The notes under the pieces were generated by a model that was not told the origin of the DNA, made no database searches, and worked only from the letters and a program-made list of their open reading frames with translations. Position numbers and translations under genes: made by a program. A DNA stretch of 64,000 nt. It comes from Thermoplasmatota archaeon. GTDB taxonomy: Archaea; Thermoplasmatota; Poseidoniia; Poseidoniales; Poseidoniaceae. This document shows, piece after piece, positions 1 to 64,000 of this stretch. Within the stretch, counting starts at the first letter, position 1. The number at the start of each line of letters is the position of its first letter. The DNA lies in NCBI GenBank assembly GCA_036160735.1, contig JAYYDR010000051.1, positions 10,830 through 74,829 on the forward strand, in the 5' to 3' direction.

Positions 1-212
1 CTGTCCAAATTGATTCCAGTGTCTTCAGCCTCTGCTTTTTCTTCCTCAGCCCAAACATCTACTTCCTCGCTGGAGCCCATAATCCCCAAGCCGTGCCAAT
101 TTAGGCGCGGCCTCATTGCGTTTGGTAAAACCACAGTTGGTAGTACGCCGTGCAGCACAATTGTGCCGCCATCGGGGTCCTTCCAGTGGATATCGTCCCA
201 GTCGAGATTCAT
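1..212 (-). CDS. Partial CDS (start inside the window, 3' end off the left edge). Hypothetical protein starting MNLDWDDIHWKDPDGGTIVLHGVLPTVVLPN..., with its ATG 6 nt downstream of the stop of the giant surface-protein gene.
   Basis: Manual translation of the minus strand: ATG at complement(210-212). The frame stays open through position 1, with no stop in 70 codons. It is absent from the supplied ORF track, presumably because it runs off the window. Confidence 0.3.
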   Translation of the reverse strand, partial: MNLDWDDIHWKDPDGGTIVLHGVLPTVVLPNAMRPRLNWHGLGIMGSSEEVDVWAEEEKAEAEDTGINLD

Positions 213-218
213 AGTGAA

Positions 219-3200
219 TCACTGATTGTTGTTTACCCAATCTCTTAGGCTATCGATGTCCCAGCCTTGGTCGAAGTAACCTTGGATGGTTGCTTGGTCC
301 CACTGTGGGAATTCAGCCATCGCTGCAGCCATGGTTGGATCGACGCTTGCTGCAGGCGGTCCAGCGGATGGAGGTCCTGCTCTTGGCAGGTCAACTACCG
401 CTTTGTCGACCTCTTCCTCGTACTCGTATTCATACTCGTAAGTGCCGTCAGAGGAGCCTCTTCTAGCGAGTACAACAACTACCAAGAGAAGTATCAGAAT
501 TAGAGTACTTAATCCAATAACTATCAGCATACCCGAGCCGGACAAGAATCCGCCATCGTCAGATGCTTCAGCGACGTTGAATGATTTGGAGAATTCTGAG
601 CCGTTCCACAAAGGCATATTTGATTCTGCATCAACTATGATGAAGTACATACCACTGGTTGGATTTCCAAATACCTCAAGGTCTGTGACGAAGATATTCT
701 CAGTTGTACCCATTGCGATTTCATCGGTTGTGAAGGTTAACTCAGTTGTTGGGAATCCACCATCCTTAACCGACTGGATCTCAAGCGTGATGTTACCATC
801 CTTGGTTCCATCATTCTTCAGAGTGATTTCTAATTCTGGCGTATCTCCAACTTCTGGGCTCTTCGGTGTCATTCTAACGTCTATGACCTTGAATGATGCC
901 TCTTCGTAAACGAGTCTGTATTCAGAATTGTGAATTGGGTCGCTAGAATAAATTCCGCTGACTCCCTCAATACCATCTAATCCGACAGTAGGGCCACCTG
1001 CTTCAATTTCCCATCCAGCAGAGTCTCTGCCCTCAATCCACAACACGATGTCAATTCCAGTAAGTTGGGACTGGGTTGGGCTAACAGGGTCAGGCCACAG
1101 ATCTACACAGTTTGCGCTCACTAGGTAATCTCCACCCTGGATCTTCAAATCAAGTGGAGCTGATAGTGGGTTTATGCCGAACTTTTGACCATATACCGGC
1201 CAAGTCTGATTGGTGTCAGCATCGACGTAATATGACCACATTAGGTTGACTTCACCAGCAATTAGTGCGGCGTTCTCTTCGATAACTGCCTCTACGTTCA
1301 CACAGTTAAGGGCTGAAGATGGCATTGTGTTACCAAAGACTTCTCCGTTCAATCCAGAACTTGCTTCCCATGAATCATCATCGATTTCCGGTTGGCTTGC
1401 GTCGACCTTAATCTTGAACGAACCACAACCATTTGCACTGTTTCCATCACAGATTTGTGCGGTTGTGTCTGTTGCACCATCAGGTAGGTCCACCAACCTG
1501 AATGTGTAGGTGTACTCGTTATTTATTGGTGGAGCAGTGATGTTAATTGCAAACGCGCCTCCATCGATTGTATGTAGAGTTGGCCCATCTGTCTTTGAGC
1601 CATCTGCACCACCAGCTGGATATGCGAAGTATCCCTTACTACCATCCATCATTGCTTCTTGACGTGTAATTTCAACAGTAAATTCACCTTCAGGCAGAAC
1701 ATACACTCCGAAGTTAATTCCGTCAACATAGGCGTATTGTCCTTCCATCAGAATTGTATCACTTGGGAAGACGAAAGCAACCTCAACATCTTGCGAATAT
1801 GGATAATCCATGTCTGTGAATGAAGGGGTTATTCCGTTTCTGAAGTCGAGTTGGATTCCATCGCTGTATACCCAGCGCTGCTTGTGTCTGCCACCGCTTT
1901 CACTCATCAAAGACGGGTCTCTGTCCATATCCTTGATTCTGAGTTGTGGAATCATGGTACCTCCACCGATTCCAATAATGTCCCAGTTCATTCTGATTGG
2001 CAAGTCTAGATAGAACTCATCTTCGAATGGATCAATCAAACGACCGCCATCCATTCTTAGGACCTGTGGGCCTTCGCTGTCATCGCCTGCCTCGATGATT
2101 TCAATGTCATCAGATTCAGTCCATGCTGTTTCGTTTCTTGGCGAGTAGTAGACAACCATGTCATCTGGACCTAGGTCGATTTGGAAGTAGTTGATATCTC
2201 TCCATCCGTTTTCATCGGTAGCTTCCACGATTAGATGGTACTGGTTACCAGCATACATTGTCATGTTCCAAGGTCCTTGGTAGAAAGGAGCACCTTCGCT
2301 TGGATTGTGAAGGCGGTTCCTATCTGAATCTTCAATGAAGAAATTTCTGATGTTTGGAGTCTTTGCATCCATTGAAACATATGTAACCAAATCATTGTCG
2401 AAGCCTGCCATTCCACCGTCGATTGGGTTTCCACCAATGTCGGTTCCCTCGACGTAGATGCTTACCTTACCTGGTGGGTCCTGTCCCTTGTTTGCATCAT
2501 CGCTGAAGGTTCCAGTGTAGTTTGCAGTAGGTAGGTTGCCGTCGCTGTATAGTGTCAAAATTGCATACTCATCTGGGTCTGCGATTCCGTCCATGTCTGC
2601 ATCATGGTCATACTCGACCCAGTAGTACATGTCTAGAGTTGTTGGAGGCTCAGGTATGTCCTGAGCAAGAACTCTAACCTTCTGCTGAGCGTTTGGAAGA
2701 ACCCATGTGTCATCGACTAGGTTTCTCCAATTAGACCAAATCGACTGGTCGAAATTCGATGCTTTCAGAACAGAGATATTGATTAGCGTAGGAGAATAAG
2801 TATCGATTGATAGATTGAAAGGAATCGCACAGTCAGAATCTGCAACTATTGGTGCAGGAGGGCACAGAGTATCTCCGCCTTCATATCCGTCAATCATGAA
2901 GCGGTATGTTGCTTGACCTGCTGCTGTTGAACCTAGGTCAACATCCCAGTCAAAGTCGCCCCCGATTACGCCAGATTTGTTTGAAATTTCAATCCACTCT
3001 GATACAACTGTACCGTTTACAGTTTGCACGTCCCAGCGCTGTAGAGACAAATTGTAGGCTGTTGGATCTGGAGCAACATCCAGGCCTTCGAGTCTAATAC
3101 TTCCCATCAAGTTGATGTTTTGGTTTGATGTTGCTGCAGTCAAATCCTGTAAGTCACCTGCATCATTTCTCAACTCAAATGCGGAAATCAAAGCATCGTT

Positions 3201-6047
3201 TTCAATAGCATTTCCATTCGCTGGAGCGAGAACAACTGCGCCCGGTAAACCGTTGACTCCATTGTCTGCAATCAAATTTGCATAAATTCTCAGTTCAGGG
3301 GTATCTTCCCATGCAGTGTTCACTCTGAATCTCCAGGTAACATGCATTTCGTCTCCAACCTCGGTGTAAGAAGAAGATTCCATTGTAACTAAGTTGTCTG
3401 GATCATACGCTTCATTGAATAGTGAGAGTTCTGAGAAAGACAACTCTACTAGACCACTGGAGGATTCCATCCTCAGCCTTGCCTCTGCAAATGCCGCATT
3501 TGTAGAGGAGTCAATGCTGTGAATTGACTTAACTTCGATAATGTCACCGTTAGGGTACAGACCGGTTGGGTTACCGGTAATGGAAATAGAGGAGTCATAT
3601 CCGGATGCAGTGTTAATTGCGAGGTCAGAGAGCATAACTGCTCCTCCCGAGCCACCACTAAATGCAATCGGTACAGCAACTTGTGCACCACTACCTAATG
3701 CAATACCCTGATTCAACTCTCGGTCGAAGTTCGCTGCAGCTCCGAGTGTTGTTTCCCATTCGTACACAATGTCGAGGTTTCCGACACTTACCTGTGTACC
3801 ACTAGATGCATTTTGGTTTGAAACCTTGAACTGGAAAGTTGCCCATTCGTTACCGTAAGCATCAATGTGTGATGCTTGTAGTAACGGGTTGTCCATCAGA
3901 GAGTTAATGGCGTCCTTGAAAGCGATTCTTGGATACATTGTCTCGTGTGCTAGTATGGACTGATTTGGCATAGTACCTAGCGCGGCAACTTGACCGCTTG
4001 CCACAAGTGAGAGGTCGAATGCACCCGCTGTATTGTCATAGAGAATTACGTCTGCCAAATTGATTTCTGAACCAATTGGTAACATGAACCCAGCGCCTGT
4101 CGCTTCACCATTAATATTCAGAGTAAGCGTTGAATTATCCATGCCATAGTTGACACCATCTACTGCGCCTGCCCAAAAGGTTGTTTGGCGCCCGAATGCA
4201 CCAAATGCTGGTTCATTCATTCCCCACTCTACATCGCCATCGTTAGCAATATCGATTTCTACTCCTGTCGAACTGTGACCGAATTCTAGGTCAAACCACA
4301 ACTCTGACATATCACATGGATTCTCGTAAAATAAAATTGACGAGAAACCAAATATTGGGCTATCAGGCACCCACTTTTGTCCGACGGTTACGTTTTGTAT
4401 CGTCTCGTCTCTAAGAGTCAACTCGATGGTTGCGGCCTCTGCACAGTTGTCTACTACCACCGGTGTAACTCCAACGATTGGCTGAGAGAACTTAGTTCTT
4501 GGAATAGGCGGGCTGAAAGAGTAATCCAAAATTGATGGCTCGTAAATTATTGGTTCAGCACCTCCTTGAGAGTACCAAACGCCATCAATTATGGATGGAC
4601 TGCTGATAATGTTAGTATCATTGAGACCTGTTCCGATTCTGGTTCCGATTGTGATTCCATGTAGAACTGCTGTGGACAGTTTGTATTGCCCAGTATCGAA
4701 ATCAAATCGCAAGTCGATTACAGGATATTCAGAGGCATCGATGCCCCACAGTTCGATAATTGGCCCTTCAAGATTGGTTACTTGATTTCCGTCTCTGTCC
4801 ATAACAACTTCAGTTGTTCCGCCTCTTAGAGCAGTAACCGTTAGAGAGTTGGTTGGAGTAGTTTCTTGCTCTAATGTCAAGATACCATATCCATCAGGGA
4901 AACCGGGATTTGGATTCTGCTTTGGAGTGAATCCCTTCACTGTCATCCATCCGGACTGGGGAAGTGGGTTACCCATTCGGAAATCATCAATAAACCAACC
5001 AGGCATTGTTGTATTTTCAGGGGCACCTGCACCAGAATTGTGCTTCATTACGAACTTCATTTGGACATATTTTCCTGCATGAGCTTGCAGGTTTACTGCC
5101 ATGTCTGCCCAACCGTCAGGGTTGAGGGTCGGGTGGGTTGATTCTCCACCTAGTGCATAATCTGTACCTGATAGTGCATCGCATGATTGAATCTTACCAT
5201 TTCCAAACCCGATTGGATACAAACCATTCACATAACCTACTCCAGAAGAATTAGCAACGTCGAAAGGAATGTAACTCCATGAAGACAACTGGTCTACAGG
5301 TGGGAAGCTATTAGGTGATGATGAGTTTCTGACCATAACATAACCACAGTCGTGGTAGGTGTTTGTTGGGTTGGTACCAGGGTTGGTTTGTGTCCAATGC
5401 AGGCCGTGCCAACTAGAGAAGCGAGCAATGAAAGCACCCGGGTCGACTTCCATCGAAGGGGTTACCAAACTTGTTGAATACGCCCCATTGTCATCGGTTG
5501 TGTAATCATTATCGAAATCGTACATGTTTGTACCCCAACACTCGTTACCTGTGTTACAATTGTCATTGAGAACAGATCCGTCTCCTAGAGTTCCATGTTC
5601 CCAACCAGGAGATGTCATCAATGGAGGAGAGGTTGCATCTCTGAATCCACCGTTTGTTCTTTCAAAATCTGTAGAGTAGCCACCGCTAACTAGACTCACG
5701 GTGTCTTCTGTGTAAGTAAAATCGCTTTGTGTGGAGAATTCAGTTTGTTGGTTATTGTAAAATGGATCCCAAACATATTGTGCGCTATCAGAGTTGATTG
5801 TTGTGTAGGTTTCATGGGTAGCCATGTCGGTTGAAATCTTCACACTAGCACTAGTCACAGTGTCGCCTGATGGAAGATTTACTGTTCCGTCTACTATGTT
5901 TGTATAATCTGGACCGTCTCTGACTTCGACAGTTACCTCACTTTCTCCGCCACTGAATGTGCTAACATTTGCTGCTCCAGCCATAGGTGAGATAATCATC
6001 AAAACTGAGAATACTAAAGCGGTAATTGCGCTCTTATTGTCTTTCAT
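219..6047 (-). CDS. Giant secreted surface (glyco)protein of ~1942 aa: N-terminal signal peptide, long Asn/Thr/Ser/Gly-rich beta-rich ectodomain with many N-x-S/T sequons, C-terminal TM helix, EYEYEYEEE acidic patch and ~90-aa Pro/Ala-rich cytoplasmic tail. Candidate S-layer protein or adhesin.
   Basis: 1986-aa ORF. An internal Met at codon 45 (MKDNKSAITALVFSVLMIISPMAGAANVS) gives a classical signal peptide, so start is set at 6047. C-terminal segment MLIVIGLSTLILILLLVVVVLARRG is a TM anchor. The whole body is a continuous ORF with biased composition. Confidence 0.8.
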   Translation of the reverse strand: MKDNKSAITALVFSVLMIISPMAGAANVSTFSGGESEVTVEVRDGPDYTNIVDGTVNLPSGDTVTSASVKISTDMATHETYTTINSDSAQYVWDPFYNNQQTEFSTQSDFTYTEDTVSLVSGGYSTDFERTNGGFRDATSPPLMTSPGWEHGTLGDGSVLNDNCNTGNECWGTNMYDFDNDYTTDDNGAYSTSLVTPSMEVDPGAFIARFSSWHGLHWTQTNPGTNPTNTYHDCGYVMVRNSSSPNSFPPVDQLSSWSYIPFDVANSSGVGYVNGLYPIGFGNGKIQSCDALSGTDYALGGESTHPTLNPDGWADMAVNLQAHAGKYVQMKFVMKHNSGAGAPENTTMPGWFIDDFRMGNPLPQSGWMTVKGFTPKQNPNPGFPDGYGILTLEQETTPTNSLTVTALRGGTTEVVMDRDGNQVTNLEGPIIELWGIDASEYPVIDLRFDFDTGQYKLSTAVLHGITIGTRIGTGLNDTNIISSPSIIDGVWYSQGGAEPIIYEPSILDYSFSPPIPRTKFSQPIVGVTPVVVDNCAEAATIELTLRDETIQNVTVGQKWVPDSPIFGFSSILFYENPCDMSELWFDLEFGHSSTGVEIDIANDGDVEWGMNEPAFGAFGRQTTFWAGAVDGVNYGMDNSTLTLNINGEATGAGFMLPIGSEINLADVILYDNTAGAFDLSLVASGQVAALGTMPNQSILAHETMYPRIAFKDAINSLMDNPLLQASHIDAYGNEWATFQFKVSNQNASSGTQVSVGNLDIVYEWETTLGAAANFDRELNQGIALGSGAQVAVPIAFSGGSGGAVMLSDLAINTASGYDSSISITGNPTGLYPNGDIIEVKSIHSIDSSTNAAFAEARLRMESSSGLVELSFSELSLFNEAYDPDNLVTMESSSYTEVGDEMHVTWRFRVNTAWEDTPELRIYANLIADNGVNGLPGAVVLAPANGNAIENDALISAFELRNDAGDLQDLTAATSNQNINLMGSIRLEGLDVAPDPTAYNLSLQRWDVQTVNGTVVSEWIEISNKSGVIGGDFDWDVDLGSTAAGQATYRFMIDGYEGGDTLCPPAPIVADSDCAIPFNLSIDTYSPTLINISVLKASNFDQSIWSNWRNLVDDTWVLPNAQQKVRVLAQDIPEPPTTLDMYYWVEYDHDADMDGIADPDEYAILTLYSDGNLPTANYTGTFSDDANKGQDPPGKVSIYVEGTDIGGNPIDGGMAGFDNDLVTYVSMDAKTPNIRNFFIEDSDRNRLHNPSEGAPFYQGPWNMTMYAGNQYHLIVEATDENGWRDINYFQIDLGPDDMVVYYSPRNETAWTESDDIEIIEAGDDSEGPQVLRMDGGRLIDPFEDEFYLDLPIRMNWDIIGIGGGTMIPQLRIKDMDRDPSLMSESGGRHKQRWVYSDGIQLDFRNGITPSFTDMDYPYSQDVEVAFVFPSDTILMEGQYAYVDGINFGVYVLPEGEFTVEITRQEAMMDGSKGYFAYPAGGADGSKTDGPTLHTIDGGAFAINITAPPINNEYTYTFRLVDLPDGATDTTAQICDGNSANGCGSFKIKVDASQPEIDDDSWEASSGLNGEVFGNTMPSSALNCVNVEAVIEENAALIAGEVNLMWSYYVDADTNQTWPVYGQKFGINPLSAPLDLKIQGGDYLVSANCVDLWPDPVSPTQSQLTGIDIVLWIEGRDSAGWEIEAGGPTVGLDGIEGVSGIYSSDPIHNSEYRLVYEEASFKVIDVRMTPKSPEVGDTPELEITLKNDGTKDGNITLEIQSVKDGGFPTTELTFTTDEIAMGTTENIFVTDLEVFGNPTSGMYFIIVDAESNMPLWNGSEFSKSFNVAEASDDGGFLSGSGMLIVIGLSTLILILLLVVVVLARRGSSDGTYEYEYEYEEEVDKAVVDLPRAGPPSAGPPAASVDPTMAAAMAEFPQWDQATIQGYFDQGWDIDSLRDWVNNNQ

Positions 6048-6111
6048 TGGGCTACCCTCTTTGCCTACGGAGGCAAGTTCGGCATAAAAGACCGACGGGA
6101 GTGTGAGCAAA

Positions 6112-6139
6112 CGGGTTCCCCCCTTTAGGGGGGGACCCG
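6112..6139. terminator. GC-rich stem-loop (cgggttcccccc-ttta-gggggggacccg) in the 101-bp gap between two minus-strand genes, 6 nt after the stop of the upstream gene.
   Basis: 12-bp arms with one G-U/mismatch, read directly. GC-rich island in AT-moderate context. Confidence 0.4.
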
Positions 6140-6145
6140 AATGGT

Positions 6146-6811
6146 TCACAAATTTACGACTCTTAATTTTGAATAACAATCCTTAGCAAGGTGCTGCAAG
6201 CCACCTACCCTCTCTTCAGACCTCTCGAGCCACTCTTTGTTTGCTACAGTCGTTGGCTTACTAGGACCAAGGGCGTCGCAAATCTCTGGACCTTCACTGA
6301 TCTCCAAGGTCCCAATATTCCTTGCCATCGTCATTATATCCACTTTATCGAATGCTAATAATGGTCGAAGAGTTATGAGGTCTGATGCTATCTCAATACC
6401 ACCAAGGTTACCCAAAGTTTGGCTGGAAACTTGCCCTAGATTCTCACCCGTGAGCAAATGTGTTGCTTCTATTTCGTGACCCCTGATTGTTGCTATGGAA
6501 CTGAACAGTCTCTTCATGTGTATGAAATATTCAGTGTGATTCCACTTTTCAGTGAACAATGCTAACTTTTCAGCAACAGGTACAACCACTAACTCTCTTG
6601 ACAAATTTTCACGGGCTGCATCTCCAAGCGGCCCCTCAAAATCTAGCAAATATCGAAGCAGGGCAACCGTTTTCTGTTCAGGACCTGGACCAGTGATGGG
6701 TTCTTGTGATGCATGAACTGGGTATATTTTCCAGCCTTTCATCAACATTCGAGCAACCGCAACAGGAGAATCGATTCCGCCACTAACAAGTGCGACACAG
6801 ACTCCCGACAT
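6146..6811 (-). CDS. ThiI-like PP-loop ATP pyrophosphatase domain protein (tRNA sulfurtransferase C-terminal AANH domain, no THUMP domain).
   Basis: SGGIDSPVA PP-loop motif and GENLGQVSSQTLGNL ThiI signature. The supplied ORF extends to 7048, but the upstream 79 codons show no THUMP-like sequence and would overlap the divergent thioesterase gene. Start chosen at Met80 (MSGVCVALVSGGIDS). Confidence 0.6.
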   Translation of the reverse strand: MSGVCVALVSGGIDSPVAVARMLMKGWKIYPVHASQEPITGPGPEQKTVALLRYLLDFEGPLGDAARENLSRELVVVPVAEKLALFTEKWNHTEYFIHMKRLFSSIATIRGHEIEATHLLTGENLGQVSSQTLGNLGGIEIASDLITLRPLLAFDKVDIMTMARNIGTLEISEGPEICDALGPSKPTTVANKEWLERSEERVGGLQHLAKDCYSKLRVVNL

Positions 6812-6874
6812 AATCACCTCGTGAAATCGACAACACATCAATTCATAGGATAGTATGGGTATATTGCACATGGG

Positions 6875-7366
6875 TTGAAGATGGGTAGGTGTGTAGGAGT
6901 AGACATGGAACCCTTCAGTACTGAACCTGTGACCCTTATCGAAGAGGTATTTCCTCAAGACACTAATGCCTACAACACATTGTTTGGAGGTAGATTGCTC
7001 TCCCTTATGGACAAGGCTGCAGGTATTGTATGCGCTAAATTCGCACACAGAGAATTCGTAACAATATCAATCGATACACTGGAATTCAAGGCGCCAGCAA
7101 GACAGGGAGACTTGATTGAAGTAACAGCAAAGATCGTTTTCACGTCAAATAGGACTGCGTGTGCAAGAGTCACAGCATGGGCAATGAACAAATCAGATTG
7201 GTCCAAGACTGAAATTTGTGATGGCTACTTTTTCATGGTTGCAATAGATTCGATGATGCGCCCAATTCCTATACCACAGTTCACTCCAGTTTCTGATGAA
7301 GAGAGGGAAGATTGGATTGCAGCTAAGGCAATTAGAGATCACATGATTGCTCATAAAAAGAAGTAA
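6875..7366 (+). CDS. Acyl-CoA thioesterase, hotdog fold (YciA/acyl-CoA hydrolase family).
   Basis: YNTLFGGRLLSLMDKAAG...ISIDTLEFKAPARQGDLIEVTAKIV matches the 4HBT/acyl-CoA hydrolase motif pattern. Alternative start at MEPF (6905). Confidence 0.6.
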   Translation: MKMGRCVGVDMEPFSTEPVTLIEEVFPQDTNAYNTLFGGRLLSLMDKAAGIVCAKFAHREFVTISIDTLEFKAPARQGDLIEVTAKIVFTSNRTACARVTAWAMNKSDWSKTEICDGYFFMVAIDSMMRPIPIPQFTPVSDEEREDWIAAKAIRDHMIAHKKK

Positions 7367-7367
7367 T

Positions 7368-8876
7368 CTAATCGTCAATTCTTGGGATTGATTCGACGTT
7401 TTCAGACCTCTTCTTTTCTGTGCTTACACAATCTGAGAAACTTGTTGGTATATCTGGCTTTGGAGCAATATGTGATAGCATATGGTCTAGTTCTTCATCG
7501 CTGACACTGCCACCATTGCTTTTTGCAAGATTTTGAATCGATTCTGCTACCTGAGACTGACGACTGTTCTCAGACTGTAACCTAAGTGAATCTGTAGTTC
7601 TGGAGCGACCACGGAAAATTCGCTTGGAAATTCTACTCGCTCTACCTAAAGTGGGACTAACCAACTCAGCGATTACAGAACGGCCGCGTAATGATGCAGT
7701 GGTGGACTTTCTTACCCGCAACCGGTTGGTTTTGGGTTTAGCCACCAACTTACTCATCTTTGGATAGCGCTCCCTCGGACTTTCAATCCCTTCAGGGATA
7801 ATCTCTGCCTCAAGGGGGACATCTCTCCTTGCGGATGCGACAAGAGATGGGACTTCATCTACCTCTTCAGCAGGTTGGAGCGGGGTGTCCGGAGATGAGA
7901 ACATATCCGGAGTTGAATGAGGTACGTGCGCACCATTAGCTCCAACGAAGGAGGGAAGGAATTCGTTTGGAGGAGGAGTTGGTTGTGGTTGGGTTTGCTG
8001 GTTGAAAGAGTGCGTTTGCCCATGTTGATTCAACATTCCATATGATGGCATTCCGGTAGGTGTTGCTCTATGGACTTGGTTGTATACCGGTTGTTGTGGT
8101 GGCTCTTGCCACCCATTTTGCATCACTTGGTTTCTCTGAGTGAACAAGTTGGCTTTCGAGCGGGCAAGCAGACCCTCTGAAATCTGCGGATCTTCGATTA
8201 CTTCTTCTTCCCACCCAGGTATATCCAAATCGTTGATTACAGTGGCCGGACTTTCAAGTTCAGCATCAAGAATTTCTTCATCCATCTCCATCGTGTCGAT
8301 GAAGTGATTTATGACTGCAGAAGGGAATAATTCAACCGGTTCAGGAATCGCTTCAAGTTCTTCGCTATTGACCGAGCGAGGATAGTCAGAATCACTAACC
8401 ATGCTGTCCACACTCGCTTTTGCGGCTTCAAGTGACATTCCGTTCTGTAGTCTTTCGATTAATGCACAAAGCCTCATTATCGACAAATCCGGACCAAACA
8501 CAACGTGGCAATCATCCGCATTTGTATCTATAATCAAAGTAGGCTGCTTGGTAAAATAATGCGCTGCGGATAGTACAATTCCAGCAGCACCTAATAGTGC
8601 CTGAATCTTTCCAGTTACTCCTCTCCAAGCGACCCAAACAAGGATTAAGCCAACAACTGCAAGCCATCCGGGCACAAGATTTGTGTCGTGATGGTGAACT
8701 CTCCTAATCGCATTCAAACGTATGTCGAGAGCGTGTCCATTTCGAGATTCAAACGAGACGCGGTTTTCATTCAAGGTCGCCCTAACCTTACCACGAACTC
8801 CTCCCAGCGACAACGAGCGGAATTTTATCCCCGCTCCATTGACACCGAGCCCCTCTGGCCTCGTGTCCATACGCAT
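7368..8876 (-). CDS. Hypothetical protein with an N-terminal beta-rich domain, two adjacent TM helices, a Gln/Pro-rich low-complexity linker and a basic Arg/Ser-rich C-terminal region.
   Basis: 502-aa ORF. TM segments WLAVVGLILVWVAW and LLGAAGIVLSAA. LCR QPQPTPPP. No recognisable catalytic motif. Confidence 0.5.
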   Translation of the reverse strand: MRMDTRPEGLGVNGAGIKFRSLSLGGVRGKVRATLNENRVSFESRNGHALDIRLNAIRRVHHHDTNLVPGWLAVVGLILVWVAWRGVTGKIQALLGAAGIVLSAAHYFTKQPTLIIDTNADDCHVVFGPDLSIMRLCALIERLQNGMSLEAAKASVDSMVSDSDYPRSVNSEELEAIPEPVELFPSAVINHFIDTMEMDEEILDAELESPATVINDLDIPGWEEEVIEDPQISEGLLARSKANLFTQRNQVMQNGWQEPPQQPVYNQVHRATPTGMPSYGMLNQHGQTHSFNQQTQPQPTPPPNEFLPSFVGANGAHVPHSTPDMFSSPDTPLQPAEEVDEVPSLVASARRDVPLEAEIIPEGIESPRERYPKMSKLVAKPKTNRLRVRKSTTASLRGRSVIAELVSPTLGRASRISKRIFRGRSRTTDSLRLQSENSRQSQVAESIQNLAKSNGGSVSDEELDHMLSHIAPKPDIPTSFSDCVSTEKKRSENVESIPRIDD

Positions 8877-8921
8877 CCCGAACCAGCGAAGTGGAACCCG
8901 AGGTTATGAACCCACCGTTTT

Positions 8922-8938
8922 CCCCTCCTATGGAGGGG
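8922..8938. terminator. Perfect 7-bp stem plus TAT triloop hairpin (cccctcc-tat-ggagggg), 18 nt downstream of the stop of the minus-strand gene ending at 8956.
   Basis: Read directly. Member of a recurring stop-proximal hairpin family in this window. Confidence 0.4.
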
Positions 8939-8955
8939 CCAATATTCGAGGTGTC

Positions 8956-10014
8956 TCAAGATAGCCGAGTCAACTTTGCACTTCCCAAAATTCTAGGCTT
9001 AGAATCAAGTTGTGCTAACAGAACAACTGGAGGGTTTTCCGTCCTAATGAATAGTGGCGAATCCCAAGCAACTTCAAGACCCGAACCAATCGATTCCACC
9101 CTTCCAACAACAAATTGTAGGTCCACGCTGGCGTGTACGACATCACCAACAGCCAAGACTCTCTTTTGGAAAGGAGAAACACTCAGTTCAATTGAACTCT
9201 TTTCGTGCTTTTCAAGACATAGTGGAATTGAGATCCCCTTGTTCTTATCTTCGACTGCAGGATGAGTTACTAGTGAGCCGCCTGTTAGGTGTTCTTCCTT
9301 TGTGTTCCTCAATGCGATTCCAACGCGGTCCCCGGCGACTGCTTGCTCGACGTCATCGTCCATGACCTGAAGACTTTTGACAGTACCAGGTCCTTCTGCC
9401 GGCAAAAGATGTAACTCATCGTGGACAGATACCGAACCGGATTGGACATATCCAATCGCTACTAAACCGATACCTTTCACATTGAAGTGTTGGTCGATTG
9501 GAACAACTAATGGCTCTTGCTTTGCGGACTCTAAGTCCCCAGATATTTCATCCATCAAACCGTACAGTGCATCTCTAAGTTCGATACCGTCAGTGCTGCC
9601 TTGTTTCCAAGATGAAAGTCCTGCTTGAGCGATGAATGCTTTGACTTGGTCTTCATCTATCCATTCTCCTTGAGGTGGATTGATCACAAATATTCCTTTG
9701 CTGATACCTGCTGATGCAAATCCAACCAAGACCTCACCAAATGTGGCATCAATCGCACTAACTTCGATTAGTCCGACCCTTGCAGCGCAAAGGGAATTGA
9801 AGAAGGGACGAATTCTTTCGGGCATTTTTGCCGGTCTAATTATGGATAGAATCCTAGGTCCGTCTGTGCTTGATTCCTTGTGCACGTATGTGTGGACATC
9901 CCTCTGGTCGGTCGCTTTAGCTATCGCTTTAGCCAAATCGTCGCTCCCAATCATAGCGATGTTCAGTACTGTCATGGTCGGGCCAGAAAGGGCACGTTCT
10001 TGAGCATAGTGCAA
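8956..10014 (-). CDS. EF-Tu/EF-1alpha-like translation-GTPase superfamily protein with a degenerate G1/P-loop (NIAMIGSDDLAKA instead of GHVDHGKS). Retains EF-Tu domain-2/3-like beta-barrels.
   Basis: Domain order and motifs (DxxG-like region, beta-barrel segments GDRVGIALRN, VGDVVHASV). Likely true start at Met14 (MTVLNIAMIGS, coordinate 9975). Confidence 0.5.
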   Translation of the reverse strand: MHYAQERALSGPTMTVLNIAMIGSDDLAKAIAKATDQRDVHTYVHKESSTDGPRILSIIRPAKMPERIRPFFNSLCAARVGLIEVSAIDATFGEVLVGFASAGISKGIFVINPPQGEWIDEDQVKAFIAQAGLSSWKQGSTDGIELRDALYGLMDEISGDLESAKQEPLVVPIDQHFNVKGIGLVAIGYVQSGSVSVHDELHLLPAEGPGTVKSLQVMDDDVEQAVAGDRVGIALRNTKEEHLTGGSLVTHPAVEDKNKGISIPLCLEKHEKSSIELSVSPFQKRVLAVGDVVHASVDLQFVVGRVESIGSGLEVAWDSPLFIRTENPPVVLLAQLDSKPRILGSAKLTRLS

Positions 10015-10950
10015 TCAAGAAGTCTTTGTGATACTTCTATACTCTAAAAGTCTAGATTCATATTCTTCAGCACTGAGTCTTCTTATTCTTTCAGTGCCAA
10101 AATTCTCGATAGTGAATGAGGCAGTGACAGTTGCATGTACAAGAGATTCTGCCAGTTCCTCTCTGCTTACCTCACCAGAATTTTTTGACAGATAGTGTGC
10201 CATTGAGCCTGCAAAACTGTCGCCACACCCAGTCGGGTCAACCAAATTTGAGGTAGGGAATGAAGGCATTGAAATCATACCATCTGGATGGAATGCTATA
10301 ACGCCATTTTCCCCTTTCTTGACAACGAGAATACCACCATTTTTCATTTCCAAAACAGTTTTTGCTGCCACGATTAAGTTCTCTTCATCGGCTAACATTC
10401 GCACTTCACCGTCATTCAGAATCAAAATGTCAACTTGTTTCATGACATCTTTGAGTTCTCCATTTGCGATTTCAATCCACAAATTCATCGAATCAAGGAT
10501 TGAGACTCTACTAACCTCGGTCTGAGATAGTACTGAAGATTGAAGTGCAGGGTGCAGGTTTGCGCACATCAAAACTTTCGTTTGCTTGAGTGGTTGGGGT
10601 ACTTTAGGTTGAAAATTCTCGAAAACATTGAGGTGGGTTTCGTGAGTTACCGCCTCAGCCATTGAACCATGGTAAGAGCCCTTCCAACGGAATGTTTCGC
10701 CTTGATTTACCTCAATACCGCTAGTATCTAGTCCGGCATTTTTGTACCATTCCAAGTGTTCTGGTTGGAAATCTTGCCCAATAACTCCGACAATTCCTAC
10801 ACCATTTCCAGCATTCTTATTGTTGTGAAATGCTGCTGAAAATCCACCATAAGAGGCCGAGCCTCCCAATTCGTTTTCTACCGAACCCGCAGGTGTTTCT
10901 AGGCTATCGTAGGCTAGGCTGCCAACTATCAGTACGTCCATTCGAATCAT
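10015..10950 (-). CDS. PfkB-family carbohydrate/nucleoside kinase (ribokinase-like).
   Basis: N-terminal LIVGSLAYDSLETP and C-terminal PTGCGDSFAGSMAHYL, the PfkB signature with GD catalytic base. 4-nt overlap with the upstream gene. Confidence 0.75.
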   Translation of the reverse strand: MIRMDVLIVGSLAYDSLETPAGSVENELGGSASYGGFSAAFHNNKNAGNGVGIVGVIGQDFQPEHLEWYKNAGLDTSGIEVNQGETFRWKGSYHGSMAEAVTHETHLNVFENFQPKVPQPLKQTKVLMCANLHPALQSSVLSQTEVSRVSILDSMNLWIEIANGELKDVMKQVDILILNDGEVRMLADEENLIVAAKTVLEMKNGGILVVKKGENGVIAFHPDGMISMPSFPTSNLVDPTGCGDSFAGSMAHYLSKNSGEVSREELAESLVHATVTASFTIENFGTERIRRLSAEEYESRLLEYRSITKTS

Positions 10951-12299
10951 CCCAGAAGTTCTTGATGCTCGTCGATATACGCGATTGTGATATCACCAGC
11001 AAGGAAATCTTTCTCATCCATTATTCTTCGATGAAGAGGAATCAAATGGTCTACACCAGTGATGAGTGTTTCATCTAATGCAGTACGCATCCTGCGGACT
11101 GCGGAATCTCTGTCTGCCCCCCATGTCAGCAGTTTAGCAAGTAGACTGTCAAAACATCCAGGCATCTCGTAACCTGGATGTGCGTGTGTATCACATCGAA
11201 TACCGAACCCTGATGGGAAGTGGCATTCCCAAAGTCTTCCAGGAGAAGGAACGAAGTTTGTCGTATCCTCTGCATTCAACCTACATTGAATTGCGTGGCC
11301 TCTAATCTTGATGTCATCTTGAGTAAGTGGGAGGCTTTCACCTTGTGCTACTCTGATTCCTAGTTCGACTAGGTTGTAGCCTGTGATCAGTTCAGTAACT
11401 GTGTGCTCGACTTGGACACGTGGGTTGACTTCAAGGAAGTAGAAATCGCCATTCTTGTCTCTCAAGAACTCAAATGTTGCTAGACCTTTGTAGCCTACAG
11501 ATTCCGCTCCAGCACAAACCAAAGCACCAACCTCTGCCCTTTTCTCATCGCTCAACCAAGGACCTTCTTCGATCAATTTTTGATGGCGGCGTTGAATTGA
11601 ACAAAATCTTTCGCCGAAGTGAATTGCTTTTTCACCATCGGCCAATACTTGGAATTCAACGTGCTGTGCGCCTTCGATATATTTCTCAACGAAAACTCTG
11701 TCATCACCGAATGCTGATTTCGCCCTGCCTTGACAGAGTTTGAGTGCCCCTTCGAATTCCTCTGCAGCGTGTACAATCTGCATTCCAATTCCACCGCCAC
11801 CAGCTGCAGCCTTGATGATTACTGGATAGCCGATTTCATCAGCCAATTCGCTTGCAACCTTTGCAGATGAAATCGGTTCACTACTCCCTTTAGCGGTAGG
11901 TAGGCCTGCTGCTTCCATAGCTGCTCTGGCTTCTATTTTGTCACCAAGTAGAGTGATAACACCGGATGCCGGCCCGATGAATGTGATTCCTTCTTCTTCT
12001 AGCCTTTTAACGAAGTGCGCGTTTTCTGCCAAGAAACCGTAACCGGGGTGAACTGCATCGCACTCCAGGTCTTTAGCAGCCTGGACTACTGCTTCGATGT
12101 CAAGATATGAATCAAGTGGATTTGCTCTCATTATCGGATATGCAATATCAGCTAGCCTAACTGGCAGAGATAGCCTGTCTTCTCTGCCGTGAATAATTGC
12201 AGCCTCAATCCCCATGTCTCTGAGGGTTCTCAGAATTCTCAATGCGATTTCTCCACGGTTTGCAATCAGTACGCGCTTGAATCCCATGTTTATGCCCAA
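10947..12299 (-). CDS. accC: Biotin carboxylase subunit (ATP-grasp) of a biotin-dependent carboxylase. Stand-alone here, with no BCCP or carboxyltransferase adjacent; possibly a pyruvate carboxylase subunit A type.
   Basis: KVLIANRGEIALRI N-terminus, ATP-grasp glycine-rich loop, EMNPRVQVEHTVTE motif. 450 aa. Confidence 0.85.
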   Translation of the reverse strand: MGINMGFKRVLIANRGEIALRILRTLRDMGIEAAIIHGREDRLSLPVRLADIAYPIMRANPLDSYLDIEAVVQAAKDLECDAVHPGYGFLAENAHFVKRLEEEGITFIGPASGVITLLGDKIEARAAMEAAGLPTAKGSSEPISSAKVASELADEIGYPVIIKAAAGGGGIGMQIVHAAEEFEGALKLCQGRAKSAFGDDRVFVEKYIEGAQHVEFQVLADGEKAIHFGERFCSIQRRHQKLIEEGPWLSDEKRAEVGALVCAGAESVGYKGLATFEFLRDKNGDFYFLEVNPRVQVEHTVTELITGYNLVELGIRVAQGESLPLTQDDIKIRGHAIQCRLNAEDTTNFVPSPGRLWECHFPSGFGIRCDTHAHPGYEMPGCFDSLLAKLLTWGADRDSAVRRMRTALDETLITGVDHLIPLHRRIMDEKDFLAGDITIAYIDEHQELLG

Positions 12300-12387
12300 A
12301 CCAAACTAATCTATGATGAAAGCGGTCGAAAATAATCGATAAATATCGATTAATTCAAGCTAAATCGGGTGCTGAAATTTCCAAAAA

Positions 12388-13659
12388 TCAGTACACGTCA
12401 CGCAGGTAACGTTTCTGTTCCTTCATCATCGTCTTCTCGATGAAGTGTGTTGCGTCTTCCTCGGACATTCCGCCGTGCTCCATTGCGATTTCAATGAGTG
12501 CTCTGTGGACGTCTTTTGCCATGTACTGCTTATCTCCACAGATGTAGAAATATGCGCCTCGCTCGAACCAATCCCAAACTTCTGCACCGTGCTCTTTGAG
12601 CCTGTGCTGAACGTAGATTTTCTCCTCTTGGTCACGGGACCATGCAGTTGTGAACCTGTACATGTGTCCTTCATCCAACCAAGACTCGATTTCGTCCTTG
12701 TAGTAGAATTCAGTTTTGGAGGACTGGTCTCCAAAGAAGAGCCAGTTCTTTCCTGAACCACCATCATGGACCCTTTGTTCCATGAATGCACGGAATGGTG
12801 CAATGCCGGTTCCCGGACCTACCATGATGATGTCAATCGACTTGTCCTCTGGTAGTACGAAAGATTTGGTTGGAGACATGAATACTCCAACATCTGTTTT
12901 GTTCACTTCAACCTCATCTGCCATGTAAATGGTACATAGGCCGCCTCTGTCCCTGCCGTGGTGAGAGTATCTGACGATTCCAACTGTCAATTCAACAAAT
13001 CCTGGGTGTGCGTCGTGGCTGCTAGCGATTGAATACAATCTTGGCTTTAGTTTGTCAATCACTTCAATGAATTCTTCTGGAGTGTAACTTACTTCGAAAT
13101 CTCTCAAAACGTCGATATAATCCCTGGACCAAATGTAATCTTCCATTGCATCTGCATCGGTAGTTAGGTGTTCGACTCTACCGACCGGGTCGTCTCCGGG
13201 AATTGAAGGTAGAAGTTCTGTACCCATCTCTGAGTCTCCACCCATCCAGCCAGCGCCTTGGCCTGAAACTGATTCCCTATATCTATCGATCATCTTTACA
13301 GTGATTCTCATACCGTTTGAACTGACTTTCTCGGTTAATGATTTGACGAATTTCTTGTTTACTCTGTGAATTTCGAAATCCTTCTTCAGAGCCTCCCAAA
13401 TTGTTCTCTCGCCATTGTGGGTTGTAACCATGTGATCTTGGTCCCAGCCTGCTGTCTCAATTAGCAAATCAACAGTGTTGGCAGGGTTTTCAGCAAGTAC
13501 TCCAAGAGCGTCGCCAACTTTGTAGTCAAGACCAGAGTCACCTAGGTCAAAAACGACGTGCCGTGTCTCTTTACGAGACCCCTCACCATTCAAGACATAG
13601 CATTCAGTAATCTTAGTCATGTAAGGATTCTTTGCGCTCCAGTTAGACATTGAGGTCAC
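12388..13659 (-). CDS. FAD/NAD(P)H-binding ferredoxin-reductase-type oxidoreductase (CysJ/NADPH-cytochrome-P450-reductase C-terminal-like), lacking a flavodoxin domain.
   Basis: RLYSIASS FAD-binding motif and GPGTGIAPFRAF NADPH-binding motif. Confidence 0.7.
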   Translation of the reverse strand: MTSMSNWSAKNPYMTKITECYVLNGEGSRKETRHVVFDLGDSGLDYKVGDALGVLAENPANTVDLLIETAGWDQDHMVTTHNGERTIWEALKKDFEIHRVNKKFVKSLTEKVSSNGMRITVKMIDRYRESVSGQGAGWMGGDSEMGTELLPSIPGDDPVGRVEHLTTDADAMEDYIWSRDYIDVLRDFEVSYTPEEFIEVIDKLKPRLYSIASSHDAHPGFVELTVGIVRYSHHGRDRGGLCTIYMADEVEVNKTDVGVFMSPTKSFVLPEDKSIDIIMVGPGTGIAPFRAFMEQRVHDGGSGKNWLFFGDQSSKTEFYYKDEIESWLDEGHMYRFTTAWSRDQEEKIYVQHRLKEHGAEVWDWFERGAYFYICGDKQYMAKDVHRALIEIAMEHGGMSEEDATHFIEKTMMKEQKRYLRDVY

Positions 13660-13740
13660 CAGACAAAATCTCCCACTGGAAACGAATAGATGAATGTTAG
13701 GTGCGATGGTGTCTTAGAGTGGAAGCGCTTGCACTCATCA

Positions 13741-14505
13741 ATGGTCGAGGTCAGTTTGCTCGGAAGCGGCAACGCATTCCTGCCGTCAGGTAGATTGCAC
13801 TCGTTCTTATTGATCGACAAACACATCATCGTCGATTGTCCTCCAACCGCATTAGCTTCATTGCGGAAAGCGAAAATAAGTCCAGCGGATATTGATACAA
13901 TACTCATCACACACGTTCACGGAGACCACGTCTTTGGTTTCCCATTCTTCCTTCTCGAGAGAAAATATATTTCGGACAGAGAGGGTGTTAAGCCACTCAC
14001 AGTTGCTGGTTCAGCCATGGTCAAGGACAGACTTGTGGAATTGTGCAAACTTGCATACCCTGGCTCTTTGGATGATTTACTTGAACAAATAAACTGGGTC
14101 GACACTCCTACCATAGACGGTTGGGAATTGGAGAGATTCGAGGTATTCCATGAACCAAGCGTAGAACCACATGGGTGGATGTTGACCAGTGATGAAGGAT
14201 GGTCAATGCTACATTCTGGTGACTCGGGACCCTGTGATGAATTATGGAATCGGATAAAGAGGTGCAAATTTGCTATAGTTGAGATGGGAGTTCCTGAGTG
14301 GGTCAATACTGACGAACATCACAAACCTAGCGATATCCAAAGGCTTGCGGAGACCTGTAATGACACTACACTGGTTCTAACTCACACATACATCGATTCT
14401 GATTATCTGATTTTGACTAAGGATTTCCCTGAACTACCTGAAAATGTGATTCACGGTGAGGATGGTATGAATTTCATATTAGATGGAAAGGGGAATTTGT
14501 GTTGA
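13741..14505 (+). CDS. Metallo-beta-lactamase-fold hydrolase.
   Basis: ILITHVHGDHVFG (HxHxDH) motif. Start moved to MVEVSLLGSGNA (Met18 of the ORF), typical of MBL N-termini. Confidence 0.65.
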   Translation: MVEVSLLGSGNAFLPSGRLHSFLLIDKHIIVDCPPTALASLRKAKISPADIDTILITHVHGDHVFGFPFFLLERKYISDREGVKPLTVAGSAMVKDRLVELCKLAYPGSLDDLLEQINWVDTPTIDGWELERFEVFHEPSVEPHGWMLTSDEGWSMLHSGDSGPCDELWNRIKRCKFAIVEMGVPEWVNTDEHHKPSDIQRLAETCNDTTLVLTHTYIDSDYLILTKDFPELPENVIHGEDGMNFILDGKGNLC

Positions 14506-14917
14506 AATTATACTCAGAAATCTATCATCAATATCTGAATCAAATCTTGCAGATTGGGAATCACGTCACGATCTAGAATAATAGGAAAAATTCCTAGTTA
14601 ATCAAAATGGAATAACCTTCGGAAAATTTGAAAATTCCAAACAAAATCTTGAACAAAATATTCTCCGGCGATAAAAAAATTCACTCCGGAAAAATTCAAA
14701 AAAAGTAGATATTGTTGTGTTAATTAATTAAGAATAAGCATGAAAAAGAGACCCCCTTTTTATATCCCCAATTGGAATGCGAGATTTGGTCAAATCAATG
14801 TCTCATTGGAGGCACCCGGGATTAGCCTTATATGGTGGACTCGGACTCGCCGGAGGCATCACGCACTGTGTGTGATGGGCCTGAAAGTGGTAGTGGAAAA
14901 AAACGAGGTGAGACTTT
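14506..14917. other. Candidate replication origin (oriC) / divergent promoter region: a 412-bp AT-rich gap immediately upstream of orc1/cdc6, holding at least four copies of a GGAAAAATTC-like element and a CCAATTGGAA mini-ORB-like box.
   Basis: Repeats read directly at 14583-14595 (aggaaaaattcct), 14618-14638 (ttcggaaaatttgaaaattcc), 14663-14682 and 14685-14697 (tccggaaaaattc). Poly-A tracts. Archaeal origins are typically adjacent to orc1/cdc6 (established knowledge). Confidence 0.45.
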
Positions 14918-16159
14918 TTGACGAGAAATATTTTCGACGGTATTCTGAACCAGAAAACTCTGTTTGTCGAAAAAGAAGTTCTGCGTCACACTTACCAGCC
15001 AGAAACACTCCCACACCGTGATTATGAGCGTGACCAATTATCGTTCAATCTAGTTGAAGCCCTCAAAGGTCACATTCCTTCTAACATGATTCTCTACGGT
15101 GTTACTGGAGCAGGAAAAACTGCGGTTACTAGATACGTATGTGACCAACTCCAAGCCAAAGGTGAATCAATAGGAAGAGTGGTTCATCCTGTACTAGTTA
15201 ACTGCAGACAGATTGACACACAATATAGGGTTCTGTCCCACTTAGGCAATGCATTACTCGAAGATTACGAGAGAGATGAAATCCCCTTCACAGGTTGGCC
15301 AACAGACAGAGTGTTCTCCGAAGTTGTAAGAAGAATGAACCAGAGAGGTGGAGTTTACGTTCTTGTGCTCGACGAAATCGATCACTTGGTAAAGAAAGCA
15401 GGAGACGATCTACTGTACAACCTTACAAACCTTAACGCAGAGTTGGTAGATGCGAGAGCATGTGTAATCGGAATTTCCAACGATTTGAAGTTCACAGATT
15501 TCCTTGACCCGAGAGTAAGAAGCAGGCTCGGTCAGCAAGACATCGTTTTCAATCCCTACAATGCTGAACAACTTCAGGATATCCTACGCTCCAGAGCCGA
15601 AGTTGGAATCAACAAAGATGCAATCGGTGCGGGTGTAATTGAATTGTGCGCTGCATTAGCTGCCCAAGAACACGGTGATGCACGCTGCGCGCTTGACTTA
15701 CTAAGAGTCTCAACCGAAAAGGCAGAACAAGAAGGGCTTGACGTCGTTGAACAAAACCACGTCCGAATCGCACAAGCACAGATTGAATCTGACCAAGTTA
15801 CTCCAGTTATTCGCACACTACCAACTCAACAAAAACTCGTACTGGCTGCTGTACTTATCAACGAAAACAATGGTTTGCGGAATATGCAAACAGGTGAAGT
15901 ATACCATATCTACAAGCAGGCATGCACAAACATTGGCCAACAATTCCTTACATCGAGAAGAATATCTGGAATTATTTCCAACCTAGACATGCTTGGATTG
16001 ATTACTGCGAAGACAATTTCAAGAGGAAGATATGGAAGAAGCAAGGAGATTAACTCCTGCATCCCGACAAACATCAATCCCTCTGACGTAATGGCAAAAG
16101 CAGAACCTGCACTGAGTGAGGTTTTCCAAGCAAAATACCGCCATCAATCTAGACTTTGA
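14918..16159 (+). CDS. cdc6: Orc1/Cdc6 replication initiator (AAA+ ATPase with C-terminal winged helix).
   Basis: N-terminus IFDGILNQKTLFVEKEVLRHTYQPETLPHRDYERDQL, Walker A GVTGAGKT, Walker B VLVLDEID, sensor motifs. 413 aa. Confidence 0.9.
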   Translation: MTRNIFDGILNQKTLFVEKEVLRHTYQPETLPHRDYERDQLSFNLVEALKGHIPSNMILYGVTGAGKTAVTRYVCDQLQAKGESIGRVVHPVLVNCRQIDTQYRVLSHLGNALLEDYERDEIPFTGWPTDRVFSEVVRRMNQRGGVYVLVLDEIDHLVKKAGDDLLYNLTNLNAELVDARACVIGISNDLKFTDFLDPRVRSRLGQQDIVFNPYNAEQLQDILRSRAEVGINKDAIGAGVIELCAALAAQEHGDARCALDLLRVSTEKAEQEGLDVVEQNHVRIAQAQIESDQVTPVIRTLPTQQKLVLAAVLINENNGLRNMQTGEVYHIYKQACTNIGQQFLTSRRISGIISNLDMLGLITAKTISRGRYGRSKEINSCIPTNINPSDVMAKAEPALSEVFQAKYRHQSRL

Positions 16160-16175
16160 GAGGCAACCCGTCAAA

Positions 16176-16192
16176 TCTTGGCTATGCCAAGA
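16176..16192. terminator. Perfect 7-bp stem plus TAT triloop hairpin (tcttggc-tat-gccaaga), 17 nt after the orc1/cdc6 stop.
   Basis: Read directly. Confidence 0.4.
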
Positions 16193-16222
16193 CTCTTAAA
16201 CGCGACTTAGGTCGAACGGCGC

Positions 16223-16771
16223 ATGAGCGACAACGGAGATAATGCACAGGGCAATCTGGGCACAATTCTGTTTAGTCCATCCAACACACTTGCAACTTGG
16301 TATTTTTGGATTGGATTACTAGGTCTATTACTAGCAGTTCTCAACCTAATGGGAATGGTCCATCCTACATACAGAGTATCTTGGGGTGGAATGCTAACTT
16401 TCGAGTACATGAATGATGCGTTTGGCGACAAGGATACAGCCCCCGCTTTTGTACCCGGGGATGCAGTATTCATGGCGTTCTTTGGTGGAATGACATTCCT
16501 GGGAGCACGCTCTCTAATTGGGGAGGATAGTCCAGGGAAATGGTTCTACAACATGATAACAAACGATTGGTACAACGACCTATTGGACGTTGAGTCAGGA
16601 TGGAACTTGGTGCTCGGAACGTGGTGCATGCTAGCAAGTATGTTGTTCTACTTCTATTGGGGAATCATGTACATGGCATGGATTGACCCAGGTGTGTACT
16701 CAATCGCAATCGCTCTCATGGGAGCAGGTATTGTAATGAGAATGCTATCCTCAGTTGAATACGAAGAGTGA
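16223..16771 (+). CDS. Hypothetical integral membrane protein (~5 TM, Trp/Tyr-rich).
   Basis: Hydrophobic segments WYFWIGLLGLLLAVLNLMGM, FMAFFGGMTFLGA, LVLGTWCMLASMLFYFYWGIMYMAWI, YSIAIALMGAGIVM. Confidence 0.5.
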   Translation: MSDNGDNAQGNLGTILFSPSNTLATWYFWIGLLGLLLAVLNLMGMVHPTYRVSWGGMLTFEYMNDAFGDKDTAPAFVPGDAVFMAFFGGMTFLGARSLIGEDSPGKWFYNMITNDWYNDLLDVESGWNLVLGTWCMLASMLFYFYWGIMYMAWIDPGVYSIAIALMGAGIVMRMLSSVEYEE

Positions 16772-16772
16772 A

Positions 16773-17795
16773 TCAGTGACCATTTCTGCGTAATAACGCA
16801 TCGAGATAACCCAATATGATCCCCTGCCAAAGTGCCAGGGACCACAATAACAAAATTAGGTTAGAGTATATCCCTTTCTTTGGCAGATCGCTCCTTAGGA
16901 AAGAGAGTAACCAGTACAGTGGTGCTGCAGCAATTAAGAGAACCTCTCTCGTCAATGAATAATACATCGATTCAATATTTACAGATTCGTATGAAAATAA
17001 TGTGTTCACATATTGGTATATGGCAAAACCAAGCAAAGTTAGCAATGGTGTCATCCACAGAACTACCCAAGATGAACCAATAAAGTCATGTCCACTTCTT
17101 AGGATTTTGTACCTTCGATGTATCCTTACGTGGGCCCTTGCATCACGCTTTCGCTTCCCTAGAAATCTCTTGAGTCCTGTTTCCGGTACGTGATTAACAA
17201 CAGCGTAAGGGGTATAGACAATTATTCCACCATCCTGTATTAATTTCAATGAAACCTCCATGTCTTCAGCATGGTACCAAGACGGGTCGAAACCGCCTAT
17301 TGCCAGAAGACTGTCACGCTTAAACATCGAACAAGGACCATTTGCTAAGTTAGTTCTTCTAGGCCTTGAGCGATACTTAGACTCTATCTCAATTGACCTT
17401 ATTCGCGAAATCACGTCATCCGCTCGTCCAAAAACGGTTCTTCCGGTAACTGCAACCACGTTTTCCTCTTCACCAGATTTTGAAGACTCTAGCATTCTCT
17501 GAATCCAATCTGCTTCAGGACGCACATCGATGTCTGTAATTGCAAACCATTCTCCTTTAGATTGCTCTAATGCTGCCATACGTCCAGCAGACAAACCAAG
17601 TTTGTCTTGAGAAATCGTAGTTACCAATTCATGCTTAGACCACTTTTCAACAGCATCTCTTCCGCCATCTGAAGAACCATCGTCAACAAGAATAATTTCG
17701 ATTGGTGAATGAGTTTGTGCTACTAGTGATTCCATACATCCATCAATCCAATCAACACCGTTTCTTACGCAAACCGCTATCGAAACTAGTGTCAA
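16773..17795 (-). CDS. Family-2 glycosyltransferase (GT-A fold) with a C-terminal membrane domain.
   Basis: VSIAVCVRNGVDWIDGCMESLVAQTHSPIEIILVDDGSSD matches the GT2 N-terminal pattern with DxD. C-terminal TM helices. Confidence 0.75.
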   Translation of the reverse strand: MTLVSIAVCVRNGVDWIDGCMESLVAQTHSPIEIILVDDGSSDGGRDAVEKWSKHELVTTISQDKLGLSAGRMAALEQSKGEWFAITDIDVRPEADWIQRMLESSKSGEEENVVAVTGRTVFGRADDVISRIRSIEIESKYRSRPRRTNLANGPCSMFKRDSLLAIGGFDPSWYHAEDMEVSLKLIQDGGIIVYTPYAVVNHVPETGLKRFLGKRKRDARAHVRIHRRYKILRSGHDFIGSSWVVLWMTPLLTLLGFAIYQYVNTLFSYESVNIESMYYSLTREVLLIAAAPLYWLLSFLRSDLPKKGIYSNLILLLWSLALWQGIILGYLDALLRRNGH

Positions 17796-18811
17796 TCTCT
17801 CACCTCAAATTTGGAGAGAAGTGTTCTACATTGTTCCTTGGATTCCAAAGTTGTTATTCTCAAAACAACTCCTTTGTTTGGCTGTCCATATACCACATTT
17901 GTTCCAAGCGGAGCAAGTAAGTGTATCACGATAGGAGCTAGGTCTTCTTCGCCTTCTACTTCGATACATGTAGTTTGGTCGTTGTGAAGTGCAGCGGCTA
18001 CGGCCTTGAAAAGAGATGGAGTAATTTGACCTGCTGGGTTACTTGCTTCCAACATAATATCGAATTTACTAGTGTCAACTTTCTGGTCAAGTTCCACACG
18101 TTTTGTCATACCATCGATAATTGCAATATCGGCAACAACACCCATTTCCAAAAGAGTTGCAGCACATACATCACCTACTGCAATTATGCTGCCCGGGGCT
18201 AAGTTTTCCATTGCTGATGACATTGCGATTTCAGGAGAATCTTCAGGTCCTGTGAATAACTCTCCATTTGGCTTTTTTAATTCCTCATCCAGTCCGAAGT
18301 GAAAGTGATGAGTCTGATTTTTTTGATTTTCCTGCACCCATAATTTACCATCACAGTCGATCAATCCCGCTCTAATTCTAGAACTAGAGATAATTCCCCC
18401 CGCTTCATCGAGGCTGTGTTGAACCTCAATTATCTCAAGAGGCAGTAATCCGTTTTTCAATCGCATTTCGTTAATGCTCTGACAATTGCTTAATGTCTCT
18501 GGAGTACACACTATGCTATCACAGTCTTTGCGAAATGGTGCTGGTCCGTAACTGTCCTCCAGTTCATGGGTAGTTATTCTTTCATCCGACCAAGCAATAA
18601 CTGCCTCTCGCCTATGTTCAAAACTTTGCAAAATAGGAGACTTGGCGGCTGACATTTCGTCGTTTGTAATCCAGACCTCTACTAACTCTGCTGCGTCTAG
18701 TGCTGACTCAAGAAGTGCTTTGTGCCCTTGATGGAACCTATCGAAGGTGCCGCCAACCAAGCAGCGCTCCAACTTCGGCATGATTACCACTGTCTTTGGA
18801 TGGCTATTCAA
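17792..18811 (-). CDS. Predicted bifunctional CoA-biosynthesis protein: N-terminal archaeal phosphopantetheine adenylyltransferase (PPAT) fused to a C-terminal DUF359-like (GTP-dependent dephospho-CoA kinase-like) domain.
   Basis: N-terminus GGTFDRFHQGHKALL (HxGH nucleotidyltransferase) and ISSSRIR. C-terminal ~180 aa carries IAVGDVCAATLLEMGVVADIAIIDGMTKRVE, resembling the DUF359 core. 4-nt overlap with the GT2 gene. Confidence 0.55.
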   Translation of the reverse strand: MNSHPKTVVIMPKLERCLVGGTFDRFHQGHKALLESALDAAELVEVWITNDEMSAAKSPILQSFEHRREAVIAWSDERITTHELEDSYGPAPFRKDCDSIVCTPETLSNCQSINEMRLKNGLLPLEIIEVQHSLDEAGGIISSSRIRAGLIDCDGKLWVQENQKNQTHHFHFGLDEELKKPNGELFTGPEDSPEIAMSSAMENLAPGSIIAVGDVCAATLLEMGVVADIAIIDGMTKRVELDQKVDTSKFDIMLEASNPAGQITPSLFKAVAAALHNDQTTCIEVEGEEDLAPIVIHLLAPLGTNVVYGQPNKGVVLRITTLESKEQCRTLLSKFEVRD

Positions 18812-19106
18812 TGAATCGCAAGAAAAACTGTGCCCCGACCCGTAACAGCCCCTGTCATCGTCTCCTCGGGAGCTTGACCCAGGGTCAGGGCGTCTGTGCA
18901 GCCGGTTGGTTGTCTCACTCTCATTCTCTCGTCCAGCGAGGACCCATTACCGACCACATAGTCCATCGGTTTGCATCAGAGGTCATTCCCGAAAGTCACC
19001 CTGGTCTTCGTCGATGGCACATGACCGCAGTCATTGGTATCACAGTTCATCGAGCAGCACGCTCTCCGTGCGATGTTGCATGTGCGGTCAATTGAATGTC
19101 AGACGC
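18812..19106. other. 295-bp GC-rich non-coding gap between two minus-strand genes. Candidate structured small RNA or long 5' leader.
   Basis: GC clearly above the window average. Only Cys/His/Arg-rich junk ORFs on the plus strand. Local inverted repeats, e.g. ccatcg...cgatgg at 18963/19011. No tRNA T-loop, RNase P (GGCUUA) or SRP helix-8 motif recognised by eye. Confidence 0.2.
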
Positions 19107-21389
19107 TCATTGTTGTTGAAAGCGTCGGTGTAATTCGATATGAATGTCCAAATCATGTTTTGTTTCCAAAGGCACCATAGGAACTGAATTTTTGAAAAGC
19201 CATCCTGCGAATGGATGAGTTATCCCTAATGATGGATTGACACCCTGCTCTTTAGCAGTGATACCCATTAGTGAATCAGTTAGGTAATCCCTGCCAACAC
19301 CATCAGGCATATGGTGAACAAGTGCTAGGTCTTCGGAGGAGATTTCCTTCTTGCTAAGTATTACTGGCCATGGAATTTCAAGCGAAGATAGCGCTGTTCT
19401 GCCAATTGAGGAAGCCAAACAGTTCAGGAGCCAAGTTTCTGATTTATGCTGCCAAAGCGAATAATGAACATCTTCCATTACTGCAAGCATTTGCGTTCTG
19501 TCTAGAACATTGTCCTCTAGCAATAACTTGTGTTGTGGACAAGCTGATGCTATTTTGGCGATTTCCCTCTCTCCCCAATTTTTCCTAATTACCTCACTGG
19601 CCCTCAGTGGTTGCTCAAGCCAGGTATCAATAACATCGGGCAAATCTTCAATCCACTCACGACTTAGAAGAATTGCTGTTGCAATAGAAGGCTTGTTCGT
19701 AATTCTAGCAAGATTTGACAAGGGGTGCTCTCTTAATCGGTCAATAAGAATCGACAATGCTGTATCATCGTGCATGGCTAGACTGGAGAGGTCCTCATCT
19801 GCAAATGTGGTCAAATCAGCCAAACCAGCCCAAATTGGATCTATCGAATCTCCAACTCTCCTCCACCTCGAAGGTTGAGACTGTTTGCTTGTTGCTATCC
19901 AAGATGCAAGGGGATATTCACGCTCATGCCTGTCTGCCCACACATCATCGCCTTCCAATAATTGGCACGCTAACCATATGGCTTCTCTCGAATTCTCTGC
20001 ATTTTTTACACTGGTCAAACTACCCCGAATTAATTCCTCAGGGGTTTCGGGAGCCTGCCAATTTGTAGGCATCATCGAATCACGAGAAACTGTGATTGGA
20101 ATATTGATTCGGCCTGGAATTTCGAGATTGAATTTTCCGGACGTATCACTTGAAGTCAACTTCAATGGAATATCTAAACTAATCTCATTGCTAATTATGA
20201 CCCTACACCTGTTGTCTGCACCTAGCCTATCCAAAGCTTCGACATACTTCCATCTCCAATCCAAGATAATTGGCGCTTCTATTTCTTCAATAGCAAACAA
20301 CAAACACGCTTCTCCTGCTCTTTGTGAAAGATGTCTCGTATCGATCACCGAACCTATTTCATCCCCCCATTCTCTACCCGGGAAATCACTCAAAACCCTT
20401 CGCGTTAGAGCATTGCTTGACCTCGAATTAATGTCTTCAACCAATCGTGAGAATTTCAAATCTAGAGCTGAACTAGAAATCCTTGGATGAATTATTGAAA
20501 GCCAATATTTCAAAATAACGAACGGCAGAGGTTTGCTATTAACCCCAATCAAGTTACCATCGATAATTGAAACTGCATTCTCAGACATATTCGTAGCAAC
20601 TACCGACCTATCCAAACTACGACCCAGAACAGCTTGAATTGCACCACGTGGTTTTACTGGAGGCCCTGAATTACCCGCCCTACCAATTACATAATCTCCA
20701 TCTTGGAGGATTTGTGGTAACTCTGGCCAAAATCCAGAGGGCAATGGTGAGAACCAACTTCCCACGCTCACCGGCCAAGGATTTGCTTCATCTAGTAGCC
20801 TAGCACGGACTAATCCCATCACTTTAGGTCTCTCCATCCATGCTGTGAGCGTGGTGGGACTAGACTGAGTTGGAGCAGATGTTCTTCTCAATGTTTCAAT
20901 ATTCCACCATATCGGCCCATCTTCTCTTTGAACAGCCCATCGCCACCTTTCAGACTCCCCTTCATTTCCATTGGAATTTAGGAGTACTCCGCTAGCCTCA
21001 TCCATTGGCCTATCTGGTATGCCTAAGAGTGGGCCTGCTGGCTGAGATGCGTAACCAAGTAACATCATTGGACCATCTCTTGCAAGTACGATTCCTGCAG
21101 CACCTGGAGGGGGGGGCCATTGTACTAATTCTTTCATTCTAGCAAGTCCATCAGACTCCAATCTAGCTAGACCTTGAGACGATAAGCGGTATCTTGAACC
21201 ACGGATATTTGTTTGATCTCTTACTACGTCACCCGATTCTCTTAACTTCTTCAAGGCTGCTGAAGCGTGAGGAACTCTGATCTTCAACGCAGCAGAAACC
21301 TCAGTTACCGTTCCTCCGCCATCCGCTAACCAATCCAAAACCCTGCGTTGGTGCGTGGAACGAATACGGTTAGTTCGCACCATTGTCAC
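19107..21389 (-). CDS. Large hypothetical protein (760 aa) with an N-terminal winged-helix DNA-binding domain (MarR/ArsR-like). The remainder has no recognisable motif.
   Basis: N-terminus RRVLDWLADGGGTVTEVSAALKIRVPHASAALKKLRESGDVVRD is a wHTH pattern. The rest is a continuous ORF with moderate Trp/Leu content. Confidence 0.55.
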   Translation of the reverse strand: MTMVRTNRIRSTHQRRVLDWLADGGGTVTEVSAALKIRVPHASAALKKLRESGDVVRDQTNIRGSRYRLSSQGLARLESDGLARMKELVQWPPPPGAAGIVLARDGPMMLLGYASQPAGPLLGIPDRPMDEASGVLLNSNGNEGESERWRWAVQREDGPIWWNIETLRRTSAPTQSSPTTLTAWMERPKVMGLVRARLLDEANPWPVSVGSWFSPLPSGFWPELPQILQDGDYVIGRAGNSGPPVKPRGAIQAVLGRSLDRSVVATNMSENAVSIIDGNLIGVNSKPLPFVILKYWLSIIHPRISSSALDLKFSRLVEDINSRSSNALTRRVLSDFPGREWGDEIGSVIDTRHLSQRAGEACLLFAIEEIEAPIILDWRWKYVEALDRLGADNRCRVIISNEISLDIPLKLTSSDTSGKFNLEIPGRINIPITVSRDSMMPTNWQAPETPEELIRGSLTSVKNAENSREAIWLACQLLEGDDVWADRHEREYPLASWIATSKQSQPSRWRRVGDSIDPIWAGLADLTTFADEDLSSLAMHDDTALSILIDRLREHPLSNLARITNKPSIATAILLSREWIEDLPDVIDTWLEQPLRASEVIRKNWGEREIAKIASACPQHKLLLEDNVLDRTQMLAVMEDVHYSLWQHKSETWLLNCLASSIGRTALSSLEIPWPVILSKKEISSEDLALVHHMPDGVGRDYLTDSLMGITAKEQGVNPSLGITHPFAGWLFKNSVPMVPLETKHDLDIHIELHRRFQQQ

Positions 21390-21647
21390 CAGAATACTCC
21401 AAAAATAGCGACAATATCAATATTTTTACTTACAAAGCAATAATTAGTTACATTTTGTTACACATTTCCACTGGAGAATGGTTTTTTTGAATTCGGTTTA
21501 ACAACAAAACTACTTTTTCACCAAATTTTCACGGTAGTTAGTGTAACTTCAACAGTGATGTCGGAGGAACGGTTATATGGGCTGCTTCGCTCCTCCTAAA
21601 TAACGGCCCAAATCTTTGACGGAAACGGCCGGATGACAAGGAGGAGA

Positions 21648-21980
21648 ATGCAAATGAAAACAGTAAGAATACGTGAAAAAATCAAGAAGTTCCTGGGCGA
21701 TCGGCCACGCAACACGGCTGAAATCTTGGAGCACATTAACAGCACCATGAGACACGGCACTACTAGTCAGCAACTCGGAAACGTCCTCTCAAAAGACAAG
21801 GACATTGTCAAGGTAGGATACATTAAGCGCTCCGGCATTCTCTCTGGCGGATACGACATTTGCGAATGGGCCACAAGAACATGGGTCTCTGACAACTGCC
21901 CTGGTTGGGAAGAAGGACAACCTCTAATCATCGATTCTGAAGGAAACGTCCAGACCAACGATCTTATCAGAAGAAACTGA
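21648..21980 (+). CDS. Small winged-helix-like DNA-binding protein (~110 aa).
   Basis: GGAGG Shine-Dalgarno-like element immediately 5' of the ATG at 21648. KTVRIREKIKKFLGDRPRNTAEILEHINSTMRHGTTSQQLGNVLSKDKDIVKVGY resembles an HTH/wHTH. Confidence 0.5.
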   Translation: MQMKTVRIREKIKKFLGDRPRNTAEILEHINSTMRHGTTSQQLGNVLSKDKDIVKVGYIKRSGILSGGYDICEWATRTWVSDNCPGWEEGQPLIIDSEGNVQTNDLIRRN

Positions 21981-21985
21981 TTAGC

Positions 21986-22084
21986 ATGAGTTGGGTTAAG
22001 CGGATGACGGATGCTACCGTCTGCATGTTCTGTGGCGGCCTCGTAGTAGGCTGCCTTTGCACAGAGTGTGGAATGGTACAGTAA
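21986..22084 (+). CDS. 32-aa Cys-rich mini-protein (MSWVKRMTDATVCMFCGGLVVGCLCTECGMVQ), a putative zinc-ribbon/metal-binding peptide, 5 nt downstream of the small wHTH gene.
   Basis: Manual translation. CxxC...CxCxxC spacing. Not in the ORF track (shorter than 60 aa). Confidence 0.3.
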   Translation: MSWVKRMTDATVCMFCGGLVVGCLCTECGMVQ

Positions 22085-22193
22085 ACCTAGTCCAAACTAA
22101 TTTTTCCACTTGTTTATTCATTGCGAAACGCGCATCGACTTCCATTACCAGTCTAGTCACTAGGGCGTAATATGCCATTATTCGTTGAAAGAA

Positions 22194-23135
22194 TCACTGA
22201 CCATTGTAAATTGCAAGAGCTTCTTCAAGCCCTGCGCCATCACAAATGACTGCCTTACATGCAGCAGTCATTCTAACTGCTTCCTCCGTGGTCTTTTGGT
22301 GAATATTCCTTCCAGTTGCTGCTCCTCTACATCCGGAGATTTGCATTTGGTCAACCAAGCGCCCCAAGAATTCCTCTGGAGGGAGTGATCCACCGCCTGA
22401 GCAGATGATTCCGCAGCGGCCTGCAGCTTCTGCAGCAATTCCAAGGCTTTCGGGTTGAGTCATACCCTCAAATGCTCTAGGATAGTTGACCTTAGCAAAG
22501 TCTGCGCCAATACATGCCGCTACACCAGCTGCACCTGAGATTAATTGTGGGTCCTTTTCATCAGAAACCGCTTGTCCTCTTGGGTACATCCAGACAACTG
22601 CAATCATTCCAAGTTCGTGTGCTTGTCGAATGAAAGTGCAGGCTTCAGTAAGCATGTCATGCTCATACTCTGAACCAATGTAAACTGTGTATCCGATTCC
22701 GACAACATTGATTCCGTTGTGCAACAGTGCTGAAACATCGTCCAAATCCCATAGTGCTTGAGAAACAGGATCTCTTTGTGAAGTCTTTACCATGTGTGAT
22801 TTAGAATTTAGCTTGACCAAGTATGGAATATCAGGGTAATCTCTTGCGTATTGGGCTATGAGACCAAGTTGACCTGCTAGTACACCGATTGTTCCTTCTT
22901 CATGGGCCCTTGCTCCGATTTCGAAAAGGTGGGCTGGGTCATTTGATGACAGAGGGATTTTGTTTCCTCCATCGTAGAAATCATCATTCAAATGCTCAAT
23001 CTTTTGGTCACAGGCAAACAAATTCATCCTGCCTGTTCCGCAAGTTGCTGCATCCATATTGTCGATGAAAGTCTCGATAAGTTCGTCAGGAACGTCTGCT
23101 GGGACAGGATATTTGGTCGCCATTAAATCGTCCAC
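22194..23135 (-). CDS. Class I fructose-bisphosphate aldolase, archaeal DhnA/FbaB family (or the related ADH synthase family).
   Basis: Family-typical length (313 aa). Motifs YLVKLN...K (Schiff-base Lys region), GAATGRNIHQ and GGG loop. Confidence 0.65.
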   Translation of the reverse strand: MDDLMATKYPVPADVPDELIETFIDNMDAATCGTGRMNLFACDQKIEHLNDDFYDGGNKIPLSSNDPAHLFEIGARAHEEGTIGVLAGQLGLIAQYARDYPDIPYLVKLNSKSHMVKTSQRDPVSQALWDLDDVSALLHNGINVVGIGYTVYIGSEYEHDMLTEACTFIRQAHELGMIAVVWMYPRGQAVSDEKDPQLISGAAGVAACIGADFAKVNYPRAFEGMTQPESLGIAAEAAGRCGIICSGGGSLPPEEFLGRLVDQMQISGCRGAATGRNIHQKTTEEAVRMTAACKAVICDGAGLEEALAIYNGQ

Positions 23136-23228
23136 TTTCCTTTAGGACTTCAAAACATCGTTCGCTAATTGTACCCAAAACACTCAGTTTTGCAAAAACT
23201 AAGTGTATTTTATGTGTAAATTGCGAGT

Positions 23229-24092
23229 TCATTGTCCTTCAAATGAAGGTACTCTCTTCTCGACATATGCTGCGATTCCTTCCTTAGCATCGCTGCTCCC
23301 GAATAGAGCAGCCTGAAGCTCACGCTCGAGAGCCAAGTGGTACTCGAATGGAATCTCAGGTCCAGTCTGGCAAGAACGCTTGATGTTTCCAACAGCCTTT
23401 GTTGCCTTGTTTGGTAGAGTGAATTGGCTTGCCCAATCTAAAACGTCACGGCGGAAGTCATCTGCATCTCCTTCCCAAAGGTGATTGATTAAGTTGCAGT
23501 CAAGTGCATCTTCGAATGACATCAATTCACCAGTGACCATCATCTCCAGTGCCTTTGCCTTCCCAATAAGGCGAGTAAGGCGAGCTGTTCCACCAGTACC
23601 TGCTAGAACACCTAGGTTGATTTCTGGAAGACCGACCTTTCCTGAGTTCTTTCTTGCGATTCTAATGTCTGCTGCCATTGCGATTTCTAGACCGCCACCA
23701 ACAGCGTGACCGTTCATTGCACAAATTACCAACTTGGTAGTTTGCTCGAAGCGAGACAGTGTCTCGTTGGCATGGAGACAGAAGTTGTACTTGAACCCTG
23801 GAGAAACGCTGTTCAGCATCTGAATAGATGCACCTGCAGAGAAGAACTTGGAACCGTGACCTGTGATCACAATTACAGTTACATCGTCATCGAAACGTGC
23901 CTTGATAATTGCAGAGTCGATATCTCTCATCATTTCGTGAGTGTATGTGTTTGGACCCATTGCGTCTCCTTCCAGAGGAGCACCTGCTGAGTCTGAAGCT
24001 AGTTCAATGACTGCGATACCATTGTCTGTGGTTCCGTAGTTGACTAGACGGTTTGGCATTGGTTCTAATTTGAGTCCGTATAGGTCGCTCAT
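23229..24092 (-). CDS. Enoyl-CoA hydratase/isomerase (crotonase) family protein.
   Basis: Crotonase fold motifs FFSAGASIQM and GHAVGGGLEIAMAADIRIA. Confidence 0.8.
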   Translation of the reverse strand: MSDLYGLKLEPMPNRLVNYGTTDNGIAVIELASDSAGAPLEGDAMGPNTYTHEMMRDIDSAIIKARFDDDVTVIVITGHGSKFFSAGASIQMLNSVSPGFKYNFCLHANETLSRFEQTTKLVICAMNGHAVGGGLEIAMAADIRIARKNSGKVGLPEINLGVLAGTGGTARLTRLIGKAKALEMMVTGELMSFEDALDCNLINHLWEGDADDFRRDVLDWASQFTLPNKATKAVGNIKRSCQTGPEIPFEYHLALERELQAALFGSSDAKEGIAAYVEKRVPSFEGQ

Positions 24093-24122
24093 GGTTCACT
24101 CCAAACGGGTCCGCTTAATGAG

Positions 24123-25355
24123 TCAATCGCTACTCTCGCTGAACGAAGTCTTTCCACCCGAACGGCGTTTTTTGTCCCACCTATCCGCGACAGATTTCGC
24201 TTCATCAGACATTTCCCAGAGGTCCCTTTTCTTTGCCTTCCTAAACGGTAGACGCCTAACTCCTCTACCCATTGCCTTAGGGTCTGATTTCAGCATGAAT
24301 GGATTGACAATAACGTAGAGGAGAGATTTGTACCACTTGGGGCGGAATAATTTACCAATCCAAATTAATCCATCATTACGCTTCTTTTGGTCCTTCATCC
24401 ATGCTTTACACATGTACTTGAAAGTGCGATCTCCTACTCTATTCATCAAAAAACGATTGGCTACGGAAGTTTTCACATATGGCATCAATTGCTTTCGAAC
24501 TTCGGTTTCATAATCGCAATTTCCAAGAATATCTTGTGCTGCAAGGTATCCTGACCAAACCGCCATCCTCATTCCGAAGCCCCACATGAAGTCCTGCAGG
24601 CCACCTGACTCACCGACGTAATATCTTCCGTCTTGGAAGTAATTCTTGTTGATTGTAAAGTCACCTTTACCGCCAACTCTCTTGATAGGCTCCATATCTA
24701 TGTCCGGATAATGCCTCTGATACCAAGCAATTGTCTCGTTTAGGAACCTATCTGTTCCTCTTTGCTTTCTCCACAAACAGGTGCAAATCAAGCCAACTCC
24801 ATCGATGATTATCAGGTAAGAATACGAGCCAGGAGCCAACTTATCATTCATTTGAAAGGCAATGTGATTTGGATGCTTAGTCTTGAATATTTCACCATAA
24901 GCAACCGCACTTGTACCCTTAGGACCGCAAGCGATAATCTGACAGTCTTCTTCCTTGACTTTGCTCTTGTAGTGAAGATTTGCGCCGGCTGCAATAGCCA
25001 TTCGCTTGAAACCTTGGTCGATTGTATGTTCGGAAGTTCCCCTCTCTACAATTCTGTAAGCGACCTTCGGAGAGTAGGTTTTGCTGATTTCATCATCCGG
25101 GTGAATTAGGTCCACTTCCTTGAATTCTGTGGCTTTGAACTCGCTCGGGTCGTACCCCCATTCTACTAATTGGTCGAAGAAATCCGCATCCATAGACCAG
25201 TTTTCCAATGCTTGGAAATCTCCATCAAAACGTTGACCGGAGTCTTCTCTAACGTCGTGGACATGGACTTCTATGCCTGCTTCAGCAAGAGTTGTCGCAG
25301 CAGCTAAACCAGACAAACCTGCGCCCATGATGTGGATGGGGCCTGCCTGTGCCAT
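24123..25355 (-). CDS. FAD-dependent oxidoreductase (geranylgeranyl-reductase / halogenase-like family) with a Lys-rich C-terminal tail.
   Basis: N-terminal Rossmann IMGAGLSGLAAATTLAEAGIEVHVHD. ~410 aa. Confidence 0.5.
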   Translation of the reverse strand: MAQAGPIHIMGAGLSGLAAATTLAEAGIEVHVHDVREDSGQRFDGDFQALENWSMDADFFDQLVEWGYDPSEFKATEFKEVDLIHPDDEISKTYSPKVAYRIVERGTSEHTIDQGFKRMAIAAGANLHYKSKVKEEDCQIIACGPKGTSAVAYGEIFKTKHPNHIAFQMNDKLAPGSYSYLIIIDGVGLICTCLWRKQRGTDRFLNETIAWYQRHYPDIDMEPIKRVGGKGDFTINKNYFQDGRYYVGESGGLQDFMWGFGMRMAVWSGYLAAQDILGNCDYETEVRKQLMPYVKTSVANRFLMNRVGDRTFKYMCKAWMKDQKKRNDGLIWIGKLFRPKWYKSLLYVIVNPFMLKSDPKAMGRGVRRLPFRKAKKRDLWEMSDEAKSVADRWDKKRRSGGKTSFSESSD

Positions 25356-25407
25356 GGCATCCCATGAGTGTGGATGGTTTCAAGGATGCGGCGCACCTCG
25401 CAGTAAC

Positions 25408-25833
25408 ATGCAGGAGCATATCTTCATTCAAGAGGCTCCTAAATCATTAGACGTGGACAAACTCAGAAGTATGTTACACACAGAAGGCTGTGGTGCAATT
25501 GTTTCCTTCATTGGAATCACTAGAGGAATAGATGAGGGAGAAGAAGTTCTCCGCTTGGAGTTCGACGCATGGCAAGAAAAGTTGTCAGAAACATTGTATG
25601 GTTTAGCAAAAGATGCGATGTCAAAGTTCGGCTTACATTCCATAGCCATGGCCCACCGCACTGGTTCGGTAGGCCCTAGTGAAAACATAGTTGCAATTCA
25701 TGTTGCTAGCCCACATAGGAAGGAAGCCTTTGAAGGATGCTCGTGGTTGATTGACGAGTTGAAAATGCAAGCGCCATTATGGAAGAAAGAAGTCAAACCA
25801 AGTGGTGAAACTTGGAAAGCAGGATTGGGGTGA
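25408..25833 (+). CDS. moaE: Molybdopterin synthase catalytic subunit MoaE.
   Basis: GAIVSFIGITRG and PLWKKE motifs. Start set at MQEHIF, since the upstream part of the ORF would overlap the convergent gene. Confidence 0.75.
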   Translation: MQEHIFIQEAPKSLDVDKLRSMLHTEGCGAIVSFIGITRGIDEGEEVLRLEFDAWQEKLSETLYGLAKDAMSKFGLHSIAMAHRTGSVGPSENIVAIHVASPHRKEAFEGCSWLIDELKMQAPLWKKEVKPSGETWKAGLG

Positions 25834-25837
25834 TTAA

Positions 25838-26287
25838 ATGGAAAAAAGCATACAGGGAGTTGTAGACATATCGGCTAAACCAGTCGTGCAAAGGAGAGCG
25901 ATAGCAACAGGCTTAGTGCAATTATCAGAGTCCTCTAAGGATGCAATAACAACCGGCTCAGTAAAGAAAGGAGACGTATTGGAGGCATCTACAATCGCTG
26001 CAATTCAAGCGGTTAAGGAAACACCTAGAATTATTCCTCATTGCCATCCAATCCCTCTCGAAGGCTGTAAAGTCGATTGGACTTGGGAAGGAAATTCACT
26101 CAGGTGTACAGTCGAAGTCAATGCTCATTACAAGACTGGAATTGAGATGGAGGCATTGACAGGAGTCTCAGCAGGCCTTCTATGCGCTCTTGACATGGTT
26201 AAATCATTAGAAAAAGACGCAAATGGACAATATCCAGAAACCAAAATCACAGACATAGTTGTCTTAGAAAAACACAAGGCGGATTAA
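25838..26287 (+). CDS. moaC: Cyclic pyranopterin monophosphate synthase accessory protein MoaC.
   Basis: IPHCHPIPLEG and MEALTGVSAGLLCALDM motifs. 149 aa. Confidence 0.85.
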   Translation: MEKSIQGVVDISAKPVVQRRAIATGLVQLSESSKDAITTGSVKKGDVLEASTIAAIQAVKETPRIIPHCHPIPLEGCKVDWTWEGNSLRCTVEVNAHYKTGIEMEALTGVSAGLLCALDMVKSLEKDANGQYPETKITDIVVLEKHKAD

Positions 26288-26295
26288 GCGCTTTA

Positions 26296-27279
26296 TTGAT
26301 GGAGGGGTTACTTATCGCAAACAACATGGCGAGAACCGCTGACCTAGCACATCATTTTTTGGAAGCGGTAGACCGAGCGGCAATTGCAAGTGCTGAATGG
26401 CGCGGTTTGGGTGACAAAAACGCTGCAGACGCTGCCGCTGTTGAAGCAATGAGAAAAACATTCGACAAAGTGCCATTCGATGGTAGAGTAGCAATCGGAG
26501 AAGGAGAAAGAGACGATGCCCCAATGCTATTCATTGGAGAGGAACTCGGAAACCAAATTGGGGTCGAGGGAGCACTCCAAATCGACATAGCGGTAGACCC
26601 GCTTGAATGTACAAACAACTGTGCAGATAATACCCCGAATTCGATCGCTGTTCTTGCTGCAGCCCCGAGAGGAACCCTACTTCACGCACCCGACTGTTAC
26701 ATGGACAAAATCGCGGCTGGCCCAGAACTTGCGGGACACATCAGTTTGGATGGAGGCGTGACTTACAACCTAGAACAAGCCGCAGACGTATTGGACAAGC
26801 CAATGTCAGAAGTCAAGGTTGTTGCTCTCGACAGGGAAAGGCACGCTGAATTATTCAATGAAGTCAGAGAAGCAGGCGCACAACTCCACTTGATGGGGGA
26901 CGGAGATATCTCTGCAGCGATTTGGGCTGCAAGACCTGATGGTCCATACGACATGCTACTGGGAATAGGCGCTGCACCTGAGGGAGTAATCACAGCAACA
27001 GCGATTCGTGGAATAGGTGGCGTTTTCGAAGGAAGGCTAGTTTTCCGCTCAGACGAAGAAGAGAAGAGAGCAGAGAAGATGGTCGATGATGATTTGACAA
27101 GACTTTGGGATGCAACAGACCTTTGTCGTTCTGATGATGCTATCTTCGCAGCATCTGGAGTTTGCGACGGGTATCTTCCGGGAGTTATCCTAAACGAAGA
27201 CAGCGTGCAAACGTTTGCTGAGTTAATCGACGTACAAACTGGAAAGGTGACTCGTCACGACCGAACCCATTCATTGTGA
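26296..27279 (+). CDS. glpX: Class II fructose-1,6-bisphosphatase (GlpX-type; possibly FBP/SBP bifunctional).
   Basis: AIGEGERDDAP, IDIAVDPLECTN (DPLDGT-like) and GDGDISAAI motifs. 327 aa. Confidence 0.8.
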   Translation: MMEGLLIANNMARTADLAHHFLEAVDRAAIASAEWRGLGDKNAADAAAVEAMRKTFDKVPFDGRVAIGEGERDDAPMLFIGEELGNQIGVEGALQIDIAVDPLECTNNCADNTPNSIAVLAAAPRGTLLHAPDCYMDKIAAGPELAGHISLDGGVTYNLEQAADVLDKPMSEVKVVALDRERHAELFNEVREAGAQLHLMGDGDISAAIWAARPDGPYDMLLGIGAAPEGVITATAIRGIGGVFEGRLVFRSDEEEKRAEKMVDDDLTRLWDATDLCRSDDAIFAASGVCDGYLPGVILNEDSVQTFAELIDVQTGKVTRHDRTHSL

Positions 27280-27283
27280 TAGC

Positions 27284-27907
27284 ATGGTGAACCAACTCAG
27301 AATCGAAGTTCGCTTACCTGAAGGACACTGGTCTGGAGATGTATCTAGACAACGTCCCGAAGCGGTACTGCGAATCGAAGAAACGATGCCGCTGGGAAGA
27401 GGCAGAGGTACTGCAAAAATGTCTTCTTCCTGTGATATAGAGGATGAATTGATTTCACACCAGGGGGTAGATGATGTTCGAGACCTTGGTGGCAATCGCT
27501 ACGAGGTCGACATCGCGCCAAAGGGCGGTGGATACATCAAAGAAATCAGGGAAGTCGGTGTAATACCGCAATCTCCGTTCGAAGTGAGAGACGGTTGGGT
27601 CGATTGGACGATTGAATGCTCAGCTCAAAAAAGTAGAGAATTAGTTCAACTATTGAGGGAAGAAGGAACCCCATACAGAGTGGTCTCAACAAGAGCAACT
27701 GGTTCTAGAATGTTGACGCCAAAGCAAAGACTGATTTTTGATTCTGCTCTAAATGAGGGATACTGGGACACACCAAGACGTATTACCCTGAGTGATTTGG
27801 CCGAACTTCTAGGTTTGAGTAAATCCACCTTATCCGTACACCTCCACAAAATCGAGGGAATCGTTCTAAACGTGTTCGCAGAAGAGGTGCGTCGGAACTC
27901 ACCCTGA
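27284..27907 (+). CDS. HTH_10 (bacterio-opsin-activator-type) transcriptional regulator.
   Basis: C-terminal DTPRRITLSDLAELLGLSKSTLSVHLHKIE, the HTH_10 signature. Confidence 0.7.
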   Translation: MVNQLRIEVRLPEGHWSGDVSRQRPEAVLRIEETMPLGRGRGTAKMSSSCDIEDELISHQGVDDVRDLGGNRYEVDIAPKGGGYIKEIREVGVIPQSPFEVRDGWVDWTIECSAQKSRELVQLLREEGTPYRVVSTRATGSRMLTPKQRLIFDSALNEGYWDTPRRITLSDLAELLGLSKSTLSVHLHKIEGIVLNVFAEEVRRNSP

Positions 27908-27966
27908 ACATGTTCGTGCGAACATGTTCGCAAATTCATGAATAGTAGGAACCCTCTCCCCGGTCC

Positions 27967-29130
27967 ATGGCAGAACTACCTAAGACATGGGAAGACTGGG
28001 TCGCCAACTTTGGCGAATGGCAAGACAGAGTGGGTTTCAACAGAGAATGGCTAGGCGATTTCGACTTATCTATTCTATTTGACTGGGACCGTGCAGGCGA
28101 TGTTATCGAATTCGGTGACTACGCTGGAAGAGCAAAGTGGGAGAGAGCACTACAAGTGCCTCACCAGAACATTCGTGACTCCCTGGTCGCAATGATCACC
28201 GTACAGGGTGACACTGAGTTTGCATCAGTCGAACAACAGAGACACCTACTTGAGACAGCACCAACAGATTATGACCGCTATGCAGCAGCTCGTATCATGG
28301 CTGAAGAACAGAGACACGGTTGGCAGATGGCTTACCTCCTCATGACATACTTCGGACAGCAGGGACGAAGAGAAGCACAAAAGCTACTAGAGCGTAATGC
28401 ACAAGATGGTGACAGACTACTAGGTGCTTTCAACAGACCAATGCCTCACTGGCTTGATTTCTTCAACTATACAATGTTCGTAGATAGAGATGGAAAGTTC
28501 CAACTGGGAATGCTATCGACATCAGCGTTCAAGCCGCTAGCAGCATCCATGGGACCAATGCTCAAGGAAGAATCGTTCCACTTAGGAACCGGCTCAAACG
28601 GTCTACGTCGTATTATCAAGGCAGGAGTTATCCCTCTAGATATGCTACAACGCTACATGAACAAGTGGGTCGCAACCGCTCACGACTTATTCGGTACAGA
28701 CTCCTCCACTTCCGCTCACTGGGCATACGTTTGGGGAGTTAAGGGACGCTGGGACGAGCGCAAGAAACTCGAGGCTGACATCGAAGTCGACAAGGAAGTC
28801 CTCAACGAAGAGAGCCGTGGCCACTACCACGATGAAATCGTTAGAGAAGTCGAGAAACTAAACGGCTACCTACCTGAAGGATGCGGAGTAACACTCTACG
28901 TTCCTCACGAAAACTTCCACAGAGATATCGGCGCATTCGGTGGCAAGAAGTGCTACACTAACGGAGAATTATTCGAAGGAACCGACGAAGAGTACTCAGA
29001 GTACCTACGCACTGTCCTACCAACACCAGAAGACGAAGAAGCTCTGAAAGAATTGTTCAAGCAGCAGTGGATTCAAGACAAGCCACTGACCCCTAGACAA
29101 CTCGCTAGTGGAATCGGCGCAACCGCTTGA
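27967..29130 (+). CDS. Ferritin-like diiron oxygenase of the PaaA/BoxB family (phenylacetyl-CoA / benzoyl-CoA epoxidase-like).
   Basis: Two E..H diiron motifs: RIMAEEQRHGWQ and MLKEESFHLGTG, the second identical to the E. coli PaaA KEESFH core from memory. Confidence 0.55.
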   Translation: MAELPKTWEDWVANFGEWQDRVGFNREWLGDFDLSILFDWDRAGDVIEFGDYAGRAKWERALQVPHQNIRDSLVAMITVQGDTEFASVEQQRHLLETAPTDYDRYAAARIMAEEQRHGWQMAYLLMTYFGQQGRREAQKLLERNAQDGDRLLGAFNRPMPHWLDFFNYTMFVDRDGKFQLGMLSTSAFKPLAASMGPMLKEESFHLGTGSNGLRRIIKAGVIPLDMLQRYMNKWVATAHDLFGTDSSTSAHWAYVWGVKGRWDERKKLEADIEVDKEVLNEESRGHYHDEIVREVEKLNGYLPEGCGVTLYVPHENFHRDIGAFGGKKCYTNGELFEGTDEEYSEYLRTVLPTPEDEEALKELFKQQWIQDKPLTPRQLASGIGATA

Positions 29131-29139
29131 GGTGGTTAT

Positions 29140-29676
29140 TTGATTCCCGTCTCGCTCTACGGAGCCGACGAAGCGGAGTTAGAACGCTTCTATTCGGTAC
29201 TACCTGGATTAGTCAGTGATGCCTACGAGGATCGTCCCTATCAGGAAACTCTGTTTTCTGTGACAGGTGAAGATATCATAGAACACATCGAATTGGCTGA
29301 CTCTTGGGCAAATAACACACCGTTTGCCTGGCCAGAGGATGTAGTGATGGAAGTCAACATGGCAATTCAAACAATCAAGTACCCCGACGTCGGATTGCTT
29401 GAGCACTTGTTAACTCTGGAAAACATAGACTGTAAAAGAGTCTCAACTTGGATGCACTTTGAGACCAACGTATATCCAATCTACACCAAAGAAGCATGCG
29501 ATGGCCTAGAAAAACTAGGTCTGCCTACACCATATCTTCCAAACGATATCGCATCATACGGATTGTATGTTCAAAGACTTGAAGGACTGAAAATCCACGC
29601 CCCAGCCGAAGGAATGCCAGAAATTGGGCTGCCTAGAGCTCGCATTCTGCAACTCGGCTTGGAGCGATTTGGATGA
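29140..29676 (+). CDS. Hypothetical protein (178 aa) co-oriented with the PaaA/BoxB-like gene.
   Basis: ORF with tight spacing (9-nt gap upstream, 4-nt overlap downstream). No motif recognised. Confidence 0.45.
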   Translation: MIPVSLYGADEAELERFYSVLPGLVSDAYEDRPYQETLFSVTGEDIIEHIELADSWANNTPFAWPEDVVMEVNMAIQTIKYPDVGLLEHLLTLENIDCKRVSTWMHFETNVYPIYTKEACDGLEKLGLPTPYLPNDIASYGLYVQRLEGLKIHAPAEGMPEIGLPRARILQLGLERFG

Positions 29677-30575
29677 ATAATGTTTCAACCCATCTAAAAT
29701 TGCTCGCAGTTGCGATAATTTGGGGACTGGGTTGGGTTGCTGGCAGAGTTGCCGCACTTGAGATACCACCATTTACTGCCGGATGGGTCAGATACATCAT
29801 AGCAGTAGCGTGTTTTTTGGTATTTCTGAAGGTAACAAAACAATGGATTCTTCCTGCAAAAGATCAATGGAAAATAATCACCGCAATCGGTTTCCTGTCC
29901 ACCTTTCTCTATCAGGCATTTTTCATGTATGGAATGAAATGGACTGCTGCCGGTGATGCATCACTGATGATAACTTTCAATCCAGTGTTTACGGCGATTC
30001 TAGCGGTACCATTTCTTGGAGAAAAATTCGATTTTAGACTTGGTGCGGGGTTGCTATCAGCCGTTTGTGGTGTAATTGTAATCGCATGGTATTCACCGAA
30101 CGTAGACCTTCCAGTAAATGAGAGACTTCTGGGAGATGCATTGATCGGAATGGCTGCATTATCCTGGGCTTGTACAACGATTTTGATGAAGAAAGCGATG
30201 ACTGGAGAAAACCCAATGTCTCCTCTACACCTCACAGTATGGTCAAGCGTTGTTGGACTACTAATCCAAACACCTGTGGTAATTTGGGAATACACTCAAG
30301 TTGGATTTCCGACCGATGCTTCGCTCGAAGGATGGGCGTGGCTCGCTTTCCTTGCTATCTTCTCAACCGTCTTGAGTTACGTTTGGTTTGCTGATGGAAT
30401 TCGAATCATCGGAGCGGGAAGGTCGGCAATGTACGTTTACCTCGTACCCATTTTTGGAATTCTGAGTGGGTGGCTATTGCTCGATGAGAAATTAGGACTT
30501 TCACTAATAGCATCCTTCATTCTAATTGTGGGTGGAGTTTACCTTGCTCAATCTAAGCAACCGTCATCAACCTAA
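29673..30575 (+). CDS. EamA/DMT-superfamily transporter (10 TM).
   Basis: Duplicated EamA-like hydrophobic halves; LKLLAVAIIWGLGWVAG N-terminus. Confidence 0.75.
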   Translation: MNNVSTHLKLLAVAIIWGLGWVAGRVAALEIPPFTAGWVRYIIAVACFLVFLKVTKQWILPAKDQWKIITAIGFLSTFLYQAFFMYGMKWTAAGDASLMITFNPVFTAILAVPFLGEKFDFRLGAGLLSAVCGVIVIAWYSPNVDLPVNERLLGDALIGMAALSWACTTILMKKAMTGENPMSPLHLTVWSSVVGLLIQTPVVIWEYTQVGFPTDASLEGWAWLAFLAIFSTVLSYVWFADGIRIIGAGRSAMYVYLVPIFGILSGWLLLDEKLGLSLIASFILIVGGVYLAQSKQPSST

Positions 30576-30593
30576 TTCCCTTGGACAAGAAAC

Positions 30594-31478
30594 ATGGGAA
30601 TCAATACTGTAGCCGTCATTGGAGCAGGAACAATGGGTGCAGGAATTGCACAAATTTGTGCACAAGCTGGTTGGCATACCAACCTGTATGACGCATTTCC
30701 CGAAGGTCTAGAGCGTGGAATGAACACAATAGATGCATTCTGGGACAAAGGCATCGCTAGGGGCAAAACCACTGCTGAACAAAAAGCAACCTGGACAGCA
30801 AATCTGCATGCCGTTCCTGACATGCGTGAAGCGGTAAAGGATGCTGATCTAGTTATCGAAGCGGTCCCTGAAATCCCAGATTTGAAGCACAAAATTTTCG
30901 CAGACCTTGGTACAATGACCAAGGAAGACTGCATCCTAGGTACAAACACTTCTTCCCTATCAATCGCAGATATTGCTGCTGCATCCGGTAGGCCAGAGAA
31001 AGTCATTGGAATGCATTTTTTCAATCCAGTTCCAATTATGAAACTGCTTGAATTGATCAAGCATGATTCATGCGCTGAATCCACTATTGAGGCCGCTACC
31101 GCTGCCGGAGAGGCGATGGGAAAGACAACCATCTTGGTCAAGGATGTGCCAGGATTTGCAACATCCAGACTTGGCGTAGTGTTAGGAAATGAGGCAATTC
31201 GAATGCTAGCTGATGGAGTTGCATCTGCAAAGGATATCGACACTGCAATGGTCTTGGGATACAAGCATCCGATGGGGCCACTCGCTCTAACTGACCTCGT
31301 CGGACTAGATGTGCGCAGAGACATTCTTCTGAATCTGAAGAAATCATTCAACGATGATTCATACACACCCCATCCACTCCTTGAGAAGTTGATCGCAGAA
31401 GGACGCTTAGGGAAGAAGTCCGGTAAGGGAATCTATGACTGGTCATCAGGTTCTGCCGAAGAAACCGAACTTCCTTGA
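30594..31478 (+). CDS. 3-hydroxyacyl-CoA dehydrogenase (NAD-binding; Hbd/PaaH/FadB-type).
   Basis: VAVIGAGTMGAGIAQ Rossmann motif, conserved HFFNP and C-terminal dimerisation domain. Confidence 0.85.
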   Translation: MGINTVAVIGAGTMGAGIAQICAQAGWHTNLYDAFPEGLERGMNTIDAFWDKGIARGKTTAEQKATWTANLHAVPDMREAVKDADLVIEAVPEIPDLKHKIFADLGTMTKEDCILGTNTSSLSIADIAAASGRPEKVIGMHFFNPVPIMKLLELIKHDSCAESTIEAATAAGEAMGKTTILVKDVPGFATSRLGVVLGNEAIRMLADGVASAKDIDTAMVLGYKHPMGPLALTDLVGLDVRRDILLNLKKSFNDDSYTPHPLLEKLIAEGRLGKKSGKGIYDWSSGSAEETELP

Positions 31479-31529
31479 GCGGGTTTTATTTCATAATTCG
31501 GCGCCAGTTTTATGCACTAAATCTGCATA

Positions 31530-32477
31530 GTGCAAACAATGAAGATGCGATTTTTCTTTGTTTGCTTGATTCTTCTTATGACAACTTTGCAAGGATGTTT
31601 GTCCGATGATGATGACTCGTCAAGCAGGTCAAGCTCGAACTGCGCTGATGATGCTCTAAATCCTGACTTGTACGGAATATGGCTGAAGCATACTTATCAT
31701 GATCTTACCATAGGAGAACTCCACTTCCAAGCCAATGGAGAAAGGACCACCCATCGTGATGACCCAGATTTTGACCAAACTTGCTGGTATATCGATGGTG
31801 ACGAATTGATTTATGAGAAAATTTATGCCCAGCAAGGAAAAGTACTTTGGCATTCAAATTACTACATCGATGGAGACTTGTTATTTTACAGCCATGTTTT
31901 CACAGAGAGTATTGACATAAACGGGATTAACGTTGGAAATTCATACAATGATAAGCCAACTGAGTGTTATTTGTTTCACAAGTCTGGCGCTTTCTCAGAT
32001 AACACAACTTTGAACTCTACAATAAATTCAACGCAGTTCCCTGACTTTTGTACTTGGATTTTCGCTGACCCGACTGGTGCTAGCCCGACAGATGCTTGGG
32101 ATTCTACACACTACCTTGCGCAAGACCATTCTGATTCGGTAACCACCGGTTCAAATGATAATCTTATGACTGTCGAAATTGATGAGTTCTTCGGAGAGAT
32201 TGATTGGTATGTTTCTGAATACAACTATGGCTTTACGCTCAACATCACAGTCAATAACCAGTATTACACTTGTTATACCGAATATCAAAGTGCAGACTGT
32301 ATTATAACGTTTTCAGGGATTGACAATTATTACGCAGTTTGGGAAGAATTCGAAATTGCCACAGTAGCAGAGAATGGAGTTGATATTTGCTCTGTACAAT
32401 GTGATATCGAAATAAATGAACTCCATTTGAGAGAAGAGGACTGGTTACCCGGGACAACCAATGTCACAGTACAGTGA
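31530..32477 (+). CDS. Secreted lipoprotein, hypothetical (lipobox LQGC). Asp/Tyr/Asn-rich with several Cys.
   Basis: MKMRFFFVCLILLMTTLQGC signal peptide with lipobox. Confidence 0.5.
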   Translation: MQTMKMRFFFVCLILLMTTLQGCLSDDDDSSSRSSSNCADDALNPDLYGIWLKHTYHDLTIGELHFQANGERTTHRDDPDFDQTCWYIDGDELIYEKIYAQQGKVLWHSNYYIDGDLLFYSHVFTESIDINGINVGNSYNDKPTECYLFHKSGAFSDNTTLNSTINSTQFPDFCTWIFADPTGASPTDAWDSTHYLAQDHSDSVTTGSNDNLMTVEIDEFFGEIDWYVSEYNYGFTLNITVNNQYYTCYTEYQSADCIITFSGIDNYYAVWEEFEIATVAENGVDICSVQCDIEINELHLREEDWLPGTTNVTVQ

Positions 32478-32597
32478 TATCCGCACGAAATTGTAAGGTA
32501 CTCTTTTCCACCGGAGAAGAGATGAAACTTACAGAATGAGAGTTTTGTGGCTTGGATTATTACAACCCATTAAGAGGGGTTTGCATTACTGACCTCC

Positions 32598-33149
32598 ATG
32601 GAAGTAAGTCGTGAGATGATTAGGACCTTCACGTTCATAGCAGGACCATTAGTACTGGTTAGCTATGGTTTGGCTCTGTCAAAGATGGATGACAAGGCTG
32701 CTCTGTGGGGCGGAATTCCGAGTTCATGGATTACTTACATTGTGCCATTCATGTTTTTGGCAACAATTGGATTCTTGATGTATTGGTGGGTTGCATTATT
32801 CAAAATAGACGTCGCTGTACTTGAATCACTACACTGGCCATGGGGAGAATCCGATGGCAAGGGTGCACAAAGGCTTCTTCTAGCTTATGCGATGTTCTTG
32901 ATTCCATCCATGTTCTGGATTGATAGCACTAGAATGCACATCAATAACGACTATGCTTGGACCCCATTCTTGGTGATTGGAATCCTAGCGCTAGCATCGA
33001 TTGGCAACATCATGTTCGGACTGCTTGCGTATGGAGCATATCAAGATGGAATTGATGGTTCAGGGGTAATGCTACTCGGTTCTATCTTCTTGGGAATACA
33101 AGTTATTGTCAATGACCTAATTGTTTGGTCTGCCAAATTCCCCTGGTAA
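32598..33149 (+). CDS. Hypothetical integral membrane protein (5 TM).
   Basis: Hydrophobicity pattern only. Confidence 0.45.
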   Translation: MEVSREMIRTFTFIAGPLVLVSYGLALSKMDDKAALWGGIPSSWITYIVPFMFLATIGFLMYWWVALFKIDVAVLESLHWPWGESDGKGAQRLLLAYAMFLIPSMFWIDSTRMHINNDYAWTPFLVIGILALASIGNIMFGLLAYGAYQDGIDGSGVMLLGSIFLGIQVIVNDLIVWSAKFPW

Positions 33150-33151
33150 AA

Positions 33152-33571
33152 TTAAGCGATCAGGAATTCCTCGATAATTATCTGGGTTACAACTAATGCG
33201 AAGAATACAGCAACTGCAGCGGCAATGAAAATCGCAGTTCTATTTTTGCGATACCACTCGCGCTCACTCATATTTTCATCAAATTCTTTCAATGTCTCCT
33301 TGATATCTTGACGGACTTCATCAACGAAGTCTTCCAATGGCTGAGTTAAATCATCCAATGCCTCAGAGATCACAGAACCCTTTGGGTCAGTCTCTTCCCA
33401 GTTCGGCCTAAAGTAGGCGTAGATTCTGATTAGACCAATTCTGTAAATGAATATGAGGAATAACAGAGCTACAAGAATCGGCGGTGCAACAACCGAGAAG
33501 AAAATCACTGGAATAAGTGGAAGAATGGATAGGAACCAAAACACCTCTACGAAAAGAGGACCATCATTCAA
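33152..33571 (-). CDS. Hypothetical small membrane protein (3 TM).
   Basis: Hydrophobicity pattern only. Confidence 0.4.
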   Translation of the reverse strand: MNDGPLFVEVFWFLSILPLIPVIFFSVVAPPILVALLFLIFIYRIGLIRIYAYFRPNWEETDPKGSVISEALDDLTQPLEDFVDEVRQDIKETLKEFDENMSEREWYRKNRTAIFIAAAVAVFFALVVTQIIIEEFLIA

Positions 33572-33675
33572 CTTGGGACTGTTGAACCACTTGTTGTCCT
33601 TGTTATTGGGGGTGGGACAGGTTCTTCTGTCATGACCTTCCTTTCTACAAATTCCGCATTTCCTGCCGATCTAAA

Positions 33676-34449
33676 TCACCTGTCGTTAGAAAAATCAGGT
33701 TTGCGTTTTGAGAGGAATGCATCAATTCCCTCTGCAAAAGATGCGGTTGTTCCAGCGGCTTCGATCAAAGTTTGTTCGTGCTTGAGATGGGTCTCAAAGT
33801 CATTCACATTCTGAGTTAACAATAGATGCTTTGTCGCTTCTTTTGTGTGGCTGCCCCACTGTGACCATGTGTTCGCAATCTCGATGGCTCTCTCAATCAA
33901 ATCGTCTTCAGTAACCACTTCGTCGATTGCTCCAAGTTTGCATGCTTCATCTGCACTCCAGACTTGGTTTTCTAGGAAGAAACGACGGGCGACCTGTTCG
34001 CCAACCAATCGTGGAAGTAACCATGTTGTTCCGCCATCGGGAGAAAGACCGATTCCTGAATATGATGCAGCCATCTTTCCGTTTGGACTTGCGATTCTCG
34101 CATCACACGCAAGAGCAAGACCCAGTCCACCGCCAGCGGATGCACCATTTAGCGCTGCGACGAAGATTGTCTTCGAGGTGCGCATCTTCACGAGCATTGG
34201 ATGAAGAATATCAGTTAGTTCACGAATTAGTTCGACACTATCTCCGTCATCGATTGACTTCTGAAATGCCTTGATATCAGCACCTGCAGAGAAAAACTTG
34301 CCTTCTCCGGTAATGACAATAGCTTTGCAGCCAATATTGTCCATCACAGCGTCTCTAATTTTAGGAAGAAACTCCCTGCTAAAAGACTGAGTTGCAGAAC
34401 CACCCGTAAGTTGGATGAGAGTTACCCCGTCTCTTTGGCTTACTTCCAT
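33676..34449 (-). CDS. Enoyl-CoA hydratase/isomerase family protein.
   Basis: FFSAGADIKAF and GASAGGGLGLALACDARIA motifs. Confidence 0.8.
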   Translation of the reverse strand: MEVSQRDGVTLIQLTGGSATQSFSREFLPKIRDAVMDNIGCKAIVITGEGKFFSAGADIKAFQKSIDDGDSVELIRELTDILHPMLVKMRTSKTIFVAALNGASAGGGLGLALACDARIASPNGKMAASYSGIGLSPDGGTTWLLPRLVGEQVARRFFLENQVWSADEACKLGAIDEVVTEDDLIERAIEIANTWSQWGSHTKEATKHLLLTQNVNDFETHLKHEQTLIEAAGTTASFAEGIDAFLSKRKPDFSNDR

Positions 34450-34453
34450 GATA

Positions 34454-35890
34454 TCACAGCTTTACGTTGACGTTCTTCACTTTCGTGTAGAAGTTGAGAG
34501 CATCCTTGGATTGCTCGATACCGATTCCAGAATGCTTCCATCCTGTGAATGCTGTTTGAGGGAATGTGATCGGGTATTCGTTGATACTTACCATTCCAGA
34601 TTCAACATCTCTTGCGAACTTGTGAGCACGAGATAGGTCGTTTGTCCAAATTCCGTTTAGAAGACCGAATGGAGTATCGTTTGCTAATGCGAGTGCTTCA
34701 GAATCTTCGCTAAACTTGGTTACAGAAAGAACTGGTCCGAATAACTCCTCTTGAAACAATAGGTTATCGGAAGACACACCTGTTACAACGGTTGCTTCCA
34801 TGAATGCGCCGTCTCTGTCTAGTGCATTGCCACCGCAAGCGATTTCTCCACCTTGGGCAAGTCCTTTTGCCAGCATGTCGAGAACATCATCTCTATGAGA
34901 GGTATGGACCATACTTCCCATTCTGACTCCTTCTTCCATTCCTGGACCGACAGGCCACTTGGAAATCTCTGCGACAATTGCATCCACTAACTCATCGTGA
35001 ACGTCTTCATGGACGATTAGACGGGAGCCTGCCCAGCACATCTGTCCTGCATTCATGAATATGCCAAAGCAGATCGCTTTTGCACAATACTTCAAATTAG
35101 CATCAGGGAAAACAACATTTGCACCCTTTCCACCTAACTCAAGAGTCACGGGGGTTAGGTTTTCGCTAGCCTTTGCCATTACAGCTTGACCCGTTGGTAC
35201 TCCACCGGTTAGAACTATTCCATCGACTCCGGAGTGCCCCGCTAGAGCGTCCCCGATTAGACCACCAGAACCTGTAATCACTTGCAAGACATCTGCAGGA
35301 AGTCCGACTTCCGCCTCTTGCATTGCCTTCATCCAAGCAATCAATGAAAGAGGGGTCCAAGATGCTGGCTTGGCAATCACTGTGCAACCTGCGGTGAGTG
35401 CCGGAGCGATTGAGCGAATTGCAAGTTGTAGTGGGAAGTTCCACGGTACTATGTGAGCGGTTACACCTAATGGTTGTCTCAAAGTGTAATTCAAGCGATT
35501 TCCTGGAACTGGAATTGTACTGCCTTCTATCTTGTCAGATAGGCCAGCGAAATACTCCAGTGTCCATGCGCCATAGCGAATTTCACTCAATGCCTCACGG
35601 AATGTCTTCCCGTTGTTAGAGGATTCTATGGCAGCCAGACTCTTTGCGTTTGCATAGGTTGCTGCAGCCATTTTCTGTAGAATGCGCCCTCGTTGTGCTG
35701 GGTCCATTGCTCCCCATTCCTTAGAATTCAAAGCAGCTCTAGATGCTGCTACACATCTCTCAACATCTGCAATAGTTGCTTTTGGTGTTGTAGCAATAAC
35801 TTCCCCTGTTGCCGGGTTTAACACATCTGAAGTTGAACCATCCTCTGCATCAGTCCACTCGCCTGCAATCCACATTTGTTCGCTCGCCAT
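34454..35890 (-). CDS. NAD(P)-dependent aldehyde dehydrogenase.
   Basis: ALDH motifs LELGGKGANVVF, catalytic Cys region AGQMCWAGSRL and EELFGPV. Start at MASEQMWIAGEW. Confidence 0.85.
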   Translation of the reverse strand: MASEQMWIAGEWTDAEDGSTSDVLNPATGEVIATTPKATIADVERCVAASRAALNSKEWGAMDPAQRGRILQKMAAATYANAKSLAAIESSNNGKTFREALSEIRYGAWTLEYFAGLSDKIEGSTIPVPGNRLNYTLRQPLGVTAHIVPWNFPLQLAIRSIAPALTAGCTVIAKPASWTPLSLIAWMKAMQEAEVGLPADVLQVITGSGGLIGDALAGHSGVDGIVLTGGVPTGQAVMAKASENLTPVTLELGGKGANVVFPDANLKYCAKAICFGIFMNAGQMCWAGSRLIVHEDVHDELVDAIVAEISKWPVGPGMEEGVRMGSMVHTSHRDDVLDMLAKGLAQGGEIACGGNALDRDGAFMEATVVTGVSSDNLLFQEELFGPVLSVTKFSEDSEALALANDTPFGLLNGIWTNDLSRAHKFARDVESGMVSINEYPITFPQTAFTGWKHSGIGIEQSKDALNFYTKVKNVNVKL

Positions 35891-35970
35891 ATCGCATCCG
35901 AAGGAGAACCGCCTCAAAGCCTCTCCCGTCGAGGGTTGTCTTGATTAGCAAGCAGGAACACCAGCCTATC

Positions 35971-36633
35971 ATGGCGAGGCGAATTGGTATTGCAGATACC
36001 ACTACTACCAAAGTAACAGGGCGCCCTCCAATTCTAATCTTAATCGCAGGTGCAACAGGCGTTGGTAAATCGACGACCGCAGTGAAGTTCGCCAACGAGC
36101 ACTCATTTGCTAGATTGCTCTCAACAGATGCAATTAGAGAAATCATGCGTGTACAGGGTAGTGAAGAAAATAATGCTCTACATCGCTCTTCGTTTTCAAG
36201 AGGAGAGTCTGGAGACGCTGTATTGGATTGGCAAGATACATGCAAAGCCGTAGAAGCTGGCATTCAAGCAACTATTGAGAGGGCAAGAAGAGAAGGTATA
36301 GACCTAATTTTGGAGGGAGTTCACATCGAACCAAGTTCTCGTTTGCTAAGATCTTGGAGGGACTCTGGCGGTATTGCCATCGGAATAGTAATGCACGTCG
36401 ATGACGAATCTCAACACATTAGTTTCCTAAAGCAAAGAGAAAGCCATTCATTTAGGAACGCAGACAGATACATTTCCGCACTTCCAAGGATTAGAGCAAT
36501 ACAAGATTCTCTCAAAGAGAAGGCTAGAATCGCAGACTGGAATAAACTTGACCCGACTATTGTCAAAGACAGTCTTGACAGAATGAATCACTGGCTTGAC
36601 TTAGCGTGGAACGAGTGGCGAAAATCGCATTAA
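35971..36633 (+). CDS. P-loop kinase, 2-phosphoglycerate-kinase-like family.
   Basis: ILILIAGATGVGKSTTA Walker A. Start at the internal MARRIG to avoid overlap with the divergent ALDH gene. Confidence 0.4.
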   Translation: MARRIGIADTTTTKVTGRPPILILIAGATGVGKSTTAVKFANEHSFARLLSTDAIREIMRVQGSEENNALHRSSFSRGESGDAVLDWQDTCKAVEAGIQATIERARREGIDLILEGVHIEPSSRLLRSWRDSGGIAIGIVMHVDDESQHISFLKQRESHSFRNADRYISALPRIRAIQDSLKEKARIADWNKLDPTIVKDSLDRMNHWLDLAWNEWRKSH

Positions 36634-37103
36634 GCATCCAAGTCGATTTCGAACGAGATTATTCTAGTTAGCATTGAATTTCTATCAGCTGCACCCAGTT
36701 CACTAGATACTGAAATTACCCCATCTGACTCGGTAACTGTAATGTTGAGGAGTTTCAACTCAACACCTCTAATTTCTCCATGATGCAACACGTCATCATG
36801 GAGTGAATCGATTGATTTCTGTACGCTTTCGATCTCTGACAGGCCCGAATCATACCATACTTGTGCTCTTGCTTCAGTAATATCAGGCAAACTGTCTGCA
36901 ATATCACCGGATGCTTGGATTGTATCATCACCTGCAGTATCGTATGGCATTGAAATTCCAGCCATCTTGACTGCGAAAATTGCCATTGATAGCAAGGACA
37001 TCATTAGAACAACTCCAGTTGCTAGTAGCATCTGTCCTTCTTCACCTCTCTTGTTTGAGCGCATCAAGAACCACGCTCCCACAAATCCAAACTGATTGTC
37101 CAA
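36630..37103 (-). CDS. Small pilin-like / pilus-associated protein with an N-terminal hydrophobic segment (possible class III signal peptide, KRG-EEGQMLLATGVV).
   Basis: Last gene of the Tad-like pilus operon. N-terminal basic region, then a hydrophobic helix. Confidence 0.35.
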   Translation of the reverse strand: MDNQFGFVGAWFLMRSNKRGEEGQMLLATGVVLMMSLLSMAIFAVKMAGISMPYDTAGDDTIQASGDIADSLPDITEARAQVWYDSGLSEIESVQKSIDSLHDDVLHHGEIRGVELKLLNITVTESDGVISVSSELGAADRNSMLTRIISFEIDLDA

Positions 37104-37501
37104 AGGTGGCCGTCTACTACAACAAGGCCGTGTGAGTTAACTGTACCAGAGCCAGGTGTTGCAACCTCACCATAGGGCTGAGAAGTTCCTGAGTCCTTCG
37201 CTAACCAGCAATTTGCTTCAACTCCAGATGCAAGGTAATTCTGAACCAATTCACATGCAGCATCGCTCTCGCCCGCTGCAAGAAGTTCTGCTAATCTTGA
37301 ATCATAGTCACTCTCTAAGGCCGGTGTTGCAAGGCCAAGATTGATTGCATCCTCTCCTGCGAATTGCATCTCTGCATCGACAGAGATACTGGCTTCGTCT
37401 GGAACATGAACCGTAATCAGAAAAGCTGCGGTCATGAAGAATAGCCAAAACAGAGTAAGCATCTCAAGGATGTGAATCTGTGCATTCTCATCATCACGCA
37501 A
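37064..37501 (-). CDS. Small pilus-associated protein with an N-terminal TM helix.
   Basis: Operon position and hydrophobic N-terminus ILEMLTLFWLFFMTAAFLI. Confidence 0.35.
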   Translation of the reverse strand: MRDDENAQIHILEMLTLFWLFFMTAAFLITVHVPDEASISVDAEMQFAGEDAINLGLATPALESDYDSRLAELLAAGESDAACELVQNYLASGVEANCWLAKDSGTSQPYGEVATPGSGTVNSHGLVVVDGHLWTISLDLWERGS

Positions 37502-37510
37502 GATATCACC

Positions 37511-39025
37511 TCATGGCGAGAATGTTCCTGCCGCAGGACTCAACTGCGGTAAGGTCGTCACACCGATGAGATCTGGTGAGAATACAATCACGTTGAAACA
37601 CATAATTGCAAGCAGAATCATCATTCCAGAGTGCTTCATTCCGCTAGTGAATCGACCAGTAGCCATGAGGCCCGCCATCGATCCATTACCTAATGCTTGC
37701 ATTGTTACACCATAATAGAAAATCGTAAGGAAGAACAGAGGCTCAATGTTTCGAATGACCATGTTTCCTAACTGCTGGCCTCCACCACCGTCTTCAGAAT
37801 CAGAGTTTGAACCTGCGATAGCAGGAATGAAAACCTTAGCTAGAACAACAATAACACCCAAGAAAACACCGTACGATGTCCAAATAACGGAAATATACGA
37901 TGCAATCGAACGTTTTCTCTCGCCCTCGAGGAACTTCAACTCACGACTGTCATTAGCGGCAGTAACGAGAATGTCAGAAATCTTACCGCCCGCTCTATTC
38001 GCTTCAGAAATCAGCGATATAGCACGCAAAACAAGCGGTGTTCCAACCCTTGCTGCGAACATTTCAATAACGTCACCAAATGCTACACCCCATGATAACT
38101 GGTCACTCATTTTCTTAACTTCGTGATTCAGGGCGCCGTATTCACTCGTCGCTAACGTTTGAACCGCCACCGTCATAGACAAACCACCTTTCCAATATTC
38201 TGCAAGGTCTCTCAGGAAATCTGGGAATTTTTCTTCCATTTGGTTCGTCTTTTCTTTTACTCTATCCCAGTAGAATGAAGCAGGCCAGAACATTATGAAG
38301 AAACCTAAACCGAAGAAATTCAAGAAAATTGTTGGTCTCAATGACAGACCACCTAGTTCAACTTCTGGACCAATCCACTGTGATTTGTTATTCATATTTT
38401 CAGGTATGCCATCATAGTAGTCCATCTTCAATTTGAACGTCGCTTCTTGAACTACGTTTTCAGAGATAATAACAACTTGATACAAGTTTCCTTTCTCGAC
38501 ATTCTGGATGTAAATTTGACAATCGTCATCATTGGAGTGAGTATTGCCGGAGTACCTCGTCATTTCTTGACCTGCAGGGTCATAAATTATGAAGGAATAA
38601 TCAGAGGGAATTGCAGCTTCGACATCACAAGTTCCAGTCATGGTTTGGTCGGGTAAAACGTTGGCAGTCACGTTCTCGTCCATCCCTGGGACATCGAATA
38701 ACTGACCTAGTCCAACGAATTCCTTCCACGGCTCCTCGGGAACCATAACCAACTGGTCAGGCTCATCCTTAAGCAAATCGAATTGGCATGATTCGTTATC
38801 GTCAAAGGTTGGAATGTAATTTGGGTCATATCCACAAACTGTGTTCACGAATAATGGCTGTCCATTTGGGGCGGTTGTGAAGTGTGAATTGGTGACCCAA
38901 AAAGTGAATGATGCAAGGCCGAGGAAAATGCTGACACCGAGAATAGCATACAACTTTGTTAGAGTAGTATCGTCTTTTGGTAAATCCAACTTTACGATGA
39001 TTTTCTCTTTCTTTTTTCGTGCCAT
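37511..39025 (-). CDS. Type IV pilus / Tad-like platform protein (TadC/FlaJ-like, T2SF domain) with an unusual ~190-aa Cys-containing extracytoplasmic N-terminal domain.
   Basis: T2SSF-like region LVLRAISLISEANRAGGKISDIL. TM1 followed by a domain with 4 Cys, then several TM helices. Confidence 0.65.
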   Translation of the reverse strand: MARKKKEKIIVKLDLPKDDTTLTKLYAILGVSIFLGLASFTFWVTNSHFTTAPNGQPLFVNTVCGYDPNYIPTFDDNESCQFDLLKDEPDQLVMVPEEPWKEFVGLGQLFDVPGMDENVTANVLPDQTMTGTCDVEAAIPSDYSFIIYDPAGQEMTRYSGNTHSNDDDCQIYIQNVEKGNLYQVVIISENVVQEATFKLKMDYYDGIPENMNNKSQWIGPEVELGGLSLRPTIFLNFFGLGFFIMFWPASFYWDRVKEKTNQMEEKFPDFLRDLAEYWKGGLSMTVAVQTLATSEYGALNHEVKKMSDQLSWGVAFGDVIEMFAARVGTPLVLRAISLISEANRAGGKISDILVTAANDSRELKFLEGERKRSIASYISVIWTSYGVFLGVIVVLAKVFIPAIAGSNSDSEDGGGGQQLGNMVIRNIEPLFFLTIFYYGVTMQALGNGSMAGLMATGRFTSGMKHSGMMILLAIMCFNVIVFSPDLIGVTTLPQLSPAAGTFSP

Positions 39026-39040
39026 TTTCTCACCTCCTCA

Positions 39041-40060
39041 TCACATCTTTTGCTCTTCGCTTGACGACCAAACAATAAACGCAAACATAGCGTGAATCAT
39101 AGGCAATACAAGCAGGACCACCGCATACAGGGTACTCTCTTCCATCTGGGCACCTGCACCGCTAACCCAGAACATAATGACCAACATAACGATTAGGAAA
39201 AGTGGCATTGCTACTGCAACAACAACGTATGATTCTGCAAGCATTGCGAGGGACTCTAGGAACTCTTGCAATCTTGTTCTGTTCTCACGCATGTAGTGTT
39301 CAGCACGGTTCAGGAAGTACAATTTCAGTGAACCTCCAGCGGTTAGTGTACCGACCATTCCTTGGAAGAATTCAGTCATCCACGGTGAAGCTGCTCTGTC
39401 TACAGCCATTTTCATCGCAGTAAGTAAATCATAACCTAACAGTGAGACGTCTCGATAGATCATCGAAGAATCGTATGCGATTTCACCGTAGATATCTCCA
39501 TTCAATGCCAGTGATTTGAAAATCTTGTGAGGCGTTGCATTCGCCGCAGCCATTGCTGCCGTGTAGGAAGCAGCGTAAGGAAGGTACTTCTCAAGTGCTA
39601 CTCCTCTAGCATGCGCTGCTCTTGCTGCAGACCCTTTCAGGAATCTGAAGGTTCCGAATGGGACCACGAATCCGAGTAAAACTGGAATCAGAATCTTTGC
39701 AAATAATGGGAATTCCATATATTGGAAGTACGGGCAGCCTCTGCTTTCGAGGGTTTCATCAACCAAGTCAGCATTCCAGTATTCCCATTCATAGCATGCG
39801 TATGCGTAGTTCATGTCTGGTCTCGATTCGTACCAAGCGATTAGGCCGATATCAGGAAGAAAGACTCCAGCCAGTAAAATCGCACAGATGATAGTAACTG
39901 CGACAGTAGTTACGAATAATTGGGCCATGTATACCTCAGGCATAATTGGCATGTTCCCTTTAACGAGGTCATCAGATAACTTCGCATCACCTCTCGCCTT
40001 CTTCTTGAAAGCTCTACCTAGGATACGATGACAAATCTTCTGCCATGCGGTTAACTCCAT
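39041..40060 (-). CDS. Type IV pilus / Tad-like platform protein (TadB-like, T2SF domain). Contains an extracytoplasmic loop with the motif CYEWEYWNADLVDETLESRGCP.
   Basis: T2SSF-like region QEFLESLAMLAESYVVVAVAMPLFLIVM. Multiple TM helices. Confidence 0.65.
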   Translation of the reverse strand: MELTAWQKICHRILGRAFKKKARGDAKLSDDLVKGNMPIMPEVYMAQLFVTTVAVTIICAILLAGVFLPDIGLIAWYESRPDMNYAYACYEWEYWNADLVDETLESRGCPYFQYMEFPLFAKILIPVLLGFVVPFGTFRFLKGSAARAAHARGVALEKYLPYAASYTAAMAAANATPHKIFKSLALNGDIYGEIAYDSSMIYRDVSLLGYDLLTAMKMAVDRAASPWMTEFFQGMVGTLTAGGSLKLYFLNRAEHYMRENRTRLQEFLESLAMLAESYVVVAVAMPLFLIVMLVIMFWVSGAGAQMEESTLYAVVLLVLPMIHAMFAFIVWSSSEEQKM

Positions 40061-40084
40061 GATTTAGCCCCCTCTTTTCTCGAA

Positions 40085-41617
40085 TCAGCGTAGACCATCA
40101 ACACGTGCTAGGATTTCATGCGGCCTGACGTAGTACTCGGTGATGATTTGACTCACTTGGTCGGCTTTTCTAATATCGTTCAAAACCATCCATTCCAAGA
40201 TTCTCTTTCGTGTTCTTAGTTCACGACGCATTTCATCTTGGCTGAAATTGATTTTGACCATAATCTTCTCAAGAACGTAAGACTTTCCAGAGAATATGAA
40301 ATCGTCATTGGCGACATTCCATCTGAATACTTCATTTGTGATTACTTCCAAAGAGTTTGGATCAATACCAACAATCTCTACAATTTGCTTGGTTCTTCTA
40401 ACACGTCTACCGTTGATACGAGTCTGAATCTGAATTGCGCAGGCTTCTAGAGCAGGTAGCAATACACGTGGAATATCAATTGGCTTGTTCTCTAACCTGT
40501 GGACAAGTGAAGGTACAGAATCTGCGTGCACCGTTGAATAAGCACAGTGTCCAGTTGCCATGGCCTGGAACAATACGTACGCTTCTGCACCACGGATTTC
40601 ACCCACGATGATGTATTCCGGTCGTTCACGAAGAGCAGCCTTGAGCAACTCGAATTCTCCGATTTCACCTTCATTCGATTCACCACCGAAACCTTGCCTT
40701 GTTAGACCAGGAACCCAGTTCGGTTGAGGGATGTTTACTTCACGTGTGGATTCGATACTTACAATCTTCATCTGCCAAGGAATGAAGATACACATAGCGT
40801 TGAGAGTTGTTGTCTTTCCAGATGCAGTACCACCTACGAACAGCATTGGAACTTCATTCTGGAACGCGACCCAAAGGTATGCTCCCATCAGTGAAGACAA
40901 GGTACGGAAAGCGATGATGTCACACGGAGAGAACGGGTCGTCCTTGAACCTACGAATACAGAAAGCCGAACCTCTGGTTGACACTTCTCTTCCTAATTTC
41001 ATGACGATTCTTGAACCATCCATCAGTGTAGCATCCAGCAAAGGGTCCGCTACCGAAATGTGCTTTCCACAACGCTGTGCTAATTTAATGACGTAAGATT
41101 CCAATTCTTCGTCGGTTTCCCAAACACAGGTAGTTTCCACAGATTCGAATTTTCTGTGGTATGCGAAAATTGGGACATTTGTTCCGTCTAAGGAAATATC
41201 TTCCACGTTAGCGTCATTCATCAGAACGTCCATCTTTCCGTATCCGACCAGGTCACGGCGAAGGTAGTAGAAGAGTTTGGATTTGGATTTCTTGTTAATT
41301 TTCATCCCGTAAGCCTTGATGACTTTGTCCATCGCTGTACGCAAGTATGCAGTTGGGTCTGCATCGATTTCTTCGATGTTGGCCGTTAGTGAACGGATGA
41401 AGATATCCAATAACTCATCTCTCCACTCTTGCTCTTTCTTGTTCAACGGAGGTTCGATGATTTGGTAAATGATGTTCAGTGTCCTCTTATCACGGACAAT
41501 TCTAGCAAACGCGTGGGGTGGCATGACTGGGTATTTGTCAAGCTCATCGTACATTGCGCGTTGCTGGTTTCTTTGCCTTCTTTGGCGTCCACCACCTTTC
41601 CTTGCCATACGTAGCAC
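40085..41617 (-). CDS. Type IV pilus/archaellum-family secretion ATPase (FlaI/TadA/GspE/VirB11 superfamily).
   Basis: Walker A FVGGTASGKTTTLNAMC, Walker B/Asp box, His box. 510 aa. Confidence 0.85.
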   Translation of the reverse strand: MLRMARKGGGRQRRQRNQQRAMYDELDKYPVMPPHAFARIVRDKRTLNIIYQIIEPPLNKKEQEWRDELLDIFIRSLTANIEEIDADPTAYLRTAMDKVIKAYGMKINKKSKSKLFYYLRRDLVGYGKMDVLMNDANVEDISLDGTNVPIFAYHRKFESVETTCVWETDEELESYVIKLAQRCGKHISVADPLLDATLMDGSRIVMKLGREVSTRGSAFCIRRFKDDPFSPCDIIAFRTLSSLMGAYLWVAFQNEVPMLFVGGTASGKTTTLNAMCIFIPWQMKIVSIESTREVNIPQPNWVPGLTRQGFGGESNEGEIGEFELLKAALRERPEYIIVGEIRGAEAYVLFQAMATGHCAYSTVHADSVPSLVHRLENKPIDIPRVLLPALEACAIQIQTRINGRRVRRTKQIVEIVGIDPNSLEVITNEVFRWNVANDDFIFSGKSYVLEKIMVKINFSQDEMRRELRTRKRILEWMVLNDIRKADQVSQIITEYYVRPHEILARVDGLR

Positions 41618-41665
41618 CCCCTAACACTTGAGACACGGTTACTCTCGGTTATGACCTTTCGCCAT

Positions 41666-41693
41666 TGTGAGGGGCCCTACGGGCCCTCTCACA
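41666..41693. terminator. GC-rich hairpin (tgtgaggggccc-tac-gggccctctcaca) overlapping the stop codon of the UPF0200-like gene, 48 nt upstream of the pilus ATPase start.
   Basis: Near-perfect 12-bp arms with a TAC triloop, read directly. Confidence 0.4.
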
Positions 41694-42234
41694 GGTTATC
41701 TAGCCAAGCCGAAACTCGAGTTTTCAAATCGCCTAAATCCGATTCGTTGGGGAAGGAAAAATCCGCTTCTCGAATAATAACATCCAATCCCCATCCAGTT
41801 TCTCTTTTATCTCGTGCTTCCAAGTCTGAAAGATCACCCTCTTCCGAGCGCGCTCTTGATTGGACTCTTTCAAATCTGAGTTGCTTAGAGGCAGTTATTG
41901 CGACTACCTTAAACGATTCACCCCAGTGGCTTGAAAAAACTTCGCGTTCTGCAGTACCTCTCAATCCCTCGATTAGCACGATTTCATTTTCTACTAACAA
42001 CTCATCAACAGCTTGAACCAATCTCTGAGCAAGAACATCATCTCCATGTTCGGCCCTCATCTGTGATGCTACCTCACCAAAAACGTGGGGTGCCTCGGGA
42101 ATTCCTCTCGCCTTGACCTCAGCCCTAACCATGTCACCCATGGAACGTACTGGAATTCCTGTTTTTGCTAAAATTGCTGCGAACTCGCCCTTACCGGCTG
42201 CAGGTAATCCACTCACTGCGAATACGAGCCCCAT
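41689..42234 (-). CDS. UPF0200-like P-loop nucleotide kinase (adenylate/dephospho-CoA-kinase-like fold).
   Basis: N-terminal VFAVSGLPAAGKGEFA P-loop and lid-like region. 181 aa. Confidence 0.5.
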   Translation of the reverse strand: MGLVFAVSGLPAAGKGEFAAILAKTGIPVRSMGDMVRAEVKARGIPEAPHVFGEVASQMRAEHGDDVLAQRLVQAVDELLVENEIVLIEGLRGTAEREVFSSHWGESFKVVAITASKQLRFERVQSRARSEEGDLSDLEARDKRETGWGLDVIIREADFSFPNESDLGDLKTRVSAWLDNL

Positions 42235-42252
42235 GATGTCCTCGGCGCGGTT

Positions 42253-43860
42253 TCAATTGTTGAACTCTGCCCTTCCCCATTTACGGTCAAGCAGTTTCAT
42301 CAGCAAAATTGCAGCTGCCACCAAACAGGCGCTCACTGCAAGAATTCCCTTGAATCCTGTTGCCATTCTTTCGTTATCAAATTCAACAGCCTCTGCTTGC
42401 AAACCCTTGTCCTGCACTTGGTCAGCCCAATTCTCGTAGAATGACACGTCGCCTTGTGTAAATGAAAGTAAGAATAGTGCTAGTAATGGCAGAACTGTTC
42501 CAATCCAAAACCATGTCATAATCTTAGCATCGAATATTGCCTTATTTGGAGCAAGGCCCATCAAGAATGCAGTCAAGCAAACGATGTAGATACTGTTAGC
42601 AATCATTACAACCAAACCGACTGGCAATACTGCCCATTCATCGAGTCTCCATGCCATCAAGCACAGGAAAATCACTGAAATCCATGTTGTAGCTAGGAAG
42701 TAAACTGTGACTTTTGCTCTGATCAATTGCGGAACGCTAAGCGGTAATCCATTCATGTGTTCGGGTGAGTCCAAAGCGGTTAGCCACGAGTAGAAGTTGA
42801 AACCAAAGAATCCCAAAAATGGAGCATATGAAAGCAGGTTTATCGGAATTGGAGCTTCTGCAAAATCGACTAACCACGCCATCATCAGTAACACGATTAA
42901 CGGAACTGAGTAGGACACTGTCATCTTCTTCAATGAGCCCGAGCGAATTAGATCTACCACCTCTTTAGCGACCAGCAATCTTAGAGGGCCACTACCGAGG
43001 AATCTCAGTCGATCCCATGCTGGCAAAAATATCTCTTTCTTTGAAACTACTTTCACTTCAAAGTCATCTAGTACAAGTTGTGAAGCAATCCACGCCAATA
43101 ATATGGATGCTGAAAGAGCAGGAATAGCCAGCAGCAGGCCGTCTGGTTGTTGTGTTGCTAAGCCCCACAGGAAGTACTGGCGAGGCATCAATCCTAGACC
43201 AATCGTAGTTCCAAGTCCTATCACAAAAATAGGTGTGAGACGGCTAAACCATCCGCCAAGAAGCCAAAGTGAGGATGCTATGAAACTGAACGCTAAGCCT
43301 TGTGCTAATGTTACAGACATAGCAACCCATGTTCTTGGCAGGCTACTGTATTCGAGAGGAGTGCTAACACTGGTAAAACTCTCAAGAAGAATGCCGATTG
43401 CCATTCCAGAGATTACAGGAGTTAGGATTAGCATCACATAATAGGTCAAATCTTTGACGTAGTAGGCAAAATGTGCAGTTGGATTGGTCAGTGGCTGTAG
43501 TGCTGGTGATGCAAGGAGATAGTTCTTGGTTCCAGTTCTAGCGAGGACCTTTTCTCTACCGAGGAAGGCGAAGGAGCCCATTCCCAAACTAAAGAATAGC
43601 AATGGTAGATGAAGCGCAAAACGCATTTCTTCCCATGTGAATGCATTGGATTCATTATCCGTTACCTGAGCCGCACCTTCTCCCACTAGGAACTGAAGAC
43701 CGATTGTAGCAACCATTGTTACGAGGGCGACCAACAATGGGAAAAGTAAGATTCTTCTTTTCTTTGCAAAATCTAGATTCTCTCTAAATTCTTCGATAAA
43801 CATTGCACGGAAAGTAGCAGAAAATGCGCCCCATCCAACAAGAGGTGTGTTCAATTTCAT
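42253..43860 (-). CDS. ABC-2-type exporter permease (polytopic membrane protein).
   Basis: 10 or more TM helices. Immediately downstream of the ABC ATPase gene. Confidence 0.65.
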   Translation of the reverse strand: MKLNTPLVGWGAFSATFRAMFIEEFRENLDFAKKRRILLFPLLVALVTMVATIGLQFLVGEGAAQVTDNESNAFTWEEMRFALHLPLLFFSLGMGSFAFLGREKVLARTGTKNYLLASPALQPLTNPTAHFAYYVKDLTYYVMLILTPVISGMAIGILLESFTSVSTPLEYSSLPRTWVAMSVTLAQGLAFSFIASSLWLLGGWFSRLTPIFVIGLGTTIGLGLMPRQYFLWGLATQQPDGLLLAIPALSASILLAWIASQLVLDDFEVKVVSKKEIFLPAWDRLRFLGSGPLRLLVAKEVVDLIRSGSLKKMTVSYSVPLIVLLMMAWLVDFAEAPIPINLLSYAPFLGFFGFNFYSWLTALDSPEHMNGLPLSVPQLIRAKVTVYFLATTWISVIFLCLMAWRLDEWAVLPVGLVVMIANSIYIVCLTAFLMGLAPNKAIFDAKIMTWFWIGTVLPLLALFLLSFTQGDVSFYENWADQVQDKGLQAEAVEFDNERMATGFKGILAVSACLVAAAILLMKLLDRKWGRAEFNN

Positions 43861-43908
43861 CCCAGCATTGGTTGAACCTAGTTTTTCTGGGAGAGAATGG
43901 TCTGAATA

Positions 43909-43926
43909 TTCAGACCAATCATTGCT
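43909..43926. promoter_or_regulatory. Perfect 18-bp palindrome ggtctgaatattcagacc in the 86-bp gap between the ABC ATPase and permease genes.
   Basis: Read directly. Dyad centred on AATATT. Confidence 0.3.
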
Positions 43927-43946
43927 CTTGATGGATACGGACAGAA

Positions 43947-44726
43947 TTACTCCTCCTCACTTACTCCTTCGTCGCTCAATCGCTCAGCTTCCTCAATCGA
44001 GTGTCCAACCAATCTGATGAAAACGTCCTCTAAGGTCTCTTCATCATTCTCTTTCAAACCTTTCACCGTGCCAGCAGCTAACACTTTTCCGTGATTGATA
44101 ATCGCCATGCGATTACACATTCTTTCAGCCATCTCAAGAACGTGAGAACAGAGGAAAATTGTACCGCCGTTAGCGACCATGTCAAGAAGCCACTGTCGGC
44201 ACTTTCTCTGATAAATTGGATCTAAATTTGCGAATGGTTCGTCTAGGAATAACAACTTGGGTTCATGGATAAATGCAGAGGCAAGCATCACTTTTTGCCT
44301 CTGACCCTTGGACAGGTCCTTACACATGGTGTCTCTTTTTTCCTGCAGACCGAACCAATCCATCCAATGTTCAACTTTAGAATCCAAATCTTCGACACCT
44401 CGCAACTTACCTACAAATTGCAAAAATTCACTCGGTGTCAGATATGACGGTGGAGATTCTGACTCAGGTACAATTCCAATATTCGCCTTGAGTTTTTGAG
44501 GTTGCTTTGAGGCATTGATTCCTAGGACTTCCACCGCTCCGATACTAGGCCGCAGTTGACCGGTTAGTAGTTTAATGAAAGTGGACTTTCCTGCTCCATT
44601 AGGACCGAATACTCCAAAGAATTCGCCTGAACTAACTTTGACATTTAATGGGTGAAGGGCAATAAAATCACCATAACGCTTACCCAAATCTTTAGCGACA
44701 ACCAAGGAATCTTCAGCGTCTGCCAT
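43947..44726 (-). CDS. ABC transporter ATP-binding protein.
   Basis: Walker A GPNGAGKST, ABC signature LSKGQRQKV, Walker B LLFLDEP, H-loop. Confidence 0.9.
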   Translation of the reverse strand: MADAEDSLVVAKDLGKRYGDFIALHPLNVKVSSGEFFGVFGPNGAGKSTFIKLLTGQLRPSIGAVEVLGINASKQPQKLKANIGIVPESESPPSYLTPSEFLQFVGKLRGVEDLDSKVEHWMDWFGLQEKRDTMCKDLSKGQRQKVMLASAFIHEPKLLFLDEPFANLDPIYQRKCRQWLLDMVANGGTIFLCSHVLEMAERMCNRMAIINHGKVLAAGTVKGLKENDEETLEDVFIRLVGHSIEEAERLSDEGVSEEE

Positions 44727-44798
44727 AATTCTTCCATGTGCTTCAATGACTTCAATGTGTGCTTACAGATTGATTTGCTATGACTGTGTCGGAGTGGC

Positions 44799-45623
44799 AT
44801 GGACGAAGTAGTGATTATCGAAGAAATCGCTTGCGAGAACGGTGACGGAATTATTGCAAAGGTTACAATCAATAGACCAGACAAGTTGAACGCACTAAAT
44901 CAAGACGTAGTAAAATCGCTCAAGGATATGTGCAAATGGGCTGAAGAAAATGATTTGGTCAGATGTGTAATCATCACGGGTGCAAAACCGAATCCTCCGC
45001 CGGAAGGTAAGAGAGCAAAACCACATGCCTTTGTTGCAGGTGCTGATATCACAGAGTTTGCAGGCAAGAACTCAACTGAAATTCGTGAATTATTCAGAGA
45101 CAATGCTATAGAAGCGATTTGGAATCTGAGTAAGCCAACTATCGCAATGGTGGATGGATTTGCACTCGGCGGTGGATGCGAGGTAGCATGCTCCTGTGAC
45201 ATTCGAGTTGCAAGCACAAGAGCAATCTTTGGAACTCCCGAGATAAAGTTAGGACTCATTCCCGGATATGGTGGTTCTCAGAGATTAGTCCACCTCGTTG
45301 GATATGGCCGCGCAATGGAGATGATGATGACTGGAAACAATGTAAGCGCAGAAGATGCTTACAGAATGGGACTTGCTAACCACCTTTGCGAGCCAGAGAA
45401 TCTTGAAGCAAAGGCGATGGAACTGGCTAAAATCATTGCATCAAAGTCAATGAATACCATGAAGGTTGCAAAGAAAACAATCCGAGCAGCACTGGATAAT
45501 GGAATAACCGACGGTGTTGAAATAGAGGCTGTAGCATTTGCAAACCTATTCGATACAGAAGACCAAGAAATTGGTGTTCAAGCATTCCTTACCAGAACTG
45601 AGCCGGAATGGAAGCACCGTTAA
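44799..45623 (+). CDS. Enoyl-CoA hydratase/isomerase family protein.
   Basis: FVAGADITEF and GFALGGGCEVACSCDIRVA motifs. Confidence 0.8.
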   Translation: MDEVVIIEEIACENGDGIIAKVTINRPDKLNALNQDVVKSLKDMCKWAEENDLVRCVIITGAKPNPPPEGKRAKPHAFVAGADITEFAGKNSTEIRELFRDNAIEAIWNLSKPTIAMVDGFALGGGCEVACSCDIRVASTRAIFGTPEIKLGLIPGYGGSQRLVHLVGYGRAMEMMMTGNNVSAEDAYRMGLANHLCEPENLEAKAMELAKIIASKSMNTMKVAKKTIRAALDNGITDGVEIEAVAFANLFDTEDQEIGVQAFLTRTEPEWKHR

Positions 45624-46519
45624 TCGTCGCTTGCCATTTCGTCTTTCAATGCAGCAAGTGCCCCTGAAGCACCTGGAGGAGGTGGAAGAGGAAGACCCAA
45701 TTCTTCAGGTGTTGGAAGCCCTTGTGGAAGAGGGAGAGTTGCTGTTGTTGCTCGTTCTTCTTCTACTGCGACAAATCCGGTATCTAGAGGAACTCTTAGT
45801 TTCAGAATTGATGACTCATCAACTCTTACAAGAGTTGCACCGTAAACGTGGCCTGCTTCTGCTTCTGCAGGCTCGATTAGAATATTGTGACCGTGGTTTT
45901 CGCTTTGGATGAGTCCAACCAAGTCTTCTCCGGAACTGTGCTCTTCCCACATCTTCGCAGTGGACGCACGAATCTCCGCCATTTGGTCACGGCGACGCTC
46001 TTCTATCCGTGCACGGATCCGAGAATGACGGTCTCGCTTTTCTTGTATGTGAGCTGATATATTTGCATCCTCAATCGATTCTGGAGAAGATTCAACCACG
46101 TACTCGTCGGCGACGTGTACCTCTTCTACCGATACTGTAACCTCTTCTAGGTCATCATCAGGTTCAACGGTGATTTGCGCTTCTTCAGCTGCTTGCTTGC
46201 TAGCGGCTACCTTTGCCATCTTTCGTTCTCTCAGCGAAGCGCCATCCAGTTCATCCTTAGTCACAACTTCAGGAATATCAACTGAAACATCCTCGATTTT
46301 TTTGACTTTTACAGGAGTTACCGTACCTTGAGACCCTGGCCTATTCACTGGTTTTGGTCCATCTGCAAGGTACACCCAAATAATTGCCAAGAGAAGGTTT
46401 GCACCGACTAAACCCCAGCGACCATTCTCGTCTAAATCGGCTTGTAGTAGGAAGAATCCAATGATTCCTCCAATCAGTAGAATGAAAACGATGAACCTTG
46501 ATGTTTTCATGCTGACCAA
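45620..46519 (-). CDS. Hypothetical N-terminally membrane-anchored, highly charged (Glu/Asp/Arg-rich) protein with a Pro-rich C-terminus.
   Basis: TM FIVFILLIGGIIGFFLL. Charged coiled-coil-like middle. PLPPPPGASGA C-terminus. Confidence 0.45.
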   Translation of the reverse strand: MVSMKTSRFIVFILLIGGIIGFFLLQADLDENGRWGLVGANLLLAIIWVYLADGPKPVNRPGSQGTVTPVKVKKIEDVSVDIPEVVTKDELDGASLRERKMAKVAASKQAAEEAQITVEPDDDLEEVTVSVEEVHVADEYVVESSPESIEDANISAHIQEKRDRHSRIRARIEERRRDQMAEIRASTAKMWEEHSSGEDLVGLIQSENHGHNILIEPAEAEAGHVYGATLVRVDESSILKLRVPLDTGFVAVEEERATTATLPLPQGLPTPEELGLPLPPPPGASGALAALKDEMASDD

Positions 46520-46549
46520 CTCACTCCAAACCGCCCGCCCTCAAGAATA

Positions 46550-47194
46550 TCACCCAAGACTGTCGAGGTGCTGAATTAATCCAGAAAGGGCCCTGTGGCG
46601 GTGAGAATAATTCTGTTTTTCTTCAAGTGAAATACCGCCGAATGGAGTGCCATGTGTACTTTTTACACCCATTTCACCAACGGGTAATGCATTTCCTTCT
46701 TCATCTAAATCAGAAGGAATGAAGATCGGGTCGAACCCAAAGCCATCCCCAGTGACGGGCTGGTGAGCAATCCTACCAGGACAGACGCCTTCTGACACAA
46801 TGGTTTGTCCGTTTTTGTACAACACAGAAACTGCTCTGAATTCGGCTTTCCTAAGGTTACCGTCCTGAATTGGGTCTTCGCTCTTTAGATGTTCCAATAG
46901 TTTGAGAATCCCGTAAACATCAAGCGTTTTGAGTACGTAAGATGAATACACGCCAGGAAAGCCATTCAGCGCCTCAACGAATAGTCCCGCATCCTCGACA
47001 AGGAGCATGTCATCTTGGTTTGGTAAGTGAGGAATTGCCTGCTCGATTTTTGAAAGGGCGACGGTTTCTAAATCCTCTGCCTGTGGCTCGGATGCTTCAA
47101 ATTCGAATTGTCTAACATCGATTCCATGATGCGAAAAATACTCCCTAGCTTCTTCGACTTTGCCAGGATTGGTCGTCATGAACCAGATTGTCAT
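46550..47194 (-). CDS. Non-canonical purine NTP pyrophosphatase (Ham1/RdgB/ITPase family).
   Basis: TTNPGKVEE, FGFDPIF and SHR motifs. Start at MTIWFMTTNPGK, since the upstream part of the ORF has no similarity and would overlap the CrcB promoter region. Confidence 0.7.
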   Translation of the reverse strand: MTIWFMTTNPGKVEEAREYFSHHGIDVRQFEFEASEPQAEDLETVALSKIEQAIPHLPNQDDMLLVEDAGLFVEALNGFPGVYSSYVLKTLDVYGILKLLEHLKSEDPIQDGNLRKAEFRAVSVLYKNGQTIVSEGVCPGRIAHQPVTGDGFGFDPIFIPSDLDEEGNALPVGEMGVKSTHGTPFGGISLEEKQNYSHRHRALSGLIQHLDSLG

Positions 47195-47258
47195 AAATGA
47201 CCCTGAAACTAATGCTTTTTGAGCATGTTTGATAGAGTGCACCTCTTGAAGGTCATTT

Positions 47259-47612
47259 GTGAATTCATACCTTGCTGTGGCTATCGGTGGAGCAATAGGT
47301 GCTATTCTCAGATTTGCGATTAGCGAATGGGTAGGTACACCCCAAGCAACTTTGCTAGTAAACGCAGTTGGCTCATTGCTCCTCGGCATGTGCATGGCTG
47401 GCCTCGCTGCAGATTTGGTCTCAAAGGAGATGACTATTTTTGTCGGCACTGGGATTCTGGGAGCTTTCACTACGATGTCGACTTTTTCGGTTGAAACCAT
47501 CGAATTATGGAATGACAATCACACTACAGCAATCGGGTATGTTACAATTACAATGCTGCTTTGTCCAATTCTAGCATATGCTGGATGGAAAACTGTAGAG
47601 ACTATTGCTTGA
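47259..47612 (+). CDS. crcB: Fluoride ion channel CrcB/FluC.
   Basis: 117 aa, 4 TM. GGAIGAILRF and GTGILGAFTTMSTF motifs. Confidence 0.8.
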   Translation: MNSYLAVAIGGAIGAILRFAISEWVGTPQATLLVNAVGSLLLGMCMAGLAADLVSKEMTIFVGTGILGAFTTMSTFSVETIELWNDNHTTAIGYVTITMLLCPILAYAGWKTVETIA

Positions 47613-48732
47613 TTGACAACATTCTTTCAAGCGCTATTTTTGCACCTTCTTGAACTTCAGGTGCAACAATGACTTGGTTTGGGACCTCACCGGCCTCTAG
47701 TCGCTCTAGAACATCCATCAGGTATGCTGGATGAATCATGTACATAGTGGAACAAGGGCAGACAGTCGGTTCTAGGCACTGGATATTCAAATCCTCATGC
47801 TGAGCGTCCAGTCTAGCAACCATGTTGATTTCAGTTCCTACAGCGATATGTGTGCCTGGTTCTTGCTGTGCAACGAATCTACGAATAAATTCAGTGCTAC
47901 CGTTAGCATCGGCTGCTTGAACAACTTCCATAGGACATTCTGGGTGGACAACAACCACGCCATCAGGATGTTCTTCTCTAAATGCCTCAATTTGTGGGAC
48001 GGTGAATCTTTTGTGCACTGAACAGAATCCATGCCAAAGAACTATTTTCACATCTTCTGGAAGTTCGTTTTCTTCTCCAGGGGTCCAAACAGCCATCCTT
48101 TCTAGGGGAATTCCCATCGACAAACCTGTATTTCTTCCGAGGTGCTGGTCGGGGAAGAACAAGACTGCGCCCTTCGGACCTGCTCTCTCATAGGCCCATT
48201 CTAAGATCCCAGTAGCGTTTGAAGAAGTGCAAACTATTCCGCCGTGGCGCCCACAGAAATCTTTCAATTCTGCAGCGCTATTCATGTAAGTTACAGGAAT
48301 TAAACACGACTCTCCTTCTTTTGCTGTTGCAGGGTCCTTCAGTCCAGACTTTGCTAGAATCTCATCCCACGCAATTTCCACTTCGTGAAGTGCGGCCATA
48401 TCAGCCATTGAGCAACCTGCCCGCATGTTGGGAAGGATTACTCGCTGTTCGTCAGAGGTTAGAATGTCAGCTGATTCAGCCATGAAGTGAACTCCGCAGA
48501 AAACGATGTTTTTTGCACTGGATTTGGCTGCTAACTCGGAGAGGAGAAATGAATCTCCAAGCAGATCTGCGTGCATTACTATCTGGTCACGTTGATAGTG
48601 GTGACCAAGTATCAACAGGTCGTCGCCCAGCGACTCTTTTAATTCAGCAATCCTATCAGCGATTGCTGCTTCTTCAGGACCCATCGCATCATTTGTGAAG
48701 TCGATGGCACACATCGGCAGTGACACTGTCAT
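47602..48732 (-). CDS. nadA: Quinolinate synthase NadA.
   Basis: ILGHHYQ, VFCGVHFMAES and three conserved Cys regions (CSMADM, HPECP, CSTM). Confidence 0.8.
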   Translation of the reverse strand: MTVSLPMCAIDFTNDAMGPEEAAIADRIAELKESLGDDLLILGHHYQRDQIVMHADLLGDSFLLSELAAKSSAKNIVFCGVHFMAESADILTSDEQRVILPNMRAGCSMADMAALHEVEIAWDEILAKSGLKDPATAKEGESCLIPVTYMNSAAELKDFCGRHGGIVCTSSNATGILEWAYERAGPKGAVLFFPDQHLGRNTGLSMGIPLERMAVWTPGEENELPEDVKIVLWHGFCSVHKRFTVPQIEAFREEHPDGVVVVHPECPMEVVQAADANGSTEFIRRFVAQQEPGTHIAVGTEINMVARLDAQHEDLNIQCLEPTVCPCSTMYMIHPAYLMDVLERLEAGEVPNQVIVAPEVQEGAKIALERMLSIKQ

Positions 48733-48795
48733 CCTCTAGCCTCATTACTCCCTACAGGCACTCCTTTTTGAACCATACACTTCTTCGGATAAACA

Positions 48796-49473
48796 ATGCA
48801 AGCGTGGTCAGAGGGGGAGAGGCTCCACCTTGGTGCAGAGGCAGAGGTTATTTCTGGAACTTGGCACGGCAGGCCTGCTGTTCTAAAAAAGCGCAGACCA
48901 CGCGGCTGGAGACATCCAGATTTGGATGCAAGTCTAACAAGAAAAAGGATGACTAATGAAATCAAATTGACAATTTGGTTAGCACGTAGAGGCGCACCTG
49001 TTCCTGCGATTTGGGACGTTGATATCGAAGAATCAAAAATCATCATGGAGAGAATCGAAGGGAAGCCTTTAATCGAAGTTCTGAGAAATAATGAGCATGA
49101 TGAAGAGTTGCTCATCAATGTTGGAAAAGCGATTAGAGAATTGCATCGCAATGCAGTAAATCACGGCGATTTGTCAACCAACAACATTCTAATCGACAAA
49201 AATCGCAATCCCGTATTGATTGACCTTGGATTATCATCTCGAGAATATGATCTAGAGGGATTCGGAATTGACCTCCACGTTTTACATGAAATTCTAAGAG
49301 CTAGTCATCCTGATGTCAAAGGAGCGATGGACTTAGTTCTCAAGGGATATCAAGAATTGGACGAGGAGTTAGGTGAGCCTCAACCCGCTCCCGGAGGAAT
49401 GCCGCCTGAAGCCAAAGATGTGTTGAAAAGGTTGGAGCAAATCATGATGCGAGTTCGCTATCATGGTGGTTGA
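48796..49473 (+). CDS. Bud32/Kae1-associated RIO-type protein kinase.
   Basis: AEAEV...LKKRRPRGWRHPDLD, catalytic HGDLSTNNILI and DLGLS motifs. 225 aa. Confidence 0.8.
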   Translation: MQAWSEGERLHLGAEAEVISGTWHGRPAVLKKRRPRGWRHPDLDASLTRKRMTNEIKLTIWLARRGAPVPAIWDVDIEESKIIMERIEGKPLIEVLRNNEHDEELLINVGKAIRELHRNAVNHGDLSTNNILIDKNRNPVLIDLGLSSREYDLEGFGIDLHVLHEILRASHPDVKGAMDLVLKGYQELDEELGEPQPAPGGMPPEAKDVLKRLEQIMMRVRYHGG

Positions 49474-51523
49474 AATTTGACTCTTTTTGCCTCTGCATGA
49501 TATTGATGAATGAGAGTGCAATAACTAGCATAACTCCAAATTTCAGTATGTTTGAAGAATAGGGTTGTAGAGTTGGCTCCTTTTGTTGAACTTCAACACT
49601 AACGTCTCCATCACTATCCATTTGCTGATAGACGTAGTGTTCCTCCAAAACCACCGGAGCCCATTGGTCTAGGCCATCTGCGGTGAGTGGTTTTGTCAAG
49701 TTTGTTTCCAAGTCATGAATGTAAATCTCTCTATCAGCATACTCTTCAGCCGCTTGGAGGGGATTTATTTCGGTATATGCTGAGAACATCAAAACACCAT
49801 ATCCAATGTGAGGATCATATGCTGCAAACTTGTGGTCTGAAATGATTTGACTATCCCCACTGATTGTGTTTAGCAAAACAAGCCTGGAGGTTGCATTAAC
49901 ATCAACTGTAGCTGCTAACATTGTTTTTGACAATGAGATGTCTGTTATTGTTGCATTCTCAACATCAACATTCAATTCAGCATCTCTCAAGATTTCATCC
50001 TCATTAGGGTCTGCAGTGGCATTTACTTCGATAGAAATTAGACCTTCTGCGTCAACAATTCCCAAGTTAACAACTGAGGGGGCGCTCTCAAACACAAGCG
50101 CGATTTGGCCGTCGAACGATTCGAATAGGATCACTGAATCGCCATGTTCAGCATTAGGGCCAACCTTTTCCATTCCATCAAATGACCAGTAAGATACTTC
50201 ACCGTTTTCTAGTACTGCAACGCAATCATCTGTCACTATTTCGACATCTTTCGGATTGTTAACATCGATTGTTGTTTTTGCTACGTTTGGATTTGCAAGA
50301 TCTACAATCATCAAAGTCGTAGCATTAGCCATCGCAAGCATATCACCTCTAACGTCGTATGTTGAATTAGAATCCAGAATTGGTTGAATTACATCTATTT
50401 CTGAATCTAAATCAGACAAGTCATGAACGATTACAAGAGCTGATTCTTCTCTTTCATCGAGAGTAATCAACCAACCGTCTGCTGCTTCGACACCAACTGG
50501 TGCATCTACACCACCAGCCGGAATCGATTGGTGAGTCAAGTCCCAGGTGATTACACCAGCAACAACAATAATCACAACTGCGAGCATCGCACCTGTCTCT
50601 TTACTGGTTGGCTTTGTAAATCGGTTAATCTGCTTTGAAGCACTTGACTTGATTACATTCATCGCACGTTTTGGGTTTGTCAGTAAAGTGACTAAGCGTG
50701 CGTTAATCGTTCTCTCATCGAAGATTCTCCAAAACGGATCTGCCATTTTATTCGCAATACTTACGGCGATAGCAGCAACAACCATTCCTCCAATGATATC
50801 CATGAACCAGTGGATTCCCAAGTATAGGATGCAGAATGCGGTTAGGAGGACGAATGCAAAAATGATTCTTCGATATACTGTCCATCTACCGTCAGTATCG
50901 AACCTGAGAAGACATAGCCAAACGGCGAACGGGAACCCAATGTGAAGACTTGGCATGCCGTTTGTTAGAGGGTCTATTCTGTGGAACCAATCATTGATTT
51001 CCGGAGTATGATTGTATGCAAGTGTCTCCATTCCTGGGATGTAATTCCCAGTAACGTGAACGTTGAAAAATAGATAAAATGGGATTGCTATGATGTAAAC
51101 CCAGAAGATGGTCAAGCTGATTCTGTCAGCCATGTATCTGTCATCGAAGTATGCGAAGTAGAATATTGAAACATAACAGATGACCATGAATCCTACAACA
51201 TAGAAGTGAGTCATGAAAGCGGTCAACCAATCAGCCTTGAAGGTCTCTTGAACCCACAATGCCATCTCTCCCTCAATTGCATAAATCCAAGGAGTCATAT
51301 TCAGCATTCCATCGGTGTTTGCCATCAAGATTCTGTCAACCTCGTCAAGGAAATCCTTGGCGTTGTAAATGGTCAAAACTATTGCAATGTGTAGCCAATA
51401 TCTTCGTAAGAAATCAATGAATCCATCCATTGTGACCTTCGCCCAAGGTGGTTTGATGAAGGGCATTAGTATGACACCAATCGCCAATGCGGAAATCAAC
51501 CAAGTAAGATATACACCATCCAT
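49442..51523 (-). CDS. PAP2-superfamily membrane phosphatase domain fused to a large (~400 aa) extracytoplasmic domain.
   Basis: PAP2 motifs PSLHIGFPF (PSGH-like) and HWFMDIIGG (SRxxxxxHxxxD-like) in a 6-TM N-terminal half. C-terminal half is hydrophilic and beta-rich. Confidence 0.55.
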   Translation of the reverse strand: MDGVYLTWLISALAIGVILMPFIKPPWAKVTMDGFIDFLRRYWLHIAIVLTIYNAKDFLDEVDRILMANTDGMLNMTPWIYAIEGEMALWVQETFKADWLTAFMTHFYVVGFMVICYVSIFYFAYFDDRYMADRISLTIFWVYIIAIPFYLFFNVHVTGNYIPGMETLAYNHTPEINDWFHRIDPLTNGMPSLHIGFPFAVWLCLLRFDTDGRWTVYRRIIFAFVLLTAFCILYLGIHWFMDIIGGMVVAAIAVSIANKMADPFWRIFDERTINARLVTLLTNPKRAMNVIKSSASKQINRFTKPTSKETGAMLAVVIIVVAGVITWDLTHQSIPAGGVDAPVGVEAADGWLITLDEREESALVIVHDLSDLDSEIDVIQPILDSNSTYDVRGDMLAMANATTLMIVDLANPNVAKTTIDVNNPKDVEIVTDDCVAVLENGEVSYWSFDGMEKVGPNAEHGDSVILFESFDGQIALVFESAPSVVNLGIVDAEGLISIEVNATADPNEDEILRDAELNVDVENATITDISLSKTMLAATVDVNATSRLVLLNTISGDSQIISDHKFAAYDPHIGYGVLMFSAYTEINPLQAAEEYADREIYIHDLETNLTKPLTADGLDQWAPVVLEEHYVYQQMDSDGDVSVEVQQKEPTLQPYSSNILKFGVMLVIALSFINIMQRQKESNFNHHDSELAS

Positions 51524-51602
51524 TGGATTGACCTCCTAGTTTGTTCCTGAGGTAATGGCATACAAGTGCCTTACTACGACAAATGATACCTGAAAAGGTG
51601 TT

Positions 51603-51950
51603 TCACCACGCACCGTGGACGTACGCTTTTCCATTGTCTGGGTCTTGCTTTTCTCCTAGTCTCCAAATTCTTTCGAAGCGGTGAATACCGGATGAGCAAC
51701 CATTTGTCCATTCAAATGCTAGTGCGTAATTTCCTACTGGCCTTACAGTTGGCTTTTCTTTGGGCAATCTTTCTACGGTTCTGCGCAGGACTTTAGAGGA
51801 TTCATCGTCATTCCTCTGCGGTGCACACTTTGCACACGGGCATGCATGTCTCAAGTCATCGTAAGTTATCTCATGCTCTGTTCCATCAGACCATGTGAGA
51901 TGCATGTCAACATCTCTTCTTTCCAAGCGCTTTAGTTCTGGTAAGTCCAC
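51603..51950 (-). CDS. DUF971-family small protein (Cys-containing) immediately downstream of Mrp/ApbC.
   Basis: HACPCAKC motif. 115 aa. Conserved genomic pairing with the Fe-S carrier ATPase. Confidence 0.5.
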   Translation of the reverse strand: MDLPELKRLERRDVDMHLTWSDGTEHEITYDDLRHACPCAKCAPQRNDDESSKVLRRTVERLPKEKPTVRPVGNYALAFEWTNGCSSGIHRFERIWRLGEKQDPDNGKAYVHGAW

Positions 51951-51959
51951 TAAATCACC

Positions 51960-52964
51960 TCAGATGATTTCTAGGCCACTATCTGTAGAGCCCGATTCCA
52001 CTCTAGATTGTATTTCGGAAACAACATTCGCAAACGCTTGCGATGATGCACCCTCAGGCTCTGAAACGATTCGGTGAACTCCGTCATCTCCACCACGTAC
52101 AAAGCCGGGGTCAAACGGTAGTTTTCCAAGGAATGGAACTCCGAATTCTTCAGCGGTTTTCTCGCCACCTCCTGACTTGAAGATATCAAGAGTACCTGAC
52201 CAGTGGCCGTCATCGTCGGCTGTGACTCGAATCGTCTTTCCTCCCGGTGCAGCGAGTTCTATTTCAGTTCCCGAAGGCGCCTTGCCTCTAACCGTATAAC
52301 CGCTCATGTTCTCAATTACACCAATGACATCTACCTTCAATGAGTTAGCGAAAGTAATCGATTTGCGAGAATCGAGAAGAGCTACGTCTTGAGGAGTGGT
52401 TACAATGACCATTCCATCGATGTCTGGTAAATTTTGAGCGACGGTTAGCGGCTCATCCGATGTACCTGGTGGGAAGTCGATGATGAGGTAGTCCAATTCT
52501 CCCCAATCTACGTCACCAATGAATTGCTGAATTGCGCCAAGTTTGATTGGACCTCTCCATACTACTGGAGTATCCTCATCCTCTAGCAAGAAAGCCATCG
52601 AGATTACCTTCACACCAAGGTGGCCTTGTGCCGGATGAATTCTACCGCTCTCTACGTTTAGACGGCGCCCACTTAGACCCATCATCTTAGGGACGTTAGG
52701 CCCTGTGATGTCGATATCTAATAGCCCAACCTTCAGACCTTGTTGAGCGAGTGATAGAGCAAGTCCGGTTGCAACGGTTGATTTACCGACGCCACCCTTT
52801 CCTGAGAGTACCATGATCTTGTGCTTGATTGCCTTACCCATCTCTGAAATCGCCATCTTGCGCTTCATCTGATTGTATGCTGCCTCCATCTTCTTTTGTT
52901 CTTCAGGAGATGGTCCGGCAGGTGCGTCGCCGGGGTTGTTTACCTTAACTGGTGAATCAGCCAT
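51960..52964 (-). CDS. apbC: Fe-S cluster carrier ATPase Mrp/ApbC/NBP35 family.
   Basis: VLSGKGGVGKSTVATGLA deviant Walker A and CGxxP-like region GCGVSCP... ParA/MinD fold. Confidence 0.85.
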   Translation of the reverse strand: MADSPVKVNNPGDAPAGPSPEEQKKMEAAYNQMKRKMAISEMGKAIKHKIMVLSGKGGVGKSTVATGLALSLAQQGLKVGLLDIDITGPNVPKMMGLSGRRLNVESGRIHPAQGHLGVKVISMAFLLEDEDTPVVWRGPIKLGAIQQFIGDVDWGELDYLIIDFPPGTSDEPLTVAQNLPDIDGMVIVTTPQDVALLDSRKSITFANSLKVDVIGVIENMSGYTVRGKAPSGTEIELAAPGGKTIRVTADDDGHWSGTLDIFKSGGGEKTAEEFGVPFLGKLPFDPGFVRGGDDGVHRIVSEPEGASSQAFANVVSEIQSRVESGSTDSGLEII

Positions 52965-53295
52965 TAGTTTCCTCGGCGGGCCTGTTGTACTTCAACCCTT
53001 TTTCAGTACCATACTGAATGATTAATACAGCGATAACCCAAATCAGAATCGTCCAAGACAACTGCATACCTGCATATGCCCAACCTAGACCTATACCTAG
53101 TGCGACTACCGGATATCGAGCGTGAGTGCAGTTTCCACCAATCCGATGCAGAATCAGACCGGCGAACAAAGTCTGAATTGTTATCATGGCTGCGATTAAT
53201 CTGAAAATCAAGTCAAAGTCATTTGCTGCGGCGATGATATGAGCTACAAACAGGGTCACAAAAACGCCAGTGTAGGTCAAAATCGGCTTCCACAT
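52957..53295 (-). CDS. Hypothetical small membrane protein (3-4 TM).
   Basis: Hydrophobicity only. 8-nt overlap with the Mrp start. Confidence 0.4.
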   Translation of the reverse strand: MWKPILTYTGVFVTLFVAHIIAAANDFDLIFRLIAAMITIQTLFAGLILHRIGGNCTHARYPVVALGIGLGWAYAGMQLSWTILIWVIAVLIIQYGTEKGLKYNRPAEETNG

Positions 53296-53348
53296 CTATT
53301 GAGGCTATGTGGCATTTATTCATATGCCTCTGCTACCAGAGCATCACC

Positions 53349-53711
53349 ATGCGACTACTATTCGTGTGTGTAGGAAACTCCTGCCGCTCACAAATGGCAG
53401 AAGGTATTGCAAGAAGCCTTGGTCATGATGCCGCTAGTGCTGGAACTCATCCAGCTTCTCAAGTCAGTTCCAACGCATTGAAGATTCTTGAATCAAAGGG
53501 AATTAGCACTGAAGGATTGTATCCAAAACTTGTCGATGATATCGATTGGCAATCCTATGACATGGTAATTTCAATGGGTTGCGGAGTAAGTTGCCCAATG
53601 ATCAGAATAGACCAAGACTGGGAACTTGAAGACCCAGTTGGTCAACCCCTGGAAGTTTTCGAGGCATGCGCTGAGACAATCGAAGCAAACATCAGAAGTT
53701 TGCAATCCTAA
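53349..53711 (+). CDS. Low-molecular-weight protein-tyrosine-phosphatase / ArsC-type arsenate reductase.
   Basis: CVGNSCRS (CX5R P-loop) motif. Start at MRLLFVC. Confidence 0.75.
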   Translation: MRLLFVCVGNSCRSQMAEGIARSLGHDAASAGTHPASQVSSNALKILESKGISTEGLYPKLVDDIDWQSYDMVISMGCGVSCPMIRIDQDWELEDPVGQPLEVFEACAETIEANIRSLQS

Positions 53712-53714
53712 TCA

Positions 53715-53740
53715 GGCACCCCCGCTTTCGCAGGGGTGCC
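53715..53740. terminator. GC-rich hairpin (ggcacccc-cgctttcgca-ggggtgcc) between convergent genes: 4 nt after the LMW-PTP stop and 9 nt beyond the acidic-protein stop.
   Basis: 8-bp GC stem, read directly. Confidence 0.45.
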
Positions 53741-53748
53741 CTCAAGGT

Positions 53749-56700
53749 TCACTCTCTGCGGATTAATGCAGCACCGAGTAGACCGATTGTTGCAATGAAT
53801 CCAGTGAATCCTGGGAGCATGCTCATCATTGGGTTCTCGTCGCTGTAAGCGCCAGCTTCGCTAGAGTATAGGCGAGCGAAATTCCACTCTAGGTCCACAT
53901 CCAAAGTAGCGTTGTTTATCATTACGAAGTCACCAGTAGTCAGGGTACCACTCTCATCTGAGTCAACAAACACGATGGCTTGTGTCAGCATAGCTACCAT
54001 TGCTGCTTCCTCGGATTCAACCATTATCTCAGATAGTGCGACTGAGTATACTGTCTCTGTACACACAATATCTGACAAAGACGTTCCGTCGCACATTGCT
54101 AGCTCAACACGATAGTCGTCAATATCTGCACCAAATGGTAGCACACCGAACACCATATACATCTTCATGTCTTCAGCGTCTCCATCTTCCATGTCTTCCA
54201 TTTCGCTCATGAATGTCATGAATTCATCAAAATCAAGACCGCCTGAATCGTCATCATCGTAATTATCCATCATTCCAGCAAACATGTCGAATTCGTCCTC
54301 AGACATTGGCTCGTCAGTTGAATTAGAGAAATCGAACCATTCGCTGGCAGTGACTTCACCGTCACCGTTTGTATCGAGCATGTTGAACATCATCTCTGGA
54401 TCCATGTCGCCATCATCATCTCCCATGTTATCCATATTGTCCATCATGTTGACGAACTCAGAGAAGTTTAGGCCGCTAGAGTTGTCTTCATCGAACATCT
54501 CAATCATCATCGAAAGTCCATTCCAGTCTTCCTCGGTAATTCCTTCCCCTGACTGGTTCATCATGTCAGCCCATTCACTGGCAGTCACTTCTCCGTCTTC
54601 ATTCGCATCGAACATGTCGAACATCATCTGTGGGTCAAAATCATCATCATCTGATTCAACTGAAATTATCAAACCGCTTTGAGTTGCTTCATCGTATTGA
54701 TACATGATTAGCGTCTCTCCCCAGCCACTTACGATTAGGAAAGCGCTTCCATCTGCATCGGTAATGTTTCCAATCCATTCCGTACACATGCTGGTGTTGT
54801 TGTCATAATCTCCGTCACAATCCATGTAGTTGTTCTCGTGGGTGGTTTCCCACAACATTGTGGTGTTCGCATCATAGTAAATCTCACCTTGTTCACATAC
54901 GGTCTCGTTCCCTTGCATCCAACATTCTTCCCAAATTAGGTTGGTTGGCATGGTAAATGTGGAGTTGTCAAACTCGTACATATCGTAGGATAAATTGGTG
55001 CTGATGATTTCCATTCCACATATCGAGTAATCCAAACTTGAATTGTCGAAGATTGAGAATCCTGCGGAATTCTGTGCAACGAATGGCGTACAGGAGTAGA
55101 AAGGTTCTGGTTCTTGTGGGTAATCGTACCAGCACCTCCAAGTGCCATTAGATTCCAATTCGCAGTTTTCCCACCCGTCGGCTCCTTCAGGTGTGACGCA
55201 TTCATAGAAATCAGTTTCATTATCGTAATTGCAGTTGTCGTAGTAGTAGTACTCTACGTCTTCATTGTCTTCATCTGCGTAACCTACAAAGCACATCCAA
55301 GAGCCATTGGACTCTAGAGAGCAGTCTTCGTAATTGTAGCCGTGACTCTCTTCATAGTCGCCGTCGCCGTCGTGATCCCACTCGTCCATCCAGCATTCGT
55401 AATAATTGCCTTCATCGGTACAGTTGTCGTAGTAGTGGAACACTTCTTCTCCAGGCCCATCACCGGACTCATCTGAACCGTCTTCACAATCTGGATACCC
55501 GTCATTTACCCAATCCGATGGGATTGTTTCTCCGTTATCACACACGAAGTCGTCATCTGAACCGCCATCATCTCCACCATCGTATCCGTTGGTGTATCTG
55601 TCGTTGTCAGCTGAGTTTGCATAATCAGAGGACTGTCCATAGTCATCCGTACAATACCAGTCGCCTTCGTGAAGTTCACAGTAGTACCACCAGTTTTCCC
55701 AATCTGAATCGGATTGGTCTTCTTTGCAAGACCATCGAACATCGTCGTCTGGGTTTCCTTCCCACTCGCAATAACCACCCATGTATGGGTACCAAGATGT
55801 GTCATCTCCAGAGTCTCCATCTCCAGAATCTGACATGTCGAACAGAACGTATGGTAGCGCAGAAAGTGCGATCGTGTTATCGGTTGAGGTATCACCAGAT
55901 TCAATCATCATGAATTCTACCCAGTTATCCTCTTCTTCTGCGTCTTCCATCGTGAATCCAAGAACCTTGAAGGTCGAGTCAGTATGGATTTCTAAGTAAC
56001 TGAAAGGCGCATCATCAATGTTTAGAGAACCACTGAAAGTGAATCCTGTTTCATCGGGTGCAAATCCAGTGATTGTTGCGGATAGAGGATTGAAGTACTG
56101 TGTGTAGTCATTAACATCAACCTCGCCAAAGTCTGCCATTTCTTGCATGTCTTCCATGTCATCGCTAGGACCGCTGCTTGCAGGGACCCACATGTATCCA
56201 TCACCCTCACAGGTCATTTGGTCATAATATTCGAAAAGAACCATGTGAGTGCTCATATCGTAGCAGACCATATCATCGTCACCGCTACCCATGTCATCGT
56301 CATAACTTCCCATATCATCGTCATCATCATCAGACATCATCATCTCCATAGCATCCTCAAAAGTTTCTGCATGTTTCATTCTAACGGTGAAATCTTCAGT
56401 TGAGTTCTTGATGTGGAATTGAACTTCATTGCCTGAGATAATAATCTCAGAGGATTCTGTTTCTCCATCAATAGTATGTTCCATCGTAGACTTGAATCCT
56501 GTTGGAGTGATTACTGTGGTTTCCATGTAGTGAATGGATACTTCAACAACATCAGGACATCCATTGTATGGTTGATTCTCATCTACCTGGTCTGGATTCC
56601 AATATTCCCACTCGTAGCAAGATTCCATGTCAACGTAAACTTCTGACATTTCCATTGAGTAACCAACTGTTGTGTCAAGTGTTTCCATGTCTGGTCCATC

Positions 56701-56937
56701 CTCAATCATGGTGATAAAGTCGACAATTGTTGCCTCGAGGGAATCCTCATGTACACACAAATCGTCACTGGCGTTGGTTACATTTGCAACGTAATTTAGG
56801 GCTGTCTCATCTCCACAGCCTACGATTTCTAATGTGTCTTCTATAAGGTCTTCAATAACCTCTTCAGCGTCTTCTGTTCCTAAACATCCTGCCAGCAGGA
56901 GCAGGGCTGTCATACATAGAGCGAGTGCTTTTTGCAT
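53749..56937 (-). CDS. Extremely acidic (Asp/Glu-rich, also Met/Tyr/Trp/Cys-rich) 1062-aa surface lipoprotein with lipobox (LLLAGC) and C-terminal PGF-CTERM archaeosortase signal. Contains two EF-hand pairs, an LDL-receptor-A-like calcium cage, Cys-rich CxLESNGxWxC repeats and a CYEWEYWN motif.
   Basis: C-terminus PGFTGFIATIGLLGAALIRRE. EF loops DANEDGEVTASE, DTNGDGEVTASE and DDDDSGGLDFDE. WVNDGYPDCEDGSDE. Runs DDDDDD. Confidence 0.8.
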   Translation of the reverse strand: MQKALALCMTALLLLAGCLGTEDAEEVIEDLIEDTLEIVGCGDETALNYVANVTNASDDLCVHEDSLEATIVDFITMIEDGPDMETLDTTVGYSMEMSEVYVDMESCYEWEYWNPDQVDENQPYNGCPDVVEVSIHYMETTVITPTGFKSTMEHTIDGETESSEIIISGNEVQFHIKNSTEDFTVRMKHAETFEDAMEMMMSDDDDDDMGSYDDDMGSGDDDMVCYDMSTHMVLFEYYDQMTCEGDGYMWVPASSGPSDDMEDMQEMADFGEVDVNDYTQYFNPLSATITGFAPDETGFTFSGSLNIDDAPFSYLEIHTDSTFKVLGFTMEDAEEEDNWVEFMMIESGDTSTDNTIALSALPYVLFDMSDSGDGDSGDDTSWYPYMGGYCEWEGNPDDDVRWSCKEDQSDSDWENWWYYCELHEGDWYCTDDYGQSSDYANSADNDRYTNGYDGGDDGGSDDDFVCDNGETIPSDWVNDGYPDCEDGSDESGDGPGEEVFHYYDNCTDEGNYYECWMDEWDHDGDGDYEESHGYNYEDCSLESNGSWMCFVGYADEDNEDVEYYYYDNCNYDNETDFYECVTPEGADGWENCELESNGTWRCWYDYPQEPEPFYSCTPFVAQNSAGFSIFDNSSLDYSICGMEIISTNLSYDMYEFDNSTFTMPTNLIWEECWMQGNETVCEQGEIYYDANTTMLWETTHENNYMDCDGDYDNNTSMCTEWIGNITDADGSAFLIVSGWGETLIMYQYDEATQSGLIISVESDDDDFDPQMMFDMFDANEDGEVTASEWADMMNQSGEGITEEDWNGLSMMIEMFDEDNSSGLNFSEFVNMMDNMDNMGDDDGDMDPEMMFNMLDTNGDGEVTASEWFDFSNSTDEPMSEDEFDMFAGMMDNYDDDDSGGLDFDEFMTFMSEMEDMEDGDAEDMKMYMVFGVLPFGADIDDYRVELAMCDGTSLSDIVCTETVYSVALSEIMVESEEAAMVAMLTQAIVFVDSDESGTLTTGDFVMINNATLDVDLEWNFARLYSSEAGAYSDENPMMSMLPGFTGFIATIGLLGAALIRRE

Positions 56938-56967
56938 GGTTGCTGCGCGTCCGAGGCGGTATTAAAG

Positions 56968-56985
56968 GGTAACACCTGCGTTACC
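56968..56985. terminator. Hairpin ggtaac-acctgc-gttacc, 8 nt beyond the BCCP stop (56993) and 31 nt upstream of the acidic-protein start (56937).
   Basis: Read directly. Confidence 0.3.
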
Positions 56986-56992
56986 AACAAAA

Positions 56993-57442
56993 TCATTCAG
57001 AAAGGGTGAGTAATTCAGCCCCTTGTGGCACTTGGTCGCCTTCTTTGAAATGAATGGACTCAACCTTTCCGTCATTAGATGCAACGATTTTATGTTCCAT
57101 TTTCATCGCTTCCATGACCATGAGAATATCACCTGAAACGACATTCTGTCCTTTAGTTACGTAAACTTCGAGAATCTTCCCTGGCATTGGTGCAGTCAGG
57201 CCGCCATCATCGTCTGCAGATGAGGCGCCGGCCTCTACTACCTCGAATTGAAGCGTATGCCCTAGTACGTGTACCCACCAAACATCTCCAACCTTTGTTG
57301 CGATCGCTTTGTGCTTTCTTCCGTCGATTTCCAACCACAAATTTTCGCCAGTGTGCAAAGTCATTCCTTCATGGGTGAAAGAATTCCCATCCCTTGAAGG
57401 GTCGATTTCGATTCGACCATTTGAGGTTTTGAATTCCATCAA
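56993..57442 (-). CDS. Biotin carboxyl carrier / biotinyl-domain protein of an acyl-CoA carboxylase.
   Basis: VMEAMKMEHKI biotinylation motif. 149 aa. 4-nt overlap with the upstream biotin carboxylase gene. Confidence 0.8.
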   Translation of the reverse strand: MMEFKTSNGRIEIDPSRDGNSFTHEGMTLHTGENLWLEIDGRKHKAIATKVGDVWWVHVLGHTLQFEVVEAGASSADDDGGLTAPMPGKILEVYVTKGQNVVSGDILMVMEAMKMEHKIVASNDGKVESIHFKEGDQVPQGAELLTLSE

Positions 57443-58926
57443 GGATACCTCCTGCTAATCGTAGAGAAAGGAGATGGAATTACAGTTCCTCCACCCAAGG
57501 AAGTTACCGTCTTGCCGTGATTAGTTGATTCACAAGCTGCTGCAATCAGTAACCCAGCATCTGAAATTGTGCCTGCTTGGTTAGGAGACCACCCATCAGG
57601 CCACAGTCTGTCGATCATGTCGGTTGTGGTCCAGCCATCAACAACATCGGGATTGGTACAAAGTTCTCTGAGGAATCTGACATTTGTAGTGCAGCCCAAG
57701 ACAACGAACTCGTCCAATGCTCTGCACATTCTTTGGAGTGCTTCTTCTCTTGAAGGTGCCCAAACGATGAGTTTAGCGAGCATAGGATCGTAATCTGGCG
57801 TTACGGCGTCACCTTCCCTAACGCCCGTGTCCAAGCGTACACCTGGACCGGTCGGTGCAATGAATTTCTGCAGTACACCAATCGCTGGAAGAAAATTGTT
57901 TGACGGGTCTTCAGCATACAACCTCACTTCGATGGCGTGACCACGCATGTTGAGTGGACCACAACTCATTGCCTCACCACCAGCTATTCTCAATTGTTCG
58001 CGCACCACATCTACACCTGTAACCATCTCAGTTACAGGGTGCTCTACCTGAATTCTAGTATTCATTTCAAGGAAGAAAAATTCCCCTTTTGGGGTAACTA
58101 GGAACTCTACTGTTCCAGCTCCCTCGTAAGCCACTGCTCTTGCTGCATCGCATGCTGCTTCACCCATTGCTTCACGCAATTCTGCATCCAAGGCAACGCT
58201 GGGTGATTCTTCGAAGACTTTCTGATGTCTCCTCTGGATACTACATTCTCTTTCTCCAAGGTGGATTGTTTTACCATACTTATCCGCAAGGACTTGAATC
58301 TCAATGTGACGGCTGCCAGTTAGTAATCTCTCAACGTATATTCTATCATCACCGAAAGCGTTCAGTGCTTCTCTCATCGCTGCTCTCGCTTCGCTTTCCA
58401 AGTCTTCTTGCTTGTGTACTGCACGCATTCCTTTTCCACCGCCTCCAGCGGTTGCTTTGAGCAAGAGTGGATAACCAACAGATGGTGCGATTTGTAGAAC
58501 TTCTTCGAGACCACCAGTTACTTCTTCACCAGGAATTACAGGCACTCCGGCTTCTTTCATGGTGATACGTGCAGTCATTTTGTCGCCCATTTTGGTAATG
58601 GCTTCAGGAGAGGGGCCAATCCAAATCAACCCTGAATCCATGACTGCTTGTGCAAAATCTGCTCGCTCAGATAAGAATCCGAATCCAGGATGGACTGAGT
58701 CACATCCTGTATCTAATGCGATTCGTAGAATCTGTTCCTGGTTGAGGTAGGTCTCTGCTAGGCCCTCGCCTTCGAGTTGGACTGCTATGTCTGCGAGTTC
58801 TGTAAACAAGGTTCCAGAGTCGTTTTCAGCATAAATCGCAACTCCCTCGACACCGGCCTCACGGCACGACCTCAAAATACGGCATGCAATCTCACCGCGG
58901 TTTGCGACGAGAGTACGTTTTAGCAT
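57439..58926 (-). CDS. Biotin carboxylase subunit of an acyl-CoA carboxylase (methylcrotonyl/propionyl-CoA carboxylase alpha, BC portion).
   Basis: KRTLVANRGEIACRI, ATP-grasp motifs, EMNTRIQVEHPVTE. Confidence 0.85.
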   Translation of the reverse strand: MLKRTLVANRGEIACRILRSCREAGVEGVAIYAENDSGTLFTELADIAVQLEGEGLAETYLNQEQILRIALDTGCDSVHPGFGFLSERADFAQAVMDSGLIWIGPSPEAITKMGDKMTARITMKEAGVPVIPGEEVTGGLEEVLQIAPSVGYPLLLKATAGGGGKGMRAVHKQEDLESEARAAMREALNAFGDDRIYVERLLTGSRHIEIQVLADKYGKTIHLGERECSIQRRHQKVFEESPSVALDAELREAMGEAACDAARAVAYEGAGTVEFLVTPKGEFFFLEMNTRIQVEHPVTEMVTGVDVVREQLRIAGGEAMSCGPLNMRGHAIEVRLYAEDPSNNFLPAIGVLQKFIAPTGPGVRLDTGVREGDAVTPDYDPMLAKLIVWAPSREEALQRMCRALDEFVVLGCTTNVRFLRELCTNPDVVDGWTTTDMIDRLWPDGWSPNQAGTISDAGLLIAAACESTNHGKTVTSLGGGTVIPSPFSTISRRYP

Positions 58927-58930
58927 CGAA

Positions 58931-59767
58931 TCACTCCTCAGATTTCCAGTTAGGGCTTCTCTTTTCTAAAAAAGAAGAGAGACCTTCTTGCCCTTCATCA
59001 CTACCACGCATTCTACTAGTGAAATCAAGAGTCCAGAGGCGCAGAGATTCATCATCGCCTTCCCATCTGTCAAAACCAAGAGTCAATTCCTTAGCCGCTG
59101 TTACCGCACAAGGCCCCGTTGAGAGAACTTCTGATACAACGCTTGATTCATCTAATGAATCATCGATGCAATCGATCATTCCAATCCTCAGTGCTTCGTT
59201 TGTATCCATTCTACCAGCAAGCATTGCGTGCCTGCGGAAGTTCGCACTTCCCATTCTTCGGTAAACGTAGGGCCCGATTACTGCAGGCAGAATTCCTAAC
59301 TTGCCTTCCGATAGGGCGATTTTGACTCTGGAGTCACAAATTACGTGGTCTAAGCACGCAATCAAACCAGCACCGCCTCCAAGTGCTACACCCTGTATCT
59401 TTCCGATTGTAAAACAGGGGTGTGCCCACAAGCCATTGAATAGAGAATCCAATCTTTCAGAATCTCGGCGGTTTTCTTCAGGTGTATTTGCACCTGCATC
59501 TCGCATCATGTTGATATCGGCGCCAGCACAGAAGTGCTTACCTTCACCAGATAGAATTAGGACCCTAAGATAAGGAGTGCCATCATCAGAAACTAGTTTC
59601 CCATTGACACCTACTGAATTCTTAGCCGTCCAAGAAAATACCTCGATTAATTCAGTAATCATTTGTACGTTCAAAGCATTGTATTTCTCAGACCTTGCAA
59701 GGGTTACTCTTGCTATACAATCGTCAATTTCGACCTTTACTAGTGAGGTTTTTGGCATATCCTTCAT
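58931..59767 (-). CDS. Enoyl-CoA hydratase family protein (methylglutaconyl-CoA hydratase-like by context).
   Basis: HFCAGADINMM and GVALGGGAGLIACLDHVICD motifs. Sits between the carboxyltransferase and biotin carboxylase genes. Confidence 0.75.
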   Translation of the reverse strand: MKDMPKTSLVKVEIDDCIARVTLARSEKYNALNVQMITELIEVFSWTAKNSVGVNGKLVSDDGTPYLRVLILSGEGKHFCAGADINMMRDAGANTPEENRRDSERLDSLFNGLWAHPCFTIGKIQGVALGGGAGLIACLDHVICDSRVKIALSEGKLGILPAVIGPYVYRRMGSANFRRHAMLAGRMDTNEALRIGMIDCIDDSLDESSVVSEVLSTGPCAVTAAKELTLGFDRWEGDDESLRLWTLDFTSRMRGSDEGQEGLSSFLEKRSPNWKSEE

Positions 59768-59802
59768 GTGAAACTCTCCAATTGCAAATTTTAATTTCCC
59801 AA

Positions 59803-61413
59803 TTACATTCTAAATACGCCAAATCGGTCATCAGGCAGCTTTGCATTCTGACTTGCGGCTATGCAAAGTCCGAGCACATCTCGAGTATCTCTCGGGTCGA
59901 TTATTCCGTCATCCCAGAGTCTTGCGGTTGAATAATATGGACTTCCCTCAGTCTCATATTTTTCTAGAATTGGAGCTCTAAACGCCTCTAATTCTTCACC
60001 CTCCATGGGCTGTTGACCTTCTCTCGCCCTTTGGTCTTGTTTGACCGTTGTCAGTACATCTGCCGCTTGAGGACCGCCCATGACAGAAATTCTACTGTTT
60101 GGCCACATGAACAAGAAGCGTGGGTCGTATGCTCTTCCGCACATTCCGTAATTTCCTGCACCGTGTGAACCACCGACGATTACTGTGAATTTTGGTACGT
60201 TAACACAAGATACTGCAGTTACGAGTTTTGCGCCGTCTTTTGCGATGCCACCAGCCTCGTAGGCCTTTCCGACCATGAATCCTGTAATATTCTGTAGGAA
60301 AATAAGTGGTATTCCTCTTTGGCCACACAATTCAACGAAGTGAGCGCCTTTTAGAGATGATTCAGAGAATAGAATACCATTGTTGGCAACTATTCCAACT
60401 TTGTAGCCGTGAATGTGTGCGAATCCGCAAATCAGAGTTTGACCGTATCTCGATTTGAATTCGTGAAATCTGCTACCGTCAACGATCCTTGCTATGATTT
60501 CCTTGACGTCTACTGGAGTTCTGTTATCTGAAGGGATTAGACCCAGTAATTCATCCGGGTCATAGAATGGTTCCTCTGCATCTTTTCTATCGAATGGAGC
60601 CAAATCCCTTGAGCCGAGGTTTTCGACTACATTGCGAACCATTCGCAGCGCTTCGTTTTCATCTTCGGCGAAATGATCAGCCACACCGCTTTGTGAAGTG
60701 TGGACATCCGCGCCACCTAACTCCTCTGCAGTTACCTCTTCCCCGGTTGCTGCTTTGACTAGTGGTGGCCCGGCTAAGAAAATCGTACCATTGCCTTTGA
60801 CGATGATTGATTCATCACTCATTGCGGGAACATATGCCCCACCAGCGGTACAACTTCCGAGTACCGCTGCTACCTGTGGTATGCCGTCACCGGACATTTT
60901 TGCTTGATTTCTGAAGATTCTACCAAAGTGCCCAATATCTGGGAAAACTTCGTCTTGCATTGGGAGGAATGCCCCTCCCGAGTCTACCAAGTAAATGCAA
61001 GGAAGATTGTTTTCATGAGCGACGGTTTGAGCACGTATGTGTTTCTTTACTGTCATTGGATAGTAGGAGCCTCCTTTGACCGTTGCATCATTTGCTACGA
61101 ATAGGCACTCTCTGCCGTGTACTAAGCCGACACCGGTAACGATTCCGGCGCTATTTGCCCTACCATCATACAATTCGAATGCTGCGAGTGGAGATAATTC
61201 TAGGAATGCTGTACCTGGGTCGATGATTTTCTGAATCCTCTCACGGGCCAGCATTTTTCCTCTACTGCGGTGTCTTTCAACATATTTGCCACCGCCGCCT
61301 TCGCTCACTGCATCAAGTCTTGAGCGAAGTGTTTCTATCAACTCTAGATTGTGAGTGCGGCGGTTTTGGTAGTCTGGGTCAACACGATTTACACGAGTTG
61401 GTAACCTATCCAT
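59803..61413 (-). CDS. Acyl-CoA carboxylase carboxyltransferase subunit (3-methylcrotonyl-CoA carboxylase beta / propionyl-CoA carboxylase beta family).
   Basis: 536 aa. Conserved GGGxxxxxRxxxRGKxxARER N-terminal region and the two crotonase-like CT domains. Confidence 0.85.
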
Positions 61414-61461
61414 GTCTTCCCCTCAAATCACCGAGCAGCGATTTAGACTTGAATCAACCGC

Positions 61462-62739
61462 TTAGACACCGAGAATTAACCGACCGATACCACGCAGTCC
61501 CGGAGCCATTCCAACAATCATTACAGCTAGTACAATTAGGACTCGAAGATGCTGTTGTCTAGATTCGATTCTTAATTCAGAGAACATCCACACAATTAAT
61601 CCAGCAAGTGTCGCTTTGACCAAGAAAAAGAGCCATGCCCCTTCAGCAAGAATGTCCAAATCGTTTCCGAACTGGATGACTGCATCGGAAAGAGGATGTT
61701 TCTCTGAAAATCCAAAGTAGTCAATTCCAATCATTGTTGCAAGACCGTCGCAGAGTTGTCCAAACAACATTCCTGCCACCATCGGAGTTGCGAGAATTCC
61801 ACGAGGAGATAGCATCTCCACAGGGTGAGTAGAACGGTCTTCACTCTCCCACTCATCCAATGTCATACCATCGGGAATCACTCCTACTTCGTTTCCTGTC
61901 AAGCGTAATTGCATCAGGTCTTCTTCCCCTTTACGCCAAACAGCCCATGTGATAATTGCAGGCAAAACCACTGCGACGAGAACAGGCCAAAGTATAGCGT
62001 GGTCTTTGGGTAGCACATCGTTGTCATTGACCCATGGCGTAGACACTAATTGTGCCCAGTGGCCTAGCCCCATTGTGATCAATCCAATCGCAAATGCAAG
62101 CATGGAACGAGGAATTTCATGCCAATTCCATGTGTTGTGAATTACTACTGCAATCATTACTGCACCTGCAATAGACCCTCCTAAGATCCATGCATGACCT
62201 GTCTCGTGTGTGTGTACGCTTGGAAGTACAAGCAATCCTGTGAAGGCGATATAAGCCACGAGTAGCATCGTAAGCATAGAAAGGTGATTCTTCCTTCCAA
62301 TATGCCCGATTACTGCTGAAAGAATCAACCAAGCAGCAAGATGGATGTGGATGAGAGGAGAGATGAATAAAACATCGACTCCTTCTTTGAAGTAATCAGC
62401 GTCTTCCATAACTCTCAACACAGGAGCCAATGCAACCCATGCAATCAGTGCCCACACCATCTTGTCATCTACAGGAAGTTGCCACTTCCGGAATAGCGCT
62501 TGAAATGCGATTACTGCAGCAATCATCGTAGCGATGTAAACCGCTGTATTTACAGCAGTATATCCTGCATCACCAGATTTCCCAGCATCTTTAACGATCG
62601 GGTCCCAAATATACACCTTTACGAAATCATCCCAGAATATCTCCGGTGCGAAAACCAACCCACCAATTACAACTAAGAAAATTAATCCGATAACGGATAG
62701 TAGAATTCTCTCAGTGCTGGAGAATTCTGTGTCTTCCAT
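61462..62739 (-). CDS. Hypothetical polytopic membrane protein (10 or more TM; His-rich loops).
   Basis: Hydrophobicity. Start chosen at MEDTEFSS to avoid overlap with the FKBP gene. Confidence 0.45.
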   Translation of the reverse strand: MEDTEFSSTERILLSVIGLIFLVVIGGLVFAPEIFWDDFVKVYIWDPIVKDAGKSGDAGYTAVNTAVYIATMIAAVIAFQALFRKWQLPVDDKMVWALIAWVALAPVLRVMEDADYFKEGVDVLFISPLIHIHLAAWLILSAVIGHIGRKNHLSMLTMLLVAYIAFTGLLVLPSVHTHETGHAWILGGSIAGAVMIAVVIHNTWNWHEIPRSMLAFAIGLITMGLGHWAQLVSTPWVNDNDVLPKDHAILWPVLVAVVLPAIITWAVWRKGEEDLMQLRLTGNEVGVIPDGMTLDEWESEDRSTHPVEMLSPRGILATPMVAGMLFGQLCDGLATMIGIDYFGFSEKHPLSDAVIQFGNDLDILAEGAWLFFLVKATLAGLIVWMFSELRIESRQQHLRVLIVLAVMIVGMAPGLRGIGRLILGV

Positions 62740-62783
62740 GTCAATACCACGCCGATTAAGGTGATGAGTATTGCGTGCAATAA

Positions 62784-63560
62784 TCACTCTTCTTCGCTGC
62801 CTGCGTCGCATTCCTTAACTTCGCAGGATGGGTCTTCACAGCTCGGGTTTTCACAAGAGCCCTCTGAAGATTCCTCTGCAGCGACACGAGGCTCGTGTAC
62901 TTCAACGAATGAGACCTTGCCTGCCTCGACTGCGTCACGAAGAACTGTAACTAAGCGGAATTTCTGCATTGCAGCGTTAGGGTCGAATAGCATTGTTTGA
63001 GGGACGATGATTGAAATGTCATCTCCGTCGAAAGATACCTCAAAGCCTTCTTGACCTGTGTTTGCTTCTAGGAGAGCTGCAACCTTCTCTTCCTTTCCTT
63101 CTACGACCTTTACAATCTTGTAGTCATACTTCAGAGTGCGACCAGCCATTGGGTGGTTGTAATCGATTCTTGCGCGACCTGCTGCTAGGTAGGAAAGAGT
63201 TCCTTGACGACCCTCGATTGAAACTGGGCCTCCGATGTAAAGTGACTTAGGGTCACGGACGTGTCTTAGCAACTTGTCGACTGAAATTGTCTCGATTTGG
63301 TCTGGGTCCTTCTCGCCGTAGGCATCAGCAGGTGCGATCTCTAGTGAGACATCCTTGTCTGCTTCAGCCTCAAGAAGGCTGTCTTCAAATCCGGAGATTA
63401 GGTTTCCAGCACCGACTACGCAGACAAGAGGAGTGTATGTTCTACCCTCCTGGTGCATGTCATGCTCCTTTGCGACTTCTTCTCTTGTGGTCTCAATCAA
63501 ATCGCCGGAGTCTGCGTTATACAGGTCATAATCGACGTGGACAATGGTTCCTTCTTCCAT
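62784..63560 (-). CDS. Long-type FKBP peptidyl-prolyl cis-trans isomerase (SlyD-like, with IF insert) carrying a Cys-rich acidic C-terminal tail.
   Basis: GTIVHVDYDLYNADSGDLIETT and GRTLKYDYKIVKV FKBP motifs. Tail CENPSCEDPSCEVKEC. Confidence 0.8.
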   Translation of the reverse strand: MEEGTIVHVDYDLYNADSGDLIETTREEVAKEHDMHQEGRTYTPLVCVVGAGNLISGFEDSLLEAEADKDVSLEIAPADAYGEKDPDQIETISVDKLLRHVRDPKSLYIGGPVSIEGRQGTLSYLAAGRARIDYNHPMAGRTLKYDYKIVKVVEGKEEKVAALLEANTGQEGFEVSFDGDDISIIVPQTMLFDPNAAMQKFRLVTVLRDAVEAGKVSFVEVHEPRVAAEESSEGSCENPSCEDPSCEVKECDAGSEEE

Positions 63561-63575
63561 GGTATTTCACCTAAC

Positions 63576-63590
63576 GCCCCCTACGGGGGC
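63576..63590. terminator. Hairpin gccccc-tac-gggggc between the upstream minus-strand gene stop (63616) and the FKBP start (63560).
   Basis: 6-bp GC stem with TAC triloop, read directly. Confidence 0.4.
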
Positions 63591-63615
63591 ATTTCGGCGA
63601 CCAACCATCCCTATT

Positions 63616-64000
63616 TCAATGAGTTGGGTCTCTCCGGGGTACCCACATGGCAAGACTTGCTAGCAACATCAACACCCATCCACCCCATACCAAGTGGATT
63701 CCAGGCAAATCATACACCATGATTCTAACAAGGTCACTGCCCTCCATTAAAGAGCGTGCTTGAGTGCCGTCCATAATCAGAACTAAATCTCCATGCCACA
63801 TACTTATTCTATCGACTTCTGACCTAGAACGAGTATCAAATCTTAACACACCAGGTTCAACGGTTTCAATCAGTTCTCCGTCTTTGTATACGTTGATTAC
63901 AGCGCCAAGATATCCGTCCCCGACTTCAAGGTCTTCGGTTTGCGTAACAACTTCCGTGAATTCGAATTCATAGCCTTCCCATTCAACCTTCTCGTCTTTG
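63616..64000 (-). CDS. Partial CDS (5' end beyond the window). Hypothetical protein with a C-terminal TM anchor (...IHLVWGGWVLMLLASLAMWVPRRDPTH).
   Basis: Manual translation shows the frame open from the window edge through the listed 77-aa ORF. Confidence 0.4.
   Translation of the reverse strand, partial: KDEKVEWEGYEFEFTEVVTQTEDLEVGDGYLGAVINVYKDGELIETVEPGVLRFDTRSRSEVDRISMWHGDLVLIMDGTQARSLMEGSDLVRIMVYDLPGIHLVWGGWVLMLLASLAMWVPRRDPTH

Follow-up and report, generated by a model that had tools for sequence, protein, structure and literature searches.

Gene content and organization of the locus

The genes described here lie on the minus strand of a 64-kb window (the whole stretch of DNA analyzed) from a Marine Group II (MGII) archaeon of the Poseidoniaceae, MGII archaea being abundant in the ocean. 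They encode an ATPase, two membrane platform proteins and two small proteins, designated sp4 and sp5.

40085..41608, minus strand: secretion/assembly ATPase of the FlaI/PilB/TadA superfamily (507 aa; Pfam T2SSE, 3.3e-26).
39041..40060, minus strand: TadB-like platform protein (339 aa; T2SSF, 9.3e-12, residues 166–292).
39713..39862, minus strand: putative extracytoplasmic loop, residues 67–116 of the TadB-like protein (CYEWEYWN and two Cys).
37511..39025, minus strand: TadC-like platform protein (504 aa; T2SSF, 9.4e-12, residues 270–395).
38330..38890, minus strand: predicted beta-sandwich (jelly-roll-like) domain inserted in the TadC-like protein, residues 46–232 (AlphaFold2).
37064..37501, minus strand: sp4, pilin-like, DUF7288-like (145 aa, TTG start; class III signal).
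36630..37064, minus strand: sp5, pilin-like, DUF7261-like (144 aa, ATG start; class III signal).

All five open reading frames (ORFs) that the original prediction had described as a minus-strand operon were present at the coordinates it gave, and two start codons were corrected slightly. The ATPase ORF reaches up to a GTG at 41617, yet the likeliest start is the ATG at 41608, which has a Shine-Dalgarno sequence (GGGGGTG); sp5 starts with the ATG at 37064 (144 aa, MRSNKRGEEG↓Q..., the arrow marking the predicted cleavage position throughout) rather than with the TTG at 37103. Packing is tight, with intergenic distances of 24, 15 and 9 nt and an overlap of sp4 and sp5. The predicted identities of the first three genes also stood, the ATPase carrying a Pfam T2SSE domain and each of the two membrane proteins one T2SSF domain.

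Synteny in related genomes, proposed earlier as a check, was extensive: over 70 related loci, drawn from both MGIIa and MGIIb (the two MGII families), keep the five-gene order. Since it is found intact in that many independent loci, the operon is not a chance pattern of ORFs. Counting MGIII along with the two MGII families, at least 587 species-level genomes carry it. The MGIII version is fuller, with the same core plus a gene for a Pilin_N-type pilin and a DUF7266-like gene, the latter called from N-terminal resemblance judged by eye. Co-directional ABC-transporter genes lie directly upstream and are conserved in most MGII loci; hairpins in the stretch that separates the ATPase from the kinase-like gene upstream of it, followed by a U-run in other genera, suggest that the operon is transcribed separately from them.

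ATPase, split platform and the archaellum question

Among PDB entries, the closest relative of the ATPase was GspE of A. fulgidus (2OAP; 401 bits, 4.7e-119, residues 24–502), with FlaI of S. acidocaldarius at 263 bits and CpaF at 122 bits. The best NCBIfam match was the FlaI model, at 396 bits and thus under its cut-off of 550; TIGR03819 (TadA family conjugal transfer-associated ATPase) gave 133 bits (cut-off 373). Identity to haloarchaeal pilus ATPases is 42–45%. Across MGIIa and MGIIb it is 81–100%, and 81–86% between the families compared with 50–70% for neighbour genes, a degree of sequence conservation that is unusual for an accessory adhesion organelle.

The platform is split over two adjacent genes with one T2SSF domain apiece (approximately 9e-12). 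The TadB-like protein, which has five hydrophobic segments, is the equivalent of the N-terminal half of FlaJ/PilC and aligns to positions 68–239 of 555 of an ArlJ model; the TadC-like protein is the equivalent of the C-terminal half (ArlJ model positions 320–540 of 555 and 224–450 of 465). Two tadC-like genes are a known trait of euryarchaeal 'clade 2' type IV pilus loci (Makarova et al. 2016, PMC4858521).

Both the ATPase and the platform proteins belong to a superfamily that includes those of the archaellum, the ATPase matches FlaI best among the NCBIfam models, the JGI pipeline labels the TadC-like protein 'flagellar protein FlaJ', and archaellum genes have been reported in MGIIa genomes (PMC6461757). 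The operon might on these grounds be part of an archaellum with its archaellin and flaF/G/H encoded elsewhere, a reading that we regard as effectively refuted. No archaellin, FlaF, FlaG or FlaH was found anywhere in the 64-kb window, and the ATPase stays under the FlaI cut-off, in agreement with the earlier claim that archaellum-specific genes are missing and that the system is not an archaellum. The platform proteins reach at most 50 bits with ArlJ models, against cut-offs of 400–570, and are encoded by two separate genes; the downstream genes differ as well, being DUF7288-like and DUF7261-like and no archaellum parts. In MGIIa, a flaI/flaJ/tadC set has been reported in addition to loci with flaB, flaH, flaI and flaJ (PMC6864105), and the locus also occurs in Thalassarchaeaceae, half of whose genera are without an archaellum operon.

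Predicted outward-facing regions of the platform proteins

The original prediction named a CYEWEYWN loop on the TadB-like protein and a domain of about 190 aa with four Cys between TM1 and the T2SSF core of the TadC-like protein, and both were recovered. CYEWEYWN occupies residues 89–96 of a 50-residue loop (67–116), which holds 2 K/R against 10 D/E and in which Cys 89 and Cys 109 are each at least 90% conserved (71 homologues). The TadC-like insert, between TM1 and TM2, comprises 187 residues (46–232), with Cys 64, 80, 133 and 169 conserved in 77, 76, 62 and 76 of 77 homologues, respectively. Both regions probably face outside, because they are acidic, poor in K/R and on the membrane side opposite to the T2SSF domains; the positive-inside rule and the placement of the T2SSF domains thus agree with the extracellular-facing, and not cytoplasmic, Cys regions that had been proposed.

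The insert is confidently modeled as a beta-sandwich: the AlphaFold2 prediction is mostly beta (mean pLDDT 90, pTM 0.79), and Foldseek returned generic jelly rolls and beta-sandwiches only (TM 0.3–0.4). It ends in a conserved juxtamembrane motif, DYYDGIPENMNNKSxWIGPE. No Pfam family was matched in a Pfam scan, and in a profile search of 1.84 billion representatives the strong matches were MGII TadC-like proteins only. The domain evolves fast, with a mean identity of 35% versus 82% for the T2SSF domain. In haloarchaeal homologues, the hairpin loop that hosts it is merely 3–32 residues long; the equivalent of the TadB-like loop has 24 residues in MGIII and 3–32 in haloarchaea. The predicted outward-facing beta-sandwich on the TadC-like platform protein is a previously undescribed, lineage-specific feature of an ordinary machine. 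TadB and TadC of bacterial Tad systems are not known to have a large outward-facing domain.

Small proteins sp4 and sp5

Both small proteins begin with a class III signal followed by a hydrophobic helix, MRDDENA↓QIHILEMLTLFW in sp4 (MRDDENA↓QIHILE) and MRSNKRGEEG↓QMLLATGVVLMM in sp5 (MRSNKRGEEG↓QMLLATG). Position -1 is A or G and position +1 is Q in all 65 (sp4) and 66 (sp5) distinct homologues, and Q1-H3-E6 is invariant in sp4; the motif filter that gathered the homologues required Q at +1, allowed only A/G/S at -1 and prescribed some of the downstream motif as well, so that conservation there was partly pre-set. Positions -2 to -4 are acidic rather than basic (Lys/Arg), and the MGIII versions carry canonical K-G↓Q. 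The signals had been called non-canonical: a conserved class III signal is indeed present, although it is the near-canonical archaeal A/G↓Q and departs only at the acidic positions -2 to -4. Where a search for KRG/QA-type cleavage sites had been suggested, A/G↓Q was found. Glutamine at +1 is required for cleavage by the pilin peptidase EppA in Methanococcus (PMC4390842).

Pfam matches stayed below gathering thresholds: DUF7288 in 5 of 23 sp4 members (best 8.5e-5) and DUF7262 in 4 of 23; DUF7261 in 10 of 23 sp5 members (best 4.6e-4). A haloarchaeal DUF7288 protein begins with MRA↓QAHTLE, and a DUF7261-like one contains ERA↓QMFLIGG. A distant Thermoplasmata homologue of sp5 has 533 aa. sp4, which has two conserved Cys, was modeled by AlphaFold2 as a 31-residue N-terminal helix and a domain of one helix and four strands (pLDDT 69.7); this model, of moderate confidence, gave no significant Foldseek match and no pilin among the results. 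A prepilin peptidase (PibD/FlaK), for which a search had been suggested, was not found in the window, and a GxGD-motif scan of 88 loci showed none within 10 kb of the operon.

The fold search without a pilin, the acidic residues in place of the usual Lys/Arg and the lack of a peptidase gene within 10 kb in those 88 loci would fit uncleaved, membrane-anchored accessories, comparable to FlaF/FlaG as links to the S-layer, with every filament subunit then supplied by genes outside the operon; separate Pilin_N-type pilins do exist in MGIII and haloarchaeal relatives. We consider this very unlikely. A or G at -1 (pre-filtered to A/G/S) with invariant Q at +1 extends over MGII, MGIII, another Thermoplasmata lineage and haloarchaea and is hard to account for without a processing site; the MGIII versions have canonical K-G↓Q, and sp4 and sp5 match no FlaF/FlaG families.

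Comparison with known pilus and secretion systems

The locus had been described as a compact, Tad-like type IV pilus other than an archaellum. This reading was supported, as was the extracytoplasmic Cys domain on the TadC-like protein; as a refinement, the nearest relatives are euryarchaeal systems (A. fulgidus GspE, haloarchaeal PilB4-type) and not bacterial Tad. Bacterial Tad/Flp systems likewise have one ATPase and two single-T2SSF platform proteins, with TadE/TadF after the platform genes in the position of the two small pilin-like genes here. The MGII ATPase is nonetheless much nearer to archaeal enzymes (CpaF 122 bits versus 401 for archaeal GspE), and no Flp pilin (G↓xxxxEY), secretin/RcpA, TadZ or TadV was found in the operon or the window. 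The likeness to A. fulgidus GspE (2OAP) covers the ATPase alone and is silent on the filament.

PilB4-type haloarchaeal loci resemble the MGII locus in their T2SSF-bearing platform, in an ATPase 42–45% identical and, tentatively, in DUF7288-like and DUF7261-like genes directly after the platform gene, as on plasmid NZ_CP058531 of Halobaculum halophilum (ATPase, TadC, DUF7287, DUF7288, DUF7261, DUF7266, DUF7289). The haloarchaeal DUF7288/DUF7261 proteins share QxHxLE and A/G↓QM[FL]L N-termini, as well as the gene order, with sp4 and sp5, whose own Pfam matches are weak. The differences are that the haloarchaeal example has one fused platform protein of 679 aa, whereas MGII has two genes; that DUF7287, DUF7266, DUF7289 and the Pilin_N pilin of the PilB4-type set are absent from the MGII locus (window and approximately 70 MGII loci); that long extensions at both termini of the haloarchaeal ATPase are missing from the MGII enzyme; and that the haloarchaeal hairpin loop of 12–19 residues is replaced by the 187-residue predicted beta-sandwich in MGII TadC.

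The class III motif of Epd pilins is QxSxE, out of register with the QxHxxE of sp4. By description, Epd pili are alike in that their pilins have Gln at +1 (EppA cleavage, PMC4390842), and the Epd loci of Methanococcus maripaludis have two TadC-like platform genes, with many minor pilins and far greater complexity (PMC4858521). The Sulfolobus bindosome (Bas) was considered and rejected as a counterpart (BasE 196 bits, cut-off 1000; BasF 20–25 bits, cut-off 1300).

Proposed function

We interpret the operon as probably a streamlined euryarchaeal type IV filament assembly system of the pilus type, conserved throughout MGII and MGIII. The ATPase hexamer would dock onto the cytoplasmic T2SSF domains of a heteromeric platform to which the TadB-like protein and the TadC-like protein each contribute one half of a FlaJ/PilC. 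A prepilin peptidase whose gene lies elsewhere would first cut sp4 and sp5 after A or G at -1; ATP-driven movements of the platform would then lift them from the membrane, and they would stack through their N-terminal helices; PilA-type pilins encoded elsewhere may join the filament. The TadC beta-sandwich and the TadB disulfide loop would lie on the outer face of the membrane at the site of filament growth; their most likely role there is that of a collar, by which the base of the filament is positioned or stabilized or the machine is tied to the envelope. Against the interpretation as a whole stand the failure to find a prepilin peptidase gene within 10 kb in the 88 loci or a PilA/Pilin_N-type major pilin near MGII loci, the sub-threshold Pfam matches of sp4 and sp5, the moderate confidence of the sp4 model with no pilin in its fold search, and the unusual conservation of the ATPase. 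That the operon serves adhesion is a guess.

In an unlikely alternative, the machine does not build a long adhesive pilus. It would instead produce a short pseudopilus or serve in envelope assembly, comparable to the Sulfolobus bindosome or a type II secretion system, and sp4 and sp5 might then, at similarly low odds, act as a short piston or scaffold through which other surface proteins are placed or exported. Retention in every MGII lineage would thereby be explained. This alternative is favored by the presence of two small pilin-like genes only, with no PilA/Pilin_N-type major pilin near any of approximately 70 MGII loci, by the occurrence in both MGII families and MGIII, by the between-family conservation of the ATPase relative to neighbour genes and by the conserved ABC-transporter genes directly upstream. 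Against it, the BasE and BasF scores (25 bits at best for the latter) are far under their cut-offs, the window yielded no substrate bearing a class III signal, the hairpins ahead of the ATPase suggest transcription apart from the ABC genes, and published work (PMC4858521) counts the homologous loci of haloarchaea among the pili.

A role more basic than adhesion is conceivable, given how nearly universal the operon is and how unusually conserved its ATPase. Rather than an accessory adhesion pilus, the operon might encode a central machine of the Poseidoniales envelope whose platform has gained an outward module (TadC beta-sandwich and TadB disulfide loop), which seems doubtful to us; equally doubtful is that this module stands in for extra minor pilins or alignment proteins, for example by priming a short filament or by holding it at the envelope. 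If true, the MGII platform would form a new class by architecture among the platforms of type IV filaments, and retention of the operon in both MGII families and MGIII, with an ATPase so strongly conserved between the families, would also be accounted for.

Gene organisation and starts

The locus is a euryarchaeal type IV pilus-type machine of known kind with a platform split over two genes; its new features are a two-member reduced pilin set and, above all, a folded, disulfide-bearing beta-sandwich in the outer loop of the platform. The original prediction, a compact Tad-like type IV pilus locus that is not an archaellum, was essentially right. The five-gene operon it described was recovered in full, with all ORFs present, tightly spaced (gaps of 24, 15, and 9 nt; the genes for the two small proteins, sp4 and sp5, overlap), and in the same order in relatives.

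36630-41617, minus strand: five consecutive ORFs of 510, 339, 504, 145, and 157 codons (ATPase, TadB-like, TadC-like, sp4, sp5)
37064-37501, minus strand: sp4, within this operon

Reading of the start regions and comparison with relatives moved the ATPase start to the ATG at 41608 (507 aa), preceded by a Shine-Dalgarno sequence GGGGGTG, and the sp5 start to the ATG at 37064 (144 aa). The start of sp4 must be the TTG at 37501, because the added residues MRDDENAQIHILE are conserved in all relatives. Public calls for sp4 in three related loci (L081, L082, L084) begin at Met14 (132 aa), 13 codons late, and with such late starts, found in several public gene calls, the class III signal MRDDENA/QIHILE is lost (the slash separates positions -1 and +1). 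For sp5, other public gene calls lengthen the protein to about 160 aa.

ATPase and split platform

Pfam assigned a T2SSE domain to the ATPase and a single T2SSF domain each to the TadB-like and TadC-like proteins. On the NCBIfam ArlJ/FlaJ models the TadB-like protein maps to the N-terminal half and the TadC-like protein to the C-terminal half; judged from these matches, the two represent one FlaJ/PilC-type platform split over two genes, in the manner of TadB/TadC. Euryarchaeal type IV pilus systems are known to carry two tadC-like genes per locus (PMC4858521). The ATPase scored 396 bits on the curated NCBIfam FlaI model (cut-off 550); among solved structures it is closest to A. fulgidus GspE (2OAP; 401 bits), vs. 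263 bits for Sulfolobus FlaI and 122 bits for bacterial CpaF. The sole match of the TadC-like protein among PDB sequences was an Ig domain, at 0.17.

Outer loops of the platform proteins

A hydropathy scan and loop charges revealed one shared plan in the two platform proteins. From the N-terminus, which is K/R-rich, it runs through TM1, an acidic loop, and TM2 to a K/R-rich T2SSF domain.

Composition of the loops between TM1 and TM2
TadB-like, residues 67-116: length 50; K/R 2; D/E 10; Cys 2
TadC-like, residues 46-232: length 187; K/R 8; D/E 31; Cys 4

Since T2SSF domains bind the cytoplasmic ATPase, both loops would face outward. The four-Cys domain that had been placed outside the cell, between TM1 and the T2SSF core of the TadC-like protein, is borne out by charge bias and T2SSF placement, from which its outside location is inferred. 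Among 77 homologues, 76-77 retain Cys64, Cys80, and Cys169 of the TadC-like protein, and 62 retain Cys133; the predicted disulfide pairs of this domain are 64-80 and 133-169. Both Cys of the TadB loop are at least 90% conserved.

An AlphaFold2 prediction of the TadC insert (42-sequence alignment; mean pLDDT 90, pTM 0.79) is mainly beta. Foldseek against PDB returned jelly-roll and beta-sandwich proteins with TM-scores of just 0.3-0.4, including Bacillus Ena fibre subunits, the C-terminal jelly roll of the Thermococcus Tk-SP protease, plant-virus capsids, TNF-like lectins, and a CBM16. The predicted fold class is therefore clear, jelly-roll/beta-sandwich, and no functional relative was identified at these scores. 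No Pfam family matched the ectodomain, and none recurred over 42 ectodomain sequences. Searched against 1.84 billion representative proteins, the ectodomain profile gave strong matches only to MGII (Marine Group II) TadC-like proteins and fragments; weak matches were repeat sums in giant proteins (PPC, fn3, Ig, DUF5018) and were treated as generic beta-sandwich similarity, not homology. An ectodomain HMM detected no second copy among all window ORFs, including the 1986-aa surface protein.

Mean identity to the window sequence is 35% for the ectodomain vs. 82% for the T2SSF domain; the exception to this fast divergence is the stretch directly before TM2, DYYDGIPENMNNKSxWIGPE, at 69%. Some TadC-like proteins (576-614 aa; P0143-P0149, P0156, P0168) of MGIIb (Thalassarchaeaceae) carry an extra segment of ~80 residues nested in the beta-sandwich; in three further variants (P0077, P0187, P0217; 614-624 aa) the extra length lies elsewhere. 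The equivalent hairpin loops of haloarchaeal fused platforms measure 3-32 and 12-19 residues, vs. 187 in MGII TadC. In MGIII (Marine Group III) the TadB loop has 24 residues, vs. 50 in the window protein, and TadC (395-427 aa) is without the beta-sandwich insert. Given these short equivalents, the MGII ectodomain is read as an insertion specific to the lineage, in an outer loop that is normally short. No folded disulfide-containing domain at this position of the platform is described in the archaeal pilus census (PMC4858521).

Small pilin-like proteins

Alignment of the relatives' full frames gave a sharply conserved sp4 N-terminus, with consensus M-[KR]-x-D-E-x-A/Q-[VI]-H-I-L-E-M-L-T-L-F-W-L-F-F. 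Position -1 of sp4 is A in 56/65 and G in 9/65 distinct sequences, with Q1, H3, and E6 invariant, and sp5 has a charged 10-residue leader followed by G (41/66) or A (25/66) and then Q-M-L-L-A-T-G-V-V-L; these counts overstate the generality of the pattern, as a motif filter had been applied in collecting the sequences (+1 fixed as Q, -1 limited to A/G/S, part of the downstream motif fixed). An independent tblastn set showed the same N-terminal behaviour. The layout is that of an archaeal class III (prepilin) signal, and Gln at +1 is required by the pilin-specific peptidase EppA of Methanococcus (PMC4390842). Such signals, proposed earlier as non-canonical, are present in both proteins and depart from the canon solely in being acidic, not basic, at -2 to -4; the MGIII orthologues are textbook in form (MKNTKG/QMHVLEV and MNTKG/QLLLVSG).

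Pfam matches were sub-threshold: sp5 to DUF7261 in 10/23 homologues (best 4.6e-4), and sp4 to DUF7288 in 5/23 (best 8.5e-5) and to DUF7262 in 4/23. Profile comparison of sp4 with sp5 (hhalign, probability 46%) suggests distant paralogues at best. The AlphaFold2 model of sp4 (six-row alignment, pLDDT 69.7) opens with an N-terminal helix of 31 residues, after which come two helices and four strands, a predicted fold compatible with a pilin; Foldseek found no significant structural match to it, and the sp4 and sp5 profiles had zero matches among PDB sequences.

Two scans of the window for further class III-signal proteins, small ORFs included, gave sp5 alone, at settings that left sp4 itself slightly below the hydrophobicity threshold; the remaining candidates were rejected as internal TM segments or Sec-type signals. 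A prepilin peptidase was likewise sought, and none was found by Pfam scans of about 30 window proteins or by a GxGD-motif scan of multi-TM ORFs within 10 kb of the operon in 88 loci. In a high-GC Thermoplasmata relative (L072, 12772-14373, plus strand) the sp5 homologue has 533 aa and retains the N-terminus A/QLII...; its large extra C-terminal region may be a tip adhesin.

Conservation and related loci

The ATPase is 100% identical to that of one MGII MAG contig, 81-99% identical to those of MGIIa (Candidatus Poseidoniaceae) and MGIIb loci, and 54-59% identical to those of MGIII and other Thermoplasmata; relatives occur in at least 587 species-level genomes. When 84 loci were fetched and searched by tblastn with the window proteins, the expected synteny held: all five genes were found in unchanged order in every MGII locus of sufficient length. 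Conservation is very uneven across the five proteins.

Identity of MGIIb proteins to the window proteins
ATPase: 82-86%
TadB-like: 52-60%
TadC-like: 49-56%
sp4: 41-47%
sp5: 31-40%

Both the breadth of operon conservation and the very slow evolution of the ATPase would also fit a short pseudopilus or a role in envelope assembly, which is the main rival to an adhesive pilus.

To identify the DUF families, a haloarchaeal pilus locus was retrieved with the window ATPase as query and its unnamed genes were scanned with Pfam. The genes there run ATPase, fused TadC (two T2SSF domains), DUF7287, DUF7288, DUF7261-like, DUF7266, and DUF7289, and a Pilin_N pilin lies upstream of them. In this locus the DUF7288 protein begins MRA/QAHTLEGL, sharing its motif with sp4; the DUF7261-like protein carries ERA/QMFLIGG, sharing its motif with sp5; and the order of the two genes is that of sp4 and sp5 in MGII. 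On these shared motifs and gene order the MGII operon is read as a reduced member of the euryarchaeal system, the 'PilB4-type' of PMC4858521. MGIII loci retain more of the pilin set than MGII loci: in five of them (L071, L074, L075, L077, L079; about 8300-9900) the ATPase is longer (725-752 aa) and has a Pilin_N-type pilin of 335-350 aa upstream, and L074 and L075 (probably also L071 and L077) have a gene of ~150 aa upstream of the ATPase whose N-terminus, by eye, is DUF7266-like. No Pilin_N gene was found within 10 kb of the operon in any MGII locus.

Distinction from the archaellum

Nearly all sizeable window genes were annotated, from precomputed Pfam matches on identical public contigs and direct Pfam scans. 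Among them, across 64 kb, no archaellin, FlaF, FlaG, or FlaH was found, in agreement with the earlier claim that archaellum-specific genes are absent. Around the operon, the window encodes metabolic enzymes, an ABC transporter, Orc1/Cdc6, two P-loop proteins of kinase-like type, and large surface proteins. MGIIa MAGs are reported to have loci with flaB, flaH, flaI, and flaJ, plus extra flaJ, flaI, and tadC genes (PMC6864105), and half of the MGIIb genera are reported to be without an archaellum operon (PMC6461757); the present operon occurs in both MGIIa and MGIIb.

Genomic surroundings

219-6179, minus strand: giant protein of about 1940-1986 aa with Sec-type signal peptide and C-terminal TM anchor, no Pfam match; probably a giant surface or S-layer-type protein
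10947-12299 and 57439-61413, minus strand: two separate biotin-carboxylase/carboxyltransferase gene sets
14918-16159, plus strand: Orc1/Cdc6 gene
42253-44726, minus strand: ABC ATPase (259 aa) and 535-aa polytopic permease without Pfam family, upstream of the operon
53749-56937, minus strand: 1062-aa protein with lipobox-like signal LLLLAGC and weak LDL-receptor class A and EF-hand matches; probably a calcium-binding surface protein

Three upstream genes (ABC ATPase, permease, AAA_17/18 kinase-like) are co-directional with the operon and syntenic in most MGII loci; the ABC genes keep this synteny in MGIIa and most MGIIb loci and lie about 7 kb off in some MGIIb loci. A 12-bp GC-rich hairpin (41666-41693, minus strand; -26.5 kcal/mol, z = -4.45) overlaps the stop codon of the kinase-like gene and is kept in close relatives; in L005 and L006 a C-to-U change in its 3' arm gives, in the predicted fold, a longer outer stem and poorer inner pairing. 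At the same site, between the kinase-like gene and the ATPase, other MGIIa genera carry a terminator-like hairpin with a U-run. Because of these elements and the ~7 kb spacing, a functional link to the ABC transporter was not supported, and the ABC genes are left out of the system.

The Orc1/Cdc6 gene adjoins the lowest-GC stretch of the window (14000-16000; 0.424), where AT skew changes sign, and this region may be a replication origin; no ORB-like origin-recognition repeats were found in 14400-15000, beside the gene. Several enoyl-CoA hydratase genes accompany the two carboxylase sets. Lipid and fatty-acid heterotrophy has been proposed for MGII, and this gene content fits it.

Proposed working and implications

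The operon has the component set of a type IV filament machine. In this scheme the ATPase would act at the cytoplasmic face of a TadB/TadC-type heteromeric platform; a peptidase encoded elsewhere would remove the class III signals of sp4 and sp5, and the two proteins would polymerise via their N-terminal helices, possibly joined by pilins whose genes lie in trans, as in Haloferax (PMC4858521). The ectodomain and TadB loop would be placed exactly where subunits exit the membrane, and we infer that they form a collar there, which would hold the base of the filament in position, stabilise it, or link the machine to the envelope. Archaea are not known to have the bacterial PilMNOP/GspLM alignment proteins. 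The ectodomain may offer a handle on how archaeal filaments, which do without this complex, are arranged on the outer side of the membrane.

Marine Group II members rank with the most abundant archaea of surface oceans and are not known to have been cultured, their surface structures being inferred from gene catalogues only. Automatic pipelines name the present operon 'FlaI/FlaJ', so that 'flaI/flaJ' annotations in MGII genomes take in this non-archaellum operon, and ecological studies with flaJ as their marker (PMC6461757) can count it as an archaellum. A separate, more widespread pilus-type system alters the reading of attachment and motility potential in MGII.

What the first reader, a model, noticed from the sequence alone, without database searches (positions are those of the whole stretch)
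39731..39796. Shared Cys-flanked CYEWEYWN-D-VDE-GCP motif between pilus platform protein and acidic PGF-CTERM surface protein
The TadB-like platform protein (39041-40060) has ACYEWEYWNADLVDETLESRGCPY in an extracytoplasmic loop. The acidic PGF-CTERM protein (53749-56937, motif at 56554-56619) has SCYEWEYWNPDQVDENQPYNGCPD. That is 15/24 identical residues, with about 25/30 identity at the nucleotide level (tgctatgaatgggaatactggaatgctgac vs tgctacgagtgggaatattggaatccagac). Two conserved Cys bracket the motif, suggesting a small disulfide-closed module used by both a pilus-assembly membrane protein and a cell-surface calcium-binding protein. The module may be a docking or recognition element linking the pilus machinery to the surface protein, or a mobile mini-domain.
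Basis: seen in the sequence. Interest (0 to 1): 0.75.

Follow-up and report, generated by a model that had tools for sequence, protein, structure and literature searches.

The report
Shared mini-domain in marine archaeal surface proteins
The shared motif is real, but it is not a private link between the pilus protein and one surface protein: it is an undescribed 24-residue, cysteine-bracketed mini-domain that Marine Group II archaea place just outside the membrane in their pilus platform protein and in many unrelated anchored surface proteins.

Summary
CYEWEYWN…GCP occurs exactly twice in the window: in the T2SSF (TadB-like) platform protein at nt 39725-39796 and in the acidic EF-hand/LDLa surface protein at nt 56548-56619. 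A profile of the motif scores 43 and 55 bits there and no more than 8.6 bits anywhere else.

The motif is not peculiar to this pair. All 120 listed TadB orthologues from Poseidoniales (Marine Group II) carry a Cys-bracketed loop starting at the same residue. A profile search of 1.84 billion proteins and DNA-pattern scans of genomes and metagenomes found the same module (consensus CEEWEYWNPDLVDxSLPGNGCPxY) in dozens of otherwise unrelated surface proteins.

- It occurs in one to three copies, nearly always 6-36 residues before a C-terminal anchor or transmembrane helix.
- Every named genome hit is an MGII-type MAG. Viral contigs gave none.
- Pfam, NCBIfam, PDB sequences and the literature have no match.
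- AlphaFold predicts the same helix–turn–short-helix unit in both window proteins.
- Synonymous sites between the two window copies are saturated, so this is not recent conversion.
- The surface protein's module is equally distant (~60%) from every other module group, so the two copies have no special relationship.

Best reading: a lineage-specific, shuffled, membrane-proximal mini-domain. Its function is inferred only.

The parts
39725..39796 (-). Module copy 1 (aa 89-112 of the TadB-like protein): CYEWEYWNADLVDETLESRGCPYF
   Evidence: HMM score 43.2 bits. A Cys-bracketed loop at the same residue in all 120 listed orthologues, 119 with the canonical W-x-Y-W core. AF2 predicts a helix ending at W95, a turn, and a short helix before Cys109, with pLDDT about 80-84.
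39713..39862 (-). Extracytoplasmic TM1-TM2 loop of the TadB-like protein (aa 67-116), which holds the module
   Evidence: Hydropathy and positive-inside rule: K+R 2, D+E 10, both Cys.
39041..40060 (-). TadB-like platform protein, 339 aa, T2SSF family
   Evidence: PF00482 45.4 bits against a 25.2 cut-off. 717 homologues, the top 120 all Poseidoniales-type.
37511..39025 (-). TadC-like second platform protein (T2SSF) with a Cys-containing N-terminal ectodomain of about 200 aa; no module
   Evidence: PF00482 45.4 bits. No module HMM hit. Present in 90 of 99 TadB loci.
40085..41617 (-). Pilus/secretion ATPase (T2SSE family) of the same operon
   Evidence: PF00437 92.3 bits. Present in 95 of 99 TadB loci.
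36630..37501 (-). Two small ORFs (37064-37501 and 36630-37103) with pilin-like N-termini; putative pilins, start codons uncertain
   Evidence: Sequence only: a charged head followed by a hydrophobic stretch, and ...NAQ/IHILE with Glu at +5. No Pfam hit. Inferred.
56548..56619 (-). Module copy 2 (aa 107-130 of the acidic surface protein): CYEWEYWNPDQVDENQPYNGCPDV
   Evidence: HMM score 54.9 bits. Conserved in orthologues P0121-P0126, P0156, L027, L028, L052 and L097. AF2 gives the same secondary structure in register, pLDDT 82-94.
53749..56937 (-). Acidic surface protein, 1062 aa: lipobox-like signal (LLAGC), beta-sheet domain carrying the module, LDLa, EF-hands, PGF-CTERM-like tail
   Evidence: 25% D+E, 1.4% K+R, 30 Cys.
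56374..56667 (-). Antiparallel beta-sheet domain (aa ~91-188); the module is an excursion between its first two strands
55465..55557 (-). LDL-receptor class A domain (aa 461-491)
   Evidence: PF00057 29 bits against a 24.1 cut-off.
54205..54633 (-). EF-hand calcium-binding region (aa ~769-911)
   Evidence: PF13499 58.2 bits and PF00036 54 bits. NCBIfam XopAW-like region 769-911.
53752..53817 (-). PGF-CTERM-like C-terminal anchor LPGFTGFIATIGLLGAALIRRE
   Evidence: PF18204 18.4 bits against an 18.8 cut-off. TIGR04126 15.3 bits against 24.5. Near threshold, not above it.

Best explanation
The motif is one instance of a previously undescribed mini-domain of about 24 residues, specific to Poseidoniales (Marine Group II archaea). 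Its consensus is C-[E/F/Y]-x-W-E-Y-W-N-P-[DE]-L-[VI]-D-x-[ST]-L-P-G-N-G-C-P-x-Y.

Shown:
- It is a fixed, ancestral part of the outward-facing TM1-TM2 loop of the TadB-like pilus platform protein across the order.
- The same unit has been shuffled into many unrelated surface proteins. It occurs singly or as two or three tandem copies.
- It nearly always sits 6-36 residues outside a C-terminal PGF-CTERM-like anchor or a transmembrane helix. In lipobox proteins such as the window's acidic protein it sits near the N-terminal anchor instead.
- It is the most conserved stretch of the one ectodomain family measured.

Predicted: a short helix carrying Cys1, W4 and W7, then a turn and a short helix that bring Cys21 back towards Cys1.

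Inferred:
- The two Cys form a disulfide staple, and the Trp, Leu, Val and Pro residues form a tiny Trp-cage-like core, so the unit folds on its own.
- Most likely role: a common membrane-proximal 'foot'. It would place the pilus platform and the anchored adhesin-type proteins in the same basal envelope layer, by binding one shared envelope partner or by binding other copies of itself.

It is not a private link between the two proteins in this window.
For: Orthologue conservation in TadB: all 120 listed orthologues have the Cys-bracketed loop starting at the same residue, with C, W and C invariant and E, Y, W, N, L and G at least 90% conserved.

Other carriers: the profile search of 1.84 billion cluster representatives gave 36 hits, about two thirds of them non-TadB proteins with TSP3, LDLa, EF-hand or no known domains.

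All named records are MGII-type MAGs; about 99 matches are TadB and 19 are other proteins.

Metagenome scan for the non-TadB form: 35 loci. In 30 of the 33 evaluable loci a TM or anchor follows within 6-36 residues. Six loci carry tandem copies.

No prior description: Pfam, NCBIfam, PDB sequences and the literature give no match.

Structure: AF2 gives the same secondary structure in register in both contexts.

Modularity: an in-frame deletion in two metagenomic alleles removes the unit.

Constraint: mean pairwise identity is 0.91 for the module against 0.72 for the upstream ectodomain in a 12-member family. In TadB it is 0.63 against 0.32-0.52 for its immediate flanks.

Topology: the loop is outside the membrane.
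Against: - The functional part is inference only. No partner was identified, no coordinates were available to check Cys-Cys geometry, and no experiment exists.
- The module is not always next to the membrane. In the LDLa/EF-hand family (P0140, L034, L128, L155) it lies about 276-300 residues from the anchor. In the window's protein it lies 89 residues after the lipobox Cys.
- Some anchored surface proteins lack it, for example the 1986-aa protein at 219-6179, so it is not needed for anchoring.
- Very high conservation in so small a fold could reflect folding constraints alone.
- The AF2 model of the surface protein used TadB loops in its alignment, so the two models are not independent.
Confidence: 0.6

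Rival explanations
1. It is a purely structural stalk or spacer element: a rigid, protease-resistant knot that caps the acidic linker next to the anchor and has no binding partner. Its presence in TadB would simply stiffen a loop.
For: It occurs as 1-3 tandem copies separated by acidic linkers directly before anchors. Most conserved residues (W, W, L, V, P, G, C) are what a 24-residue fold needs for a core and its turns.
Against: This does not explain why the same unit is fixed in a polytopic pilus platform protein across the whole order. It also does not explain why acidic and polar positions (E5, N8, D13, N19) are nearly invariant in unrelated contexts.
Confidence: 0.25
2. It is a private docking or recognition pair. 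The TadB loop and the acidic surface protein carry matching modules so that this surface protein is recruited to, or handled by, this pilus machine.
For: Both proteins are in the same 64-kb window. The ~16.8-kb spacing and the strand are kept in a related MAG, WTIA01000075.1. Both modules share Tyr or another aromatic at position 2, which is typical of TadB modules.
Against: The module occurs in dozens of other protein families. The big protein's module is equidistant (0.60, 0.61, 0.61) from own-genus TadB, other TadB and other surface modules. The big-protein family is confined to close relatives, whereas the TadB module is order-wide. None of 54 non-TadB module loci has a pilus ATPase or TadC nearby.
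Confidence: 0.04
3. It is part of a sorting or processing signal: a pre-anchor element read by an archaeosortase-type or other envelope-processing enzyme, comparable to domains that precede PGF-CTERM.
For: In most non-TadB carriers it lies 6-36 residues upstream of a PGF-CTERM-like or Loki/Heimdall-CTERM-like tail.
Against: It is also found in a polytopic protein that needs no sorting (TadB), before uncleaved TM helices that have ~85-residue cytoplasmic tails, in the middle of proteins, and near N-terminal lipoboxes. The window's own PGF-type protein has it about 900 residues from its tail.
Confidence: 0.06
4. It is a small metal (Ca2+)-binding or membrane-interface element. Either the acidic residues bind calcium, or the W-x-Y-W face inserts into the outer leaflet.
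For: Conserved E, D and N positions. Carriers are rich in Ca2+-binding domains: EF-hand, LDLa, TSP3. In TadB the module ends only about 5 residues before TM2.
Against: No match to any known Ca2+-binding motif model. In surface proteins a strongly acidic linker of 6-36 residues separates the module from the membrane, which argues against lipid insertion.
Confidence: 0.04
5. It is a chance or low-complexity match, or a product of recent gene conversion or mobile DNA between the two genes.
For: None beyond the 25/30 nt identity over the first ten codons.
Against: 0 of 100 shuffles give 2 matches. HMM scores are 43-55 bits against 8.6 for the best other ORF. 8 of 13 synonymous-capable identical codons differ and the flanks are unrelated.
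Confidence: 0.01

Closest known systems
GspF/PilC/TadB-TadC platform proteins (Pfam T2SSF, PF00482) of type IV filament machines
   Same: The carrier at 39041-40060 is a member. It has a T2SSF domain above threshold, a partner T2SSF protein and a T2SSE ATPase in the same operon, and a polytopic topology with the T2SSF domain on the cytoplasmic side.
   Different: A folded, Cys-bracketed mini-domain in the outward-facing TM1-TM2 loop is not a feature of the family at large. The module profile, run against 1.84 billion proteins, hit only Poseidoniales-type TadB clusters.
C-terminal sorting anchors of archaeal surface proteins (PGF-CTERM, PF18204/TIGR04126; Loki-/Heimdall-CTERM) and the domains that precede them
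   Same: Most non-TadB carriers end in module, acidic linker, [LIV]P[GSA][FIV]G-type hydrophobic helix and a basic tail. One (P0140) passes Pfam PGF-CTERM.
   Different: The module is not part of the sorting-signal models. It also occurs without such a signal: in TadB, in type-I proteins with cytoplasmic tails, and in N-terminal positions. The window protein's tail is just below the PGF-CTERM cut-offs.
Small disulfide-stabilised extracellular modules shuffled among surface proteins (LDL-receptor class A, EGF-like, thrombospondin repeats)
   Same: Same evolutionary behaviour: a Cys-bracketed, autonomous unit of a few dozen residues or less, found in varying copy number and in varying domain company. 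It co-occurs with LDLa and TSP3 repeats in the same proteins.
   Different: It has only one Cys pair and about 24 residues, shows no sequence relation to any of these families, is confined to a single archaeal order, and strongly prefers a position next to the membrane anchor.
WSXWS motif of class I cytokine receptors and the W-x-x-W motif of thrombospondin type 1 repeats (analogy from my own knowledge, not tested)
   Same: A conserved W-x-x-W signature (WEYW) in the membrane-proximal part of an ectodomain.
   Different: No FnIII or TSR fold and no homology. C-mannosylation is not known in archaea. This is an analogy only.
Trp-cage-type miniproteins and disulfide-stapled helical hairpins (analogy from my own knowledge)
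   Same: The predicted short helix bearing Trp residues is followed by a Pro/Gly-rich return segment.
   Different: The fold is predicted, not solved. No coordinates were available to test Trp burial or Cys-Cys distance.

Membership tests
T2SSF platform protein (PF00482; TadB/TadC, GspF, PilC, FlaJ) | T2SSF domain above the curated threshold | tested here: met
   45.4 bits against a 25.2 cut-off, residues 166-292. NCBIfam gives weak ArlJ/FlaJ and UpsF similarity, below the equivalog cut-offs.
T2SSF platform protein (PF00482; TadB/TadC, GspF, PilC, FlaJ) | Encoded next to a T2SSE-family ATPase (and, for the Tad type, a second single-domain T2SSF protein) | tested here: met
   ATPase at 40085-41617 (PF00437, 92.3 bits) and a second T2SSF protein at 37511-39025. 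The arrangement is kept in 95 and 90 of 99 related loci.
T2SSF platform protein (PF00482; TadB/TadC, GspF, PilC, FlaJ) | Polytopic membrane protein with the T2SSF domain in the cytoplasm | tested here: met
   Four hydrophobic segments. The K+R distribution places residues 1-47 and 136-266 inside and 67-116 outside. This is a prediction only.
T2SSF platform protein (PF00482; TadB/TadC, GspF, PilC, FlaJ) | Required for assembly of a type IV filament | not testable with these tools
   The organism is uncultured. Pilin candidates were identified from sequence only.
PGF-CTERM sorting domain (PF18204 / TIGR04126) | C-terminal PGF motif, hydrophobic helix and basic tail scoring above the curated cut-off | tested here: inconclusive
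   LPGFTGFIATIGLLGAALIRRE has the three parts, but it scores 18.4 against 18.8 (Pfam) and 15.3 against 24.5 (NCBIfam).
PGF-CTERM sorting domain (PF18204 / TIGR04126) | A cognate archaeosortase (ArtA) in the genome | not tested
   None was identified among the window ORFs scanned. The rest of the genome is not available.
EF-hand calcium-binding proteins | EF-hand domains above threshold | tested here: met
   PF13499 58.2 bits, PF00036 54 bits, PF13405 44.3 bits.
LDL-receptor class A module | Ldl_recept_a domain above threshold | tested here: met
   PF00057 29 bits against a 24.1 cut-off, residues 461-491.
Any curated domain family or solved structure covering the 24-residue module | A Pfam, NCBIfam or PDB-sequence match over the module | tested here: not met
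   No Pfam or NCBIfam hit over the module in 20 carrier proteins. No PDB chain at E<=10 with the module profile. 'WEYWN' occurs in no paper of the library.
The module family proposed here ('WEYWN' module) | C-x2-W-x-[YF]-W ... G-C with a 19-residue Cys-Cys spacing, scoring with the module profile | tested here: met
   Both window copies score 54.9 and 43.2 bits with a profile built from other carriers (the window's big-protein copy was one of the 33 sequences in that profile).
The module family proposed here ('WEYWN' module) | Extracytoplasmic location | tested here: met
   The TadB loop is outside by topology. The other carriers have signal peptides or lipoboxes and C-terminal anchors.
The module family proposed here ('WEYWN' module) | Intramolecular disulfide and an autonomous fold | not testable with these tools
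   AF2 secondary structure is consistent in the two contexts, but no coordinates are available and there is no experiment.

The most novel reading that the evidence does not exclude
The module is a homotypic or common-partner docking element. It would physically tie the Tad-like pilus platform and the set of anchored adhesin-type proteins into one membrane-proximal scaffold, for example on the underside of the still unknown MGII cell envelope or S-layer. The pilus base and the adhesins would then be co-organised. That would give a first molecular handle on how this uncultured, globally abundant archaeal group builds its surface and attaches to particles.
Probability: 0.2. Interest if true: 0.7.

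Novelty: new variant of a known kind. Interest (0 to 1): 0.45.

Why it matters
Marine Group II archaea are among the most abundant archaea in surface oceans. They are uncultured, and their cell envelope is essentially unknown. Genomic studies attribute their particle attachment to 'flagella/flaJ/tadC' genes and thrombospondin-like proteins (PMC6461757, PMC6864105).

A short, extremely conserved, lineage-specific module marks both the pilus platform and many anchored surface proteins. That makes it useful in four ways:
- as an annotation tool: a new domain model would flag MGII surface proteins that currently have no Pfam hit;
- as a specific epitope or peptide for probing MGII envelopes;
- as a testable lead on how pilus machinery and adhesins are arranged at the membrane;
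- as a simple case of mini-domain shuffling in archaea.

It does not change any major paradigm.

Tried and rejected
- A third homologue search with the module profile first failed because the query was under 40 aa. With a 43-column profile it collected only 8 candidates and 1 hit, because the word index does not suit so short a query. Family size therefore rests on the representative search and the DNA scans.
- Foldseek of the TadB model against the PDB gave no hit at E<=0.001, only all-helical noise.
- The AFDB library was unavailable.
- The PDB sequence search with the module profile found nothing.
- The viral contig scan gave 0 matches, so there is no sign that MGII viruses carry the module.
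- Literature searches found no description of the motif and no link between PGF-CTERM or archaeosortase and MGII.
- I looked for extra or degenerate copies in the window and in the operon neighbours (TadC, pilins, ATPase) and found none. The CEWEGNPDDDVRWSC stretch of the big protein is not scored by the module HMM.
- Recent gene conversion was considered and rejected.
- I first read the module-less alleles (P0127, P0131) as evidence that the module was a late insertion. That was rejected: more divergent orthologues (L027, L052, P0156) all have the module, and both module-less contigs carry premature stops.
- A per-genome census was not possible.
Full report
**1. Observation**

ORF 39041-40060(-) is 339 aa and reads ...ACYEWEYWNADLVDETLESRGCPY... 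ORF 53749-56937(-) is 1062 aa and reads ...SCYEWEYWNPDQVDENQPYNGCPD.... Identity is 15/24 residues, 25/30 nt over the first ten codons and 44/66 nt over the 22 codons. The flanks are unrelated.

Three tests show the match is not chance:
- A six-frame regex scan finds exactly two copies.
- A degenerate DNA pattern for C-x2-WEYWN-x11-GC finds 2 matches against 0 in 100 shuffles.
- A profile HMM of the module scores 54.9 and 43.2 bits on these two ORFs and at most 8.6 bits on any other six-frame ORF.

Of the 13 identical residues that have synonymous codons, 8 use different codons. The similarity is therefore maintained at the protein level and does not come from recent DNA exchange.

**2. The two carriers**

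The 339-aa protein is a T2SSF-family platform protein (PF00482, 45.4 bits). It lies between a T2SSE ATPase (40085-41617) and a second T2SSF protein with a large ectodomain (37511-39025). Two small ORFs with pilin-like N-termini follow. This is a Tad/Epd-like type IV filament operon. It is conserved in related loci, with the ATPase in 95 of 99 and TadC in 90 of 99.

Hydropathy and the positive-inside rule place the N-terminus (K+R 9) and the T2SSF domain (K+R 15) in the cytoplasm. The 50-residue loop 67-116, which holds the module and both Cys, is placed outside (K+R 2, D+E 10).

The 1062-aa protein is 25% D+E with 30 Cys. It has:
- a lipobox-like signal (LLAGC);
- an LDLa module;
- several EF-hands;
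- a C-terminal LPGF...RRE tail that scores just under the PGF-CTERM cut-offs (18.4 against 18.8 in Pfam, 15.3 against 24.5 in NCBIfam).

Homologues of the TadB-like protein identify the organism as Poseidoniales (Marine Group II), family Poseidoniaceae.

**3. Orthologues**

All 120 listed TadB orthologues (63-95% identity) have a Cys-bracketed loop whose first Cys falls at the same residue. In 119 of them the core is C-x2-W-[EATV]-Y-W. The exception, P0109, has a degenerate, longer version. In a 62-sequence alignment C89, W92 and C109 are invariant. E93, Y94, W95, N96, L99 and G108 are at least 90% conserved.

The N-terminal domain of the acidic protein has only a dozen close homologues, many of them fragmentary. 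The intact ones, and more divergent orthologues found later (L027, L028, L052, L097, P0156), keep the module at the same N-terminal position.

Two metagenomic alleles (L119, L120) lack it. An in-frame 87-nt deletion removes VDMES-C...C plus VVE. Both contigs also carry premature stops, so I read them as decaying or erroneous copies and not as the ancestral state.

**4. The module is general**

A 30-column profile of the module was run with HMMER against 1.84 billion cluster representatives. It gave 36 hits at E<=1e-3. About ten are TadB-like clusters or fragments. One (P0158) is a spurious repeat match.

The rest are large, mutually unrelated secreted proteins with TSP type 3 repeats, LDLa, EF-hands, a PPC-like domain, or no known domain. 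They carry an even more regular version of the module, CEEWEYWNPDLVDxSLPGNGCPxY.

In most of them the module is followed by:
- an acidic linker and a C-terminal [LIV]P[GSA][FIV]G...RRE-type anchor; or
- a TM helix with a conserved cytoplasmic tail of about 85 residues.

In lipobox proteins (P0147, P0155 and the window protein) it sits near the N-terminus. P0133 has three tandem copies.

Every record is an MGII-type MAG: Poseidoniaceae, Thalassarchaeaceae, Poseidonia, or generic Euryarchaeota, Methanobacteriota or Thermoplasmatota labels. About 99 matches are TadB, always at residue 89 of a 339-aa protein with TM2 about 25 residues later. The other 19 are different proteins.

A metagenome scan for the non-TadB form (Glu at position 2) gave 35 loci. 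In 30 of the 33 evaluable loci a TM or anchor starts 6-36 residues after the module. Six loci carry two or three copies. Viral contigs gave none.

No Pfam or NCBIfam model covers the module. No PDB sequence matches it at E<=10. The string WEYWN occurs in no paper of the library.

**5. Is there a special relation between the two window copies?**

No. The evidence:
- Mean identity of the big-protein family's module is 0.60 to its own-genus TadB modules, 0.61 to TadB modules of other genera and 0.61 to other surface-protein modules.
- No other gene of the pilus operon carries a module.
- None of the 54 non-TadB module loci has an ATPase or TadC gene within the fetched ~8 kb.
- The ~16.8-kb spacing between the two genes is kept in a related MAG, WTIA01000075.1, but that is ordinary genus-level synteny.
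- The 1986-aa anchored surface protein at 219-6179 has no module, so the module is not required for anchoring.

**6. Structure and constraint**

AlphaFold2 of the TadB-like protein (62-sequence alignment, mean pLDDT 76.6, about 80-84 over the module) predicts:
- a helix from six residues before Cys1 to W7;
- a three-residue turn at positions 9-11;
- a short helix at positions 17-20, just before Cys21.

The N-terminal region of the acidic protein (pLDDT 82-94 over the module) shows the same elements in the same register. There they form an excursion between the first two strands of an antiparallel beta-sheet domain. The natural deletion removes this excursion.

Two caveats apply. The second alignment contained TadB loops, so the two predictions are not independent.

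A helical-wheel reading places C1, W4, W7, N8 and L11 on one face. This fits a tiny hydrophobic core closed by the Pro/Gly-rich return segment (my inference).

In a 12-member surface-protein family the module has a mean pairwise identity of 0.91 against 0.72 for the 520 upstream ectodomain columns. No upstream 24-column window exceeds it. In TadB it is more conserved (0.63) than TM1 (0.40), the rest of the loop (0.52 before the module, 0.32 after) and TM2 (0.47). It is less conserved than the cytoplasmic T2SSF domain (0.81) and TM3 (0.94).

**7. Interpretation**

Shown:
- The module is lineage-specific, about 24 residues long, Cys-bracketed and extracytoplasmic.
- It is ancestral and fixed in the Poseidoniales TadB loop and has been shuffled into many anchored surface proteins.
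- It strongly prefers the membrane-proximal stalk.

Predicted: a conserved helix-turn-helix staple.

Inferred: the module folds on its own, and it serves as a common membrane-proximal element. I think the most likely role is a shared docking or packing site, either for a common envelope partner or for other copies of itself. The alternative is a purely structural stalk knot.

**8. Context in the literature**

MGII genomic studies discuss 'flagella/flaJ/flaI/tadC' genes and thrombospondin-like proteins as adhesion determinants (PMC6461757; PMC6864105). Neither mentions this motif.

**9. Verdict**

The specific interpretation is only partly right. What is there is an undescribed mini-domain family of a major uncultured archaeal order. 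It is a useful annotation and a modest biological lead, not a new kind of system.

Noticed in passing
window 56755-56820 (-), aa 40-61 of the acidic protein: A second Cys-bracketed motif, GCGDETALNYVANVTNASDDLC. It is conserved in the orthologues. From memory it resembles the GC-x-D-x2-A-x-NY...DD-x-C motifs common in marine surface proteins. No Pfam hit.
   Followed up: no
window 55726-55770 (-), aa 390-404 of the acidic protein: CEWEGNPDDDVRWSC faintly resembles the module (EWE..NPD between two Cys) and is conserved in P0156. The module HMM does not score it.
   Followed up: partly
L119:175-760 and L120:258-590: Two metagenomic alleles of the acidic protein lack the module through an identical in-frame 87-nt deletion. 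Both carry premature stop codons downstream, and L120 diverges entirely after the stop.
   Followed up: yes
window 219-6179 (-): A 1986-aa secreted type-I membrane protein with no Pfam hit. Its cytoplasmic tail begins YEYEYEYEEE. It lacks the module.
   Followed up: partly
P0138, P0157, P0166; L046, L047, L081, L122, L135, L145, L153: Module-bearing type-I proteins share a conserved cytoplasmic tail of about 85 residues...DDW[FY].E[QE]..MF.D.Y...PPP...GY.QDGYEV.EYP.GS..WWWK....G.W.EWK. Its function is unknown.
   Followed up: no
P0133; L129:2387-2728; L154:6610-6951: Three tandem modules separated by acidic linkers directly before the C-terminal anchor. Two-copy versions occur in L125, L136, L138 and L144.
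   Followed up: partly
window 37511-39025 (-): The TadC-like partner protein has an N-terminal ectodomain of about 200 aa with four Cys. That part has no Pfam match and no module.
   Followed up: no
L020 and L027 (WTIA01000075.1, contig positions ~25.0 kb and ~41.9 kb): A related MAG keeps the same ~16.8-kb spacing and the same strand between the TadB module and the acidic-protein module as the window.
   Followed up: partly
window 14918-16159 (+): A Cdc6/Orc1 gene (Cdc6_C, Cdc6_lid and AAA domains), so a replication origin may lie nearby.
   Followed up: no
P0122-P0132 (public assemblies): Orthologues of the acidic protein mostly appear as short, frameshifted or truncated ORFs on long contigs. 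This suggests the gene is poorly assembled or poorly called in public data.
   Followed up: no
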